56,658 bases of DNA, taken from Dehalococcoides sp. JdFR-56. Lineage in GTDB: Bacteria; Chloroflexota; Dehalococcoidia; Dehalococcoidales; RBG-16-60-22. A program made the position numbers and the translations under genes. How positions within the stretch are numbered: the stretch's first letter is position 1; the number at the start of each line of letters is the position of its first letter. Of the stretch, positions 1 through 56,658 are shown piece by piece. Under the pieces are notes generated by a model. The model did no database searches. It was given only the letters and a program-made list of their open reading frames with translations, and was not told where the DNA came from. The stretch covers positions 1-56,658 of the forward strand of contig MTNR01000001.1 of NCBI GenBank assembly GCA_002011495.1, written 5' to 3'.

Positions 1-2129
1 CGAATCGGGGTAAAGGTGCCGGTATAGGTCGCCGGGTTGCTGCGCGGGGTGCGCCCGATGGGAGACTGGTCAATATTGACCACCTTGTCAATATGCTCTA
101 TACCCAGGATGTCATCACAGTCACCCGCCCTCTCCCTTGCGTGGTAGAATACCTGGGCCAGCTTCCGATACAGGATCTCATCAATGAGGGTGCTCTTGCC
201 GCTGCCGGAAACCCCAGTGACACAGACGAACTTGCCCAGAGGAATGCGCACCTCAATGTTCTTGAGATTATTCTGCCGTGCCCCCTTGATGATTATCTCC
301 TCCCCCGAACCGGGACGGCGCTTGGGGGGCACGGGAATCCGTCTCGCCCCACTGAGGTACTGGCCAGTGATTGACTCCTTACAGGCCATAACCTCAGCCA
401 GCGTCCCAGTGGTCACAATCCAGCCCCCGTGTTCCCCGGCGCCGGGGCCCATATCAATGATGTGGTCGGCAGCCCGCATCATGGCCTCATCATGCTCCAC
501 CACCAGTATAGTATTGCCCAGGTCCCGCAGCCGCTTTAAGGTGCCGATGAGCCGAGCATCATCCGCCGGATGCAGCCCCACCGTGGGCTCATCGCAGATG
601 TAGAGCACCCCCATCAGCCCGCTGCCAATCTGGGTGGCCAGGCGAATCCGCTGCGCCTCACCGCCGGAGAGGGTAGCCGAGGGACGGTCAATGGTGAGAT
701 ACTCCAGGCCAACATCTTTGAGAAAGCCCAGGCGGGACTGTATCTCCTTGATAATCTCGCGGGCGATCATCCTCTCGCGCTCGCTGAGGACGCGCTCGCT
801 GATCATGGTTACCCACTCCAGCTCCTGCACCACGGACATGGCGCAGACGTCCATGATATTCTTCCCGCCGATGGTCACCGCCAGAGATTCTGGTTTGAGC
901 CGCTTACCCTGACACACCGGACAGGGCGTGGACATCATGTAGCGCTCAATCTCAGCCCGGGTATTCTCCGACTGCGTATCACGGCTCAGCCGCTCCAGGT
1001 AGGGGATGACTCCCTCATACCCGGTGAAATATTCCCTAACCCGCCCATAGCGGTTACGGTACCTGACCAGTTCCCCCTCCTCCCCATAAAGTATCACCTT
1101 GAGATGGTGCTCGCTCAGCTTCTTAACCGGCGTATCAAGGGAAAAGCCGTAGCGCCGGGCCAGCATCTGGAGCTCCCCCATATGCCAGGAAAGCCACCAG
1201 CCGGGATGAATCGCCCCTTGGGCGATGGATAGCTCCTTATTGGGGATGACCAACTCCGGGTCTATCTCAAGCTTCACCCCCAGGCCAGAACAGGCCGGGC
1301 AGGCACCGTGAGGGCTATTGAAGCTGAAGGTGCGCGGGGTTATTTCCCCCAGGCTGATGCCACAATAGACGCAGGCGAAGTGCTCGGAGAAGAGCAGCTC
1401 CTCACCGTCAACAATGGATACCAGAACCACTCCAGCCCCAAGCTTGAGCGCGGTCTCCACAGAATCAGCCAGCCGATTCTCACTTCCGCTCTGGCCGATG
1501 ACCAGCCGGTCCACCACCACCTCAATGGTGTGCTTCTTGTTCTTATCCAGCTGGAACTCCTCGGAGAGGTCACGAATCTGGCCATCAACCCGCACCCGCA
1601 CGTAGCCTGCCTTGCGCAGGTCATCAAACACCGTCTGATACTCGCCCTTGCGGTCTCGGATGAGCGGGGCCATAATTAAGATACGGCTGCCATCCGGGAG
1701 GTTGCCGATGGCGTCAACGATCTGCTGAACGGTCTGGGTGGTGATCTCGCGCCCGCACTTGGGACAATGAGGATGACCGACGCGGGCAAAAAGCAGCCTC
1801 AGGTAATCATAGACCTCGGTTACCGTGCCCACGGTGGAGCGCGGGTTTCGGCTTGGCCCCTTCTGGTCAATGGAGATGGCCGGACTCAAGCCCTCAATGT
1901 AGTCAACGTCAGGCTTCTCCATCCTGCCCAGAAACTGGCGGGCATAGGCGGAGAGGGACTCCACGTAGCGGCGCTGCCCCTCGGCGTAGATGGTGTCAAA
2001 GGCAAGCGAGCTCTTGCCCGAGCCGGAAACGCCGGTGATGACCACCAGCTTATCCCGCGGGATGGTGACATCTATATTTTTCAGGTTGTGCTCCCTAGCC
2101 CCTTTGACCAGTATCGAGTTCAACGGCAT
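1..2129 (-). CDS. uvrA: Excinuclease ABC subunit A (3' end runs off the window)
   Basis: Hand translation of the minus strand from ATG at 2129: [68 protein letters not shown]. The same frame at the window edge reads [25 protein letters not shown]. Not in the ORF track because it has no stop in the window. Confidence 0.97.
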
Positions 2130-2265
2130 TCTTTCAACACCTCTCTAACAAAATTTATTGTAACATTTAGCCTCAAGAGACAACAAGGAGACCCCCCAAC
2201 GCCCTTGCCAAGAGGGGGCCAGTAATGCAATAATGCCAGAGGTCTATCTCCATTTTCAGGGGCTT

Positions 2266-4368
2266 ATGGAAATCATCAAGGAAGCTCTGGCCAGGGGCCA
2301 GACGAACTTGAGCGAGCATGAGGCCAAGCAGTTTTGTGCTCGCTTTGGCATTCCGGTATGCCGTGAGGCCGTCGCCCATGACAGTGATTCGGCGGTGGCT
2401 GAAGCGGTGAAGCTCGGCTTTCCTGTCGTCTTGAAAGCGTCCGGGGAAAACCTGCTCCATAAAACAGAGGTGGGCGGCATTTCCTTAAGCCTCGCCACCG
2501 AGGCAGAGGTAAGACAGGAAAGCCACCGCCTGCTCCAGATTCCAGGTAGCCAGGCTCTGCTGGTCCAGGAGATGGTCAAAGGTGAGCGGGAGCTTGCCTG
2601 CGGCCTTATCAGGGATGCTCAGTTCGGCCCCTGCGTTATGTTCGGCCTCGGTGGCGTCATGACCGAGGTATTTCAAGACATCGTCTTCCGGGTGGCTCCC
2701 TTAAGCTCCTGGGACGCCCAAGAAATGATAAAGGAGATTCGACACCAGAAGATTTTGGAACCCTTCCGCGGCGAAGCTGGCGTTGACCTGGAGATATTGT
2801 CACAAATCCTGGTAACCCTGGGGGAGATTGGGCTTAAATACCAGGAGGTGCAGTCAATTGACATCAACCCGCTCAAAATCCGCCCTGATGGCCAGCCGGT
2901 GGCGGTGGACGCCCTGGTTAGCCTCAGGCCCCAGCCCGAACCTCCGCCAAAGCCAGCCGAGGAACCTCCCAAAACCGGAGATTTAACCAAGTTCTTTACT
3001 CCCGAGAGCGTGTCCGTAATCGGGGCTTCAGCCACCCCGGGCAAAGCGGGATATATCGTCCTGCGCAATATCCTAGCCAATGGCTACAAGGGCAAAATCT
3101 ACCCGGTCAACCCCAAGGGCGGCGAGATTCTGGGCCTAAAGACCTACCCATCAATCACTAGTCTCCCTCAAGGCGTTGACCTAGCCATCATCGTCATCCC
3201 CGCTAGGTCTACCATCCAGGCGGTGAGAGAATGCGCCGCCAAAGGTATTAAGGCCGCCGTCCTCTCCGCCGGCGGCTTCTCTGAAGTAGACCAGGATGGA
3301 GAAGCCCTCCAGCGGGAGCTAAGCCAAACCATCGCCGAGACTGGCATCCGCGTCATCGGCCCCAATACCTCGGGACACACCTCCACACCACATAATTTCA
3401 CCTCCAGCCTTTTCCCTCTGGGCAAGATTCCCCGCGGCAACATATCCTACATCGCCCAGACGGGAAACTTCGCCACCCACACCATGCGCTACATCATCAC
3501 CGCAGAACACTTTGGCGTGGCCCGGGTCATTGGGCTGGGCAACAAAATAGACATTGATGAAAGCGAGGCGCTGGAGTACTACGCCGCTGACCCAGAGACA
3601 AAGGCCATCTTCATGTATTTGGAAAGCATCAAGCGCCCAAGGCGCTTTACTCAGGTTGCCCGCGAGGTAACCCGAACTAAGCCAGTCTTCCTGCTCATGG
3701 GAGGCACCACCCGGGAGGGAGCCCAGGCCGCGGTCACCCACACCGCCGCCATGGCTTCAGACGAGCGCCTCATTGATGGTGCCTTAAACCAGGCCGGCAT
3801 CACCCGCCTCTATAAGTACTCGCACCTCTTCCTGGTGGCCAAGGCCCTGGCCAGCATGCCCCTGCCCAGGGGAAACCGAGTGAGCTTCCTCGCCCCCTCA
3901 GGGGCGATACTGGTCATCCTGGCTGACCTTTGCCACCAGCGCTGGGGCCTGGACGTTCCCCAGCTTGAGGAGAGAACTCGGCAACGTTTGCAGGAGATAA
4001 GCCCGGCTTACATCCGCATGCGCAACCCGGTGGATATCTGGCCCTCAGCTCTGGAACACGGCATCGAGTTCAGCTATGGAGAGGCCATCGAGGCGCTGAT
4101 GCGCGACCCCAATATTGACGCCGTGGTGCCCATCCTCATGCTCGCCGATGAGGTCGGGGTGCCACCGCTGGACTTTCTGGTTAAGTTAGCCCAAAAATAC
4201 CCGGAGAAGCCGCTTTATGTCACCTTCAGCGCTGAGAAGAAGCACATGGAAGCGGCCAAGGCTTTCCTCGAGCCCAGGGGCGTGCCCACCTTCCCCTTGA
4301 TCGAGCAGCCCTTTGAGGTGCTCTCGATCTTAAACCGGTGCCGGAAGGCCATGGAGCGCCCTCGGTAG
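2266..4368 (+). CDS. ADP-forming acyl-CoA synthetase (acetate--CoA ligase family), beta-alpha fusion
   Basis: N-terminal ATP-grasp/beta part (LSEHEAKQF, HKTEVGG, FGPCVMFGLGG, DINPL) followed by CoA-binding alpha part (VIGASATPGKAG, IGPNT, HTAAMA phospho-His). Start could also be 2233. Confidence 0.88.
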   Translation: MEIIKEALARGQTNLSEHEAKQFCARFGIPVCREAVAHDSDSAVAEAVKLGFPVVLKASGENLLHKTEVGGISLSLATEAEVRQESHRLLQIPGSQALLVQEMVKGERELACGLIRDAQFGPCVMFGLGGVMTEVFQDIVFRVAPLSSWDAQEMIKEIRHQKILEPFRGEAGVDLEILSQILVTLGEIGLKYQEVQSIDINPLKIRPDGQPVAVDALVSLRPQPEPPPKPAEEPPKTGDLTKFFTPESVSVIGASATPGKAGYIVLRNILANGYKGKIYPVNPKGGEILGLKTYPSITSLPQGVDLAIIVIPARSTIQAVRECAAKGIKAAVLSAGGFSEVDQDGEALQRELSQTIAETGIRVIGPNTSGHTSTPHNFTSSLFPLGKIPRGNISYIAQTGNFATHTMRYIITAEHFGVARVIGLGNKIDIDESEALEYYAADPETKAIFMYLESIKRPRRFTQVAREVTRTKPVFLLMGGTTREGAQAAVTHTAAMASDERLIDGALNQAGITRLYKYSHLFLVAKALASMPLPRGNRVSFLAPSGAILVILADLCHQRWGLDVPQLEERTRQRLQEISPAYIRMRNPVDIWPSALEHGIEFSYGEAIEALMRDPNIDAVVPILMLADEVGVPPLDFLVKLAQKYPEKPLYVTFSAEKKHMEAAKAFLEPRGVPTFPLIEQPFEVLSILNRCRKAMERPR

Positions 4369-4376
4369 GTGATGTT

Positions 4377-5651
4377 ATGTCAAATAACCCGTATCAGAAG
4401 ACCATCCTGGATAATGGGCTGCGCCTGATCACCGCCACCATGCCCTACACCCGCTCGGTGGCCATCAGCTTCTTCATCGGTGCCGGCTCCAGATACGAGA
4501 CCGAGGCCGAAGCTGGCATCTCCCACTTCATTGAGCACCTGTGCTTCCGGGGCACGTCAAAGCGCCCCACCGCCAAAGATATCTCCACGGCGATAGAGGG
4601 CGTGGGTGGCATCCTCAACGGGGGCACGGACAAAGAGCTGACCCTCTACTGGTGCAAGGTGGCGCAGCCCTACTTTCAGACCGCGCTCGATGTGCTGGTT
4701 GATATGCTGCTTGACTCCAGATTTGACCCAGCCGATATGGAAAAGGAGCGCCAGATCATCATTGAAGAGATCAATATGAGCAATGACACCCCTTCCCAGC
4801 GGGTGGGACTGCTCATCGATGAGCTGCTCTGGCCAGGCCATCCCCTGGGGCGCGATATCGCCGGCAGCAAGCAGTCGGTGAGCTCCATCACCAGAGAGAT
4901 GCTGCTCGGTTACCTCGCCAGCCACTACCGCCCCGACAATACCGTGCTGGCCATCGCCGGGGACATTGAGCATGAGGAGGTGACGGACGCGGTAAATCAG
5001 GCCCTGGGCAAATGGGCCGGCCAACAGCCCCGCCCCGGCTATCTGGCCTATGAGGAGAAACAAGCTAAGCGGCTGCGGGTGGAAACCCGGGAAACGGAGC
5101 AGGTTCAGCTGTGCCTGGCGCTGCCTGGACTATCCCTCCTCCACCCCAAACGCTTCGCCCTTGACCTGCTCAACGTCATCCTCGGCGAGGGGATGAGCAG
5201 CCGCCTGTTTACCCAGATTCGGGACAAGCTCGGCCTTGCCTACAGCATCAATAGCTACGTTGACCACTTCCTTGACACCGGCTCGCTCATCATCTCCGCC
5301 GGAGTGGAGCCGAAAAACCTGCCCGTGGCCATTGAGGCTATCCTGGAGGAGCTGGGCAAACTCAAGGAACTCGTCCCCGAAGCTGAATTGGAGAAGGCCA
5401 AGGAATTCGCCAAAGGCCGCCTGCTGCTGCGCATGGAAGATACGCGCAATGTGACTGGCTGGATGGGTGGTCAAGAGATTTTGACCCAGCACATCCTCAG
5501 CGTGGACGAGGTGGTGGCCATCTTTGAGGCAATCACCACCGAAGAGCTGCAAGAGCTGGCGCGGGAGCTACTGGTGGGCGAACGGCTCCGCCTGGCGGTG
5601 GTGGGGCCAGTTCCACAGGATGAACCCCTGGAAGAACTGCTAAAGTTATGA
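4377..5651 (+). CDS. M16 (pitrilysin-family) zinc peptidase
   Basis: Inverted zinc motif HFIEH, GAGSRYE, and GEGMSSRLF...IRDKLGLAY. Confidence 0.92.
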   Translation: MSNNPYQKTILDNGLRLITATMPYTRSVAISFFIGAGSRYETEAEAGISHFIEHLCFRGTSKRPTAKDISTAIEGVGGILNGGTDKELTLYWCKVAQPYFQTALDVLVDMLLDSRFDPADMEKERQIIIEEINMSNDTPSQRVGLLIDELLWPGHPLGRDIAGSKQSVSSITREMLLGYLASHYRPDNTVLAIAGDIEHEEVTDAVNQALGKWAGQQPRPGYLAYEEKQAKRLRVETRETEQVQLCLALPGLSLLHPKRFALDLLNVILGEGMSSRLFTQIRDKLGLAYSINSYVDHFLDTGSLIISAGVEPKNLPVAIEAILEELGKLKELVPEAELEKAKEFAKGRLLLRMEDTRNVTGWMGGQEILTQHILSVDEVVAIFEAITTEELQELARELLVGERLRLAVVGPVPQDEPLEELLKL

Positions 5652-5674
5652 GGTAGCACCACCAATGGCAAATA

Positions 5675-5708
5675 AAAATAGCCGCGGAGCCAAGTCCGCG
5701 GCTATTTT
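5675..5708. terminator. Bidirectional intrinsic terminator between the convergent peptidase and groEL genes
   Basis: Perfect 14-bp inverted repeat AAAATAGCCGCGGA-gccaag-TCCGCGGCTATTTT with A/T tracts at both ends. Confidence 0.85.
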
Positions 5709-5731
5709 GGACGTTTGCAATAAGGAGAGAA

Positions 5732-7369
<1,638 letters not shown>

Positions 7370-7372
7370 TCA

Positions 7373-7669
7373 CTACTTCGCTTTCTTTGCCAGGATATCA
7401 CTCTCCCGCAGGATTATCAGCTCCTCATCATCGACCTTGATCTCGGTGCCACCATATTTAGCGTAAATCACAATGTCACCCACCTTGACATCCATGGCTA
7501 TCCGCTTGCCATCCTCAGTCAGCCTGCCCGGGCCAACCGCGACCACCTCTCCCTCCTGAGGTTTCTCCTTGGCGGTATCCGGCAGGTAAATCCCCGCCTT
7601 CGTTTTCTCCTCCGCCTCAATGGGCTTGACCACCAGTCGGTCAGCTAGCGGCTGCAACTTGACTGCCAT
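7373..7669 (-). CDS. groS: Co-chaperonin GroES
   Basis: [39 protein letters not shown]; directly upstream of groEL. Confidence 0.99.
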
Positions 7670-7712
7670 TTCCGTCCTCCTTCTGCAAATAGATTAGCTT
7701 ACCCTCCAATTT

Positions 7713-7739
7713 TTAGCACTCTAACTCTTAGACTGCTAA
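7713..7739. promoter_or_regulatory. CIRCE element (HrcA operator) upstream of groES
   Basis: TTAGCACTC-N9-GACTGCTAA, one mismatch to the consensus TTAGCACTC-N9-GAGTGCTAA. Confidence 0.93.
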
Positions 7740-7948
7740 AAACATAATAACTCAGATGAGCTTTCGTTCGCAACTCAATGAACACAGGTTTACGGCTAGT
7801 GAGAAGCACTGAAGCGAACTAGAAAGCCAAATTCTCCCTGATTCTTCTTCAAATTTACGCTTTCTCCTGATTTATCCTTGGGGAGAACTGGGAACAGGCC
7901 TTGGCTGAGGCGGCTATCATGCCTCACCCGGCCGGGTGCAGGGTAAAG

Positions 7949-8659
7949 CTAGCTTGGGCGGGAAGCCAGGTGCTCCGCAAGCTCAGCCAGGCTTTGAATC
8001 CGCGGGCAATCGGTGATTTCGGCGAAGTAGTTATCGCGGTCAAGCAGTATCCCCTTCATCCCCGCCTGCTCCGCCCCGACGACGTCAATCTGATACTGGT
8101 CACCAACGTACACCGCCTCGGAAGCCCCGACCTCAGCACGCCTGGCCGCCTCCTGGAATATCTCCGGCTGCGGCTTGGTACCGCCGACATCCTGCGAGGT
8201 CACCACCACCTGAAGTAGGGGCAGCAGCCCCAGGCCACTGAGCAGAGGGGTTAAATCGCGGTCGGCATTGGAGATGAGCCCCAAGGTCAGCCCTCGGCCT
8301 TGGAGGGAAGTTAAAGCTGGCATGACGTCATCAAAGAGCACCAGCTTCATATCAGCCTGCTCCATCTTGCCCAGTAGCCCGAGGATGATCCGCTCATCAG
8401 CCTCTATCCCTGCCTCCTTGAGCATTATCCTCTCGTACTGGGCCCAGACGGCCATCTGTTCCTCCCTCGGCCGCTGGCTCAGTGAAGCGCGGGCGATCTC
8501 TTGATAGATGAATTCGTCGGCCACCAGCAGCGGCCGGCGCAGGCTCTCTGGACTCACCTCAAAGCCAAACTCCCGCAGGGCCCTCGCCTGAAGCTCCTCG
8601 CGGGGAGGCTCATAGCGCACCAGGGTTTGGTAAAGGTCAAAGAAGACAGCTTTGATCAT
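7949..8659 (-). CDS. HAD-IA family hydrolase
   Basis: MIKAVFFDLYQTL (motif I), LISN, KPQPEIF, YVGDQYQIDVVGA. Start moved to ATG 8659 behind an AGGAAG SD. Confidence 0.88.
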   Translation of the reverse strand: MIKAVFFDLYQTLVRYEPPREELQARALREFGFEVSPESLRRPLLVADEFIYQEIARASLSQRPREEQMAVWAQYERIMLKEAGIEADERIILGLLGKMEQADMKLVLFDDVMPALTSLQGRGLTLGLISNADRDLTPLLSGLGLLPLLQVVVTSQDVGGTKPQPEIFQEAARRAEVGASEAVYVGDQYQIDVVGAEQAGMKGILLDRDNYFAEITDCPRIQSLAELAEHLASRPS

Positions 8660-8806
8660 GATAGCTTCCTTATAGCCAAAACAATACCATTGTAGCCGAA
8701 GCGGTGCTGGCTGTAAAGGAAGGCCCTCTTCCGCCTGGGCCAAGTAAACAAACCCCTTGGCAAAAGTGTATACTTAAGGATAGACGACCTTTAAAGGAGT
8801 CGGGAA

Positions 8807-9319
8807 ATGCCCGCTGTGCTATCAAGGCCTGATATTGAGCGCCTGCTCCAGCAGGAACCACCGCTGATTGAAGGCTGGAGCGACCTTGAGCAGCAGCTGC
8901 AGCCCAATGGCTTTGACCTCACCCTGCGCGAGGTGGCGCTGCTCCAGTCAGCGGGCAGGATAGCGGTGGCAAACAGCCAGCGCCAGCTAGCTCAGCCGGC
9001 GCCTCTGGCCTTTGATGGGCTGGGATTCATTGACCTCATGCCCGGCGCCTATCTCATCACCTACAATGAGATAGTGCATCTACCCAAGAACATCATGGCA
9101 TTGGCCACGCCGCGGTCGAGCTTGCTGCGCTGCGGGGTCATGGTGAACACCGCGGTCTGGGATGCTGGCTACTCCGGCCGCTCCCAATCACTCCTAGTGG
9201 TCTATAACCCCCACGGGTTCCGCCTAGAGCGAAATGCCAGAATCGTGCAGCTGGTTTTCCTGCGCTTAAGCCAGGAAACAGAGGGATACCAGGGAACTTA
9301 CCAGGGAGAGAATATCTAG
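8807..9319 (+). CDS. dUTPase / dCTP deaminase family protein
   Basis: QLQPNGFDL, PRSSLLR, AVWDAGYSG, RIVQLVF, YQGTYQ. Confidence 0.85.
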   Translation: MPAVLSRPDIERLLQQEPPLIEGWSDLEQQLQPNGFDLTLREVALLQSAGRIAVANSQRQLAQPAPLAFDGLGFIDLMPGAYLITYNEIVHLPKNIMALATPRSSLLRCGVMVNTAVWDAGYSGRSQSLLVVYNPHGFRLERNARIVQLVFLRLSQETEGYQGTYQGENI

Positions 9320-10887
9320 CTTTCCGCCTTGCGGCGGGTAATCTCGTCCAGAGTATGACGGATGACCTCATCCTCAGGGAGCGAGGTATCAACGATGATA
9401 TGAGCGGCATCTGCTACCTCAGTTACCGGGTCAAAATGCCCGCGCTGTGACTGGTATATCTCCCAGCGCCCGTCGGAGACCGAGCCCTGCTGCCACCGCT
9501 GCGCCAGATACCGTTTGACATTTTCCTCATCCAAAACGCACTCCAGGATGATGAAATCGGCGTTCATCTCCTCGGCCAGACTCTTCGCCCGCAGGCGCTC
9601 GGCGCGCTTGATAAAGGAAGCATCCAGTATTACTGAGCCACCCTGGCCCAAGGTATCCTTGGCCTCCTCAAATAGCTTGTCATAGGTCCTGCGGGTAAAC
9701 TCGGCCGAGTAAATCCCGCGGTCAAACTCCTCAAGGCGATGCTCGGTCAGAGGGATACCGGCCAGGCGCTTACGGGTGACATCGGAGGAGATAACCACCA
9801 GCCCCAGCCTCTTGGCCAGAGCTTGTGACAACGTGGTCTTGCCGGTGCCCACCAGACCCACGGTGATGAAGAGGACTGGCCGCGACCAGGTGTAGGCATG
9901 GGCTAAATCAAAGTAGCTAGCGGCGATATCCTCGGTCCGCCGTTTCTCCTCCGGGGTGATATAGGGGTCATCCAGTTTAAGACTCTCCACCTTCCCCCGC
10001 ACGTAAGCCCGGTAGCACTTATAGAAATTGAGCAGCCTCATCAGCTCCTCATCTTGGCTTCGGGCCACATAGGACTTAACGAAGTGGCGTGATAGGTCAG
10101 CCCGCCCGTAGTGGTCCAAATCCATGGCCAGAAAGGCGACTTCCGAGGCGACATCGCCGTAGCGGAAGCGGTCATTGAACTCAATGCAGTCATAGATGCA
10201 GATGTCATCGCAGAAGCAGATATGGGCGGCGTGAAGGTCACCATGGCAATCCCGTATTCGGCCCTCGGCAACCCGGCGGCGAAATAGGTCCGTATTTTGG
10301 GCAATAAAGGAGTTGGTATAATCCCTGATGTGCTGATACCTTTCCTGGGAAATGGTTCTACCGATATATTTCTCGGTCTGGCTGAAGTTTTCCTCAGTAT
10401 TTCCGGTGATGGTACCCAGGTCACCAAAGGCGCTGATGGCAGGGCCGGTCTGCGCGCTGCGGTGGAATTCAGCCAGTTTCTCCGCCACCCTGGTCAGCAT
10501 CTGCGGAGATACCCTATCTTGAGCCAGCAAAACATTCATCATCGCCTGCTGGGGGAGGCGCCGCATCTTCACCGCATACTCCAGGGCCTCACCCTGCCCT
10601 TCCAGAGAAATATGGCCCTTCTCGTTGACTACAGACACCACACCCAGATAGGCATCAGAGCAGAGCCGTTGGTTGAGCTCAACCTCCCGCTGGCAGTAAA
10701 ACCGCCGCTTCTCCAAAGTGGTGTAATCCAGATAGCCCAGGTCAACCGGCTTCTTCACCTTATAGACATAGTCATCGGCCAGGAAGATGAAGGACATCTG
10801 GGTCTGCACCAGCTCCACACTGCGGGGGTGATGGGGATAGGCGCTGGGCTCAAGCAGCGCCTGAATTAGCTCCGGCAGCTCTGACAT
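9316..10887 (-). CDS. Aminoglycoside-phosphotransferase-like kinase / AAA (gluconate kinase-like) fusion
   Basis: RDCHGDLH and DCIEFNDRFRYGDV in the N-terminal kinase-like domain; P-loop GLVGTGKT in the C-terminal domain. Confidence 0.85.
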   Translation of the reverse strand: MSELPELIQALLEPSAYPHHPRSVELVQTQMSFIFLADDYVYKVKKPVDLGYLDYTTLEKRRFYCQREVELNQRLCSDAYLGVVSVVNEKGHISLEGQGEALEYAVKMRRLPQQAMMNVLLAQDRVSPQMLTRVAEKLAEFHRSAQTGPAISAFGDLGTITGNTEENFSQTEKYIGRTISQERYQHIRDYTNSFIAQNTDLFRRRVAEGRIRDCHGDLHAAHICFCDDICIYDCIEFNDRFRYGDVASEVAFLAMDLDHYGRADLSRHFVKSYVARSQDEELMRLLNFYKCYRAYVRGKVESLKLDDPYITPEEKRRTEDIAASYFDLAHAYTWSRPVLFITVGLVGTGKTTLSQALAKRLGLVVISSDVTRKRLAGIPLTEHRLEEFDRGIYSAEFTRRTYDKLFEEAKDTLGQGGSVILDASFIKRAERLRAKSLAEEMNADFIILECVLDEENVKRYLAQRWQQGSVSDGRWEIYQSQRGHFDPVTEVADAAHIIVDTSLPEDEVIRHTLDEITRRKAES

Positions 10888-10928
10888 CGGCCTTCATACC
10901 CCTCTTTTTCTGGCTCAGGAAAATCGCT

Positions 10929-11453
10929 CTAGCTAGCTATGGTGGCCAGCCAATCTCTTAAGTCATCCCGTACCTGTTCGCGATTGGCTCTGGTGACTTC
11001 AACCAGCTTTACCTGGGGCAGGCGCTTGATGGCATCCGCCCAGGGGTTGGGGGCGAGCATGATGGTTCCCAGAACCCGCTTGCCGCTGTTGGCTATGGCC
11101 AGGACGCTCTCCCGGAAAGCGGCGGAGAAGAGCTCCATCTTGCCGATTTCATCAACGATGACCAGACAAGACCGAGCAGCGGCCCGGCGCAGCGCCGCCA
11201 CGCCGACGCGTTCCAAGCCCTCAATATCAACTCCGTATTTGCCCACGCGATATGGGCTGTGAATATTGACATGCGCCAGCACCACCTCCTCGCCATCCAG
11301 GGTAACCAGCTTGAAGCCGAGCCTGGTGCCTTTATCACGTATCTCCTCGGTGTAAAAGCCGCCCGCATCAACCTCAAGCTCGGCCACCGCCTGCTTGATC
11401 AGACTGGTCTTGCCGGTTCCCGGCCGGCCGGTGAGCAAATAAACTGGCTTCAT
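10929..11453 (-). CDS. THEP1-family nucleoside triphosphatase
   Basis: TGRPGTGKT, GGFYTEEIR, RVGKYGVD, VDEIGKME. Confidence 0.9.
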   Translation of the reverse strand: MKPVYLLTGRPGTGKTSLIKQAVAELEVDAGGFYTEEIRDKGTRLGFKLVTLDGEEVVLAHVNIHSPYRVGKYGVDIEGLERVGVAALRRAAARSCLVIVDEIGKMELFSAAFRESVLAIANSGKRVLGTIMLAPNPWADAIKRLPQVKLVEVTRANREQVRDDLRDWLATIAS

Positions 11454-11469
11454 GCTAAGCTCCGGCCAG

Positions 11470-11568
11470 CTATTTCTGGGCCTGCTGCCGCTCCGCCTTC
11501 CTTCTCTCCTTCAGCTTCTTACGCTTGCGCCGATGTTTCAGGATAGCTACCCTTCTCGTCTTATTCAT
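11470..11568 (-). CDS. Small Lys/Arg-rich protein (32 aa), hypothetical
   Basis: Hand-translated MNKTRRVAILKHRRKRKKLKERRKAERQQAQK*. It fills the gap between two co-oriented genes and is below the ORF-track cutoff. Confidence 0.6.
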   Translation of the reverse strand: MNKTRRVAILKHRRKRKKLKERRKAERQQAQK

Positions 11569-11595
11569 AGCTTATAAACTAATCCAAATCTTTTT

Positions 11596-11799
11596 TCAGC
11601 CACTCCTAGAGCCGAAGACCTGCACAAAGCGGGCAAAGGAGCGGTCATAGGTCTTCTCCACCTCGGGAGGGAAAACGCAACCAGGAAGCTCATCATACTT
11701 CAAATGATAGGCAAGACACTCGCAGCACTTGCCCTTTCGGGAACAGGGCTCATAGGTGCAGGTGCACTTGAGCATGTTGGCGTCAAGCTGGCATTCCAT
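11596..11799 (-). CDS. Small Cys-rich protein (DUF6485-like)
   Basis: CTCTYEPCSRKGKCCECLAYH...LPGCVF...EKTYDRS; GAGGAGG SD before ATG 11799. Confidence 0.75.
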   Translation of the reverse strand: MECQLDANMLKCTCTYEPCSRKGKCCECLAYHLKYDELPGCVFPPEVEKTYDRSFARFVQVFGSRSG

Positions 11800-11816
11800 A
11801 TATTGTAGCCTCCTCA

Positions 11817-12851
11817 TCACATGTAGCGCTTTCTTATCTTCTCCGATAGCTCGGCCAAGAGCTCCAGGGCATGGGCGGCAGCCTCCTCAGCCGCCAGAGA
11901 TGCCAGCCCGCAGCTAGGAGTAAGCAGCCCCTGTGCTATCAGCTGCCGGAAGCGGACGCCCTCCCTGGTGAAGGGAGCCATCGCCTCTTCCAGACGGTCT
12001 TTGAGGCTGGCCGCAGTTTCCTTGGCCAGCGCCTCCTCCTCGTTGGGGACAATCCCCCAGGCAACGTTGCCCCCTCTCTCCAGGAACCTTTTCACCTCGG
12101 CGGGATAGAGGCTGAGCGACTGCGCGTAATTATAAGCGTCAAAGCTGATGATATCCACGCTAGTGCTGAGCAGGATAGACCAGTCAGTGTTCCCACAGCA
12201 GTGAACCCCCTTCAGCCCACTCAAGCCAGCTAAGACCTCCTCCAGCAGATTGACCACCCTCTCCCGGGAGAGCATCATGCCCACCGAGCCAAAAGCGGAC
12301 ATATACGGCTCATCAATGAAGATGATGATGTCCCGGCATATCTGCCGCAGTTCCCTTTCCTGCCAGGCCGCCTTCAATTTGAGCAGCTTGGGCACAGCAT
12401 CACCCAGCACCTCATCATAGAGAACGCCCTTGCCCGCATCATCGGTTACTGTCAGTCCCCAGGTAACCGGCCCGGTGACATGCCCCTTGACCGCCAGAGG
12501 CGAGAGCCCAGACAGAGCGAGGAAGTGGTGGAGACCAGCGGCATATTCCGGGCTGATGGGGAATTTATCCAGGTCATTCTCAAGGTAAGCGCTGTAGAGC
12601 TGCTCCAGCGGCCTATCCAAATCCTGGGAGCGGTCAACGTAGATTTTCTTCTCATCCTCCCTGACCACCACCCCAGGGAAGCCCTGGCTGTACTGGACAT
12701 ACATGTTCTCCAGAAAAGAGCGCTTGGGTAGCTGTGGCCAGGCAGGGATGTCCTTGAGGTAGCGGGTGATCTCAGCGCACGCCACCTCGGGCTGAATATG
12801 GGGCATGCTGCCGATTATCGTCGCGCGGCAGCCGAATTCAACACCAGGCAT
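11817..12851 (-). CDS. Core (folate-independent) methionine synthase, MetE catalytic-domain-only, MesB-like
   Basis: Single 344-aa domain with IGSMPH, WPQLP, FIDEP and zinc-ligand pattern HCC...SFD...PSCG; adjacent to mtnP. Confidence 0.8.
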   Translation of the reverse strand: MPGVEFGCRATIIGSMPHIQPEVACAEITRYLKDIPAWPQLPKRSFLENMYVQYSQGFPGVVVREDEKKIYVDRSQDLDRPLEQLYSAYLENDLDKFPISPEYAAGLHHFLALSGLSPLAVKGHVTGPVTWGLTVTDDAGKGVLYDEVLGDAVPKLLKLKAAWQERELRQICRDIIIFIDEPYMSAFGSVGMMLSRERVVNLLEEVLAGLSGLKGVHCCGNTDWSILLSTSVDIISFDAYNYAQSLSLYPAEVKRFLERGGNVAWGIVPNEEEALAKETAASLKDRLEEAMAPFTREGVRFRQLIAQGLLTPSCGLASLAAEEAAAHALELLAELSEKIRKRYM

Positions 12852-12855
12852 CAGG

Positions 12856-13725
12856 CTAACCCTTCCTCAGATACCTGCCGATGAGCAAATCGAGCTTCTG
12901 CTTCTGCTTATCCGGTATCAGTTCCGACGCGGTGACCACCGCCGTCTGGAGCGCTGTGGCGCACTGGCAGTCCCGGCGCTGGGGCACCCTGCCCACCGCC
13001 AGCTTGATGATTTTTTTGGCGGTGTCAATATTCTGGCGCAGGGTGTTTAAGATAATTTCCGCGGTGACCGCCTCGTGCTTTCTGTGCCAGCAATCGTAGT
13101 CAGTGATGCAGGCGATAATAGCGTAGCAGATTTCCGCCTCCCGCGCTAGTTTGGCTTCAGGCAGCGCCGTCATGCCGATGACATCCACCCCCCAAGAGCG
13201 GTAGAGAAATGATTCTGCTCTAGTGGAGAAGGCAGGGCCCTCAATCACCACATAGGTGCCCCCCTGGTGAACGGTGGCCCCCGCCTCCTTGGCCGCCTGA
13301 TAGACCACCTGGCTCAGCACCGGGCAGAAGGGCTCGCCGAAGGGGATGTGCACCACGACACCCTCCCCGAAGAAGGTATTGGCCCGGCTGCGGGTGCGGT
13401 CAATCAGCTGGTCAGGGATGAGCAGGTCACCGGGCTTGAATTCCTCCTTCAGGCTGCCCACCGAGTTGATGGCGATGATACGCTCCACCCCCAGCGATTT
13501 AAGCGCGTAGATATTGGCCCTTGAAGGCACCTCAGTGGGCAGGATGCGGTGCCCCCGCCCGTGCCGGGGGAGAAAGGCAACCCCCACCCCCTCCAATTTG
13601 CCCACAACGATAGTGTCACTCGGCCTACCGAATGGTGTATTTATATCAACTTCTTCGATATCAGTTATGCCCTCCATATCATATAGCCCGCTCCCGCCAA
13701 TAACCCCGATTTTAGCCTGTGGCAT
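12856..13725 (-). CDS. mtnP: S-methyl-5'-thioadenosine phosphorylase
   Basis: IGVIGGSGLY, FLPRHGRGH, EGPAFSTRAES, IGMT, EAKLAREAE, TDYDCW. Confidence 0.93.
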   Translation of the reverse strand: MPQAKIGVIGGSGLYDMEGITDIEEVDINTPFGRPSDTIVVGKLEGVGVAFLPRHGRGHRILPTEVPSRANIYALKSLGVERIIAINSVGSLKEEFKPGDLLIPDQLIDRTRSRANTFFGEGVVVHIPFGEPFCPVLSQVVYQAAKEAGATVHQGGTYVVIEGPAFSTRAESFLYRSWGVDVIGMTALPEAKLAREAEICYAIIACITDYDCWHRKHEAVTAEIILNTLRQNIDTAKKIIKLAVGRVPQRRDCQCATALQTAVVTASELIPDKQKQKLDLLIGRYLRKG

Positions 13726-13889
13726 CGGAGACCTCCTTACCGCGTCATGCTAGCGCCAAACTGAAGACCCAAACTAAATAAAATATACCATAAATTACTC
13801 GGTGCGTAGAACCACTTTATACCACAAGGGAGATAAGAAACTGGATGGGGCCATCGGCTCAAGAGCCAGTTACTTGAAAAAGCGCCACT

Positions 13890-14849
13890 TTAATCAATTG
13901 GCCAGGTGATGTTAAAGTATTTCAGTCTCCTCACGTGAAGGAAGGTCTCCACCGAGGCTACCCCGGGTATCGGTGCCAGAAACTCGGTGACGAACTGGTC
14001 TAGTAAATTGGTGTTCCGGAAGCGGGTCACCAGTATAATATTATGCCTCCCCAGCGCCACCGAGGCGATGGAAACCGCCGGATGTTCGATTATGGAATCA
14101 ATAATCTTGTGCGGATTGGGTATGGAAACGGTAATGCCTATCGTGGCTCGCGCCCCATACTCCAGCTCCCTGGTTATGGGAATAACCTCCACCGCGAAGA
14201 GTCCCTTGGCCTGCATCGCTTTTAATCGTTTCCGCACCGTATTCTCGCCCAAGCCAAGTTTCTGAGATAGCACCTTGGGCTGAGCCGGGCCCTCCTTGAG
14301 CAAATGCTCCAGTATGGTTCTCTCGGTATTATCCATCTCATATCGTTCGTAATGGAATGAGTTCAGATTCGCCAGGTCATAAAAAGATTTGTTTCTTTTC
14401 AGCGTTGGCTTCGGCCAGGAGAGAAAGTTATATTTTCGGGGATGCACCAGCAGGAATGTCTCCGCCGCGTTGATGCCGCTGATTTTGGTCAACTCTGAAT
14501 TGACAAAGTCAGCAAGTTTATCAATGGTATCGAAGAAAACAGCTATCATAAGATCGAATCTGCCCAAAGTCGCCGCGGCGAAGTAGACTGAGGGATTGGA
14601 GACCAGCTTGCGCGCCACATTGAGGAAGGAGCCAGGCGATACCCTGATGCCAATCCTGGCCCAGGCTCGGAACCCCAGCAAGACCAGATTGGGAACCACG
14701 ATCTTGCGCACCAGGCCAGTGCTGAAAATATTATTGATGCGCCGGCGAATCGTCCTCTCGCTGACGCCATACTGGCCAGCCATTGTGGCGTATCTCTGAA
14801 CGCCCCGGCTCTCCAAATCCAAGATTATTTTCTCATCAAGCTGGTCCAT
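13890..14849 (-). CDS. Lrp/AsnC-family transcriptional regulator with two tandem HTH-RAM units
   Basis: Two repeats: MDQLDEKII...GVSERTIRRRI...GRFDLM and MDNTERTIL...GLGENTVRKRL...GRHNII. Divergent from the TRAP operon. Confidence 0.85.
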   Translation of the reverse strand: MDQLDEKIILDLESRGVQRYATMAGQYGVSERTIRRRINNIFSTGLVRKIVVPNLVLLGFRAWARIGIRVSPGSFLNVARKLVSNPSVYFAAATLGRFDLMIAVFFDTIDKLADFVNSELTKISGINAAETFLLVHPRKYNFLSWPKPTLKRNKSFYDLANLNSFHYERYEMDNTERTILEHLLKEGPAQPKVLSQKLGLGENTVRKRLKAMQAKGLFAVEVIPITRELEYGARATIGITVSIPNPHKIIDSIIEHPAVSIASVALGRHNIILVTRFRNTNLLDQFVTEFLAPIPGVASVETFLHVRRLKYFNITWPID

Positions 14850-14898
14850 GCCAACTAGCAGCTTCCTCTGGATAATTTTTTACCGTGCTATCTGGTAA

Positions 14899-14927
14899 AT
14901 AATACGTTGGCCAAATCAAGTTGTCAA
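14899..14927 (-). promoter_or_regulatory. sigma70-type promoter for the Lrp gene
   Basis: Minus strand TTGACA-17 nt-TATTAT. Confidence 0.65.
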
Positions 14928-15008
14928 TATTTGGCATATTCTGTCACTTATCGACCTCTCCTGCCCGATATTTTTACCACGGTATGCTAAAAATTGGCAT
15001 TTTTGGGC

Positions 15009-15037
15009 TTGACATTTCCTATTTTGACCTCTAGAAT
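15009..15037 (+). promoter_or_regulatory. sigma70-type promoter for the TRAP operon
   Basis: TTGACA-17 nt-TAGAAT in an AT-rich intergenic region. Confidence 0.75.
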
Positions 15038-15199
15038 AGCGGAAAGCGTTAATATTTTGCAACAAATAGGCTGAATTTGGACAATAATATTCCCTTCAAA
15101 ATTTATGAAGGGAATGCCCTAAACTACTAGGAAGGGGGGTGATGGCTTTCCACAACCGGAATTTCGGGCGCTCTAGCATTGCAAATATAGGAGGGGAAA

Positions 15200-16270
15200 A
15201 TGGACAGAAGAGCGATTTTGGCCCTAGTTATGGTGACGGTGCTGGCCGCCGGTCTGGTTGCCTGTGCCGCCCCAGCACCTGCCCCAGCTCCAGCCCCAGC
15301 GCCGGCCCCCAGCCCAGCACCTACGCCATCCCTGCCCGAGGTGACCTGGAACCTGCAGGGCTTCCAGATAAACTATGAGACACTGCCGATGCCTCAGTCC
15401 CTGGAGCTGGCCAAGAACGTTGAAGCGCGCACCAATGGCAAGTTCAAGATCCACGTGGCACTGGAGGGAGAACTGGGCGTTAACCGAGACAATTACAATG
15501 AAGCCGCACAGGCAGGCATCATCGAGCTGATTCAGCACAGCAGCCCTCTTCTGGAGAGGATAATACCCCATATGGGCGTATACCAGCTCCCACAACTGGC
15601 GGTTACGCCACAAGAGTGGGAAAAGCTGATGGTAGCACTGGGGGAGACGGACCAGGCTGCCATGAAGAAGTATGGCTTCCAGCTCCTCAGCCCCGGGGTG
15701 ATATACTGCGACTGGAACCAGGAGATGTTCACCAAGGAGCCAGTTAAGGACATGACCAATCTGGATGGGCTCAAGGTGAGGGTATGGCAATCCGCCATGG
15801 AGAAGCTAATCGCTGCTCTTAATGGCGACCCAGTGTATATGGCCTTTACCGAGGTTTACATGGCCATGCAGCGCGGAGTGGTGGATGGCTTCATTACCGG
15901 GCCTCCGGCCGCCGAGGCGATACCAGTCTGGGAGATCGGCACTCAGTTCTATCCCATTGGTCTGCCGGGTGGAGGGCGCTTCCTGGTGGTCAACACCAAG
16001 GCCTTTGAGTCCCTGCCAGAAGAGTACCAAAAGATTCTGGTTGAGGAGGGGGAGAAATACGGCGAATCCGCTAGACAAGGTGTGGCCGGCGAAGTGAAGG
16101 AAGCCCTGGCTGCGTTTGAAGAGCATGGAATGACGCTGAACGAGCTGAGCTCAGCAGAGAGGGAGGCCTGGAGGGCAGCCGCCCTGCCGCTCTGGGATGA
16201 ATTCGCCAAGGCTGACCCCAACAATGCCAAAGTGCTGGAAATGGCCAAAGAGGTTCTCGGCATAAAATAA
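15200..16270 (+). CDS. dctP: TRAP transporter solute-binding lipoprotein (DctP family)
   Basis: Lipobox LVAC, Pro/Ala linker, GLKVRV (conserved Arg), FTEVYMAMQRGVVDG, FESLPEEYQ. Confidence 0.9.
   Translation: MDRRAILALVMVTVLAAGLVACAAPAPAPAPAPAPAPSPAPTPSLPEVTWNLQGFQINYETLPMPQSLELAKNVEARTNGKFKIHVALEGELGVNRDNYNEAAQAGIIELIQHSSPLLERIIPHMGVYQLPQLAVTPQEWEKLMVALGETDQAAMKKYGFQLLSPGVIYCDWNQEMFTKEPVKDMTNLDGLKVRVWQSAMEKLIAALNGDPVYMAFTEVYMAMQRGVVDGFITGPPAAEAIPVWEIGTQFYPIGLPGGGRFLVVNTKAFESLPEEYQKILVEEGEKYGESARQGVAGEVKEALAAFEEHGMTLNELSSAEREAWRAAALPLWDEFAKADPNNAKVLEMAKEVLGIK
15266..15331 (+). repeat. Low-complexity (Ala-Pro)n coding repeat, lipoprotein linker
   Basis: Encodes AAPAPAPAPAPAPAPSPAPTPS directly after the lipidated Cys. 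Confidence 0.8.
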
Positions 16271-16323
16271 GCCAAGGCCTCTGGTAAGGGCGGCCAGGCG
16301 GCGCAAATCAGCTTGAAAGACTG

Positions 16324-16854
16324 GTGAAAACGATGCTGGGAAACAGGTTAAAGCGCTATCCTGACAGGCTGGGGGAGTGGTGCTCCCGTGTGTCCACCGT
16401 GCTCACTGCGCTACTCCTGGTCTTCATGGCGCTGCTGATAACGGTAGATGTCATCGGGCGAGGCGTATTCTCCAAGCCGACCCTCATCGCTGATGCCGCG
16501 TCAGGGTACGCGCTGGTTGGCATCGTTTTCCTGGGCCTGGCGGTCAGCGAGTGGTCAGGGAAACACGTTACGGTGCAAATCCTAACCCGACGGCTGCCTC
16601 CACACCGGCGCGAGCAGGTGGAGGCAGCCGTCCTGATTATCACCTTGGCCTTCGCCATTTGGTTTCTCTGGATCCTGTTTGGCGTGGTCAAGGTGAATTA
16701 TGTCAACCAGACTGTTTCCATCGATGCCCTGCACATCCGCATGTGGATACCATATTCCGTCGGCCCCATTGGCACCGGTATTTTCGCCCTGGTGCTACTG
16801 GCTAAAGTGATTCAGAAAATAAGAGGCCTGGTGAGTGCTAGAGAAGTCAAATAA
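16324..16854 (+). CDS. dctQ: TRAP transporter small permease
   Basis: Four hydrophobic segments, DVIGR, H-V-x-V motif; lies between dctP and dctM. Confidence 0.85.
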   Translation: MKTMLGNRLKRYPDRLGEWCSRVSTVLTALLLVFMALLITVDVIGRGVFSKPTLIADAASGYALVGIVFLGLAVSEWSGKHVTVQILTRRLPPHRREQVEAAVLIITLAFAIWFLWILFGVVKVNYVNQTVSIDALHIRMWIPYSVGPIGTGIFALVLLAKVIQKIRGLVSAREVK

Positions 16855-16921
16855 GCATGGGATACCGCCCGGGCTCTAAATTATATGCGTTAGGTCAATT
16901 GTTTGGCAGGGAGGTCAGTAA

Positions 16922-18223
16922 TTGGACGCCAATGCCGCGGTAATCCTTGCCTTTGTCATCTTCGCTGTCCTGCTCCTCGCCGGCGCGGAGATCGCCGTGG
17001 CTTTGCTCATCAGCGGGGTGGCGGGCTTCTTTCTCTACCGGGGCGACCCCGGCTTTACCCCTCTTATCCCCTACGGAACCTTAAACAGCTTTATCCTGAC
17101 CGCCATCCCCCTGTTCATTCTCATGGGTGAGATTCTGGGACGCTGTGGAGCCTCGGACATGATTTACTCTAGCGCCAGCAAATGGCTGGCCTGGGCTCCC
17201 GGAGGTCTGCTCCACTCCAACATCGCCGCCTGCGCCATGTTTGCCTCCATCTCCGGTTCAAGCCCGGCGACTGCCGCCACCGTGGGCACCGTGGCCATCC
17301 CCCGAATGAAGGAGCGCCGCTATGATACTCAACTATTGCTGGGCTCAGTGGCGGCAGGGGGAACCCTGGGGATTCTCATCCCGCCAAGCATCACCATGAT
17401 CATTTACGGTGCCATAAGCCAGACCTCCATTGGAGCGCTTTTCGCCGGTGGCCTCATTCCCGGCATTATGCTCTCCATAATGTTCATGATTTACATCGGC
17501 ATCAGGGCGATGATGAACCCCAGACTGGCACCGCGCGAAAAACCCCCCTCAAGGAGAGAGCTGGCCTTCAGCCTCATCTCCATGTGGCCTCTATTATTTA
17601 TGGCGGTGGTGGTGCTCGGCGGGATATTCGGCGGCTTTCTCACCCCCACTGAAGCCGCCGCGGTGGGCAGTGTGGCCGCCATGGTCATCGGGCTGATGCT
17701 GCGGCGGCTGAACTGGCGGGTATTCCGGGAGTCCGTGGTTGAGGCGGTGAAGACCAGCTGCATGGTCCTTTTCATCCTCATGGGCGCCTTCGTCTTCGCC
17801 GGTTTTCTGGCCGATACCAGAGTGCCATCAGCCATATCCATCTACGTGGCCAGCCTGGGTTGGTCAAAAATCCCGATACTGGCGGCCATCTATTTCCTCT
17901 ACATATTTTTGGGCTGCTTTATAGACCCCGGCTCAATAATGGTGATTACACTACCTGCCATTCTGCCGATACTCAATGGCTTTGGCATCGACCTTATCTG
18001 GTTCGGGGTGGTGGCCGTGGTGCTCTCCGAGATCGGCATGATTACGCCACCGATGGGGCTCAATCTCTTCGTGGTTCAAGGCGTCTCGGGAGAGGACTTG
18101 GGCAAGGTGGTCATCGGCATAACGCCCTTCTTCTTCATATTGCTCTTGGGCGTGGCCATATTAACCGCCTTCCCTATTATCGCGCTATGGTTTCCATCGC
18201 TGGTGGGGCTTGCCGCAGGATGA
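16922..18223 (+). CDS. dctM: TRAP transporter large permease
   Basis: AIPLFILMG, SGSSPATAA, GGTLGILIPPS, TPTEAAA, ITPPMGLNLFV; TTG start after GGGAGG. Confidence 0.92.
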   Translation: MDANAAVILAFVIFAVLLLAGAEIAVALLISGVAGFFLYRGDPGFTPLIPYGTLNSFILTAIPLFILMGEILGRCGASDMIYSSASKWLAWAPGGLLHSNIAACAMFASISGSSPATAATVGTVAIPRMKERRYDTQLLLGSVAAGGTLGILIPPSITMIIYGAISQTSIGALFAGGLIPGIMLSIMFMIYIGIRAMMNPRLAPREKPPSRRELAFSLISMWPLLFMAVVVLGGIFGGFLTPTEAAAVGSVAAMVIGLMLRRLNWRVFRESVVEAVKTSCMVLFILMGAFVFAGFLADTRVPSAISIYVASLGWSKIPILAAIYFLYIFLGCFIDPGSIMVITLPAILPILNGFGIDLIWFGVVAVVLSEIGMITPPMGLNLFVVQGVSGEDLGKVVIGITPFFFILLLGVAILTAFPIIALWFPSLVGLAAG

Positions 18224-18276
18224 TTTTTGGCCACTAGTAGCAGGAGCTTAAAAGATGAGCTGAGGGAGGAAAATAA

Positions 18277-19362
18277 ATGATCATTGACTGTCATATGCAC
18301 GTGTTTCCCTGGCTGGGCGGCGCCTGCGGGTGGGAGAGCCAGAAGGCACACCTGGACTATCTCCAGAAGTTCATGTACAGCGCCGCCCGGCCCCAGGCAG
18401 CGGCCAGGCCAGACTTCTGGACCTCCGAGCTGAACATCAACTTCAGGGTGGGCAAGTTCGGGCGGATGGAGTGGAGCGAAGACGGGGTGGAGTATTACCG
18501 CCAGTTCATGCCCCCCAGCTTGCAGGAGCAGAGCGCCCCGCCGGAGTTCATCCTCGCCCAGATGGAACATGCCGGCGTGGACATGGCCGTCCTGCAAAAC
18601 TGCAAGCTCTACGGAAAGCTAAATGACTACTTCGCTGAGGCGGTGAGGAAATATCCTGACCGATTCGTCGGCACAGGTGAGATTGACGAATTTCACGCCG
18701 ATGAGGAGAGGGAGATCTCCAAGCTGAGGTACATCACCAAGCAGCTCGGCTTCACCGCCCTATTTTACGAGGCAACCAGGTTTGTGGAGACTGATAACCC
18801 GGCTGGGTTTGCTGACAAGAAATTTGACCGCTTCTGGCGCGAGGTGAGCGACCTAGGCATCGCGGTTCTCTGGAATTTCACCTCGGCCAAGGCACACTAC
18901 ATGGCCCAGATGCGGGCTTTCGCCGCCTGGGCAGACAGGTTCCCAGAGATTCCCTCACTGGTCACCATGGGCTTCTGCGTCCGCCCCTTCCTTGACCAAG
19001 GCAAGGTTAAGTACCCGAAGGAGCTCTTTGCTATTTTCAAAAAACCGAACGTGTTCGCCGAACTTGCCTACCCGATTCAGGCCGGCCCGCCAGGCTGGGA
19101 TTACCCCTTCCCCGAGGCCAATGAACTGATTCGGCAGCAATACGAGGAGCTCGGTGCTCACAAGCTCTGCTGGGGCTCAGATATGCCCAATGTGGAAAGA
19201 AATTGCACCTACCGGCAGTCCCTCACCCATCTGACCAAGTATTGCGATTTTATCAGCCAGCAGGATATGGAGCTTATTCTCGGCGGGAATATCGCCCGGA
19301 TAATGAAAATCAAGACTGACCTGCCCAGGACCCCCCGACCCAAACGGGCGGATGTGGCCTAG
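18277..19362 (+). CDS. Amidohydrolase_2 family metal-dependent hydrolase/decarboxylase
   Basis: IIDCHMH metal motif, YPDRFVG, WGSDMP, ILGGN. Confidence 0.85.
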   Translation: MIIDCHMHVFPWLGGACGWESQKAHLDYLQKFMYSAARPQAAARPDFWTSELNINFRVGKFGRMEWSEDGVEYYRQFMPPSLQEQSAPPEFILAQMEHAGVDMAVLQNCKLYGKLNDYFAEAVRKYPDRFVGTGEIDEFHADEEREISKLRYITKQLGFTALFYEATRFVETDNPAGFADKKFDRFWREVSDLGIAVLWNFTSAKAHYMAQMRAFAAWADRFPEIPSLVTMGFCVRPFLDQGKVKYPKELFAIFKKPNVFAELAYPIQAGPPGWDYPFPEANELIRQQYEELGAHKLCWGSDMPNVERNCTYRQSLTHLTKYCDFISQQDMELILGGNIARIMKIKTDLPRTPRPKRADVA

Positions 19363-19387
19363 GCAGTGGGAAAGGAGTAGAGCCAAA

Positions 19388-20386
19388 ATGGCAAAAGTGA
19401 AAGCGGTGCAGTACGGATGCGGCCCAATTGGATGCGGCGTCACTAGATACGCGGCGCAGAAGGCAGATATTGAGATTGTGGGGGCCATTGACGTGGCCCA
19501 GGAACTGGTGGGGCGTGACCTCGGCGAGGTGGCCGGCCTTGACCGCAAGCTCGGGGTGACCATCTCCGCCGAGGCTGAAGCGGTACTAGCCCAAACCAGA
19601 CCAGACATCGTTTTTCTCACCACCGCCTCGGCCCTGAAGGCCACTCGCCCGCAGCTGGAGACCTGTCTCAAGGCGGGCATCAATGTGGTATCCACCTGTG
19701 AAGAGCTGGCCTACCCCTACTGGAGGGAGCCTGAACTTGCCGCGGAAATAGGTGCCCTGGCAAAGCGCAGCCAGGTGACCGTCCTCGCCACCGGAGTCAA
19801 CCCGGGATTCCTCATGGATACCTGGCCCCTGTTCATGACCGGCGTCTGCCAGGAGGTCAAGAAAATCAGGGCGGTCAGAATCCAGAATGCCTCCAGCCGC
19901 CGGGGGCCATTCCAGAAGAAGATAGGGGCTGGCTGCACCCTGGCTGAATTCCAGGAGAGGGTGGCCGCGGGCACGCTGCGCCATGTTGGCCTGGCAGAAT
20001 CGATCGCCATGATTGCCGCCGGTCTGGGCTGGAGGCTGGATGACATCACCGAGACCATTGAGCCGGTGGTGGCCAAAGCCCCGGTCAAGACCGATTTCGT
20101 CACCGTTTCCCCGGGGCAGGCCTCCGGGGTAAAACAGATTGCCAGGGGCTTGATGGGGGGAGAGGAAGTGATCACCCTGGAATTTGTCGCCTCGGTTGAT
20201 GCCCCGCAATCCTACGACGCGGTCTATATCAGCGGCCGGCCTGATCTAGAGGTCGTAATCCAGGGCGGGACCCATGGCGATGTGGCCACCGCGGCTGTCG
20301 TGGTCAACGCCGTGCCCCGGGTCCTCGCCGCGCCACCAGGCCTAGTTACCATGAAGGACCTGCCCATCGTTATCGCCCAGGGGTAA
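19388..20386 (+). CDS. NAD(P)-dependent amine dehydrogenase / 2,4-diaminopentanoate dehydrogenase (Ord)-like
   Basis: VQYGCGPIG Rossmann motif, NVVSTCEELAYP, TGVNPGFLMD, GHVG-like RHVG, GDVATAA. Confidence 0.78.
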   Translation: MAKVKAVQYGCGPIGCGVTRYAAQKADIEIVGAIDVAQELVGRDLGEVAGLDRKLGVTISAEAEAVLAQTRPDIVFLTTASALKATRPQLETCLKAGINVVSTCEELAYPYWREPELAAEIGALAKRSQVTVLATGVNPGFLMDTWPLFMTGVCQEVKKIRAVRIQNASSRRGPFQKKIGAGCTLAEFQERVAAGTLRHVGLAESIAMIAAGLGWRLDDITETIEPVVAKAPVKTDFVTVSPGQASGVKQIARGLMGGEEVITLEFVASVDAPQSYDAVYISGRPDLEVVIQGGTHGDVATAAVVVNAVPRVLAAPPGLVTMKDLPIVIAQG

Positions 20387-20433
20387 ATGGCTTGGTCGCT
20401 TGCTAAAAATAAAGAAATGGAGGAAAGAGGAAA

Positions 20434-21777
20434 ATGGCTTCAGCAAACATCGCCGAGCAATACAAACAGGCCCGCCCAGGCTCGCTAAAGCTGCACGAGC
20501 GGGCGGAGCGGCTGTTTCCGGCAGACGGGGCAACCCACGGCGCCCGTGTTCTTGACCCCTTCCGGCCCTACATCACGCACGCCAAGGGGTCAAAGAAATG
20601 GGATGTTGACGGTAATGAGTACATTGACTACGGGATGGGACACGGCGCCCTCATACTGGGACACGGCCATCCGGCGATAGTCCAGGCGATACAGGAGCAG
20701 ACGGCGAAAGGCCTGCATTACAGTGAGAACCAGCCCCTGGAAGTTGAATGGGGAGAGCTCATCAGCCAGATGATGCCTGTGGCCGAGCGGATTGAGGTGT
20801 GCGCCTCCGGGCAGGAAGGCAACCTGATGGCTATCCGGATAGCGCGGACCTTCACCGGAAGAAAGAAAATCATCCGCTTTGAGGAGAACTTCCATGGCTG
20901 GGCGGGTGAGGTGGCACCAGAGGGCTCCGCCGGGGTCACCATGCCGGAGGTCACCTTCCTCCCCATGAATGATATCGCCGTCGTGGAGAAGGAGCTGGCT
21001 AGCAGGGAATACGCCCTGGTCATGATTGAGGGCGGCGGCGCCCACATGGCCGGGCAGATACCCTGGGAATATGACTTCATCCGCGAGCTTCCCCTAGTCA
21101 CCAAGAAGTACGGGACGCTTCTCCTCATTGATGAGGTGGTCACCGGCTTCCGCGAGTCCCGTGGTGGCTGGCAGGAACTGGTGGGGGTCAAGCCTGATTT
21201 AACCACGCTGGGCAAATGTGTCGGTGGGGGTATCCCGGTGGGGGCGGTGGTGGGCCGGGCTGATGTCATGGAGGTGCTGGACCCCAAACGCCCAGCGGAG
21301 AAGCGCATCAGGCACACCGGGACCTGGAACGCCAATCCGATTCAGTGCGCCGCCGGCATTGCCGCCTGCAAGCTGTACTTGAACGGTGAGCCGCAGAAGA
21401 AAGCGGCTGAGATCGGCGCTTATCTCCGCGAGCAGGGAAATAAAATGCTCAAAGAGAAAAAGATAAGCGGGCGTCTCTATGGCCGCACCATCATCCACCT
21501 CTACCTTGGGCCAATAGAATATGAGCCCTCTGACCCCGCCTTCCCGCCGACAAGGAGCCTGGCGCAGATCATTAATCCGGCCATGATTCCGATAAAGAAT
21601 GAGCTGTGTCTGCGGCTGCTGGAGCGCGGGATAGCCACCATGGGGGCTAGGTTCTTCGTCATGTCAGCGGCGCACACCAGAGAGGATGTTGACCGGACGG
21701 TGGCGGCGCTAGCTTCATCACTGGATGAGATGATGGCCACCGGAGCGCTCAAGGAGAGCTTGGCCGGGGTTAAGTAA
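20434..21777 (+). CDS. Class III PLP-dependent aminotransferase (GSA-aminomutase-like fold)
   Basis: WDVDGNEYID, FHGW, LIDEVVTGFR, TLGK(PLP Lys)CVGGG, HTGTWNANP. Confidence 0.88.
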   Translation: MASANIAEQYKQARPGSLKLHERAERLFPADGATHGARVLDPFRPYITHAKGSKKWDVDGNEYIDYGMGHGALILGHGHPAIVQAIQEQTAKGLHYSENQPLEVEWGELISQMMPVAERIEVCASGQEGNLMAIRIARTFTGRKKIIRFEENFHGWAGEVAPEGSAGVTMPEVTFLPMNDIAVVEKELASREYALVMIEGGGAHMAGQIPWEYDFIRELPLVTKKYGTLLLIDEVVTGFRESRGGWQELVGVKPDLTTLGKCVGGGIPVGAVVGRADVMEVLDPKRPAEKRIRHTGTWNANPIQCAAGIAACKLYLNGEPQKKAAEIGAYLREQGNKMLKEKKISGRLYGRTIIHLYLGPIEYEPSDPAFPPTRSLAQIINPAMIPIKNELCLRLLERGIATMGARFFVMSAAHTREDVDRTVAALASSLDEMMATGALKESLAGVK

Positions 21778-21851
21778 ACCGCCTGAGGGAAAATACGGGA
21801 CGCTTGGCATTTTCCCGGGGAGATGTTTTCAGCCCCTGCGGCGCCAGCCGG

Positions 21852-23309
21852 TCATGGCGTGGCCAGTGGCGGCACCATGCCGTGGTGGAAGAGCCAGGCT
21901 ATGCCCCAGCCGATGGGTATGATGATGACGACGAGGATCAGGCCATAGGCGAGTGCCAGCCTCCCCATCCCCTCCTTGGCTAACTCGCGGAAGTTGGTGA
22001 CTAGCCCGATGCTGGTGAAGGTCAGCATGAAGAAGAGGTGGCGCATCGCCCCCTCCACGGGCTTCAGCCCCCACTCCAGGCTCTGCGGGGAGATCACGCC
22101 GGAGAGCCCGAGGCCCATGACGACAAACCAGGCGATGAAATAGCCGATAACAAACTTGGGAAACCTCCACCAGATCTCCATCTTTTCCACCTTCTCGCCC
22201 GGCCTCTTCTCCACGTGGTAGACCCATATCACCGCCAGCAGAAACGCCCATATGCCGATGAACATATCGATCCAGATTTTGGTCATTATCGCCGCGGAGA
22301 GAATCCACCCCGCCTCCCAGAACACCCCCATGCCGGCGGCCCGGTTCCTCATGAGCTCATCGGTTATGGCTCCGGCGGCGGCATCCGCGCCATCGGTCTT
22401 CACGGTGAGGCCAAGGCTGGCCCCGGCGGCTATGGGTTCGTTGAACCACGGGCTGTAGGTCAGTACCGAAGGCAGAATGAGAAGCTCAAAGACGGCGAAG
22501 ACCACCACCAGGGCCGATATCATAATGGGCACGATGGCCCTCGCCCTGATGGCGCTGCCAGTGGCTATCGCCGCCGAGACTCCGCAGATGGAGATGCCTG
22601 AAGCCAGCGTCGCCGCCCATTCCCGGGTCAGCTTGAAGACTTTGCGGCAGAAGGTGTAGGCCAGTGGCCAGAAGATGAGGTAGGCGGCGATGGTGGCCGA
22701 GGCTCCCGCCACCAATAGCTCCATGGTAAACCCGGTCGCCTCTATGGCCTTCAAGCCCAGCTTGGTGCCCAGGGCGACGATGGCGATCTTGATGAACCAC
22801 TCCGGCCTCGCCGCCGTCTTGAGAAATTCCCGGAATCTCTTGGGAGCCAGGTTCCCTATAATCAGGCCCACCAGCAGCGCCACAATATAATGGGCCCCGC
22901 CTATGGACAAGCTCCAGCCGATGCCATACTTTTCCCGGTCAACCGCGGTCCCCTGGACATAGGCATTCCGGGAGAGGATGTAGAGCACGGCGGTAAGCCA
23001 GAAGATCACCGTCCAGGCCAGAAAATACCTGCGGACGTCCCACCTCATTATCCTGGCGCCCAAGCAGGTGACCACGGAGAAAATGAGATAAGAGAGGATG
23101 AGGGATGCCCACCCGCTCACTAGCTCGGGATGCGCAGCTCGGAGGGCCTTACCTATGTCTACCCACTTGGGGAAGGCCACCGCCCAGCCGGTGAGGTCAA
23201 ACCCAGCTACGGCGCCGATAAGGCCAATGGCCACAAGGAAAAGGCCGATCCACAGCGCCCACCAGTCTTCGCTGCTGCGTGCTCCTTTAAACCATTTGGC
23301 AAGGCTCAT
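21852..23309 (-). CDS. YeiH / putative sulfate exporter (PSE) family transporter
   Basis: SEDWWALWIG, RPEWFIKIAIV, GISICGVSAAIA, WRFPKFVIG; many TM segments; GAGGAG SD before ATG 23309. Confidence 0.85.
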   Translation of the reverse strand: MSLAKWFKGARSSEDWWALWIGLFLVAIGLIGAVAGFDLTGWAVAFPKWVDIGKALRAAHPELVSGWASLILSYLIFSVVTCLGARIMRWDVRRYFLAWTVIFWLTAVLYILSRNAYVQGTAVDREKYGIGWSLSIGGAHYIVALLVGLIIGNLAPKRFREFLKTAARPEWFIKIAIVALGTKLGLKAIEATGFTMELLVAGASATIAAYLIFWPLAYTFCRKVFKLTREWAATLASGISICGVSAAIATGSAIRARAIVPIMISALVVVFAVFELLILPSVLTYSPWFNEPIAAGASLGLTVKTDGADAAAGAITDELMRNRAAGMGVFWEAGWILSAAIMTKIWIDMFIGIWAFLLAVIWVYHVEKRPGEKVEKMEIWWRFPKFVIGYFIAWFVVMGLGLSGVISPQSLEWGLKPVEGAMRHLFFMLTFTSIGLVTNFRELAKEGMGRLALAYGLILVVIIIPIGWGIAWLFHHGMVPPLATP

Positions 23310-23330
23310 CTCTCTCCTCACTACGAGGGA

Positions 23331-23474
23331 TTAGAGTATGAAGATGTTCACCAAGGCCCCCAAGATCACCAGCGCGATTAAGCCGGCGATAATCGACCAC
23401 CTGACCAGGCCTGCCTCCCACCCCTCCCAGGGTTCCGCTTCTGCACTGACTTCGTTTTTCTTCTCCTCTGCCAT
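23331..23474 (-). CDS. Small single-TM membrane protein (47 aa), probable partner of the YeiH transporter
   Basis: Hand-translated MAEEKKNEVSAEAEPWEGWEAGLVRWSIIAGLIALVILGALVNIFIL*; strong GAGGAGG SD; absent from the ORF track. Confidence 0.75.
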   Translation of the reverse strand: MAEEKKNEVSAEAEPWEGWEAGLVRWSIIAGLIALVILGALVNIFIL

Positions 23475-23511
23475 TAAAGCTCCTCCTCTTTCAGGGCGGC
23501 TACTGCCAAAA

Positions 23512-23739
23512 CTACTCTCTGGTCACCGTGAGGATAAACCGGCTCTCGCCCTCCTGCTTGAAGTCCGGCTTCATGCCCCTTCCTTTTAGCTCCTGCACCA
23601 CGCTTTTCACCGATTCCATATCGCCCAGTATTATTCTCACCGTGTCCCCAGCGGCAAGATTATTTATCGCCTCGGTCGCCCTCAGCTTGGATAGGGGGCA
23701 GATGAGATCGGATACATCACATTCGTAGCTCGCGCTCAT
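23512..23739 (-). CDS. TusA-family sulfurtransferase / sulfur carrier
   Basis: 75 aa with DVSDLICPLSKLRA (CP motif) and a TusA-like C-terminus; 4-nt overlap with the cysteine synthase stop. Confidence 0.82.
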   Translation of the reverse strand: MSASYECDVSDLICPLSKLRATEAINNLAAGDTVRIILGDMESVKSVVQELKGRGMKPDFKQEGESRFILTVTRE

Positions 23740-24752
23740 TTTCTGTCCTCAAACCGGCTTTCTTCCGCTTTTCCCTCCAGGTAGTCACGGTAGAAGCTGG
23801 TGTATTTAAAGGCATCATCCGGCGAGATGACCACGGCCAGGCCCTGGTGCGAGCGGGCGTAATTCAGGGCGGCATGGAGTATGGCCCCCGTGGTGGGGCC
23901 AGCGGGAATGCCCTCGCGCCTGGCCAGCTCAACCGCGGTCTGGTAGGCCTCCTCGTCAGACACTTCCACGGTGTCATCGATCACCGAGCTATCCAGAATC
24001 TTGGGTATGTACTCCGGAGCTAGTCCCTTAAGCCTCTTCATCCCCGGTAGTCTATGCTCAGATGCGGCGGGCTCCACACCAATCACCTTTATCTCTGGAT
24101 TCTGCTCCTTGAGGTATCTTCCCGCCCCAACGATGGTGCCACAGGTGCCCAGGCCGGCAAAGAAGTAGCTTATTTCGCCATGTGTCTGTCTCCATATCTC
24201 CGGCCCCGTGGTGCAGTAGTGCGCCTGGACGTTGAGCTCGTTTTCGTACTGGTTCGGGCTGACATACTTATCTCTGGTGGCCGGGCTCCTTACCAGGGCG
24301 TCAACCAGCCCCCTGGCTCCCTCGGAGGGGAAGCGGGGGCAGAGGGAATCATCAGCCTCCCACACCTTTTTGGCGCCGAGGAACCTCAGCATCACCTTCT
24401 TCTCCTCGGGTATCCGCTGAGGAACGGCCACCTCCACCGCCAGCCCCCAGGCGTTGGCCAGGCAAACTAGGGCGATGCCGGTGTTGCCTGAAGATGGTTC
24501 CACCACCGTTCTCTCGCCCACCTCAAGCTCTTTCAGCATCTGGTAAGCGATCCTGTCTTTCACCGAACCAAAGGGATTGTATCTCTCCAGTTTGAGGTAA
24601 ATCTGAAAATCCCGGCTCTCGGTTATCCGGTTCAGCCTCACCAGCGGCGTCGGGTTCTCCGGACCAGCCACAAGCTCGGTTATGTCAGCGTAAACCCGGA
24701 GCACATGGTCCGGCTTCTTCCCCACATGCTCCTTCTCTATTCTAGCTTCCAT
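23736..24752 (-). CDS. PLP-dependent cysteine synthase family protein (CysK/CysM-like)
   Basis: KLERYNPFGSVKDR (PLP Lys), EPSSGNTG, NQYENELN..AHY..TGPEIW, GLGTCGT. Confidence 0.9.
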   Translation of the reverse strand: MEARIEKEHVGKKPDHVLRVYADITELVAGPENPTPLVRLNRITESRDFQIYLKLERYNPFGSVKDRIAYQMLKELEVGERTVVEPSSGNTGIALVCLANAWGLAVEVAVPQRIPEEKKVMLRFLGAKKVWEADDSLCPRFPSEGARGLVDALVRSPATRDKYVSPNQYENELNVQAHYCTTGPEIWRQTHGEISYFFAGLGTCGTIVGAGRYLKEQNPEIKVIGVEPAASEHRLPGMKRLKGLAPEYIPKILDSSVIDDTVEVSDEEAYQTAVELARREGIPAGPTTGAILHAALNYARSHQGLAVVISPDDAFKYTSFYRDYLEGKAEESRFEDRK

Positions 24753-24788
24753 ACTCCTTGGTGCTCCCTTCGCCCTGGTGAGCTTCCA

Positions 24789-25745
24789 TCAGGGATAAAG
24801 GTTACCCCCAATCCAGTATCTTCTTCTCTCCTCTGGCCTCTCAATAACCTCCAGGTTGAGGGGTTTGACCACCTCTTCCAGATATTTCTTCAGACCGAGG
24901 CGCCCAATGGTGGCCCCGATCCTCTCTCTACCTTCAGCATTCGCCTGGTACCAGGCAAGGGTCTTCTCAATGAGAGGGAAACATTCCTCGTCCGAGACGA
25001 ACTTGGCTACCTCATAGGAGAGGAGGGGATGCTTGCCGTGCTTACCCCCTACTCTAGCCAGCCAGCCCTTCCTCGCCTCCACCATGGCCTCCACCGGGCA
25101 GACCTTGATGCAATCCCCGCAATAGATGCACTTGCTGTCATCCCTCATCGGCAGCTCATTTACCATGGTGAGCGCTTTCTCCTCACAGTTGGCGGCGCAG
25201 AGCCCACAGCCATTGCACAGCTCCTCCATTAGCCTAGGCTCCACCATTCCCTGAAAGCCTAGGTCTGCGTCCCTCGCTCCAGGGCAATCAATGGGACAGC
25301 CGGCGAAGGTTATCTTGAACTTATGATGCCCGGTGGCGGTGCCAAAAAAGCGCTTGTCCACCTCAAGACACATGGTCTGAGAGTCGGTGAGGCCATTGGG
25401 GTTATAGGTGCACCCGGCACAAGCGGTGGGCACCCTGACCCGAGGGCCACAGGAGGCGACCGCCCAATCCACCTGCTTCAGCTCGGCGGTAACCGCCTCA
25501 AAATGCTGGTAGTGCACGTAAGGGATCTCAATTGACTGGCGAACTGAGGTGTGAACCTCCCCGCGCCCGTATTTCTCAGCAATCTCGGCGGCTTTGCGCA
25601 GCTGCCGCGAGCTCAGCTTTCCCGCGGGACAGCGAAGCCTCACGGTGAAAAGGTTCTCCTGGGTCTGCTTGATGAAGCCCCCGCTTTTCAGCTCAGCAAG
25701 GTCCACCTTCAGCTGCCGAGCTTCCCGTCTAAGCCTGGCGTCCAT
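24789..25745 (-). CDS. Nitrite/sulfite reductase-like Fe-S protein with an inserted 2x[4Fe-4S] ferredoxin domain (AsrC/Dsr-LP-like)
   Basis: FTVRLR..AG, HTSVRQ, RVPTACAGCTYN, HKFKITFAGCPIDC, CNGCGLC...C and CIYCGDCIKVCP, GRERIG. Confidence 0.8.
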   Translation of the reverse strand: MDARLRREARQLKVDLAELKSGGFIKQTQENLFTVRLRCPAGKLSSRQLRKAAEIAEKYGRGEVHTSVRQSIEIPYVHYQHFEAVTAELKQVDWAVASCGPRVRVPTACAGCTYNPNGLTDSQTMCLEVDKRFFGTATGHHKFKITFAGCPIDCPGARDADLGFQGMVEPRLMEELCNGCGLCAANCEEKALTMVNELPMRDDSKCIYCGDCIKVCPVEAMVEARKGWLARVGGKHGKHPLLSYEVAKFVSDEECFPLIEKTLAWYQANAEGRERIGATIGRLGLKKYLEEVVKPLNLEVIERPEERRRYWIGGNLYP

Positions 25746-25800
25746 TTCTCCCCCTTATTTTCTTGAAATTAACAGTAAGCCTACCCGAACCGGTCTAAAT

Positions 25801-26244
25801 TTATATGTAGTACATGACGGCCTCGGCCTGCTCCTTCTGTTTCTGCCTCTCCATCAGGTCGCGAAGGGTGATACCATCCAAGACCCCGCTTATCATCGCC
25901 CCCAGCTCGCTCCACACCTCACGCGTGGCGCAGGATGGGGAGCGCCCACATACCTCTGGATTATCGATGCACTCCATAAGAGCCGATGAGCCCTCAATGA
26001 GCTGCATCACCTCGCTCAGCTTGATTTCCTCGGGAGGCCGGGCCAGCGAGATGCCACCCTTGGTGCCTCGGGCGCTGCGCACTATCCTTCCCGCCAAGAG
26101 CGGCCGGATGAGCTGCTCAAGATAGCGCAGCGGGATCTGCTGCCGCTGCGCTATCTCCCGCAACAAAGTCCGCTCCTCACCGCCATAAAGGGCGAGGTCC
26201 AAGAGCGCCCTGGTGACATACTCTAGCTTGGTGGAAAGTTTCAT
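25801..26244 (-). CDS. Rrf2-family transcriptional regulator (IscR/CymR-like, three Cys)
   Basis: MKLSTK..Y..RAL, YLEQL, SARGTKGG, CIDNPEVCGRSPSCATREVW, MYYI C-terminus. Confidence 0.92.
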   Translation of the reverse strand: MKLSTKLEYVTRALLDLALYGGEERTLLREIAQRQQIPLRYLEQLIRPLLAGRIVRSARGTKGGISLARPPEEIKLSEVMQLIEGSSALMECIDNPEVCGRSPSCATREVWSELGAMISGVLDGITLRDLMERQKQKEQAEAVMYYI

Positions 26245-26249
26245 CTCGG

Positions 26250-26318
26250 GCTATTGTGGACTAAGTTGATAAAGATACTGTACAATTCCATTCTAGGCGG
26301 TCAGCGGCGGGTTGTCAA
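26250..26318 (-). promoter_or_regulatory. sigma70 promoter of the rrf2-sulfur operon with a candidate Rrf2 operator just downstream
   Basis: Minus strand TTGACA(26318-26313)-17 nt-TAGAAT(26295-26290). The downstream TATTGTGGACTAAGTTGATAAAGATA loosely resembles IscR-type sites; the operator call is tentative. Confidence 0.7.
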
Positions 26319-26402
26319 TAACCTTAAGGCACCACTTTGAGGGGGAATATTGCTAGGCGTGCTGGGGAGCGGGAAAAGGTAGCTACTTAAAGACCGGCTG
26401 GC

Positions 26403-26978
26403 TTAATCGGCGCAGTCCAGGATGAACCCGGTCTCGTCACAGCAGAAATACTTGGGACAGCGGATGCATTCGCCCCACACCTTGGAGGGGAGCTCCTCCT
26501 TCCGCTTGGGTTTAAAACCAAGCTTCTCAAAAATCCCTCCCATTGTGGAGAAGGCGAACACCTTCTTGATCCCGACCTTGCGGCCCTCTCCCACCAAATA
26601 TCGGACGATCTGCGATGCCAAGCCACGGTGCTGAAACTGGGGATGGGTGGCCAGCGAACGAATCTCAGCGATATCCTCCCAGAGCACGTGAAGGCTTCCG
26701 CAGGCCACAATCCTTGGCGGCGCCCTCCCCACATCCGCCTCCACCACCACAAAATCCCTTATGTTCTCATAGAGGTATTCTGGCCCCCTCGGCAGCATCA
26801 GGTTGGAGCTGGCGTAACTATTGACCAGCGCCAGAATCTCCTCCACATCGGAAACGCGGGCCCGCCTTAAAGTCAAGCCACCCGAGTGAAGTCCCTTCAA
26901 GTCCTCCTCCCCAAAACCAGCCTCCAGCTGGTATCTTCGCTCTGCATACTTGTGGTGCAAGCAAACATCCTCCGGCAA
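26403..26978 (-). CDS. GNAT N-acetyltransferase, short-ArgA (amino-acid acetyltransferase)-like
   Basis: LRRARVSDV, MLPR...LYENIRDF, WEDIAEIRSLA, LPSKVWGECIRCPK...CDE. N-terminal extension; start uncertain (TTG). Confidence 0.8.
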   Translation of the reverse strand: MPEDVCLHHKYAERRYQLEAGFGEEDLKGLHSGGLTLRRARVSDVEEILALVNSYASSNLMLPRGPEYLYENIRDFVVVEADVGRAPPRIVACGSLHVLWEDIAEIRSLATHPQFQHRGLASQIVRYLVGEGRKVGIKKVFAFSTMGGIFEKLGFKPKRKEELPSKVWGECIRCPKYFCCDETGFILDCAD

Positions 26979-27043
26979 AACCCAGACCGATTTAAAAAGG
27001 TGCCTAAATCGTCAGCGATGGCACCGGGTCTTGATAATGCTAT

Positions 27044-27072
27044 ACAATAATGTAATACAATGGTATTGTCAA
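27044..27072 (-). promoter_or_regulatory. Candidate promoter for the GNAT gene with a TGTAATACA palindrome in the spacer
   Basis: Minus strand TTGACA-17 nt-TATTGT; TGTA-A-TACA at 27051-27059. Confidence 0.5.
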
Positions 27073-27123
27073 ATAACCTATATTTTGTCCTATTTTCTCC
27101 CTAGTTCTAGGAAGGAGTGCACC

Positions 27124-27897
27124 GTGAAGGATGAGATAGAAGGCGTCATCTTTGATCTGGACGGGGTGCTTGAGTTCCAGGGGAAAGCCTATCCTGGAGC
27201 CATCGAGCTCCTCAATCTACTACGCAGCCGAGGGATTCCCATCCGGGTCCTCTCCAACAGCACCCTAAAAAGCAGGCGCTCATGTGCCGAGAAGCTGAAG
27301 AGCAAGGGCTTCAACATCCAGGAGCATGAGGTGGTCACCGCTTCCTTCGCCACGGCTCGATATCTGGAGACCCTTAATCCCAGGTCTTGTTGGGTGATGC
27401 TCAAGAGGGAGGGGCTGGAGGAATTTAGCGGTTTTCGGCATGATCCGGATGACCCCGAATATATCGTTCTCGGGGATTTTCGCGAGGACTTCAATTTTCA
27501 GAACTTAAACAAAGCGCTCCGGCTCCTGTGCAAGGGCGCCAAACTGATCGTCATGATCACAGAAACCGTGGACAGCAGCCTGGGGGAGATGGAGCTGACG
27601 GTGGGGGCATACGGGAAAATGCTCGAGGATGCCGCCGGCATCAAGGCCACCTACATCGGCAAGCCGAACCGTTATATCTTCGATATCACCCTGGATACCA
27701 TGGGGAACATCGAGAGAAGCCGAATCCTCATGGTGGGAGATAGGCTGGCCACCGACATCCTGGGGGCAAAGAACGCTGGCCTCAAGACAGCGCTGGTAAA
27801 GACCGGAGAGTTCCGGGAAAGCGACCTGGAGTCCCCGGTCGCCCTCCCGGACTATATCTTTGACTCGGTCGGCGAGGTCGCCAAACTCTTTCGCTGA
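27124..27897 (+). CDS. HAD-IIA (NagD-like) hydrolase
   Basis: FDLDGV, LSNST, IGKPN, MVGDRLATDILGA, VKTG; GTG start after AAGGAG. Confidence 0.9.
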   Translation: MKDEIEGVIFDLDGVLEFQGKAYPGAIELLNLLRSRGIPIRVLSNSTLKSRRSCAEKLKSKGFNIQEHEVVTASFATARYLETLNPRSCWVMLKREGLEEFSGFRHDPDDPEYIVLGDFREDFNFQNLNKALRLLCKGAKLIVMITETVDSSLGEMELTVGAYGKMLEDAAGIKATYIGKPNRYIFDITLDTMGNIERSRILMVGDRLATDILGAKNAGLKTALVKTGEFRESDLESPVALPDYIFDSVGEVAKLFR

Positions 27898-27936
27898 TAA
27901 ACCCGGGCTCAAGGCCGCGGTGCTGCGCACTACCCT

Positions 27937-28938
27937 CTACTGACCTAGCGTTGCCACCATCACCGCCTTGATGGAGTGACAGCGGTTCTCCGCCTGGTCA
28001 AAGACGATTGATGCCTCCGATTCAAAAACATCCTCGGTGACTTCCATGCTCTCCAGGCCGAACTTCTGATAGACCTGCTCGCCGATGGTCGTCTCCCGAT
28101 TGTGGAAGGCGGGCAGGCAGTGCATAAACTTCACCTCAGGGTTACCGGTCATCTCCAGCACCTTTTGGTTCACCTGATACGGCTTAAGTAATTCGATTCT
28201 CTCCTTCCAGACGTCCTCCCCCTCACCCATGGATACCCAGACATCCGTGTAAAGAAAATCGCAATCCTTCACCCCCTCCGCCACGTTGTCCGTTATCTTG
28301 ATGCGGGCGCCGGTTTGCCTGGCGATCTCCTCCGCCTTCTGCACCAGCTCCCGCTGTGGCTGCAAGCTCTTGGGCGCCACGGAGCGGAAATCCATGCCCA
28401 TCTTGGCCATGCCGATAAGCAAGGAGTTACCCATGTTGAACCGCGCGTCTCCCAGATAGGCAACCTTCACCTCGCTCAATGGCTTGGGGGTATGCTCCAT
28501 TATGGTAAAAATGTCAGCAAGCACCTGGGTAGGGTGGAACTCGTTGGTAAGACCATTCCAAACAGGGACATTGGAATACTCGGCAAGGGCCTCCACGATC
28601 TCCTGGCCAAAGCCGCGGTAGCCAATCCCATCATACATCCTGCCCAGCACGCGGGCGGTATCCTTCATAGACTCCTTCTTCCCCAGCTGGGAAGCTGATG
28701 GGTCAAGGTAGGTTACCTTCGCTCCCTGGTCATAGGCGGCGGTTTCAAAAGCACACCTGGTTCTGGTGGAGGGCTTCTCAAAAACCAAGACAATGTTTTT
28801 ACCTACCATTCTCGGCTGCTCAGTGCCGGCATACTTCGCCCGCTTGAGCTCTGCAGTGAGGTCAAGCAAAAAGCGTATCTCCCCGGGGGAGAAGTCCAGC
28901 AGCTTCAAAAAGCTTCTGTTTCTGAGATTATAAGCCAT
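27937..28938 (-). CDS. arcB: Ornithine carbamoyltransferase (ArcB/ArgF, probably catabolic)
   Basis: [18 protein letters not shown] (SMG ornithine loop, unlike putrescine transcarbamylase), HCLP; clustered with carbamate kinase. Confidence 0.93.
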
Positions 28939-29047
28939 CTTGCACCTCCTGATTTTTTAGTTTTGATTTGCTTTTTCCAGCCGAAAATCAAGACAGCGAT
29001 TTTTACTTCAGCCCCTCGCCTGGGCATTTCCGGGAAATTAAAGCTTT

Positions 29048-29077
29048 ATTATCGCCACAAGCCAAAGCAAATGTCAA
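29048..29077 (-). promoter_or_regulatory. Candidate sigma70 promoter for the OTC gene
   Basis: Minus strand TTGACA-18 nt-GATAAT. Confidence 0.55.
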
Positions 29078-29184
29078 GCGGTCTAAACCCCTAAATTCCC
29101 AAAATTGGGCAGATATCAACCAGATTAGTCCCCAAATCTCGCAATTTCAAGCTAATTTTTCACAAAAATGGGGTTTTTACCCTC

Positions 29185-29214
29185 TTGACAAAGGCCAAAA
29201 GTGCATTTTAAAAT
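29185..29214 (+). promoter_or_regulatory. Candidate sigma70 promoter for the arcE-amidinotransferase-SSS-arcC operon
   Basis: TTGACA-18 nt-TAAAAT, about 360 nt upstream of the first ATG. Confidence 0.6.
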
Positions 29215-29578
29215 GGGTTGCCGTATTTTTTTTTCAAGGGTGGAGACAGGGTGGGGGTTTTTGATTTGTTTTTAAATTCAAAAATGGTGGGCGTGAAGCC
29301 GATTAGTCGGCTAGGGCCACGCTAAAGGGCAAAGATGCTGCCACCGGAAAGAATAGTGAAAAACAGCGATAACGACCCAAGACCGTGGAAAGGGATGGCC
29401 AAGATCAGGTCACCAAACGATATAGATGCGGATGTCTCCCATCTTGTCATCTTGTAACCTAAATTTAACCGGCTCGACATATTCAGGAAACAATTATTGT
29501 TTAAACTGAAGAGGTTCTAATATTGAACCCCAGTTTAAGCAACAAAGCGCCAAAACAAAAGCAGAGGGATAAGCAGGT

Positions 29579-30943
29579 ATGAAGAAGAAAAATATTCTCA
29601 TTATCGGCTCCGCAGGAAGAGACTTTCATAACTTCAACATGTACTTCAAGGACAATGAAGAGTACAATGTGGTGGGCTTCACCGCCTCACACCAGGTCCC
29701 CGGTATTGTGGGGCGAAAATATCCTCCCGAGCTGGCCGGCAAGCTCTATCCGGAAGGAATCCCCATCTATGCGGAGGAGGAACTTGCCCAGCTGATAAAG
29801 GAGCTCAACGTTGATATCTGCGTCTTTTCCTACAGTGATGTTTCCTACCAACACGTGATGGGCATCGGGGCCATCGTAAATGCCGCCGGGGCCAACTACA
29901 TGATGCTCGGCCCCAAGGACACCATGCTCAAAAGCAAGAAACCGGTCATCGCGGTGGGCGCGGTGAGAACCGGCTCCGGCAAGAGCCAGACCTCAAGAAG
30001 GGTCATTGAGATCCTGATGGCGAAGGGATTGAAAGTGGTCGCGGTACGCCACCCCATGCCCTATGGCGACCTAGCTGCTCAGAGGGTGCAGCGCTTCGCC
30101 GAGCTAGCTGACCTCCAGAAGCACAACTGCACCGTGGAAGAGATGGAGGAGTATGAGCCACACATCGTGCGCGGCAATGTTATCTACGCCGGGGTAGACT
30201 ACCCGGCCATCCTAAAGGCGGTGGAGGAAGACCCCAGGGGCTGCGATGTCATCGTCTGGGATGGTGGCAACAACGACTTCCCCTTCTTCAAGCCCGACCT
30301 GATGATAACCGTTACCGACCCTCACCGCCCAGGCCATGAGCTCTCCTACTATCCCGGGGAAATCAATCTACGCATCGCCGATGTCGTGGTCATCAACAAG
30401 ATTGACAGCGCCTATCCGGAGAACATTCAGAAGGTGCGGGAGAGCATCGCCAGGGTGAACCCCAGAGCCACCGTGGTTGATGCCGCCTCTCCGATCAAGG
30501 TTGATGACCCGCAGATAATCAAGGGGAAGAAGGTGCTGGTCATCGAGGACGGCCCCACGCTGACGCACGGGGAGATGACCTACGGTGCGGGCACAGTTGC
30601 CGCGCAGCGGTACGGGGCAAGCGAGTTGGTAGACCCCAGGCCCTACACCGTGGGGAGCATCACCGAGACGTTCCAGCTCTACCCCTACATCGGCAAACTC
30701 CTGCCGGCGATGGGCTATGGCGAGCAGCAGCGCAAAGACCTGGAGGTGACCATCAACCGGACCGAATGTGACGCGGTGGTGGTGGCAACCCCCATTGACC
30801 TAAGCCGGGTGGTGGACATCAAGAAGCCGAATACCCGGGTTTACTATGAGCTTCAGGAGATCGGGACACCAAACCTGGACGAGATACTGTCCGAGTTCGG
30901 GAAGGCGCATAATCTTCCTATGAAGAGTGCCAAAGGGGCATGA
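29579..30943 (+). CDS. arcE: Arginine synthetase (ArcE)-like P-loop protein, often auto-annotated as cyclic 2,3-diphosphoglycerate synthase/GTPase
   Basis: GSAGRDFHNFN, YPPELAG.LYP.GIPI, AVRTGSGKSQTSR, RHPMPYGDL, WDGGNND, EDGPTLTHG, LPAMGYG match my recollection of Thermococcus kodakarensis ArcE; flanked by OTC and carbamate kinase. Confidence 0.85.
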   Translation: MKKKNILIIGSAGRDFHNFNMYFKDNEEYNVVGFTASHQVPGIVGRKYPPELAGKLYPEGIPIYAEEELAQLIKELNVDICVFSYSDVSYQHVMGIGAIVNAAGANYMMLGPKDTMLKSKKPVIAVGAVRTGSGKSQTSRRVIEILMAKGLKVVAVRHPMPYGDLAAQRVQRFAELADLQKHNCTVEEMEEYEPHIVRGNVIYAGVDYPAILKAVEEDPRGCDVIVWDGGNNDFPFFKPDLMITVTDPHRPGHELSYYPGEINLRIADVVVINKIDSAYPENIQKVRESIARVNPRATVVDAASPIKVDDPQIIKGKKVLVIEDGPTLTHGEMTYGAGTVAAQRYGASELVDPRPYTVGSITETFQLYPYIGKLLPAMGYGEQQRKDLEVTINRTECDAVVVATPIDLSRVVDIKKPNTRVYYELQEIGTPNLDEILSEFGKAHNLPMKSAKGA

Positions 30944-31153
30944 ACACTCGGAGCTGGGAAACGAGGATACCGCTTTGCTGGACCGATTCTTCATCATCTC
31001 GCGGTTCAGTATTCCGCCCGCGGTGCGTGACGGCGAGCGGGAAGACTAGAAGCCGGTATTATGACCAAGCAGAAGGAGGTGTTTCCGCTATGTAGCAGTG
31101 AAATGGTTACCAGGAGAGCCGGGTACAGCCTGAATTAGAAAGGAGAACACGAA

Positions 31154-32341
31154 ATGGCAAAGATTGTGAATTCCTGGAACGAGTGGGACCCCCTAAAACA
31201 CGTGATCATCGGCAGACCAGAGGGCACAAACGTTCCCGCTCCAGAGCCAGCCTGGTGGTATGATCTGCCGGAAGGCGAGTACCCACTGCCGACGTATGGT
31301 CCTTTCCCACAGGAGATGGTGGATGCGGCCAATGAGCAGATGGATTACTTCGTCTCGGTGCTGGAGAAGCGGGGGGTCAAGGTGGACCGGGCGATAATCC
31401 ATCCCTGTATGTACAACAAACCGGTCTCCACACCGGACTGGACGCAGCTGAACTGCCATGGCGTCAACAACGTTCGGGACGTGTTCCTGGTTCACGGCAA
31501 GTATATCATTGAGGCCACCACCTGCCGCCGCTCCCGATGGTACGAGTATCTGAACCTGCGCCCGCACTTTGAGCGGTTCTTCAAAGAGGACCCGGAGATG
31601 GTGTGGTTCACCGCCCCCAAGCCGCGATTGACAGACGAGTCCTACGTCAAGAATTACTACTACTACTTCAACAACGTCTGGACTGATGAGGAGAAGCGGG
31701 ACCGGCTGTACAACTGGGAGTTCCAGCTGACCGAGAAGGAGCCCCTCTGGGATGCTGCCGATGCCATGCGCTTCGGCAAGGATATTTTCCACCAGGGGTC
31801 GTGCGTGACCAACAAGAGCGGCATGGACTGGCTGAAGCGCATGTTCGCCGAGCTCGGCATCCGGGTGCACCACGTCCTGTTTGACACCCCATGGCCTCCA
31901 TCGCCGGACCGACCGGATAACTACCATCCCTGGCACATTGACGTGAACCTGGTTCCGTTGCGACCGGGGCTGTGCATGTACAACCCAGACTGGAAGCCAC
32001 GCACCCCGGAGCTGTGGGAACTGTTCAAGATAAATGACTGGGAGCTGATTCCCGCTGCCAGGCCGACCTACGTGCACAAGAACAAGGTCTACCTCACCGG
32101 GCTGTATGAGGGCAAGTCATGGATCTCGATGAACACCTTCTCCATTGACCCGAAGACGGTCTGTGTGGAGGCGCACGAGACGGCATACTGCGAGCAGCTG
32201 GACAAGCTTGGCTTCGAGGTAATCCCCATCCCCTACGAGAAGGTGATCCCGTTTGGCGGTGCTCTGCACTGCACCACGCTGGACATCTACCGAGAGGGCA
32301 AACTGGAGGATTACTTCCCGAAGCAGATCCCGGGCTACTAA
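31154..32341 (+). CDS. Amidinotransferase (AGAT/StrB1 family), acceptor/donor specificity unknown
   Basis: VNSWNEWDPL, RD, WDAAD (catalytic Asp), HID (catalytic His), WISMN, GGALHC (catalytic Cys). Confidence 0.9.
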   Translation: MAKIVNSWNEWDPLKHVIIGRPEGTNVPAPEPAWWYDLPEGEYPLPTYGPFPQEMVDAANEQMDYFVSVLEKRGVKVDRAIIHPCMYNKPVSTPDWTQLNCHGVNNVRDVFLVHGKYIIEATTCRRSRWYEYLNLRPHFERFFKEDPEMVWFTAPKPRLTDESYVKNYYYYFNNVWTDEEKRDRLYNWEFQLTEKEPLWDAADAMRFGKDIFHQGSCVTNKSGMDWLKRMFAELGIRVHHVLFDTPWPPSPDRPDNYHPWHIDVNLVPLRPGLCMYNPDWKPRTPELWELFKINDWELIPAARPTYVHKNKVYLTGLYEGKSWISMNTFSIDPKTVCVEAHETAYCEQLDKLGFEVIPIPYEKVIPFGGALHCTTLDIYREGKLEDYFPKQIPGY

Positions 32342-32355
32342 TAACCGACCAACGA

Positions 32356-32389
32356 AACGGGGCGCCTTGGCAAGGTGAGGCGCCCCGTT
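32356..32389 (+). other. Strong intergenic hairpin with no U-tract (mRNA stabiliser or partial terminator)
   Basis: AACGGGGCGCCT...AGGCGCCCCGTT 12-bp stem after the amidinotransferase stop. Confidence 0.7.
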
Positions 32390-32437
32390 GAAATTTGGGA
32401 GGGGATGAGGCTTCCTTAAAGGAGGTAAAAAAGCAAG

Positions 32438-33961
32438 ATGAACGGTTATCAGATCGGTTTGATCTCCCTTGTAGCGTTGTATGTCCTGGTCGGTGTGGCC
32501 ATGTTCTACCTGGTTCAGCGGAGCGGCCGGCGCTTCATCATCGCCGGTAAGCGGCTGCCTTTATTCCTGATAGGCACCATGCTCTTCGCCCAGGCGCTGG
32601 ACGCCAACGCCACGCTGGGAAATGCCGGAGGCGTGTATGCCGGTGGGTTTTGGGCTGGATTCCAGTTTCCGCTGGGGCTAGCCCTGTGTCTTGTTGTCGT
32701 CGCGATATGGTACGCCAAGCCCCTGAACCGGATGAACCTGATCACGCTGGCCGATTTCTACTTCCGGAGGTATGGCCGCAAGGTAGAAGTCCCCGTGGGA
32801 CTGCTCATGTGTTTCAGCTTCGTCATCCTGGTCGCGGGCAACTTGGCCGGTGCCTCCTGGATAATCCACATGGTCTTCGGCTTTGACTACCTCCCGTCGC
32901 TGATCATAATGAGTATCCTTCTCCTTGCCTACACCTTCAGCGGCGGGCTTTTCTCCTGCGCAGCCACAGACATAGTGCAGCTATACCCCGCTCTGCTAGC
33001 CTTCGTTGGAGGCGCTATCTGGCTATTCTTCAGCTACGGTGGCGGCGATTGGGGCTACTTTGCTGCGGCAATCCCAGCTGGCTACGCTGACCTTAGCGGC
33101 CTATACTCCATAGAAAACGGGGCACTTCTGAACTGGGCGGGTATCCTGGCGCTCGGCATTGGTGACGTGGTTGCCCTTGACTTCATGGAAAGAGTCTTTG
33201 CCGCTAAAGACCCGGAAACTGCCCGCAGGGGCTGCTTGTGGGGCGCTGGGTTCACCCTGATACTGGGGCTGGCAGCTTCATTCATTGGTCTGATGGCCTT
33301 CCAGCTCTTTGGGGACATCGATGACCCCAGGTCAGTCATAGTGCTGGCGGCGACCTCCATGCCGTTGGTCGTCGGGCTATTCGTCATGGCTGGTGTCATC
33401 GGTGCCGGGCTATCCACTGCCAATGGTGGCGCACTGGCTGTAGCCGCGGTGCTGGGCAGGAATATGCTGCACCGGAACATTGTCCTGCCCATGCACAGAA
33501 GAAAGGCCAGAAAGCTGGGAGTGAGCGTTGAAGACTTGGGGATTGACTGGCGTGTTCTGGACCGCAGGCTTCTCTGGTGGGCCCGCCTCATGCTAATACC
33601 AGTGATGGCAGCGTCAGTTTACCTGGCCTACGTCAAACCTGAGCCAGGCATCATGCTGGTTCTCGCCTTTGACGTGGTCTTCGCCGGGTGTCTGGTGCCT
33701 CTGACGCTGGGCATCTACTGGAAAAAGGCAAACGCGTATGGGGCGCTGGCATCAGTCGTCATCGGGTCTTTGCTCCGATTATACTTGTTCTTGACCATCC
33801 CGGAGCATTTAGCCGGTTTGGATACACTAATTCCGCCGGTTGTCTCCCTCCTGGTGATGGTGCCAGTGAGCTTGCTAACGCAGAAACAAGACCCGCCAAA
33901 GCATGAGGTGATCTTCGAAACTCCCAGCGAGGAAGAGGTGGCCCGAGCCATACGCTACTAA
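32438..33961 (+). CDS. Sodium:solute symporter (SSS family)
   Basis: FIIAGKRLPL, TLADFYFRRYG, YTFSGGL...TDIVQ, ERVFAAK, AGLSTANG, GIYWKKAN; about 13 TM segments. Confidence 0.92.
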   Translation: MNGYQIGLISLVALYVLVGVAMFYLVQRSGRRFIIAGKRLPLFLIGTMLFAQALDANATLGNAGGVYAGGFWAGFQFPLGLALCLVVVAIWYAKPLNRMNLITLADFYFRRYGRKVEVPVGLLMCFSFVILVAGNLAGASWIIHMVFGFDYLPSLIIMSILLLAYTFSGGLFSCAATDIVQLYPALLAFVGGAIWLFFSYGGGDWGYFAAAIPAGYADLSGLYSIENGALLNWAGILALGIGDVVALDFMERVFAAKDPETARRGCLWGAGFTLILGLAASFIGLMAFQLFGDIDDPRSVIVLAATSMPLVVGLFVMAGVIGAGLSTANGGALAVAAVLGRNMLHRNIVLPMHRRKARKLGVSVEDLGIDWRVLDRRLLWWARLMLIPVMAASVYLAYVKPEPGIMLVLAFDVVFAGCLVPLTLGIYWKKANAYGALASVVIGSLLRLYLFLTIPEHLAGLDTLIPPVVSLLVMVPVSLLTQKQDPPKHEVIFETPSEEEVARAIRY

Positions 33962-34039
33962 AAGACGTTAGTCCATCTGCTGAGGCAGAAAGGAGGACAA
34001 ACTTAACGCAGCGCAGCAGGCGAGGAGGAGATAGCAGCT

Positions 34040-35011
34040 ATGGAGAGAAACAGAAGCAAAACCTTTGTCATTGCCCTTGGTGGTAACTCCATCCTGAGAG
34101 CAAAGCAGAAAGGAAGTGCCGAAGAGCAGTATGAGAATATAGAGCGCACCGCGGAACAGCTACTGGATTTGCTCAGCAGCGGGAACCGCATCGTAATCAC
34201 CCACGGCAATGGACCACAGGTTGGCAATCTGCTCCTCGCCTGCGAGGCTGCCAAAGATATCGTGCCCCCTCTGCCCCTGGACATCTGCGGCGCAGCCACG
34301 GAGGGCTTCATGGGCTACATGATTCAGAATACCCTGGCCAACCAGCTGCGGCGGATAGGGGCCCCACACAATATCACCACCGTGGTAACCCAGGTGATCG
34401 TGGACCGCAATGACCCCGCCTTCAAGCACCCCTCCAAACCAATAGGCCCCTTCTACAGCGCCGAGGAGGCAGAGCAGCTGCGAAGAGAGAAAGGGTGGGA
34501 GATCATTGAAGACAGCGCCCGTGGTTACCGGCGGGTGGTGCCCTCACCAATACCGGTGAATATCCAGCAGGCCAGAATCATCAAGAGCATGCTAGATAGC
34601 GGCGAGATAGTGATCGCCGTCGGTGGCGGTGGCATCCCGGTGGTGAGGGAGGCTAACCGCGACCTGCGCGGCGTTGAAGCGGTGATTGACAAGGACTACG
34701 CCTCAGCCCGCCTGGCCATCGAGATAGATGCTGACGTCCTGTTTATTCTCACCGCGGTGGAGTATGCCTATCGAGACTTCGCCACACCTCAGCAGAAGGC
34801 GCTGGAGGAGCTGAGCCTGGCAGAAGCCAAGAAACTTCTGGAGGAAGGCCACTTCGGCAAGGGAAGCATGGAGCCCAAGATCCGGGCCGCCATAATGTTC
34901 CTGGAGGAAACAAGCCCAGACCCATCGCGGGAACGGGAGGTGATCATAACCCTCCCTGAGACGGCGATGAAGGCGCTCGAGGGCAAGACCGGCACCAGGA
35001 TTATCAGATAG
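34040..35011 (+). CDS. arcC: Carbamate kinase
   Basis: IALGGNS, THGNGPQVG, KPIGPFY, RRVVPSP, GGGGIPV, AVIDKD, GSMEPK. Confidence 0.97.
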   Translation: MERNRSKTFVIALGGNSILRAKQKGSAEEQYENIERTAEQLLDLLSSGNRIVITHGNGPQVGNLLLACEAAKDIVPPLPLDICGAATEGFMGYMIQNTLANQLRRIGAPHNITTVVTQVIVDRNDPAFKHPSKPIGPFYSAEEAEQLRREKGWEIIEDSARGYRRVVPSPIPVNIQQARIIKSMLDSGEIVIAVGGGGIPVVREANRDLRGVEAVIDKDYASARLAIEIDADVLFILTAVEYAYRDFATPQQKALEELSLAEAKKLLEEGHFGKGSMEPKIRAAIMFLEETSPDPSREREVIITLPETAMKALEGKTGTRIIR

Positions 35012-35041
35012 TCTACCCGGCGCCGCTGAAGCCTTCTTCAA

Positions 35042-35080
35042 AGGCTGCGTCCGCCTCCGCATAGAGGCTGGGCGCAGCCT
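35042..35080 (+). terminator. Long hairpin downstream of arcC (probable operon end)
   Basis: AGGCTGCGTCCGCCTC-cgcata-GAGGCTGGGCGCAGCCT imperfect inverted repeat; weak U-tract. Confidence 0.55.
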
Positions 35081-35166
35081 CTAAGCTATCCTTTCCTTCC
35101 CCAGGGATGGATAATTGACATCGGCGCAAGCTGACAGAATATCCCCCGATTTTTCTCCCCAGACTA

Positions 35167-35209
35167 TTGACAAATGGCGTTAGCCGGTTTATAATTGCAA
35201 CTGGTTGCA
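35167..35209 (+). promoter_or_regulatory. Consensus sigma70 promoter plus palindromic operator for the fur-nik operon
   Basis: TTGACA(35167)-17 nt-TATAAT(35190), immediately followed by TGCAAC-TG-GTTGCA (35196-35209). Confidence 0.85.
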
Positions 35210-35215
35210 CCAACA

Positions 35216-35629
35216 ATGAGTTGCACTACTACGCTAAAGAACAAAGGGCTGAAACTCACCCCACAGCGAAGGCTTATTCTAAACATCATCCACGAGTCCG
35301 GCGGCCACCTCACCGCTGAAGAAATCCTTGACTACGTCCATGCCCGGGTGCCCGGGGTAAATAAATCAACCGTCTACCGTACCCTGGAGCTTCTCGAGGA
35401 GCTGGGTTGCGTGTACAAGAGCGAGCTCGGGGATAGATTCATCTACCACCACGCTGAGGAGGGGCACCACCATCATCTGGTGTGCCGCGCCTGCGGCAAG
35501 AGCATTGACTGCGATGAGGACGTCTTTCTCCCGGTGGAGAGAGCACTCGATAAGAAATATGGCTTTCAAGCCCACTTCAAGCACATGGTGATGAGCGGCC
35601 TCTGCGCCGAGTGCCGGGACAAAGGCTAG
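35216..35629 (+). CDS. Fur-family metalloregulator (possibly nickel-responsive)
   Basis: LKLTPQR, HLTAEEI, STVYRTL, HHHHLVCRACG, GLCAEC. Confidence 0.92.
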   Translation: MSCTTTLKNKGLKLTPQRRLILNIIHESGGHLTAEEILDYVHARVPGVNKSTVYRTLELLEELGCVYKSELGDRFIYHHAEEGHHHHLVCRACGKSIDCDEDVFLPVERALDKKYGFQAHFKHMVMSGLCAECRDKG

Positions 35630-35739
35630 TAACTTTAAAAAATTTTTAAAGAGCCAGGCAATTGGTTTAGCCGCGGTCATGATGTCTATCCCCCGTTCGG
35701 TAAAAACCATCGCCTGGAATGGAAAAGGAGGGATGAGCT

Positions 35740-36378
35740 ATGCATATCCCCGATGGCTTTCTGAACATGGCCACTGTGGCGAGCACCTACACCATATCGG
35801 TGGGTGGGGTGGCCAACGCGGTGAGGATAGCCAATAAGAAACTGGGGGAAAAGCAGGTGCCCATGATGGGAGTTTTGGCCGCCTTCATCTTTGCTGCCCA
35901 GATGCTCAATTTCCCGGTAGCCGGGGGCACCTCCGGGCACCTCATCGGCGCGGCGCTGGCAGCTATTTTGCTCGGGCCATGGGCAGCGGTGATCATAATG
36001 AGTGCGGTGCTCATCGCCCAGAGCCTCATCTTTCAGGATGGCGGCCTCCTCGCCCTGGGAGCCAATATCTTCAATATGGCCATCATCGCCAGCTTCAGCG
36101 CCTATTATATCTACCGCCTAGCCCAGTCACTCCTTGGCGATAGCGGCAAGGGGCAGCTCATCGGCGTTTTCGCGGCTAGCTGGGGCTCGGTGTTACTTGC
36201 CTCCATCGCCTGTGCCGTGGAGCTGGCCATCTCAGGGGCGTCACCCTGGGGGGTGGTTCTGCCCGCCATGGCTGGCGTCCACGCCCTTATTGGTATCGGT
36301 GAAGGGCTTATCACCTCAGCCGTGGTCAGCCTGGTGCTGGCCACCAGAGCTGACCTCATGCGCCTGCAAAAAATCTAG
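35740..36378 (+). CDS. nikM: Ni/Co ECF transporter S component (NikM/CbiM)
   Basis: Metal-binding N-terminus MHIPDGFL (NikM-type), GTSGH, DGGLLALGAN. Confidence 0.88.
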   Translation: MHIPDGFLNMATVASTYTISVGGVANAVRIANKKLGEKQVPMMGVLAAFIFAAQMLNFPVAGGTSGHLIGAALAAILLGPWAAVIIMSAVLIAQSLIFQDGGLLALGANIFNMAIIASFSAYYIYRLAQSLLGDSGKGQLIGVFAASWGSVLLASIACAVELAISGASPWGVVLPAMAGVHALIGIGEGLITSAVVSLVLATRADLMRLQKI

Positions 36379-36396
36379 CCGTTTGGGAGGACACAG

Positions 36397-36690
36397 ATGA
36401 GCAAGAAATGGTGGATAATCGCGCTAGTTATCTCTCTGGCGCTGGCCACCATATCGCCCTTGGCCTCGTCAGCGCCCGATGGGCTGGAAAGGGTGGCCGA
36501 GGATAATGGCTTCCTTAGCCTGGCATTGGAAGCGCCATTTGAGATTGTGGCTGATTACGTCTTTCCGGGGATAGCCAATGAGGCGCTGGCCACCATAATC
36601 GCCGGCTGGCTGGGCACCATCCTTTTGTTTATCGCCGTATACGGTCTTGCTTGGTTAATCAAATCAAGAAGAAGGACAACTACTGTCTAG
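36397..36690 (+). CDS. nikN: PDGLE-domain protein (NikN-like)
   Basis: ASSAPDGLERVA motif between two TM helices. Confidence 0.85.
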   Translation: MSKKWWIIALVISLALATISPLASSAPDGLERVAEDNGFLSLALEAPFEIVADYVFPGIANEALATIIAGWLGTILLFIAVYGLAWLIKSRRRTTTV

Positions 36691-36719
36691 TCAGATACCA
36701 AGTCCCATAGGTGTAATGA

Positions 36720-37493
36720 ATGAGGCACAGTTTCCTCGACCAGTATAGCGACCGGGATAGCCTGATACACCGGCTTGACCCCCGCACCAAGCTGGTGAGC
36801 ACCTTTCTCTTCATAACCGCGGTGGCGCTGACGCCACCTGACGGATGGGTGTCTTACGCCCTGTACTCGGCCATCTTGGCCATCTGGCTAATGCTATCCC
36901 GTGTGCCCCTCGGCTACGTTCTCAAGCGCTCCCTGGTGGTCCTCCCCTTCGTGGTGCTGATCGCCATATTCATCCCCTTTTTCCGGGAGGGAGAAATAGC
37001 CGGTAGCTACAATCTGTGGCTGTGGCAAGTGTCAGTTACCCACAGCGGGATTATCATCCTGCGCAATATCCTGATTCGGGCCTGGCTCTCCGTCCTCAGC
37101 CTGATTCTGCTCACCTCAACCACCAAGCTGCCTGACCTTCTGAGGGGGCTGGAGCAACTGCACATGCCCCGGGTAATGGTCATGGTGCTCTCCTTCATGT
37201 ATCGGTATATCTTTGTGCTGGTGGATGAAGTGATGCGGATGAAGCAGGCCAGGGACAGCCGCAACTTCGGTGGCCGGCGCTGGTGGCAGATACGGACGGT
37301 GGGCAATATGATCGGCACCCTCTTCATCCGTGCCTATGAGCGCGGGGAAAGGGTTTACGCCGCCATGATGGCCAGAGGCTTTGACGGCCAAAGCCGGACG
37401 CTGAAGCGCCTGGAATTCAAGCCGGCGGATGCCTACTTTGGGCTGAGCCTCGGGACGCTGGTCATCTGGGGCAACCTCATCAACCTAATTTAG
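36720..37493 (+). CDS. nikQ: Ni/Co ECF transporter T component
   Basis: IHRLDPRTK, MYRYIF, AMMARGF. Confidence 0.88.
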   Translation: MRHSFLDQYSDRDSLIHRLDPRTKLVSTFLFITAVALTPPDGWVSYALYSAILAIWLMLSRVPLGYVLKRSLVVLPFVVLIAIFIPFFREGEIAGSYNLWLWQVSVTHSGIIILRNILIRAWLSVLSLILLTSTTKLPDLLRGLEQLHMPRVMVMVLSFMYRYIFVLVDEVMRMKQARDSRNFGGRRWWQIRTVGNMIGTLFIRAYERGERVYAAMMARGFDGQSRTLKRLEFKPADAYFGLSLGTLVIWGNLINLI

Positions 37494-37509
37494 CTAGCCA
37501 AACAAGATT

Positions 37510-38232
37510 ATGGACGACGCCATCAGAATAGAAAAACTCTCCTTCAGCTACCCCGATGGCCACCAGGCCCTTGCCGGGGTCAGCCTGGTCATTGGCCGGG
37601 GGGAATCAGTGGGCATCGCCGGCCCCAACGGGGCGGGGAAGTCCACCCTGCTGCTTCACCTAAACGGCATACTGCGCTCAGATGATGGGGCGGTCAAGGT
37701 CTTGGGGCAGCCCGTGGATGATAAGAACCTGAGGTGGATAAGAAGCAAGGTGGGGCTGGTATTCCAAGACCCGGATGACCAGCTATTCTCGCCGACCGTT
37801 TTTGATGATGTCGCCTTTGGCCCCATCAACATGGGCTATACCGCATCTGAGGTCAAAGAGGCAGTAGCCAGGGCTCTGGACTGGGTTGGCATGAAGGGCT
37901 GTGAGGAGCGCTCTTGCCACCACCTCAGCTTTGGTGAGAAGAAGCGGGTTTCCCTGGCCACCGTCCTGGCCATGGACCCCGAGATACTGGTGCTGGATGA
38001 GCCTACCAGCAACCTTGACCCCGCCGGCAAGTGGGCCCTGATCAGCCTGCTCAAAAAACTGGCCGTGACCAAGATAGTCGCCACCCATGACCTTGAGATG
38101 ATGCAGGCTCTCTGCCAGCGCATCGTCCTCCTGGACCAGGGGCAGGTGGTGGCTGAAGGCCCTGCGGAGAAGATTCTGGCGGATAAGGATTTGCTCGCTG
38201 CCCACGGGCTGCTCTCCGCCGAGCCAGTCTAA
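37510..38232 (+). CDS. nikO: Ni/Co ECF transporter ATPase
   Basis: GPNGAGKST, FQDPDDQLF, LSFGEKKR, LDEPT. Confidence 0.9.
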   Translation: MDDAIRIEKLSFSYPDGHQALAGVSLVIGRGESVGIAGPNGAGKSTLLLHLNGILRSDDGAVKVLGQPVDDKNLRWIRSKVGLVFQDPDDQLFSPTVFDDVAFGPINMGYTASEVKEAVARALDWVGMKGCEERSCHHLSFGEKKRVSLATVLAMDPEILVLDEPTSNLDPAGKWALISLLKKLAVTKIVATHDLEMMQALCQRIVLLDQGQVVAEGPAEKILADKDLLAAHGLLSAEPV

Positions 38233-38414
38233 CCAACCCCTAGCTAGACCCCTTCACCACAAAAGATACCTCACTTCCTCTCTTCATTTGATTTCCTCCG
38301 CAGCGAGAACCGCTCCAAGGTCGCCTGCGCTTTTGCAGAAATGGTATAATTAAGCGCAAAGCAAAGGCCGCTCTCAAGTAAGCCAAACTGTTTATTATTT
38401 TGGAGGTGATTTGG

Positions 38415-39266
38415 GTGAAGAGGTCAGCTCATCTGGCAGAAGGCGCTGATAGCACGCTTTCGGCAAAACTGGAGGCCTTAAAGGGCCTGCTTTCTGAGAT
38501 GGGGAGCGTGCTCATCGCCTATTCTGGCGGGATGGACAGCACCTTTCTGCTCAAAATAGCCTCCAGCGTGCTCGGAGACAAGGTGATGGCGGTAACCGCC
38601 AGCTCAGAAACCTACCCCTCAAGGGAGATGGAGGAAGCCAAGCGTAATGCCCAGATGCTTGGGGTAAGACACCTGGTCATCCATACCTGCGAGCTGGAGG
38701 ATGCCAACTTCACCTCCAACCCCCCGGAGAGATGTTATTACTGCAAGAAAGAGCTGTTCTCCAAGCTGGTGGAACTGGCCCGGCAATATGACCTAAACTA
38801 TGTGGCTGATGGCTCAAACTATGATGACTTGAACGATTTTCGCCCAGGGATGAAGGCAGCCGCCCAGTTTGGCGTGAGGAGCCCGTTAAAGGAGGCCAAG
38901 CTCACCAAAGAGGATATCAGAAGGCTCTCCCGGGAGATGAATCTGCCCACTTGGGATAAACCACCCCAGCCTTGTCTCTCAAGCCGGTTTCCCTACGGCG
39001 CCCCCATCACCAAGGAGAAGCTCTCCCGGGTTGAGCTCGCCGAGGAGTTTTTGATGAGCTTCGGCATCAGGCAGCTGAGGGTGAGAGACCATGGTGACAT
39101 CGCCAGAATAGAGGTTCCCAGGGAGGACATGCCCCTGCTTCTCGATGAGAAAGCGGCCAGGAAAATCGTGGAGCGGTTCAAGGCCCTGGGCTACAACTAC
39201 ATCACGCTGGATATCCAGGGCTACCGCATGGGCAGCATGAACGAGCCACTAAAGAGGGGGAGTTAG
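38415..39266 (+). CDS. larE: Nickel-pincer cofactor sulfur insertase LarE
   Basis: PP-loop SGGMDS, RCYYCK, DFRPG, PCLSSRFPYG. GTG start after GGAGGTGA; extended -10 TGGTATAAT at 38342-38350. Confidence 0.93.
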   Translation: MKRSAHLAEGADSTLSAKLEALKGLLSEMGSVLIAYSGGMDSTFLLKIASSVLGDKVMAVTASSETYPSREMEEAKRNAQMLGVRHLVIHTCELEDANFTSNPPERCYYCKKELFSKLVELARQYDLNYVADGSNYDDLNDFRPGMKAAAQFGVRSPLKEAKLTKEDIRRLSREMNLPTWDKPPQPCLSSRFPYGAPITKEKLSRVELAEEFLMSFGIRQLRVRDHGDIARIEVPREDMPLLLDEKAARKIVERFKALGYNYITLDIQGYRMGSMNEPLKRGS

Positions 39267-39268
39267 CC

Positions 39269-40027
39269 TTGGACAGGGAGAAGATAACCGAGCTTCTGGA
39301 AAAGGTGAGAGAGGGGAAAATCGAGGTCACCGAGGCATTAGGCATGCTGAAATCCCTCCCCTACGAGGATCTTGGCTTTGCCAAGATAGATACCCACCGG
39401 GATCTAAGGAAAGGCTTCCCTGAAGTGATTCTGTGCCGGGGGAAAACCCCGGAGCAGGTGGCCAAAATCATGGAGAGGCTGGCTATGGGCAACAAGTTCG
39501 TCATGGCCACCAAAGCAAGCCAGGACGTTTATCAGGCGGTGAAAAAGGTAAGGCCAGATGCCGTCTACCATGAAATGGCGAAGATAGTAGTCGTCGGCAG
39601 GAAAGAGCGGGAGATGGCGACCAGAACCATCCTGGTGGTCAGCGCCGGAACCGCTGACCTGCCCATCGCCGAAGAGGCCGCGGTCACCGCCGAGGCCATG
39701 GGCAACGCGGTGGAGCGGCTCTATGACGTCGGTGTGGCCGGAGTCCACCGCTTCTTTGACCACAAAGAGAAGCTGTTTGGGGCCAATGTCATCATCGTTG
39801 TCGCTGGGATGGAAGGAGCCCTAGCCAGCATCGTGGGCGGGCTGGTGGATAGACCGGTGATCGCCGTCCCCACCAGCGCCGGCTATGGGGCCAGCTTTGA
39901 GGGGCTGGCGGCGCTGCTGACCATGCTCAACTGCTGCGCACCGGGCGTGGTGGTGGTGAACATAGATAACGGCTTTGGGGCCGGATACTTTGCCAGCATC
40001 ATCAACCAGATGGGCGCGGAGAGATGA
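39269..40027 (+). CDS. larB: Nickel-pincer cofactor carboxylase/hydrolase LarB
   Basis: DLGFAKID.HR, AGTADLP.AEEA, DVGVAG.HR, AGMEGAL, PTSAGYG, VNIDNGFGA. Confidence 0.95.
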   Translation: MDREKITELLEKVREGKIEVTEALGMLKSLPYEDLGFAKIDTHRDLRKGFPEVILCRGKTPEQVAKIMERLAMGNKFVMATKASQDVYQAVKKVRPDAVYHEMAKIVVVGRKEREMATRTILVVSAGTADLPIAEEAAVTAEAMGNAVERLYDVGVAGVHRFFDHKEKLFGANVIIVVAGMEGALASIVGGLVDRPVIAVPTSAGYGASFEGLAALLTMLNCCAPGVVVVNIDNGFGAGYFASIINQMGAER

Positions 40028-41211
40028 AGATAGCCTACTTTGACTGCTTTTCCGGCGTCAGCGGCGATATGATTTTGGGCGCCCTGATTGATGCCGGGCT
40101 GGAACTGCGGGAGCTTGAAGCGGAACTAGATAAACTGAAGCTCTCCGGATACAAGCTCAGCGCGGAGAAAGTAATAAGAGCGGGTATCTCTGGCACCAAG
40201 TTCAGCATGGAGATAACTGAGCAGAGCGGGGAGAGGAGATTAAAGGATATCACCCAACTCATTGACCAGAGCAGCCTGGACAGCGATATCAAAACCTTAG
40301 GCAAGAGGGTATTCCAGGAGCTGGCCACGGTTGAGGCGGAAATCCACGGCAAAGACGCTGCCGAAATACACTTCCATGAAGCCGGGGGGCTTGATTCCAT
40401 CATAGACGTGATTGGTTCCCTGGTCGCCATAAAGAAGCTCGGCATTGAGGCAGTTTACGTATCCAAGATTCACCTCGGCACCGGCTTTGTTCAGTGCCGG
40501 CACGGGATGCTTCCCGTCCCAGCCCCGGCCACATTGGCTCTGCTCAAAGGGGTACCAATCCGCTCCCAAGGTATAGAGGCGGAGCTGGCTACCCCAACTG
40601 GCGTCTCGCTCCTCAGGACCCTAGCCCGGAGCTTTGGCACTATGCCGGAGATGCGGCTGGAGAAGGTGGGCTACGGCGCCGGGAGCCGGGAGCTGGAGAT
40701 ACCAAACCTATTGAGAGTGTACATTGGCGAAGCCGACGAGGGAGAATATGAACGGGACGAGGTTATCCTCATGGAAACGAACCTGGACGACACCAGCCCA
40801 GAGCTGCTGGCCCACGCCTCGGAAGTGCTCCTGAAACAAGGGGCGCTTGACGTCTTCATGACGCCCATCTTCATGAAGAAGAACCGTCCCGGAACCATGC
40901 TCAGCGTTCTGACGACGCCGGATAAGCTTGATATGCTCCTTGCTACCATCTTCAACGAGATAGCCACCCTAGGCGTCCGCCTGCACCATCTGGAAAGGAG
41001 AAAACTCTCCCGCGAAGTCATCTCCGTAGAGACCAGATTCGGGGAGATAAAGGTGAAGATAGGTAGACTGGAGAACAAGGTCAAAGCCATCTCCCCCGAA
41101 TACGAGAGCTGCCGGGAAATCGCGCTGAAATTGGGAATCCCCCTAAAAGAGGTCTACGACGAAGCCAAAGAGATGGCTAGAAAAGCGCTATCCGGGGAAA
41201 AGAGTACCTAA
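40024..41211 (+). CDS. larC: Nickel-pincer cofactor nickel insertase LarC (single ORF)
   Basis: YFDCFSGVSGDM, IHFHE, PVPAPAT, TPTG, ETNLDD, MKKNRPG, PEYES. Confidence 0.93.
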   Translation: MKIAYFDCFSGVSGDMILGALIDAGLELRELEAELDKLKLSGYKLSAEKVIRAGISGTKFSMEITEQSGERRLKDITQLIDQSSLDSDIKTLGKRVFQELATVEAEIHGKDAAEIHFHEAGGLDSIIDVIGSLVAIKKLGIEAVYVSKIHLGTGFVQCRHGMLPVPAPATLALLKGVPIRSQGIEAELATPTGVSLLRTLARSFGTMPEMRLEKVGYGAGSRELEIPNLLRVYIGEADEGEYERDEVILMETNLDDTSPELLAHASEVLLKQGALDVFMTPIFMKKNRPGTMLSVLTTPDKLDMLLATIFNEIATLGVRLHHLERRKLSREVISVETRFGEIKVKIGRLENKVKAISPEYESCREIALKLGIPLKEVYDEAKEMARKALSGEKST

Positions 41212-41263
41212 AATATTATAAATTCCTGAGGCCTTCCCGCTCTCCGGCACTACTTCTCCAGTG

Positions 41264-42201
41264 TTAAGTGCGCTTACCCAGGCGACGACCAAACGCCTGG
41301 TATTCATCCCACATCTGCTGGGGGAGCCTATCGCCAAACTTGGTGAAGAACTCCCCAATCCCTTTGAGCTCCTCGACCCAATCATCCGCGGAAACCTCAA
41401 GCAGCCGGCGCATGGCTTCAGAGGGAAGGTCTAGGCCATCCAAATCAAGCGCCTGAGGGGTGGGCACATAGCCGATGGGTGTCTCTTTAGCCTCAGCCTC
41501 GCCCGCGCAGCGCCGCATTATCCAGTCCAGCACCCGCAGATTCTCGCCAAACCCGGGCCAGAGAAAGCGGCCCTGCTCATCGGTGCGGAACCAGTTAACA
41601 TGAAATATCTTGTGGGTGGTTTGGCCAGGCGCTTGCCCACCTCAAGCCAGTGGCCAAAGTAATCAGCCATGTTGTAACCGCAGAACGGCAGCATGGCCAT
41701 GGGGTCACGCCGCACCTCCCCCAGCTTACCGTACTGGGCCGCGGTGCGTCCGAGGCCATGGTGGCAGCAACCATGTTGAGCACCACGTAAATGCTATCGG
41801 TGAGCTCAACGCCGATCTTGCTGAAAGGTGAGCCAACCGGCCCCATGGAGAAGGGGATGGCGTATATGGTGCGCCCCCGCATGGCACCTTTGAAATAGCA
41901 CCAGCTTTGGCGTAGGCCTCCTCTGGGCTCATCCAGTTATTAGTGGGGCCAGCGTCTTCCTTCTTACGCGTGCAGATATAGTTAGATGCTCGGTGCGGGC
42001 CACGTCATTGATTGCGGTACGATGGTAGACACACCTGGGAAGCTTCTCCTGATTGAGTTGGATGAGCTCCCCAGTGGCAAAAGCTTCCTTCTCCAGGCGC
42101 TCCCGCTCCGCTTCTGAGCCATCGCACCAGTAAATGTCATCGGGCTGACATAGTTCGGCACACTCCTCAACCCACCTCTTCAGGACGGCATGATTTGTCA
42201 C
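41264..42201 (-). pseudogene. pckG: GTP-dependent PEP carboxykinase pseudogene (several frameshifts and a large internal deletion)
   Basis: Fragments in different frames: WCDGS...DVARTE / GPTNNWM / [15 protein letters not shown]...[14 protein letters not shown] joined directly to ATMAS / [15 protein letters not shown] / IFHVNWFR...[14 protein letters not shown]. About 940 nt versus about 1.8 kb for the family. Confidence 0.92.
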
Positions 42202-42496
42202 CGCTGGCCCTTCTCCCTAGTAAAGTATAGTGCCCTAATAAAATTGAAGGGAAGTTTGCCCCTTCGCGAATTTCTGCTTTCCCAGGAAGCAGAAAACTGG
42301 AAATCCTCAACCGTCTGCAACTGTTTCGGTGCCTGTTTTGACAACACTCTAGTTAATCGTGAGATATTTGTCAACTTCTTACCACTTTGGGGGCTATTAA
42401 ACTCTAATCCCTTAATGATATAATTTAAAATGAAGACGAGCCTGCGGCTCGTGAATATGAGGGGGATAAATAGCAGGAGGAAATAGAGGAGCTATC

Positions 42497-42853
42497 ATGA
42501 GCACGAAATGGTTCGCCAGACTAGTTCAGGCAGCTGCCATCACCCTCACCCTGGTCGCCATCTGCCAGGAACTTGAGAAGCCCAAGGAGGAGCGGAAGTG
42601 GCATGGGACAGTCGCCGGCTTCATCCCCTATGACTTCCGGCGCCCCACCCTGGAGAAGTTCAGAGACGCCTACTGGAATCCCTACGAGAGCCGAATTTTC
42701 ACCCCTGAGGTATTTGGCCTGGGCTGGGCCATCAATTTCTACGCCCTGCTGGAAAGGCTGAAGCTGATCGGGCAAAGCATCTCCGAGGAGGATTTCCTCA
42801 TGCCCGGCGAGCACATGCGAGAAGTGCTCACCCACGCCCTGGAGGCGGAATAA
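42497..42853 (+). CDS. Hypothetical protein (DUF5808-like)
   Basis: WHG.VAG.IPYDFRRPT...WNP...IFTP.VFGLGWAINF; GAGGAG SD. Confidence 0.7.
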   Translation: MSTKWFARLVQAAAITLTLVAICQELEKPKEERKWHGTVAGFIPYDFRRPTLEKFRDAYWNPYESRIFTPEVFGLGWAINFYALLERLKLIGQSISEEDFLMPGEHMREVLTHALEAE

Positions 42854-42884
42854 ACTGGGAAAGAAGCCCAGAAAGGAGAAAGCT

Positions 42885-43748
42885 TTGCCCGCCCAAGAGA
42901 CAGCGCAGTTTGTCCTGGAGAGCATTAAGGCCTTTGCCAGCACCAGCTTTCTCAACCGCCTGCCCGCGCCGGAGGAAGGCTTCATCTTTGACCCACCGCT
43001 GGTGCAGTTTGCCGATGGTGATGACCCCGTCTTCCTTGAATATCATGAAGTAGTCAACCCCAGCCACCTCACCCCCCGCCAGGCGCTGGCCCAAGCCTAC
43101 GGCGCCAACCCCGATGATATGCCCAAACACCTCTCCGTCATCAGCTGGATTCTGCCCATCACCAGCCGGACACGGCAGTCCAACCGCCAGCAGACGAAGG
43201 GCCCCTCCCGCCGCTGGGCATACACCCGCTGGTATGGGGAAAAATTCAACGAAGCACTTCGGGAACACGTGGTGAAGCTTCTCACCGAAAAGGGATACCT
43301 AGCAGCAGCGCCGGTGCTGCAACCCTACTTCAAAACTTTCACTAGTGAAAAGGGGCACTACTCCAACTGGTCGGAACGGCACATCGCCTACGCCGCCGGG
43401 CTGGGCACCTTCAGCCTCTCCGATGGCTTCATCACCGAGCGCGGCATCGCCCACCGTTGTGGGAGCGTGGTCACCAACCTAGCGCTGCCAGCCAGCCCGA
43501 GAACAGCCAGCAACCACTATTCAAACTGCCTATTTTATGTCAACCATAAGTGCCTGGCCTGCATCCGCCGCTGCCCCGCCGGGGCCATCACCGAGCGCGG
43601 CCACGACAAAATAAAATGCAGTGAGTACATTGACTCCGAGATAGGCTACCTGAAAGAGGAATACGGGGTGGAGGAAATCGGCTGCGGCCTCTGCCAGACC
43701 AAGGTCCCCTGCGAATTTAAGATACCGGTGAGGAAATCGAACACCTAG
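42885..43748 (+). CDS. QueG-related 4Fe-4S protein (epoxyqueuosine reductase-like family, function uncertain)
   Basis: SNWSERHIAYAAGLGTF, GSVVT, CLACIRRCPAGAI, GCGLCQTKVPCE. Confidence 0.78.
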   Translation: MPAQETAQFVLESIKAFASTSFLNRLPAPEEGFIFDPPLVQFADGDDPVFLEYHEVVNPSHLTPRQALAQAYGANPDDMPKHLSVISWILPITSRTRQSNRQQTKGPSRRWAYTRWYGEKFNEALREHVVKLLTEKGYLAAAPVLQPYFKTFTSEKGHYSNWSERHIAYAAGLGTFSLSDGFITERGIAHRCGSVVTNLALPASPRTASNHYSNCLFYVNHKCLACIRRCPAGAITERGHDKIKCSEYIDSEIGYLKEEYGVEEIGCGLCQTKVPCEFKIPVRKSNT

Positions 43749-45003
43749 CTTCCCCCCACACCCCATCACCGCTGAGCTTCTCCAGCTTTACCGGCATAAG
43801 TCTATTGGTTAAATCCTCAGCGCTCTTGGTATAGACCTTGATGTAGTTCGCAGTGAGGCCAGACCAGACGCCACCCATCTGCTTCTCCCATAATACCGCC
43901 ATCGTCCTACCTAGAAACCGCTGGTGGAAATTTCTGGCGCTCTCCTCAGCCAGCGCCAACATCCGCTGGCGGCGCTCTTTTTTCACTTTATCCCCTACCT
44001 GCTGGGGCATTCTGGCTGCCTCGGTGCCAGGGCGGGGGGAGTAAGGAAAAACATGAATGCGGGCAAATTCCATTCTCCGGCAGAAGCCGAGGCTCTCCTC
44101 AAACTCGGCTTCGGTCTCCCCGGGGAAGCCAACGATGACATCAGTAGTGATGGCTGCCTCAGGCGCCACCTGACGAATCATAGAGACTGCCTGCTGATAC
44201 CTGGCAGTGGTGTAGCGCCGCTTCATGCGGGCAAGCACAGTGTCGCTGCCGCTCTGGAGGGAAAGGTGAAAGTGCGGACAGAGACGCTCATCACGCCACA
44301 GCCCAACAAGCTCCGGGGTGATTTCCTGAGGCTGGAGGGAAGATAGCCTCAGTCTGGCCACATCGGTCTCCGCCAGGATGCGCTCAAGTAGTTCCTTAAG
44401 GCCAGCACCCTGCCAGTTATAGGCGCCAATCTCGGTCCCAGTGAGTACCACCTCTCTGGCACCGAGGGATATCCAGTGCCTGATTTCGGCGATAACCCGC
44501 TCAGGGGGCAGGCTCTCCTCTCTCCTGCGCACCAGGGGCACTACACAGTAAGCGCAGAAACGCTGACAGCCATCCTGAACCTTGATGAAAGCACGGGTCC
44601 GAGAGCCACGATATGGGCAGGCCTGAGCCAAAGGTTGAGGGGGCAAACAGCCGCGCTCCTCCAGGAGGCGCACTAGAGCCTGCTTCTGCTCATTGCCCAG
44701 GACAAGGTCAACTCCCTCAAGCCGAGCCAGCTCCTGGGGGGAGCGCTCCGCATAGCAGCCAACCACCACCAGCCGGGCGCTAGGGTTCTCCCGGTGGGCC
44801 TGCCGCAAGAGATGACGGGACTTGCGGTCTGCAATATGGGTTACCGTGCAGGTGTTCAGGATATAAACATCCGCCTCACCCACCGCGGAGACCAGCTCGT
44901 GCCCAGCCTCAGCTAGTTGCCTGGCCAAAAGCTCCGTCTCCGCCTGGTTGAGCTTGCAGCCCAGGCTATCCAGGGCAACCTTGCTTCGCCTTATTTCGCC
45001 CAT
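43717..45003 (-). CDS. mtaB: tRNA t6A37 methylthiotransferase MtaB
   Basis: LGCKLNQAE, NTCTVT, GCYA, radical-SAM CQRFCAYC, HVFPYSPRPGT. Start approximate. Confidence 0.9.
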   Translation of the reverse strand: MGEIRRSKVALDSLGCKLNQAETELLARQLAEAGHELVSAVGEADVYILNTCTVTHIADRKSRHLLRQAHRENPSARLVVVGCYAERSPQELARLEGVDLVLGNEQKQALVRLLEERGCLPPQPLAQACPYRGSRTRAFIKVQDGCQRFCAYCVVPLVRRREESLPPERVIAEIRHWISLGAREVVLTGTEIGAYNWQGAGLKELLERILAETDVARLRLSSLQPQEITPELVGLWRDERLCPHFHLSLQSGSDTVLARMKRRYTTARYQQAVSMIRQVAPEAAITTDVIVGFPGETEAEFEESLGFCRRMEFARIHVFPYSPRPGTEAARMPQQVGDKVKKERRQRMLALAEESARNFHQRFLGRTMAVLWEKQMGGVWSGLTANYIKVYTKSAEDLTNRLMPVKLEKLSGDGVWGEARCSISSPVS

Positions 45004-45117
45004 TCCAAATCTCATTATACTGTCCAGCTTGCCCAAGGGTCAAAGCTGAGACTCGCTTGCAAATAGCCGGGATTTATGGTAAAAAAGTAGTTAAATCCGC
45101 GGCAAAGGTTTTCCCCT

Positions 45118-45759
45118 ATGAGACATAAAATTCTGGAGAGAATTCCCCAAGAGCAGCTACAACAGGACTTGGAGAGATACCGCCAGCGAGCCATTGAGCT
45201 GGGAGCAACTGACGCCAAGATCATCACCACCGATGAGGTGATCATTGATGAGAGGGTACTGGCCAAATGTACCTACCCCAAATGCCCCAGCTATGGCACC
45301 AACGCCAACTGCCCTCCCCACGCCATGAGCCTGGAGCAGGTGCGAAAGGTGGTCAGTAACTTCAGCTACGGCGTATTCCTCAAGCTTGAGGTGCCACCGG
45401 AGCACACCGCTGGCCAGGAGGCGATAGATAAAGGGTTATTTAACCCCTACCGCAAAAAACTGTCTGAAATTGCCGCCAAGATTGAGGCCGAGGCCTTCTA
45501 TGACGGTTACCACCTGGCGCTGGCCTTTGCCAGCGGCTCGTGTAAAGGCACCTTTTGTCCCGATATTGAGTGTCAGGCCCTGCTCCCGGGGCAACCCTGC
45601 CGATACCCACTCAAGTCCAGGACCTCTATGGAAGGGGCCGGGATGGATGTCTACACCATGGCCACCAAGGTCGGCTGGGATATCTATCCCATCGGCGCCG
45701 CCACATCGCCAGCAGATGTCCCCTGCGGCATGAGGCTGGCGCTGGTGCTCATCTACTGA
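45118..45759 (+). CDS. DUF2284-like Cys-rich metal-binding protein
   Basis: KCTYPKCPSYG...CPP, GSCK..FC...C...CRYP, SMEGAGMDV. Confidence 0.8.
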   Translation: MRHKILERIPQEQLQQDLERYRQRAIELGATDAKIITTDEVIIDERVLAKCTYPKCPSYGTNANCPPHAMSLEQVRKVVSNFSYGVFLKLEVPPEHTAGQEAIDKGLFNPYRKKLSEIAAKIEAEAFYDGYHLALAFASGSCKGTFCPDIECQALLPGQPCRYPLKSRTSMEGAGMDVYTMATKVGWDIYPIGAATSPADVPCGMRLALVLIY

Positions 45760-45793
45760 ATGCTTCTGCTTCAGGAGGGATAGAAAGGAGCCG

Positions 45794-47047
45794 ATGAACA
45801 ATTACCCCAATCGAGTTGTCGTCACCGGGATGGGCATTCTCAGCCCCCTGGGTCTGGATACTGCCACTACCTGGGAGGGCCTCATCGCCGGCAAATCCGG
45901 CATTGACTATATCACCCTGTTTGACCCGGAGTGCGTTGAGACCAAGTTCGCCGGTGAGGTAAAGGGGTTTGAGCCCACTGACTACATGGAGCGCAAGGAG
46001 GCCCGCCGCATGGACCGCTTCGCCCAGCTGGCGGTGGCGGCCAGCCGCCAGGCGGTGGAGCAATCCAGGCTGGAGATCAACCCCTCTAACTGCGATGACA
46101 TTGGTGTCATCATCGGCAGCGGCATCGGCGGGCTGACCACCCTGTTTGAACAGACCAAAGTGCTTCTGGAGAAAGGGCCAGATAAGGTGAGCCCCTTCCT
46201 CGCCCCGATGATGATCGCCGATATCGCCGCCGCCCAGGTCTCAATCGCCCTGAACTTAAGAGGCCCAAACTACTGCACCACCTCAGCCTGCTCCAGCGGC
46301 TCGGATGCCATCGGGGCCGCCTATGAGATCATCAGACACGGCGGAGCGCAGGTCATGCTCGCCGGCGGCACCGAGTCAATCATCAACCCGCTGGGCATCA
46401 CCGCCTTCAACGCCCTAAAGGCCATCTCCACCCGCAATGACGCCCCACAGCTGGCTTCCCGCCCCTTTGATGCCGAGCGTGACGGCTTTGTCATCAGCGA
46501 GGGGGCCTGCGTGCTCGTCCTGGAAAATTTGGAGCACGCCCTGCGCCGCGATGCTGATATTCTGGCGGAGATTCTGGCTTATGGGGCCACGGCCGATTCC
46601 TTTCATGTTACCCAGCCGCTGGAAAATGGGGAGGGTGCCACCAAAGCCATGCAGGTGGCGCTGAAAAAGGCGGGGATCGCCCCTACTGAAATTGATTACA
46701 TCAATGCCCATGGTACCTCCACCCCACTGAATGATGTTATGGAGACCAAAGCCATAAAGAGCGCCTTTGGTGACCACGCCTACCGGATTCCGGTAAGCTC
46801 CACCAAATCAATGACGGGACATCTCATCGGCTGTGCCGGAGCCGCGGAGGCGCTATTCTGTATCCTGGCCATCCAGAATGATATCATCCCACCAACCATC
46901 AACCTCACCAACCCTGACCCAGAGTGCGATTTAGATTACGTGCCCAATGTGGCGCGCCCGGCCAAGGTCACCACCGCCCTCTCCAATTCCTTTGGCTTTG
47001 GCGGCCATAATTCGGTTTTGATCTTTCGAGAATACGCTGAGGCGTGA
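45794..47047 (+). CDS. fabF: Beta-ketoacyl-ACP synthase II
   Basis: RVVVTGMG, SACSSG (catalytic Cys), NAHGTST, KSMTGH, NSFGFGGHN. Confidence 0.96.
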   Translation: MNNYPNRVVVTGMGILSPLGLDTATTWEGLIAGKSGIDYITLFDPECVETKFAGEVKGFEPTDYMERKEARRMDRFAQLAVAASRQAVEQSRLEINPSNCDDIGVIIGSGIGGLTTLFEQTKVLLEKGPDKVSPFLAPMMIADIAAAQVSIALNLRGPNYCTTSACSSGSDAIGAAYEIIRHGGAQVMLAGGTESIINPLGITAFNALKAISTRNDAPQLASRPFDAERDGFVISEGACVLVLENLEHALRRDADILAEILAYGATADSFHVTQPLENGEGATKAMQVALKKAGIAPTEIDYINAHGTSTPLNDVMETKAIKSAFGDHAYRIPVSSTKSMTGHLIGCAGAAEALFCILAIQNDIIPPTINLTNPDPECDLDYVPNVARPAKVTTALSNSFGFGGHNSVLIFREYAEA

Positions 47048-48741
47048 ACTTGAGCCGCTACCGTTGGAATCTGCTGCCACCGGCTCCGGAAAGCTACCTG
47101 GCCAATGCCTCAGGCTTGCCTCCGCTGGTCATCCAACTGCTGTACAACCGTGGCCTCAGAGAACCGGCAGAGCTACCAGCTTTCATCGCCGCTGATAAGA
47201 GCCTCTCTAGTAGCCCCTTCCTTCTGCCCGATATGCACCAGGCGGTGGCCAGAATCTACCGGGCGCTACTCTCCAGCGAGAACATCGCCGTCTACGGAGA
47301 CTATGACACTGACGGCATCACCGCCACTGCCCTGCTCGTCCAGGGACTTTCCTTTCTTGGTGGCCGAGCCATCCCCTACATCCCCCACCGCCTGACCGAG
47401 GGCTACGGGCTGAAAAAAGCCGCTCTGGAAAGCCTGCGCCAGCAGGGTATTAGCCTGGTGGTCACCGTTGACTGCGGCATTACCAGTCTAGCTGAAGTGA
47501 AGAAAGCAGGGAGGCTGGGGCTTGACGTCATCATCACCGACCACCACACTCCACTCGCCGAAATCCCGCCAGCGGTGGCCACGGTTAACCCCAAGCTGCC
47601 CAATTCAAACTATCCCTTCTCCGAGCTCACCGGGGCTGGGGTAGCCTTCAAGCTGCTTCAGGCCCTCTTTGAGAGCATCGGTCGGGAAGGGGAGCTGGAT
47701 GAACTCATGGACCTGGTGGCCCTGGGCACCATTGCCGATATCTCGCCACTACTGGGGGAGAATCGCTATCTGGTTAAGGAGGGATTGAAATTAATCAACG
47801 CCGCTCCCCGGCTGGGCATCAGGGAAATCCTAAATCAGGCGGGACTAAATAGTAGAGAGAGTCTGGATGCGGAGAGCATCTCCTGGATTATCGCCCCCCG
47901 CCTGAACGCCGCCGGCAGACTGGAGCACGCCATCAGCAGCTACAAGTTGCTCCTCACCGATTCGCCAGAGGAGGCGCACCGGCTGGCGGTGTGGCTGGAG
48001 CAGAAAAATGCGGAGCGCCAGAAATTGACCAGCGCCGCCTTAGCCAAAGCCAGAGAGCAGGTGCTGGCCCAGGGAATCTCCCCGCTTCTCATCGTTAGCG
48101 ATAAGGACTATCCGGTAGGCATCGCCGGACTAGTCGCCAGCCGCCTCTCGGAGGAGTTTTACCGCCCAGCCATCGTCATCAGAACCGGCGAGAAGATGAG
48201 CAGCGCCAGCTGCCGCAGTATCCCTGAGTTCAATATCATCGCCGCCCTAAATCAGTGCCGCCATCTGCTATCCCAGTTTGGTGGCCACTCGCAGGCCGCC
48301 GGCTTCACCCTGCCCACCCGGAATCTAGCTCGCCTGCGGGATATGCTGCTTGAGATGGCCACGGAACAACTTGCCGGAGTTGACCTGCGCCCTTGCCTTG
48401 ATATCGATGCTGAAGTGAGCCTAGCCGACCTCGGGGGTGACACCTTCCCCCTAGCCCAGCAACTTGCCCCCTTCGGCCGGGGTAATCCCATGCCCACCTT
48501 CCTCAGCCGCAGGGTGGAGGTCATTGACCGCCGCACCATGGGCAATGGCGAGCACCTGAGGCTGAAGCTGAAGCAGGACAGCACCATATGGGACGCGGTG
48601 GGCTTCGGGCTGGGCGGTTACCTAGCCCAGATGGCCTCGCCCCTTGATATCGTCTATAATCTGGAGGTAGACCGGTGGAGCGGGGAGGAAAGGCTCAGGC
48701 TCAATATCCTGGACTTTGCCCCCGCGGAGAGAACTAAATAA
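47044..48741 (+). CDS. recJ: ssDNA-specific exonuclease RecJ
   Basis: YGDYDTDG, EGYG, TVDCG, TDHH, PRLNAAGRL, GGHSQAAG, PFGRGNP. Confidence 0.96.
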   Translation: MNLSRYRWNLLPPAPESYLANASGLPPLVIQLLYNRGLREPAELPAFIAADKSLSSSPFLLPDMHQAVARIYRALLSSENIAVYGDYDTDGITATALLVQGLSFLGGRAIPYIPHRLTEGYGLKKAALESLRQQGISLVVTVDCGITSLAEVKKAGRLGLDVIITDHHTPLAEIPPAVATVNPKLPNSNYPFSELTGAGVAFKLLQALFESIGREGELDELMDLVALGTIADISPLLGENRYLVKEGLKLINAAPRLGIREILNQAGLNSRESLDAESISWIIAPRLNAAGRLEHAISSYKLLLTDSPEEAHRLAVWLEQKNAERQKLTSAALAKAREQVLAQGISPLLIVSDKDYPVGIAGLVASRLSEEFYRPAIVIRTGEKMSSASCRSIPEFNIIAALNQCRHLLSQFGGHSQAAGFTLPTRNLARLRDMLLEMATEQLAGVDLRPCLDIDAEVSLADLGGDTFPLAQQLAPFGRGNPMPTFLSRRVEVIDRRTMGNGEHLRLKLKQDSTIWDAVGFGLGGYLAQMASPLDIVYNLEVDRWSGEERLRLNILDFAPAERTK

Positions 48742-48828
48742 GGTCATTTCGAGCATGACCAGCAAAATACTTTTTATCATCATCGCCAAGGTCAATGCCT
48801 AAAAATAAATCTTTTAGGGTTATCAGGC

Positions 48829-49458
48829 ATGAATAGCCAGATACTGCTGTTTCCCGTCGCTCTCATCAGCGCTTACCTTATCGGTTCTCTTCCTTCAGCG
48901 TATATCATGGGCCGCCTGCGCAAAGGGGTAGACATCCGCCAGGTGGGCAGCCGGAGCATGGGGGCCATGAACGTCTTCTACCAGGTGGGCTTCTGGGAAG
49001 GGCTCCTGGTTCTGGCTGCGGACATAGGCAAAGGCGCCGCGGCCGTTGCCCTGGCCCGCTGGCTGGGCACGCCGCTGGTGGTTCAGTTACTCGCCGGGGC
49101 CGCCGCGGTGCTGGGACACGGTTTTACCATCTTCCTCAAATTCCGCGGCGGGAGGGGAGGCGCCACCTGCATCGGCATCCTTGCCTACCTCATCCCCTGG
49201 GGCATACCCTTCTACGCTGCCCTTTTCGGGATAATCCTGCTGATAACGCGCTACCCTACCCTCAGCTACAGCCTCGCCTTCCTCGCCTTTATCTTCACCG
49301 CCTGGCTGAAATACCACTCCCTGGAACTGGTCATTTTCTCCATAGGCGTCCTGCTTCTCCCCGCCACTAAATACATCCCCAGGATAAAGGAGATGCGCGC
49401 CCGAGCAGGAAGCTGGCGGCATGTCTTCCTGCGCCGAAACCTGAAGGACAGATTGTAG
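48829..49458 (+). CDS. plsY: Glycerol-3-phosphate acyltransferase PlsY family
   Basis: YLIGSLP, DIRQVGS..MGA.N, DIGKG, GH.F.IFLKFRGGRGGAT. Confidence 0.85.
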   Translation: MNSQILLFPVALISAYLIGSLPSAYIMGRLRKGVDIRQVGSRSMGAMNVFYQVGFWEGLLVLAADIGKGAAAVALARWLGTPLVVQLLAGAAAVLGHGFTIFLKFRGGRGGATCIGILAYLIPWGIPFYAALFGIILLITRYPTLSYSLAFLAFIFTAWLKYHSLELVIFSIGVLLLPATKYIPRIKEMRARAGSWRHVFLRRNLKDRL

Positions 49459-49470
49459 TATTAAGAAGCC

Positions 49471-50730
49471 CTAACTCTTAGCCGAGCCGGCGGGAGGCAA
49501 AAGCGCCATAATGACGGCACCTCCAATGGCAAGCCCAGCCAGCGCCAGCCAGACGCCCTGATAGCTGCCCCAGTGGTCAAAAACCCAGCCAGCCAGAGGC
49601 GGACCAACCAAGGTGCCCAGTATCCCTATCCCCCAGATGAAGCCGACGATGGTGCCAAAGCTAGTCCGTCCAAAGTATTCCCTGGGCAGAGCCCCAGCCA
49701 TGGTGAGGCTGCCTCCGTAACCAAGGCCGAAGAGGATAAAGAAAGGAACCAGCAGCTCAGCCCCCACTAGGGGAGTAAGCTCAAAACAGAGTAGCCCCAG
49801 CGCCACCAGACCCAGAGCGCCCGCCGCCAGCCGCCGCTTATCAAGTCTATCCCCCAGCCAGCCAAAGCCGAGACGGCCGCCAATGCTGAGTAGCGGGATA
49901 GCGGTGGCCACCAGGCCCGAGGTTGCCCTGGCGACGCCGATGCTGCTTAGGTAAGGCATGACGTGGGTCACCACTGTGACCACAGCGATGAATTTGGGCA
50001 TCAGCCCCAGGGTTATCTTCCAGAAGACCGAGCCTTTCATCGCCTCTCGGGCGCCGATATCCACTTCCTTAGTTTGAGGGGTGGCCGAAACTCCATCACC
50101 CCCCGCTATCTGGCCCCTCTCACCATCCGGCAGATAGCCATACTGCTCTGGCTTGTGCCGCACCACCAGCGAGAGGGGCAGGCCCACCGTCAGCAAGCCC
50201 AGGGCAAGGATGACCACCATCATCCGCCAGCCATAGAGGTCGATGAGCTGGACCACCAGCGGCACCAGAAGACCTCCCGAGCCATAGCCACAGATCATGA
50301 TGCCGGTGGCCAGCGCCACCCGGCGGCGGAACCAGTTGGCCACGGCGGTCATCATCACCGTGCTCCCGGTACAGCTCATGCCGATGGCCATCAGGATGAA
50401 GGCAGCATAGAACACGCCGAGAGAGCCGGTCTGGCTGAGGAGCATTAACCCTAGGCTGCCGATGACCACCCCGCCAAATATCAGTCTCCTTGGCCCCCAG
50501 CGGTCAACCAGCATGCCCACCACTGGGGTAAGCAGGCCCACCTCCAGGCCACGCAGTGAGGCGGCTAGAGAAATCTGCGCGTAGCTCCAGCCAAATTCAG
50601 CAGCGATGGGCTCAAAGACGGCGGTAAATCCATAGAAGATGACGCCACCCATATACAGCGCCACGATAAAGCAGGCGCCAACCACCCACCACCCGTAGAA
50701 CACCCTTGGCGGGCTCCATCTCCGAGGCAT
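49471..50730 (-). CDS. MFS transporter
   Basis: FYGWWVV, GMLVDRWGPRR (motif A), WF.RR, G..GDRLDKR; about 12 TM segments. Confidence 0.9.
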   Translation of the reverse strand: MPRRWSPPRVFYGWWVVGACFIVALYMGGVIFYGFTAVFEPIAAEFGWSYAQISLAASLRGLEVGLLTPVVGMLVDRWGPRRLIFGGVVIGSLGLMLLSQTGSLGVFYAAFILMAIGMSCTGSTVMMTAVANWFRRRVALATGIMICGYGSGGLLVPLVVQLIDLYGWRMMVVILALGLLTVGLPLSLVVRHKPEQYGYLPDGERGQIAGGDGVSATPQTKEVDIGAREAMKGSVFWKITLGLMPKFIAVVTVVTHVMPYLSSIGVARATSGLVATAIPLLSIGGRLGFGWLGDRLDKRRLAAGALGLVALGLLCFELTPLVGAELLVPFFILFGLGYGGSLTMAGALPREYFGRTSFGTIVGFIWGIGILGTLVGPPLAGWVFDHWGSYQGVWLALAGLAIGGAVIMALLPPAGSAKS

Positions 50731-50870
50731 TATGCCGCCACCCCCAGAGGAGCCAAGGCACAAGAATGGGGGTGGAACACCGGCGCTGCGGTGAGGGCGA
50801 TATCAAAGGAGCCTGTGATAAAGGCTGCCGTGCTGGTAATTATGATGTTCATCATTGTTTTCTTAAGAAA

Positions 50871-51761
50871 TCAGGCGCAGAGCGCTTGGACAAAGGCTTC
50901 AGCATCAAAGGGGGCCATATCCTCCACCTTCTCCCCCGTGCCGACGAACTGGATGGGAATTTGAAGCTCATCGCATATTGCCAGCACGATGCCCCCCTTG
51001 GCGGTGCCATCCAGCTTGGCCAGAAAGATACCGGTTACGCCCACCGCCTCGGTGAAATACCGAGCCTGAGCCAGGCCATTCTGGCCGGTGGTGGCATCAA
51101 GCACCAGGATGACCTCATGGGGGGCAGCGGCATCAGACTTGGCGGCCACCCGCTTGATCTTCTTCAGCTCCTCCATCAGATTATACTTGGTGTGCAGTCG
51201 GCCGGCAGTATCAATGATCACCTCCTCAATCTTCCGGCCGCGCGCCGCCTGCAGGGCATCAAAGACCACCGCCCCGGGGTCAGCCCCAGGCTGATGGGCG
51301 ATGACCTCGGCGCCCACCCTCTTCCCCCAGGACTTGAGCTGGTCAATCGCCGCCGCCCGAAAGGTGTCCGCCGCCACCAGCAGCACACTCTTGCCCTCCC
51401 GTTTCAGGCTATGGGCGAGCTTGGCGATGGACGTGGTCTTGCCACCACCGTTGACCCCCACCACCAGCGTCACCCTGGGCGAGGATACCGCACCCAGTGC
51501 CTCCTTACGGTCAACTTTGAGGATATTGACCATTTCCGCCTGGAGCGCCGCCCACACCTCCGAGCCACCGTCGAGCTTCTCCTCGGCCACCCGCTGTTTT
51601 ACCCTCCCGATGAGCTTTTCCGCAGTGCTCACCCCGACATCGGCGGCAATGAGCAGCTCCTCCAGCTCATCCCAGACCTCATCTCCCACCGTTGGGCGGT
51701 CAAACAGCTGCACCACCCGCCCAAACCAGGTCTCGCGGCTGCGCTTCAGCGCCTGCTTCAA
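50871..51761 (-). CDS. ftsY: SRP receptor FtsY (NG domain only)
   Basis: [37 protein letters not shown]. Confidence 0.96.
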
Positions 51762-51786
51762 GAGGTTAGCTATCTTACTTCACCCC

Positions 51787-54072
51787 CTAGCTATTTAGCA
51801 GTCCCTCAAGCAATACCTCAGCGGCCTTTTTATCCAGCGGCTGATTGTTATTGCCGCACTTGGGCGATTGGATGCAGCTCGGGCAACCATCTTGGCAGGG
51901 GCACTCGCTGATCGCCCTTAAGGTAGCTTGCCACAACTCGGTTATCATGTCAAAACCCTTCTCGGCGATGCCGATGCCGCCGGGATAGGCGTCATAGATG
52001 AAAACTTGAGCCCGGCCGGTATCAGGGTGGAGCGGGGTGGAGACGCCACCGATGTCATTGCGGTCGCAGAGGGCAAAGAGGGGCAGAATACCGATGGCGG
52101 CATGCTCCACCGCGTGCAATCCCCCGGCAAAATCAAGCTGCATCTCCTCCAGCCGGGCGAGCACCTCAGGGGGCAGGTCAAACCAGAGCGCCATGGTGGG
52201 AAAACACTGGGGTGGCAGATCAAGCGGCTCCTCACCAATTACCTCGTCGGTGAACTGGGCTTTCTTCTTGAAACCAACCACGGTGGTGGTGACCTCAACC
52301 TCGCCCAAATACACCTTCACCCGCCCCGCGCTTTTATCTCGGCTCAAGTTCACGATATGCAAATCCTCAAGCTCCTTGGTCTGGGTGTAGTAATTGGCCG
52401 TGGTCGGCTCGGCATAGGCAGTGCGGCCAGCCAGGTCAAGCTCTTTGATTAAATAGGATTCTCCCTGATGCAGGTAGATCGCCCCGGGATGTATTTGAAA
52501 GAGGGCGACGCTGGCCTCCACCGTCTCCAGCATTGAGTTGGTTGAGGTGTCAATAACGGCGAAGTTCTGCCCGGTGGTGGAGCGGATACCTACCACCTGC
52601 GCCGGATAGGCGAGCGCTGGAGAAAGATACCACCTTTGGTTGCGCTCCTTAAGCAAGCCCTCCTCCTCCAGCACCTTCCTTTCCCGAGCAAGAGTATCGC
52701 CGAAGATTTCCTCATCCTCACGGCTTAAGGGGCATTCCCAGGCGGCGCATAGGAGATGCGCCCTCAAGATATATGGGTTAGCCGGGTTAACCAGCGCATT
52801 CTCAAAGTTTTTGCCAAAGAAAGCTTCAGGATGACGCATGAAATACTGGTCCAGTGGGTTATCCAGCGCCACCAAGAAGCTCATGGACTGGCCTTGACTG
52901 CGGCCGCTTCTGCCCGCCTGCTGCCAGGTGCTGGCGATGCTTCCTGGGTATCCTGCCAGCACGGTGGCCTCCAGGTCACCGATGTCAACGCCCAGCTCCA
53001 GGGCATTGGTCGCCACCACCCCGGTGAGACGGCCCTCAAAAAGCTCCCGCTCAATCTGGCGCCGCTCCTCGGGGAGGTAGCCCGCCCGGTAAGGTTTAAT
53101 CCTCTCGGCGCTAGCTTGTCCGGTCTCAGCCAACCTCTGCCGGGAGTAAAGGTAAATCAGCTCAACGAGACGGCGGGTGCGGGCGAAGGTGAGCGTGCGG
53201 ACACCGTGGCTCACTAGCTCGGTAAATAAGTTGGTCGCTTCACTGTTGGCGCTGCGCCGAGCGCTCTTCGCTTTATCTATGATGGGAGGATTCCAGAAGA
53301 CAAAGTCCTTGGCGCCATGCGGCGAGCCGTCACTGTCCACCACCACAAAAGGCAACCCAACCAGCGCCTGAGCATGCTCCCCAGGGTTGGCGATCGTCGC
53401 CGAAGAGCAGATGAATTGAGGCGCCGCGCCATAGAGGCGGCACAGGCGGCGCAGGCGGCGCAGCACCCCGGCCACGTGGGAGCCAAAGACGCCGCGATAG
53501 GCGTGGGCCTCATCCACCACCACATACCGCAGCTGGCGCAGGAACCTCGCCCAGAACTGATGGTTGGGCAGTATGCCGATGTGGAGCATATCCGGATTGG
53601 TCAGGATTATCCGGGCCCGCTTTCTTATCTCGGAGCGCTCCTCTTTAGGGGTATCGCCATCAAAAGTGGCCAGCTCCCCGGCCTCGAATAGCTCTGGGCA
53701 AAAGAGCTCACGTAAGCCACGCAGCTGGTCTTGGGCCAGCGCCTTAGTCGGGAAGAGGTAGAGGGCACGGCTTCCTGAGTCATCAAGAAGCACCTCGGCG
53801 ACGGCGATGTTGTAGCACAGGGTCTTCCCGCTGGCGCTGGAGGTGGCCACCATGACATTTTTCCCCTGCCGGGCATGAATCACCGCCTCCGCCTGGTGGG
53901 TATAGAGCGGCAGCAAATGATGCTTACGCAGACAATCCTGAAGCTTATCGGGCAAGGGGTGGTCTAGTTCGGCATGGGCGGCCCGGCGGGGTGGGATATG
54001 CTCAACGTGGGCGATCTGGCCGGCGTAGGTAGGTTGACTCTGAAGATGCTGGAGGAAGGCCAAGGTATCCAC
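51787..54072 (-). CDS. DEAH-box helicase with C-terminal DUF1998 (MrfA/YprA/Hrq1-like)
   Basis: SGKTLCY, PTKALAQDQ, DEAH, SAT, LELGVDIG, QAGRSGR, C-terminal CPCQDGCPSC. Confidence 0.92.
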   Translation of the reverse strand: MDTLAFLQHLQSQPTYAGQIAHVEHIPPRRAAHAELDHPLPDKLQDCLRKHHLLPLYTHQAEAVIHARQGKNVMVATSSASGKTLCYNIAVAEVLLDDSGSRALYLFPTKALAQDQLRGLRELFCPELFEAGELATFDGDTPKEERSEIRKRARIILTNPDMLHIGILPNHQFWARFLRQLRYVVVDEAHAYRGVFGSHVAGVLRRLRRLCRLYGAAPQFICSSATIANPGEHAQALVGLPFVVVDSDGSPHGAKDFVFWNPPIIDKAKSARRSANSEATNLFTELVSHGVRTLTFARTRRLVELIYLYSRQRLAETGQASAERIKPYRAGYLPEERRQIERELFEGRLTGVVATNALELGVDIGDLEATVLAGYPGSIASTWQQAGRSGRSQGQSMSFLVALDNPLDQYFMRHPEAFFGKNFENALVNPANPYILRAHLLCAAWECPLSREDEEIFGDTLARERKVLEEEGLLKERNQRWYLSPALAYPAQVVGIRSTTGQNFAVIDTSTNSMLETVEASVALFQIHPGAIYLHQGESYLIKELDLAGRTAYAEPTTANYYTQTKELEDLHIVNLSRDKSAGRVKVYLGEVEVTTTVVGFKKKAQFTDEVIGEEPLDLPPQCFPTMALWFDLPPEVLARLEEMQLDFAGGLHAVEHAAIGILPLFALCDRNDIGGVSTPLHPDTGRAQVFIYDAYPGGIGIAEKGFDMITELWQATLRAISECPCQDGCPSCIQSPKCGNNNQPLDKKAAEVLLEGLLNS

Positions 54073-54081
54073 GACAGCTCC

Positions 54082-54375
54082 TCACCAGACCGGCAGAATC
54101 TCGATTTCATAATCCAGTATCTCTACCTCGAACCGGCCGCTGATGACAAAGTCCACCACCTTGGACAAGACCTCGTTGGTGTAGCGGTTATCATTGCTCA
54201 CGCAGCAGATGCCAATGGTGGCCAGCTGCCAGTGGTCGTGGTCATCAACCTCGGCCACGGAAACGTTGAACTTGTTGCGCACCCTGGTGGTGATGGACTT
54301 GAGTACCTGCCGCTTACCTTTGAGCGATAGATTCTCCGGCAGGCGAAGGTTGATTTTACACATCCCGACGTTCAT
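54082..54375 (-). CDS. DUF503 (YlxP) family protein
   Basis: SLKGKRQVLKS...KFNVSVAEV...DHWQ. Confidence 0.85.
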   Translation of the reverse strand: MNVGMCKINLRLPENLSLKGKRQVLKSITTRVRNKFNVSVAEVDDHDHWQLATIGICCVSNDNRYTNEVLSKVVDFVISGRFEVEILDYEIEILPVW

Positions 54376-54502
54376 GGCACCCGCTACCTCTAATCTAGCA
54401 TTCCTCCCCAAGAGTGTCAAACGAGAATCACCCAGAAGCTGTGACTATCTCCACCTCGCTAGTTTTTTATTTTGGTAACCCAGCCCCATCACCGCCTAAG
54501 AT

Positions 54503-54531
54503 TAGACAAGGCAGAGGCGCGCTAGTATAAT
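54503..54531 (+). promoter_or_regulatory. Candidate sigma70 promoter for fdhD-tat
   Basis: TAGACA-17 nt-TATAAT. Confidence 0.6.
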
Positions 54532-54564
54532 ATTAGTGCGACCGCTTATGCCAGTTGGAGCAAG

Positions 54565-55377
54565 ATGCGCCGAAGCATGGAAAAGACAGCCGATGAGTCA
54601 TCCGCCAGCGGCCTCACCCCGCGGGTGAACTGCTACTTCTTCTCCGAAGGAGCCTGGCAGGAGGAGGTGGTGTCTGTACCCGGGGAGATGCCGCTCAGCA
54701 TCTTCATCAATGGCCAGGAAATAGCCACCATCCTGTGCACCCCGACCAAGTTAACCCACCTTGTCCTCGGCTTCCTGTACTCAGAGGGAATCATTGATGA
54801 TATCAGCCAGGTTGCCAGCCTGCGGGTCTGCGAGGATGAACCAGTCGCCGATGTCAAGCTGAACGCTGACTATTCCGCGCCCCCGAGGCGCACCCTGACC
54901 TCGGGCTGTGGCAGTGGGGTAAGCTTCGGCGCCAAGGCGCCAAAGGTGAGTTCAGAGCTGGTGGCCACGCCCCAAGAGATACTCGGGTTGATGAAGCAAC
55001 TCTATCAGCAGCAGGAGCTGTTTCAGCTGGGGGGCGGCATTCACTCCTCCGCCCTGTGCGACCGCAGGGAGATACTGGTGCTCGCCGAGGATATCGGCCG
55101 CCACAATACCCTAGACAAGATTATGGGGGAATGTCTCATGCGGAGACTCTCAACTCAAGACCGTATTCTGGTGACCACGGGACGCATCTCCTCGGAGATG
55201 CTGCTCAAAGCCGCCAGAATGCAGACCCCCATCGTGGTCTCGCGGGGCGCCCCGACGGAGCGTGCCATCGCCCTGGGCAGAGAGCTGGGCATCACCGTAA
55301 TCGGCTATGCTCGCTCCAACCGCCTCTCCGCCTTCTGCGGCGAAGAGCGTTTGCTGGCCGCCGTACCCAAAATTTGA
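54565..55377 (+). CDS. fdhD: Formate dehydrogenase accessory sulfurtransferase
   Basis: LGFLYSEG, TSGCG, GGIHS, EDIGRHNTLDK, TGRISSEM. Start may be 54577. Confidence 0.9.
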   Translation: MRRSMEKTADESSASGLTPRVNCYFFSEGAWQEEVVSVPGEMPLSIFINGQEIATILCTPTKLTHLVLGFLYSEGIIDDISQVASLRVCEDEPVADVKLNADYSAPPRRTLTSGCGSGVSFGAKAPKVSSELVATPQEILGLMKQLYQQQELFQLGGGIHSSALCDRREILVLAEDIGRHNTLDKIMGECLMRRLSTQDRILVTTGRISSEMLLKAARMQTPIVVSRGAPTERAIALGRELGITVIGYARSNRLSAFCGEERLLAAVPKI

Positions 55378-55421
55378 AGATTGGCTAAATTGAGGAACAT
55401 ATGAGGTAGGAGGAACGTGTC

Positions 55422-55616
55422 ATGCCATTTCGCTTGGGACCGTGGGAGATAGCCCTTATCCTGATAATCATCCTCATCGTCTTCGGTGTGGGAAAGCTGC
55501 CCCAGGTCGGTGGCGCCATCGGCAAGGGCATACGCGCCTTCCGCAAGGCCCAGCAGGGCGAAGATGAGGAAGAAGAGAGACCCAAGAAAACCACCCGCAA
55601 GAAAGCCAAAAGCTAA
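55422..55616 (+). CDS. tatA: Twin-arginine translocase TatA
   Basis: LGPWEIALI...FGVGKLP...GKGIRAFRK. Confidence 0.92.
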
Positions 55617-55697
55617 TCTTCACCACCATCAAGGTTAATCTTGGGCAAGCCTCTTCCTTTGCGCCGCCTCCAGACCGAGGCAGGGTAGATAGTAGAT

Positions 55698-55973
55698 ATG
55701 GATTTTTTCGGCATAGGCTTCGGCGAAGTAGTACTGGTCCTCATCGTGGCCCTCATCATATGGGGACCGAGGAGAATCCCTGAGATCGCCCGGACACTGG
55801 GAAAAACGGTGCGTGTCCTACGCCAAGCGGCCAATGACTTTACTTCCCAGGTAACCAGAGAGCTGGATATTGAGGGAAAGGATAAGCCGGAGAGGAAAAC
55901 CCCACCCGCACAAGGCGGCGAAACCACCGGGATAAGTCAGCCCACCACCCAAGAAGACAAGACCGAAAAATGA
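55698..55973 (+). CDS. tatB: Twin-arginine translocase TatB (TatA/B family)
   Basis: FGIGFGEVVL...WGPRRIPEIARTLGK. Confidence 0.82.
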   Translation: MDFFGIGFGEVVLVLIVALIIWGPRRIPEIARTLGKTVRVLRQAANDFTSQVTRELDIEGKDKPERKTPPAQGGETTGISQPTTQEDKTEK

Positions 55974-56658
55974 GCGACCAAAAAACGAGCATCCTCAGCC
56001 ACCTGCTTGAACTGCGCATCCGCCTGCTAAGAAGCCTGATCGCCATCGCCATTGCCTCCATCATCGCCTTCATCTTCTATGACTGGATATTCTACATCTT
56101 GAAGCTGCCCGCCCAGGGCATCAACCTCGTCTTCATTGAGATGACGGAGATGCTCGGCACCATCATGAAGGTGTGTCTGGCCGCGGGCATCATCTTGGCC
56201 ATGCCCTACCTTGTCTACGAGGGCATCATGTTCATCTTCCCCGCCCTTACCCCCAGGGAGAAGAGGTACGTTTACCTCGTCCTTCCCTGGATAGCGCTGA
56301 TGTTCCTGGGAGGGGTTGTCTTTGGCTACTTTGTACTGATACCGCCGGCCACTAGGTTCCTGGTCAGCTTCGGCGCCAATATCGCCACCCCGGAGATCAG
56401 GGTGGGCAATTACGTCGCGGTGGTCACCAGGCTGCTGCTGGCCACGGGCATCATCTTCGAGCTCCCGGTGATCACCACTTTCCTCGCCAGGCTGGGCGTG
56501 CTCAAATCCCAGTGGCTGGCCAGCCGGAGAAAGGCGGCGATCATCTTCGCCTTCATTCTGGCGGCGATCATCACCCCCACCTTTGACCCGATAAACCAGA
56601 GCCTGGTCGCCATTCCCTTGGTCGTGCTCTATGAGATGAGCATCTGGCTGGCCAGGCT
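55970..56658 (+). CDS. tatC: Twin-arginine translocase TatC (runs off the window)
   Basis: Hand translation MSDQKTSILSHLLELRIRL...PALTPREK...FELP...AAIITPTFDP...LYEMSIW; ATGA overlap with the tatB stop. Confidence 0.93.
   Translation, partial: MSDQKTSILSHLLELRIRLLRSLIAIAIASIIAFIFYDWIFYILKLPAQGINLVFIEMTEMLGTIMKVCLAAGIILAMPYLVYEGIMFIFPALTPREKRYVYLVLPWIALMFLGGVVFGYFVLIPPATRFLVSFGANIATPEIRVGNYVAVVTRLLLATGIIFELPVITTFLARLGVLKSQWLASRRKAAIIFAFILAAIITPTFDPINQSLVAIPLVVLYEMSIWLAR

Follow-up and report, generated by a model that had tools for sequence, protein, structure and literature searches.

A cluster of five genes in the genome of Dehalococcoides sp. JdFR-56 is best read as encoding a catabolic pathway that gains ATP from an imported guanidino compound, a reading given a probability of about 50%. 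The cluster lies in a window of 56,658 nt, which is the whole stretch of DNA that was analyzed. An ornithine carbamoyltransferase gene (OTC, arcB/argF) at 27937-28938 on the minus strand is transcribed divergently from the remaining four, which are all on the plus strand with successive gaps of 210, 96, and 78 nt. These encode an ArcE-like P-loop protein of 454 aa (29579-30943), an AGAT-family amidinotransferase (AT, 31154-32341), a sodium:solute symporter (SSS, 32438-33961), and a carbamate kinase (CK, arcC, 34040-35011). This gene set and order had been proposed in a first-pass annotation, and open reading frames were present at these coordinates with identities supported by homology. The linkage is conserved and recurrent. 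The cluster, found in many anaerobic bacteria, suggests that guanidino compounds may yield energy in an undescribed manner in which ornithine is a carrier that is recycled. The first-pass annotation knew of no described catabolic, ATP-yielding use of this kind; full-text literature searches returned no account of the combination of AT with ArcE, OTC, and CK.

In the proposed cycle the SSS would use the sodium gradient to accumulate the guanidino compound. The AT would move the amidino group onto ornithine via its conserved active-site cysteine, giving L-arginine and a free amine. ArcE would convert arginine, ADP, and Pi to citrulline, NH3, and ATP. Citrulline would be phosphorolysed by OTC to ornithine and carbamoyl phosphate, and CK would provide the second ATP. 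Ornithine would therefore be a regenerated catalytic carrier, and the net reaction would be R-NH-C(=NH)NH2 + 2 ADP + 2 Pi -> R-NH2 + CO2 + 2 NH3 + 2 ATP. Candidate donors include agmatine-like or other cationic guanidines, guanidino acids, and homoarginine. Which way the flux runs and which compound serves as donor are both inferred. A high donor concentration would be needed, as phosphorolysis by OTC is thermodynamically uphill and amidinotransfer lies near equilibrium. In the portions of the literature covered, AGAT reactions are given as reversible.

The genome searched was 1.80 Mb in size and 92.75% complete. The first-pass annotation had reported neither an arginine deiminase nor an ArcD antiporter in the window. 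Both absences held for the window and extended to the genome (PF02274, 0 matches; TIGR03810, 0 matches at E<=1e-5), so that neither arcA nor arcD, the two genes that together mark an arginine deiminase (ADI) pathway operon, was found. Arginase-family genes were also not found in the genome. It encodes argG, argH, and carB, and ArcE and CK are therefore not needed for arginine synthesis; by the logic set out in the parts of Michimori et al. 2024 (PMC11032458) covered, this would make ArcE catabolic.

The AT aligned end to end (residues 5-388) with solved amidinotransferases, namely SxtG (6u1r, 1.5e-54), HsvA (5wpi, 9.3e-49), human AGAT (1jdw, 9.8e-47), and StrB1 (1bwd, 5.9e-38). No match to Pfam or NCBIfam was obtained at E<=0.001; the ADI Pfam model gave an E value of 0.044. 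Residues D109, D200, H261, D263, and C373 align with AGAT D170, D254, H303, D305, and C407 and were invariant in 36 homologues. AGAT D170 and D305 are presumably the guanidinium-binding Asp residues. The AGAT catalytic triad is Cys407-His303-Asp254, and a 300-flap of D-P-N-P-M governs specificity in AGAT, AmtA, and CyrA, according to the sections of the literature covered. Neither this motif nor a near variant was present in the AT. Its flap reads D-T-P-W-P-P-S-P-D-R-P-D-N-Y-H-P-W, with an insertion of 10-12 residues and H-P-W replacing N-P-M. At the positions of AGAT R322 and S355 the AT has W and K, respectively. The AF2 model of the AT had a pLDDT of 88.4. The AT keeps the family fold and probably differs in substrate specificity. 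It is proposed as a putative guanidino-donor:ornithine amidinotransferase, for which ornithine/arginine would be one substrate pair.

The ArcE-like protein carries the Walker A motif GAVRTGSGKS. It matched cyclic 2,3-diphosphoglycerate synthetase (9sxb, 5.9e-07) weakly, with further weak matches to cobW (4.6e-05) and LpxK (E 0.11), and its database names were "predicted GTPase" and "cyclic 2,3-diphosphoglycerate synthase." ArcE homologues are described in these terms, with weak cyclic 2,3-diphosphoglycerate synthetase and LpxK likeness and a GTPase annotation, in the parts of Michimori et al. 2024 (PMC11032458) covered. The protein fits the P-loop NTPase description of ArcE (TK2200 family). 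Its gene, present in one copy in the genome, clusters with arcB and arcC and is complementary to arcA. The 454-aa protein, matched to the characterized Thermococcus kodakarensis ArcE (TK2200) by description only, would be its orthologue. The product of 29579-30943 is proposed as a putative arginine synthetase (Arg + ADP + Pi <-> citrulline + NH3 + ATP). L-arginine is the only substrate accepted by the characterized ArcE, which does not use agmatine, guanidine, or D-arginine (Michimori et al., in the parts covered), so other guanidino compounds would need an adaptor such as the AT.

The remaining three genes were assigned from curated models. OTC carries both Pfam OTCace domains and scored above the cut-offs of NCBIfam NF003286 (564.7 bits, cut-off 515) and TIGR00658 (429 bits, cut-off 280.85). 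The putrescine carbamoyltransferase model scored 288 bits, far under its cut-off of 500, and OTC was not classed as a putrescine, aspartate, or acetylornithine enzyme. No second OTC-type gene was found in the genome and the window OTC may therefore also be used in biosynthesis. CK scored 404.5 bits with TIGR00746 arcC (cut-off 358.25), identifying it as a carbamate kinase. The SSS scored 87.5 bits with Pfam SSF (cut-off 22.8) and under the cut-offs of every named NCBIfam SSS subfamily. Its best solved relative was the high-affinity choline transporter SLC5A7 (1.8e-15). It is proposed as a putative importer of the guanidino substrate.

The divergent intergenic region of 640 nt (28939-29578) had no Rfam match and its sequence was not conserved in related loci. 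A consensus scan alone gave sigma-70-like sites in both directions, at 29185-29214 (plus) and 29077-29048 (minus). The predicted plus site would give a leader of approximately 365 nt ahead of arcE. Two accessory genes lie beyond OTC. A short GNAT N-acetyltransferase (26403-26978, minus strand), related to amino-acid N-acetyltransferase/N-acetylglutamate synthase (NAGS), scored 162.6 bits with NF005840 (cut-off 154), and the next-ranked models were short and long NAGS. GNATs of the same cluster (c24) were present in L001, L005, L006, L009, and L075. This enzyme possibly replenishes the ornithine pool. The second is a HAD-IIA phosphatase (26950-27897, plus strand), which scored 138.6 bits with TIGR01460 (cut-off 100.15); the top model was TIGR01458, with a score under its cut-off. 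The nearest PDB relatives were HDHD2 and LHPP. Domain matches begin at residue 63 and the true start is thus probably downstream. The gene is a recurrent accessory, with homologues of 60-69% identity in L001, L004, L008, L009, L010, L011, and L075.

Gene neighborhoods were compared in 79 AT loci related to the window AT, a survey that the first-pass annotation had put forward as a check. The clade of the window AT recurred beside arcE/arcB/arcC in several phyla and gene orders, as did at least four other AT clades, and the linkage was not a one-off. ArcE was present in 20 of the 79 loci and any of ArcE, OTC, or CK in 23. OTC at >=70% identity was found in 14 loci (homologues of 72-78% identity adjoining the AT) and CK adjoined the AT cluster in 14. 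In 11 loci an SSS homologue (50-84% identity) either followed the AT directly or lay close to it, and the SSS importer was the tightest partner of this AT clade. The arc-linked loci belonged to Chloroflexota, Thermodesulfobacteriota, Bacillota, Aminicenantes, Acidobacteriota, and Actinomycetota. Gene order varied among them, with at least seven arrangements, including ArcE-AT-SSS-CK-OTC, OTC-CK-ArcE-AT-SSS, AT-CK-ArcE-HAD-OTC-SSS, AT-ArcE-OTC, AT-OTC-CK-ArcE, AT-OTC-ArcE, and AT-CK-ArcE-OTC. The arc-linked ATs fell into at least five clades, 45-50% identical to one another. Near-identical ArcE/OTC/CK backbones bore ATs that were just 48-50% identical; between L052 and L009 the identities were 86% for ArcE, 80% for OTC, 74% for CK, and 49% for the AT. 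Different AT clades appear to adapt one ArcE/OTC/CK core to different donors. In a quick IQ-TREE phylogeny of 76 ATs the 21 arc-linked rows needed at least seven changes over well-supported branches, and none of 500 label shuffles was as clustered as the observed linkage.

Of the 39 genomes searched that had no ArcE near the AT locus, 27 encoded ArcE somewhere. In one of the 39 (G220, locus L039) a partial ArcE copy lay at a distance of 8.6 kb from the AT. ArcE was not found in 12 of the 39, including all six alphaproteobacterial genomes, and the AT family is thus not everywhere tied to ArcE. Among the 25 loci of >=68% identity, 12 had ArcE adjacent and a further 12 had it at another place in the genome, which leaves one for which no ArcE was found.

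The context of the cluster looks catabolic, with an importer beside the AT, regulators, GABA transaminase, and creatininase. Sigma-54 GAF/PAS activators or Lrp/AsnC regulators were located upstream. A GABA transaminase gene (TIGR00700, 564 bits) followed AT-OTC-CK-ArcE in L052, L055, and L046, and a creatininase gene (TIGR04448, 309 bits) followed tandem ATs in L023 and L053. Other AT clades adjoined GABA transaminase, ornithine transaminase, creatininase, or agmatinase-family genes, settings which look catabolic and not biosynthetic. SSS-type cluster loci had no ornithine-consuming gene, nor was any gene evident in them that would process the amine product.

Four other explanations were weighed. 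The cluster may carry out ordinary arginine-synthetase catabolism of imported or peptide-derived arginine, with no cycling of ornithine and the AT as a side activity that converts homoarginine or canavanine-like analogues or shifts amidino groups for nitrogen balance. AT-less ArcE-CK clusters occur in the same class, where ArcE was found in 13 and the AT in two of 201 genomes (11 of the 13 ArcE genomes lacked the AT). In one such relative, L093, CK-ArcE has an ornithine cyclodeaminase gene and an OAT-like gene in its surroundings. An ornithine transaminase gene adjoins AT-ArcE-OTC in L018 and L019, so ornithine is not in every case just a carrier, and an OCD-family gene is present on another contig of the genome. 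This explanation is nevertheless rather unlikely, as the SSS is the tightest partner of the AT clade, the AT lies within the arc operon in many orders, the recurrence over at least five AT clades is hard to reconcile with a side activity, and no known arginine transporter type was found in the genome. The adjacency could also be fortuitous or derive from a single shared transfer without functional meaning. Identities of 82-86% across phyla show that the loci are not independent and that part of the distribution is one transferred module. Chance adjacency is excluded by recurrence in 20-23 of the 79 related loci, and given the seven or more gene orders, the five or more AT clades, and the distinct ATs on near-identical backbones, this disfavored explanation is very improbable.

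Improbable too, to a lesser degree, is an anabolic loop in which CK, OTC, and ArcE make arginine from CO2, NH3, and 2 ATP and the AT guanidinates an imported amine, regenerating ornithine. Every characterized AGAT-family enzyme known to us is biosynthetic and runs in that direction, with arginine as the donor, as is also the case in the portions of the literature covered. The neighborhood looks partly biosynthetic as it holds the genome's sole OTC-type gene, separately transcribed, and a NAGS-like GNAT. ArcE is reversible, and a biosynthetic role has been proposed for it in some bacteria (Michimori et al. 2024, PMC11032458, in the parts covered). The genome, however, already has argG, argH, and carB, the regulators and neighbors are of catabolic type, and no PKS/NRPS, methyltransferase, or kinase partners were seen in the AT loci. 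CK was argued to be an inadequate supplier of carbamoyl phosphate in vivo in the T. kodakarensis 2026 study (PMC13260591, in the parts covered). It is similarly doubtful that the AT hydrolyzes its substrate in the manner of a deiminase or dihydrolase, or uses another acceptor/donor pair, with only an indirect link to the arc genes. The enlarged H-P-W flap and the W and K substitutions would fit this, and the guanidino-modifying superfamily holds hydrolases and transferases on one Cys-His-Asp core. Against this explanation stands the full-length similarity to amidinotransferases (1e-54 to 1e-38, compared to 0.044 for the ADI model). It is also opposed by OTC, a bona fide ornithine enzyme, which would leave a ureido product other than citrulline without a partner.

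The ATP-yielding cycle through ornithine shares features with several known systems. The T. kodakarensis arginine synthetase pathway, ArcE-ArcB-ArcC, yields 2 ATP per arginine (Michimori et al. 2024, PMC11032458; 2026, PMC13260591; in the parts covered). The three enzyme types and the clustering with arcB and arcC are common to both, and ArcE replaces ADI in an arcC-bearing genome as in the sections of the Michimori et al. paper covered. The difference is that the AT and SSS are inside the operon here, suggesting that a different guanidino compound is the in situ source of arginine and that ornithine is recycled. Amidinotransferases are not mentioned in the portions of the main text of PMC11032458 and PMC13260591 covered. 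As in the ADI and agmatine deiminase pathways, a guanidino group would be fermented to ATP via a carbamoyltransferase and carbamate kinase. Neither deiminase nor a substrate/product antiporter was found here, and those pathways gain 1 ATP by hydrolytic entry whereas 2 ATP with group transfer to a carrier are proposed. Full-length homology, the Cys-His-Asp residues, and the two guanidinium-binding Asp residues are shared with the AGAT family (AGAT, CyrA, AmtA, StrB1, SxtG, HsvA). Known members make creatine, toxins, and antibiotics with arginine as donor, while the AT clade here has an enlarged H-P-W flap and transporter or catabolic settings. As in the urea (ornithine) cycle, ornithine would be a catalytic carrier via citrulline and arginine, but the proposed cycle would run in reverse, driven by an external amidino donor. 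The urea cycle consumes ATP, whereas the proposed cycle would conserve energy by substrate-level phosphorylation.

ORF positions in the first-pass annotation agreed exactly with the ORFs of the window. OTC (arcB, 27937-28938, minus strand) matched NF003286 at 564.7 bits (cut-off 515) and TIGR00658 at 429 bits (cut-off 280.85). The putrescine carbamoyltransferase model scored 288 bits, far below its cut-off of 500. Carbamate kinase (CK, arcC, 34040-35011, plus strand) scored 404.5 bits against TIGR00746 (cut-off 358.25). The proposed arginine synthetase ArcE (29579-30943, plus strand) is a 454-aa P-loop protein with the Walker A motif GAVRTGSGKS. All its matches were weak (cobW, LpxK, cyclic 2,3-diphosphoglycerate synthetase). 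Its database names are "predicted GTPase" and "cyclic 2,3-diphosphoglycerate synthase", and its ESM Atlas clusters are "putative GTPase" and "cyclic 2,3-diphosphoglycerate synthase". By homology, OTC, CK and the putative ArcE are the core of the arginine synthetase pathway. The sodium:solute symporter (SSS, 32438-33961, plus strand) matched Pfam SSF at 87.5 bits and fell under the cut-off of all named NCBIfam SSS subfamilies. Among solved structures it is closest to the choline transporter SLC5A7 (1.8e-15). This hints weakly at a cationic substrate and was not used as evidence. The amidinotransferase (AT, 395 aa, 31154-32341, plus strand) lies between ArcE and SSS. The plus-strand gaps between ArcE, AT, SSS and CK are 210, 96 and 78 nt. 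arcB is divergent from these genes, and the arcB-arcE spacer (28939-29578, 640 nt) is unusually long, with a GC content of 0.50 versus approximately 0.57 and sigma-70-like sites facing both ways. Were the promoter-like site real, arcE would have a leader of approximately 365 nt. Rfam searches of the whole window at gathering scores, and of 28800-35300 at E ≤ 5, gave no match, and blastn of the spacer against related loci showed no sequence conservation. A riboswitch or known RNA in the spacer was dropped on these grounds.

No Pfam or NCBIfam model matched AT at E ≤ 0.001. Residues 5-388 aligned with SxtG (1.5e-54), HsvA, human AGAT (9.8e-47) and StrB1. In the alignment to 1jdw, D109, D200, H261, D263 and C373 of AT (P0002 in the alignments) correspond to D170, D254, H303, D305 and C407 of AGAT, and all five were invariant in a 36-homologue alignment. 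The AlphaFold (AF2) model was confident (pLDDT 88.4, pTM 0.89). The "300-flap", linked to substrate binding and specificity, reads D-P-N-P-M in AGAT, D-M-H-P-M in AmtA and D-I-F-P-S in CyrA (PMC4887976, PMC3684758). It is H-P-W in AT and is preceded by a 10-12-residue insertion found only in the AT subclade with SSS next downstream. From its homology, conserved catalytic residues and altered flap, AT is assigned on sequence to the AGAT fold family, with a predicted intact catalytic apparatus, a non-canonical flap and a putatively remodelled second-substrate site. Close homologues (P0007, P0010, P0041, P0049, P0115) are named "serine/threonine protein kinase" by NCBI. The name is at odds with their clear homology to the AGAT family and looks like a misannotation that has been propagated. 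A search of longer proteins for AT-arc gene fusions gave one match, of 1072 aa with a glycosyltransferase-2 domain; it was uninformative and is weak evidence of absence.

Databases contained 1836 relatives of AT at E ≤ 0.001, and the best 120 of these were all at least 72% identical and came from several phyla. Species-representative genomes were scanned and gave 79 AT loci, against which the window proteins were run by tblastn. The loci are non-independent samples, and all locus counts are to be read as such: ArcE was found at 20 of the 79, OTC (≥70% identity) at 14, CK at 14, SSS (≥50% identity) at 11 and a HAD-IIA protein like that of the window at seven. The proposal in the first-pass annotation called for a linkage that is not a one-off, and one or more of ArcE, OTC and CK lay at 23/79 loci, in several phyla. 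The taxa were Dehalococcoidia, Desulfobacterales, Desulfatiglandales, "Deltaproteobacteria", Eubacteriales, Aminicenantes, Anaerolineales, Holophagae and Acidimicrobiia, with at least seven gene orders. A quick IQ-TREE tree was built from 76 ATs, leaving out three of the 79 ORFs that were outside 340-430 aa; AT was missed by the ORF caller in some loci (e.g., L004, L020, L034, L035, L038, L039), which are absent from the tree. The 21 arc-linked sequences (arc gene within 6 kb) fell in at least five clades. There were at least seven label changes over well-supported branches, and none of 500 shuffles was as clustered. Of 25 loci whose AT is ≥68% identical, 12 have ArcE adjacent to AT and another 12 have it at a different place in the genome. 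No ArcE was found for the last, a 1.9-kb contig on which CK is nonetheless present. Among 39 AT genomes without ArcE near AT, 27 encoded it somewhere, including one (G220, locus L039) with a partial ArcE 8.6 kb from AT. It was not found in the other 12, including all six alphaproteobacterial genomes searched. In the window's class AT is rare (2/201 genomes) and ArcE occurs in 13/201. The AT-linked ArcEs group together in a single clade, and five AT-less Dehalococcoidia ArcEs (48-55% identity) fall outside it. Loci L052 and L009 are 86% identical in ArcE, 80% in OTC and 74% in CK but 49% in AT. Such near-identical backbones with very different ATs indicate that AT acts as an exchangeable module on an ArcE/OTC/CK core. 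The comparisons also indicate that the whole AT and ArcE/OTC/CK unit moves horizontally. The comparative evidence is strong; the function is a proposed one.

Within the window's AT subclade, the constant neighbour is SSS. Recurrent upstream of AT clusters are sigma-54 activators with GAF/PAS domains (L005, L009, L010, L052, L055) or Lrp/AsnC regulators. In a different AT clade (L052:9903-16040, also L055 and L046) the order is sigma-54 activator, AT, OTC, CK, ArcE and a closing GABA transaminase (TIGR00700, 564.5 bits versus 506.65). These ATs are 48-49% identical to that of the window, and their ArcE/OTC/CK proteins are 74-87% identical to those of Desulfobacterales clusters with a window-type AT. 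A terminal GABA transaminase is expected if 4-guanidinobutyrate is split into GABA and an amidino group. This operon is a candidate variant of the pathway for 4-guanidinobutyrate. Anaerolineae loci have tandem ATs with a bona fide creatininase (TIGR04448, 309 bits versus 235) and an ABC importer downstream. At L023:7817-10994 and L053:1905-5045, an Lrp/AsnC regulator precedes two tandem divergent AT paralogues, and a creatininase above the TIGR04448 cut-off comes after them; L023 also encodes an ABC importer and a DDAH/ADI-like protein. Such an arrangement points to creatinine/creatine catabolism through amidino transfer and not creatinase. M24-like neighbours (c32) were not called creatinases, having a weak Peptidase_M24 match alone and no NCBIfam match. 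AT neighbours in Acidimicrobiia and alphaproteobacteria included omega-transaminases, amidohydrolases, agmatinase-family genes and Pot-like ABC importers. ATs of Pelagibacteraceae and other Alphaproteobacteria (L056-L079) are 45-47% identical to that of the window and lack arc genes. Several are divergently oriented to genes for a Pot-like ABC importer and an agmatinase-family protein, and the SAR11 AT adjoins an FAD monooxygenase-like gene. A cycle of AT plus ureohydrolase gained no support: arginase-family genes were present in 7/8 alphaproteobacterial AT genomes but are common, being found also in 8/14 controls.

Other genes surround the cluster in the window. A HAD-IIA phosphatase (26950-27897, plus strand) accompanies AT/arc clusters in varying gene orders (also L001, L004, L008, L009, L010, L011, L075). 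Of the proteins with solved structures, HDHD2 and the phospholysine/phosphohistidine phosphatase LHPP are closest to it. LHPP is reported to cleave P-N bonds, and it is conceivable that the HAD-IIA protein acts on N-phospho-guanidino compounds or a phosphorylated pathway intermediate. A short GNAT (26403-26978, minus strand) recurs near the cluster (L001, L005, L006, L009, L075). It scored 162.6 bits against NF005840 (cut-off 154), and short N-acetylglutamate-synthase (NAGS) models also match. This NAGS-like protein could serve anaplerosis of an ornithine carrier pool and equally plain arginine biosynthesis. Just upstream of it (23736-26244, minus strand) are a PLP cysteine-synthase-like gene, an AsrC-like sulfite-reductase subunit with 4Fe-4S domains and an Rrf2-family regulator. 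The region 15200-21777 (plus strand) encodes a TRAP transporter (DctP, DctM), an Amidohydro_2 protein, a 2,4-diaminopentanoate-dehydrogenase-like protein (DAP_DH_C, 152 bits) and a glutamate-1-semialdehyde-aminomutase-like class III enzyme. This set has a catabolic look and may break down a diamino acid, ornithine for example. Directly downstream of arcC, 35195-41211 (plus strand) encodes a Fur-family regulator, CbiM-type metal uptake genes and then PP-loop (LarE-like), AIR-carboxylase-like (LarB-like) and nickel-insertion (LarC, 474 bits) proteins. This looks like a nickel-pincer cofactor cluster.

The likeliest reading of the cluster, with a probability of about 0.5, is an energy-conserving cycle. 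SSS would import a guanidino compound and AT would move its amidino group to ornithine. ArcE, OTC and CK would then release two NH3 and CO2, make two ATP and regenerate ornithine. The gene families and their conserved linkage were observed directly, and we infer the chemistry and kinetics of the cycle. The arginine synthetase pathway yields two ATP per arginine (Michimori et al.). Agmatine, guanidine, D-arginine and arginine dipeptides were rejected by the characterised ArcE (PMC11032458), so that any other guanidino compound would need prior conversion to L-arginine. A reversible amidinotransferase would supply exactly that conversion, and published abstracts give AGAT reactions as equilibria. 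OTC phosphorolysis is thermodynamically unfavourable. The delta-G0' of ArcE is just -6.8 kJ/mol at 80°C (Michimori et al.). Together these make the energetics tight, which weighs against the cycle.

Plain arginine catabolism with AT as an accessory is rather unlikely. Arginine catabolism without AT is the predicted role of L093, an AT-less relative of the window cluster in which an ornithine cyclodeaminase and an OAT-like gene flank CK-ArcE and ornithine would be consumed. Neither gene was seen in the SSS-type AT clusters, which fits ornithine recycling. OAT does adjoin the cluster in L018 and L019, a point against the cycle. The source genome (1.80 Mb, 95 contigs, 92.75% complete) had no arginase-family gene found and no ornithine transaminase above cut-off; the best match (348 bits), a neighbour of argG and argH, is probably argD. 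One ornithine-cyclodeaminase-family gene is on another contig.

Known AGAT-family members also weigh against the cycle, all characterised ones being biosynthetic to our knowledge, and a loop running anabolically to guanidinate a product would suit them. A further point against the cycle is that the only OTC-type gene found in the source genome is in the cluster, beside the NAGS-like GNAT; the other OTCace match adjoins carB. The genome does contain argG, argH and carB, so ArcE and CK are not required for making arginine, and no biosynthetic partner genes were seen in the neighbourhoods of the AT loci. Anabolic guanidination is considered improbable. Hydrolytic or otherwise different AT chemistry is given an equally small chance: the altered flap would leave room for it. 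Chance linkage is barely credible.

A broader reading than the single cycle is put forward tentatively, at somewhat less than even odds. AGAT-family ATs would be a diversified set of "adaptors" in sediment and subsurface anaerobes, funnelling many guanidino compounds onto ornithine for two ATP per amidino group through ArcE/OTC/CK, as interchangeable modules on a backbone that is conserved and moves horizontally. The donors considered are agmatine-like amines, 4-guanidinobutyrate, creatine and creatinine, taurocyamine and homoarginine. A reversed ornithine cycle would then underlie a form of substrate-level phosphorylation that is widespread and has gone unrecognised. If the cycle is true, amidinotransferases gain a catabolic role, their widespread misannotation as kinases is corrected, and energy-limited subsurface and marine-sediment bacteria (e.g., Dehalococcoidia, Desulfobacterales, Aminicenantes) have a two-ATP fermentation substrate. 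It would also explain the linkage of a strictly arginine-specific ArcE to an importer unlike an arginine carrier. The cycle predicts a simple four-enzyme in-vitro system in which ornithine is catalytic.

No description of an amidinotransferase combined with the arginine synthetase pathway was found in the full-text literature searched. The main text of both ArcE papers (PMC11032458, PMC13260591) does not mention amidinotransferases, their supplementary gene-cluster figures, which may bear on novelty, aside. Nothing similar is described in the available text of a 2025 guanidine-metabolism review. Arginine deiminase operons contain arcA and arcD, neither of which was found in the window cluster. 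Their absence from the window, claimed in the first-pass annotation, extends to the 92.75%-complete genome, where no ADI (PF02274) was found and the arginine-ornithine antiporter model was unmatched. If the cycle is true, the arginine synthetase pathway, itself a recent discovery, would serve not arginine alone but a whole class of nitrogen-rich compounds. The novelty lies in combining a group-transfer entry and a carrier cycle ahead of that pathway.

Follow-up and report, generated by a model that had tools for sequence, protein, structure and literature searches.

A predicted amidinotransferase-containing variant of the arginine synthetase pathway in a Dehalococcoidia genome

Results

Gene content of the locus

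The window, i.e. the whole stretch of 56,658 nucleotides that was analysed, encodes a homologue of arginine synthetase (ArcE) together with the following genes and promoters.

26403..26978, minus strand: ArgA-like GNAT N-acetyltransferase (PRK07757, 162.6 bits, cut-off 154)
27124..27897, plus strand: HAD-IIA phosphatase, LHPP/HDHD2-like (homologues 66-88% identical in loci L009, L013, L028 and L132)
27937..28938, minus strand: ornithine carbamoyltransferase (OTC) gene arcB, divergent from arcE (TIGR00658 and PRK04284 over cut-off)
29048..29077, minus strand: sigma70-like promoter before the OTC gene, 11/12 (promoter scan)
29185..29214, plus strand: sigma70-like promoter before arcE, 11/12, leader of about 360 nt (7 sites against 3.9 +/- 1.7 in shuffles)
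29579..30943, plus strand: arcE, arginine synthetase homologue, 454 aa, ATG start (similarity, conserved columns, tree)
31154..32341, plus strand: amidinotransferase with the AGAT/SxtG/HsvA fold, 395 aa (PDB matches, alignment, model)
32438..33961, plus strand: SSS-family Na+:solute symporter, 507 aa (PF00474)
34040..35011, plus strand: carbamate kinase (CK) gene arcC (TIGR00746, 404.5 bits, cut-off 358.25)

The gene order is thus arcE, amidinotransferase, SSS symporter and CK, with the OTC gene divergent. The initial annotation had named OTC and CK as neighbours of arcE, and both indeed pass their cut-offs (TIGR00658, TIGR00746); the two middle genes were absent from it. The OTC protein carries the ornithine-type motifs DxxxSMG and HCLP and reaches 288 bits with the putrescine carbamoyltransferase model (cut-off 500), so that judged by its sequence it is of the ornithine and not of the putrescine type.

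The two sigma70-like sites (11/12 each) point outward from the gap between arcE and the OTC gene. An Rfam search of the arcE leader returned nothing of note and no riboswitch. In three runs, which come from three studies and bear the labels subsurface or marine metagenome, the locus is covered by DNA contigs (30/30 bins in X2 and in X3, 28/30 in X4). One X3 contig swaps 81 nt of the OTC-side intergenic region (28950-29032) for 37 other letters, which is strain variation near the OTC promoter.

The HAD-IIA phosphatase and the ArgA-like GNAT travel with the cluster in related loci. Homologues of the latter are 59-73% identical in L007, L009, L010 and L013 and weaker in L082 and L132; a second copy lies elsewhere in the window's genome (G000). 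The true start of this gene is probably downstream of the listed TTG. Directly after CK (35195-41211) follow a gene for a Fur-like regulator, whose promoter scores 12/12, genes for Co/Ni uptake of the CbiM type and nickel-pincer genes which we take to be larE/larB/larC-like; Fur and CbiM were not seen in the related loci in which they were looked for. A separate operon (15200-21777) encodes a TRAP transporter, an amidohydrolase, a 2,4-diaminopentanoate-dehydrogenase-like protein (below the Ord cut-off) and a class-III aminotransferase. Since its Ord-like and amidohydrolase genes are without a match in the 79 amidinotransferase loci described below, this operon was rejected as a part of the cluster and set apart from it.

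Identification of the ArcE protein

The five motifs from which the initial annotation recognised ArcE are all present, at residues 13, 128, 157, 227 and 323, and none of them was found in two true cyclic 2,3-diphosphoglycerate synthetases (cDPGS). Four of the five are identical in the Thermococcus ORF L097, and the fifth differs by one residue (TGSGKS versus TGCGKS). L097 is bounded by both published TK2200 primer sites and shares 277 of 441 residues (63%) with the window protein, which is 61.7-63.0% identical to the three of nine Thermococcus ORFs with both primer sites exact. By their sequences these ORFs appear to be TK2200 or near-identical orthologues. A scan with the TK2200 reverse primer found five Thermococcales loci, a scan of the genome contigs with the forward primer gave no match. 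The window protein carries a Walker-A-like GxGKS; TK2200 was described with a predicted P-loop NTPase core (PMC11032458).

The window protein keeps 121 of the 123 alignment columns that are conserved across 25 further ArcE sequences (family-conserved positions and not defined catalytic residues), and the two misses are V/I and K/R exchanges. The cDPGS controls, which come from the same genus as the TK2200 relatives, keep 28 of the 123. One of these controls, L092, matches the solved cDPGS 9SXB (E 2e-187) and adjoins a 2-phosphoglycerate kinase gene. A quick IQ-TREE analysis of 40 sequences, in which four of 24 class loci were omitted because a stop left fewer than 380 aa, places the window in a clade of 22 sequences that includes five from Thermococcus (SH-aLRT 96). 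The arcE copies without an amidinotransferase nest within the same clade. The alignment and the tree that had been proposed as a check against cDPG synthetases thus group the window protein with ArcE and not with cDPGS.

Pfam and NCBIfam gave no match to the ORF at 1e-5, and no model in these collections names ArcE or an amidinotransferase of the window type. Names were available for 16 of the 120 homologues listed: twelve are called 'GTPase', two 'cyclic 2,3-diphosphoglycerate synthase', two hypothetical and none 'arginine synthetase'. The suspicion that ArcE is hidden under a cDPG synthase/GTPase label therefore holds for 14 of the 16 named homologues among the matches listed. If these labels were taken at face value, the ORF would be a cDPGS or a GTPase, and a weak PDB match to cDPGS (residues 222-326, E 6e-7) points the same way. 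However, the true cDPGS controls align with only a part of the window protein, at 24-25% identity, keep few of the ArcE columns and are separated from it by about 10 substitutions per site in the 40-sequence tree, which makes this explanation extremely improbable.

With 63% identity to L097, 121 of 123 columns and its placement in the tree, the assignment to the ArcE family stands, and we are highly confident that the initial identification was right; arginine synthetase activity is likely on these grounds. The proposed Dehalococcoidia origin agrees with the names of the nearest homologues, several of which are from Dehalococcoidia or Chloroflexota. ArcE has already been listed for Chloroflexi (PMC11032458), and therefore ArcE by itself adds a member to a known family. 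The amidinotransferase and the SSS gene suggest that the earlier reading was incomplete: because these two sit in the cluster, the imported substrate is perhaps not arginine itself.

The amidinotransferase

The protein encoded by 31154-32341 matches SxtG, HsvA, AGAT and StrB1 in the PDB (E 1.5e-54 to 6e-38). R108, D109, D200, H261, D263 and C373 are invariant in an alignment of 23 sequences. The best fold match of the model (pLDDT 81.6) is AGAT (4JDW, E 7e-33, TM 0.80), while hydrolases and deiminases match far more weakly (E 7e-11 or weaker). To AGAT (1JDW/4JDW), SxtG, HsvA, StrB1, AmtA and CyrA the protein is alike in fold (TM 0.74-0.80) and in the invariant Cys, His and Asp residues, at about 30% identity. 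According to alignment and model it is a protein of AGAT-family fold with a Cys-His-Asp catalytic set, and the catalytic residues presumably act as in human AGAT. The corresponding roles in SxtG are given in PMC12371840.

The flap reads N-Y-H258-P-W260-H. His258 and Trp260 take the positions of Asn300 and Met302 in AGAT (flap definition from PMC4887976), so that H-P-W replaces N-P-M; the Trp aligns with the Arg of the NPDR motif of AGAT. For that reason 'glycine amidinotransferase' is not a safe label, and it was rejected as a statement of specificity. The Trp at the Met302 position was also dropped as a marker of the donor, since one creatininase-linked clade shares it. In contrast to the named enzymes, which make products, the amidinotransferase of the window stands in a catabolic gene context. 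Tandem paralogues with differing flap and loop residues occur in L036 (four copies), L010, L012 and L025, and some of them carry a remnant of the arcE 3' end. The differing flaps suggest a range of donors.

The SSS importer and its relatives

In a plasmid collection seven records match the SSS protein at 36-38% identity with shared motifs; the next full-length matches are at most 26% identical. The genomic context was examined for five of the seven, the other two being further Haloarcula records. Two of the five are under a guanidine-I riboswitch and two beside a close guanidine-hydrolase homologue (one copy has both); the remaining two, from haloarchaea, have a related ureohydrolase gene nearby. 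In Rubrobacter a guanidine-I riboswitch precedes first the ureohydrolase and then the SSS gene, after which come a formamidase on the other strand and urease. This ureohydrolase matches 9FEK (E 2e-160) and 7ESR/7OI1 (2e-150), which we take to be guanidine hydrolases (entry titles 'agmatinase 2'). In Acaryochloris the SSS gene begins about 90 nt past the riboswitch, and in Nonomuraea it is divergent from a gene whose product is 63% identical to the Rubrobacter hydrolase. The haloarchaeal copies are near an 'agmatinase family' gene; the one examined fits 7ESR best, only modestly above guanidinobutyrase. In the reverse search of 301 genomes of the phylum the sole match of the Rubrobacter transporter at 1e-60 is the window gene.

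This subfamily (Rubrobacter, L142 3521-6500; Acaryochloris, L145 5708-7422; Nonomuraea, L146 4780-7413) is, as far as similarity and gene context indicate, a candidate type of guanidine importer. An identity of 35-38% to guanidine-linked relatives does not fix the substrate of the window protein. Guanidine importers named in the accessible text of reviews are of the ABC and APC types (PMC12186494, PMC11410670). An APC permease that adjoins the amidinotransferase in L021 has one weak plasmid match (26%) and was set aside as uninformative. Scans of the window and of 25 related loci detected no guanidine riboswitch, and RF00442 was not found in five genomes.

Conservation of the cluster

Among 401 genomes of the class arcE occurs in 28, of which 25 are without the amidinotransferase at the threshold used. 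Amidinotransferase and SSS are encoded in the same three genomes, and in all three the amidinotransferase lies directly behind arcE. The cluster is split across two contigs in G377, and in G061 arcE, amidinotransferase, SSS, CK and OTC are on a single strand. Close arcE copies that lack the amidinotransferase have ornithine-consuming genes as neighbours, namely an ornithine aminotransferase gene in G024 and a P5C-dehydrogenase-like gene two genes downstream in G340; in G240 only CK is alongside in the stretch examined.

A metagenome scan for the amidinotransferase confirmed 576 stretches and returned 79 loci, which include eight near-duplicate groups, so that kin are not independent. At an identity of at least 70% there are 26 loci, with arcE in 14 (three of them short internal remnants), OTC in 10, CK in 10 and SSS in 7. 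At least one of arcE, OTC and CK is present in 20 of the 26 (in two by an arcE remnant alone), in shuffled gene orders. If only the loci with at least 1.5 kb on both flanks are counted, 7 of 10 hold one of the three genes, one by a remnant. The long loci L017, L024 and L031 have a close amidinotransferase and none of these genes. The association fades with distance, to 1 of 11 loci at 53-70% identity and 8 of 42 below 53%.

Creatininase is encoded in 6 of the 79 loci, directly behind the amidinotransferase in five, and the two examined pass TIGR04448; GABA transaminase is encoded in 5 of the 79. Neither occurs in the 25-member clade of the window in a 72-sequence amidinotransferase tree, from which sequences shorter than 330 aa or with a stop were omitted. 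These more distant clades with creatininase and GABA transaminase support a catabolic role. In L054 (939-3304) amidinotransferase, a true creatininase and arcE form a gene run, a hint that creatine feeds ArcE in another clade. MttB-type methyltransferases flank two members of the window's clade. MttB-family and corrinoid proteins are encoded upstream of close amidinotransferases in L010 (579-2051) and L014 (822-5398), and removal of methyl groups from creatine or methylguanidine is a possible role for them.

In L013 and L028 the cluster is found together with arginine-biosynthesis-type genes. ArgJ, an amino-acid kinase and a class-III aminotransferase adjoin it in L013. The arcE leaders of two unrelated loci, L013 (about 6460-6575) and L016 (about 1280-1400, the same as L132/L005), have three short motifs in common, and just before the ribosome binding site each closes with a terminator-like hairpin and a T run. 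This leader is possibly an orphan riboswitch or attenuator. It has no Rfam match, it was not found in the window's own leader, and its pattern matches 3 of 301 genomes of the phylum, probably by chance.

Genome context

The initial annotation had proposed to search the rest of the genome for arcA and argG/argH. In the window's genome, which is 92.75% complete, arcA (PF02274) gave no match, while argG, argH and carbamoyl phosphate synthetase (CPS) all score above their cut-offs. ArcE has been argued to be catabolic in genomes with argGH (PMC11032458). As arcA was not detected and CPS and argGH are present, the ArcE of the window is therefore probably catabolic. The intact argG is on contig C3; a second copy beside argH (C15, 13901-14431) has an internal deletion, in which model positions of about 125-335 are missing.

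Neither an ArcD-type antiporter or ornithine-disposal gene nor a recognisable enzyme for the disposal of an amine product was found in the window cluster. The genome encodes the glycine cleavage P and T proteins, which could remove the glycine from guanidinoacetate. A single query for an MttB homologue found none in the genome. A creatininase-family gene located elsewhere was rejected as a creatininase (117 bits, cut-off 235).

Discussion

A predicted ATP-forming cycle

We propose that the arcE-amidinotransferase-SSS-CK cluster and OTC together form an ATP-yielding cycle for guanidino compounds in which ornithine is recycled, and we give this reading a probability of about 0.6. Because the amidinotransferase and SSS genes lie between arcE and CK, ornithine would serve as a carrier that is regenerated, rather than being the end product. 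The SSS protein would import a small guanidino compound with Na+. The amidinotransferase, running opposite to the usual biosynthetic direction, would then transfer the amidino group via Cys373 onto ornithine, yielding arginine and the freed amine. This direction presupposes a reversible enzyme, as was shown for its relative AmtA (PMC4887976). ArcE would, by homology, convert arginine, ADP and Pi to citrulline, NH3 and ATP, a reaction demonstrated for TK2200 (PMC11032458). OTC would split citrulline with Pi into ornithine and carbamoyl phosphate, from which CK would form ATP, CO2 and NH3 with a further ADP. Each amidino group would give a net 2 ATP, ornithine would be restored, and the ArcE-OTC-CK part would release CO2 and 2 NH3.

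The donor can be named only tentatively. Free guanidine leads the candidates, at odds still well short of even, because the nearest annotated relatives of the importer are found in guanidine-I riboswitch and guanidine hydrolase contexts. With this donor the end products would be CO2 and 3 NH3 only, plus 2 ATP, which would account for a cluster that does without an enzyme to handle an amine product. No literature on free guanidine as an amidino donor was found. Guanidinoacetate, creatine or methylguanidine are somewhat less likely, and other guanidino compounds are doubtful. With the ArcE step close to equilibrium (-6.8 kJ/mol, PMC11032458) and measured guanidine concentrations low (0.5 uM for a wastewater influent, PMC11410670), the cycle may have a marginal driving force.

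Alternative explanations

The cluster may be nothing but the plain arginine synthetase pathway, in which ArcE, OTC and CK degrade imported arginine and the amidinotransferase, on a side branch, uses arginine to form a guanidino product. These three enzymes are enough in T. kodakarensis (PMC11032458), 25 of the 28 arcE-bearing genomes of the class do without an amidinotransferase, and the characterised amidinotransferases cited in the accessible text of PMC4887976 and PMC12371840 are biosynthetic. Yet the SSS gene follows the amidinotransferase (3/3) and not arcE (3/28), its nearest annotated relatives are guanidine-linked, and the cluster is without an ArcD-type antiporter or ornithine-disposal gene; we consider this the strongest of the alternatives, though an unlikely one. 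The cycle could also run in reverse, with CK, OTC and ArcE spending 2 ATP to recharge ornithine to arginine and the amidinotransferase making a guanidino osmolyte, nitrogen store or phosphagen precursor. Every step is reversible (PMC11032458, PMC4887976), and the accompanying ArgA-like GNAT and the arginine-biosynthesis-type genes of L013 and L028 also fit a biosynthetic direction. ArgJ, the amino-acid kinase and the class-III aminotransferase next to the cluster in L013 and the LHPP-like phosphatase conserved nearby speak for it as well. SSS proteins are as a rule importers, however, and the presence of one in the cluster argues against synthesis, as do the CPS and argGH already encoded in the genome and the degradative enzymes beside related amidinotransferase clades. 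Reverse operation is thus rather improbable, somewhat more so than the plain pathway.

An ornithine cycle would be unneeded if the amidinotransferase-like protein were a hydrolase, or if ArcE had come to act on some guanidino compound that is not arginine. The fold superfamily does include deiminases and dihydrolases, and the flap is unlike that of AGAT (His258 and Trp260 for Asn300 and Met302). Against a hydrolase, the closest matches in sequence and fold are amidinotransferases (E 7e-33), with hydrolases far behind (E 7e-11 or weaker); against a shifted ArcE, 121 of 123 conserved columns are kept, the copies without an amidinotransferase nest in the same clade, and TK2200 rejects guanidine and agmatine (PMC11032458). 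As OTC is moreover of the ornithine type, both versions have little to recommend them.

Comparison with known systems

The predicted cycle shares with the ArcE-ArcB-ArcC pathway of T. kodakarensis (PMC11032458, PMC13260591) an ArcE (63% identical over 441 aa), neighbouring OTC and CK genes, an arcA that was not detected and a yield of 2 ATP per amidino group, but differs from it by the amidinotransferase and the SSS importer between arcE and CK. The word 'amidinotransferase' was not found in the accessible main text of PMC13260591. To cDPGS (9SXB, 8ORK/8ORU) the window ArcE shows a distant homology with a single short matching stretch; it differs in its partial identity of about 24%, in five motifs missing from cDPGS and in having no 2-phosphoglycerate kinase neighbour in the window. 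With the routes that use GdmH and urease or guanidine carboxylase (PMC12186494, PMC11410670) the cluster has in common an importer whose nearest annotated relatives lie in guanidine-I riboswitch/GdmH operons. Those routes are hydrolytic or begin with a carboxylation, whereas the proposed one would conserve 2 ATP by substrate-level phosphorylation; unlike the known guanidine operons, the window is without a guanidine riboswitch and has an SSS protein in place of an ABC or APC importer.

No publication containing both 'arginine synthetase' and 'amidinotransferase' was found in a search that covered mainly journals outside subscription and, for PMC11032458, the text; the gene clusters of figure S2B and the trees of figures S10-S11 in that paper may include the present cluster. 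The cluster is probably a variant of the arginine synthetase pathway with an amidinotransferase and an importer, a combination not found in the literature searched.

Implications

Both genes appear to be systematically misannotated: homologues of arcE are entered under GTPase or cDPGS, and five homologues of the amidinotransferase bear the name 'serine/threonine protein kinase'. The bacterial routes for guanidine and its derivatives described in the accessible text of PMC12186494 and PMC11410670 free the amidino group as urea or ammonia, with no substrate-level ATP. If our reading is true and guanidine is the donor, anaerobes would have a third, energy-conserving route for free guanidine, in which ornithine serves as a catalytic carrier as in a urea cycle running backwards. 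That guanidine in particular is converted by the amidinotransferase and ArcE/OTC/CK to CO2, 3 NH3 and 2 ATP is possible, although we hold this narrower claim with much less confidence than the cycle itself. Through paralogous amidinotransferases, creatine, 4-guanidinobutyrate and further guanidino compounds would also enter this cycle, and a family so far known for biosynthesis would gain a catabolic role. The system consists of four soluble enzymes and one transporter and is open to a direct in vitro test. For energy-starved subsurface and marine anaerobes it would yield 2 ATP from each guanidino group and require no redox step, and it would be an overlooked anoxic source of ammonium.
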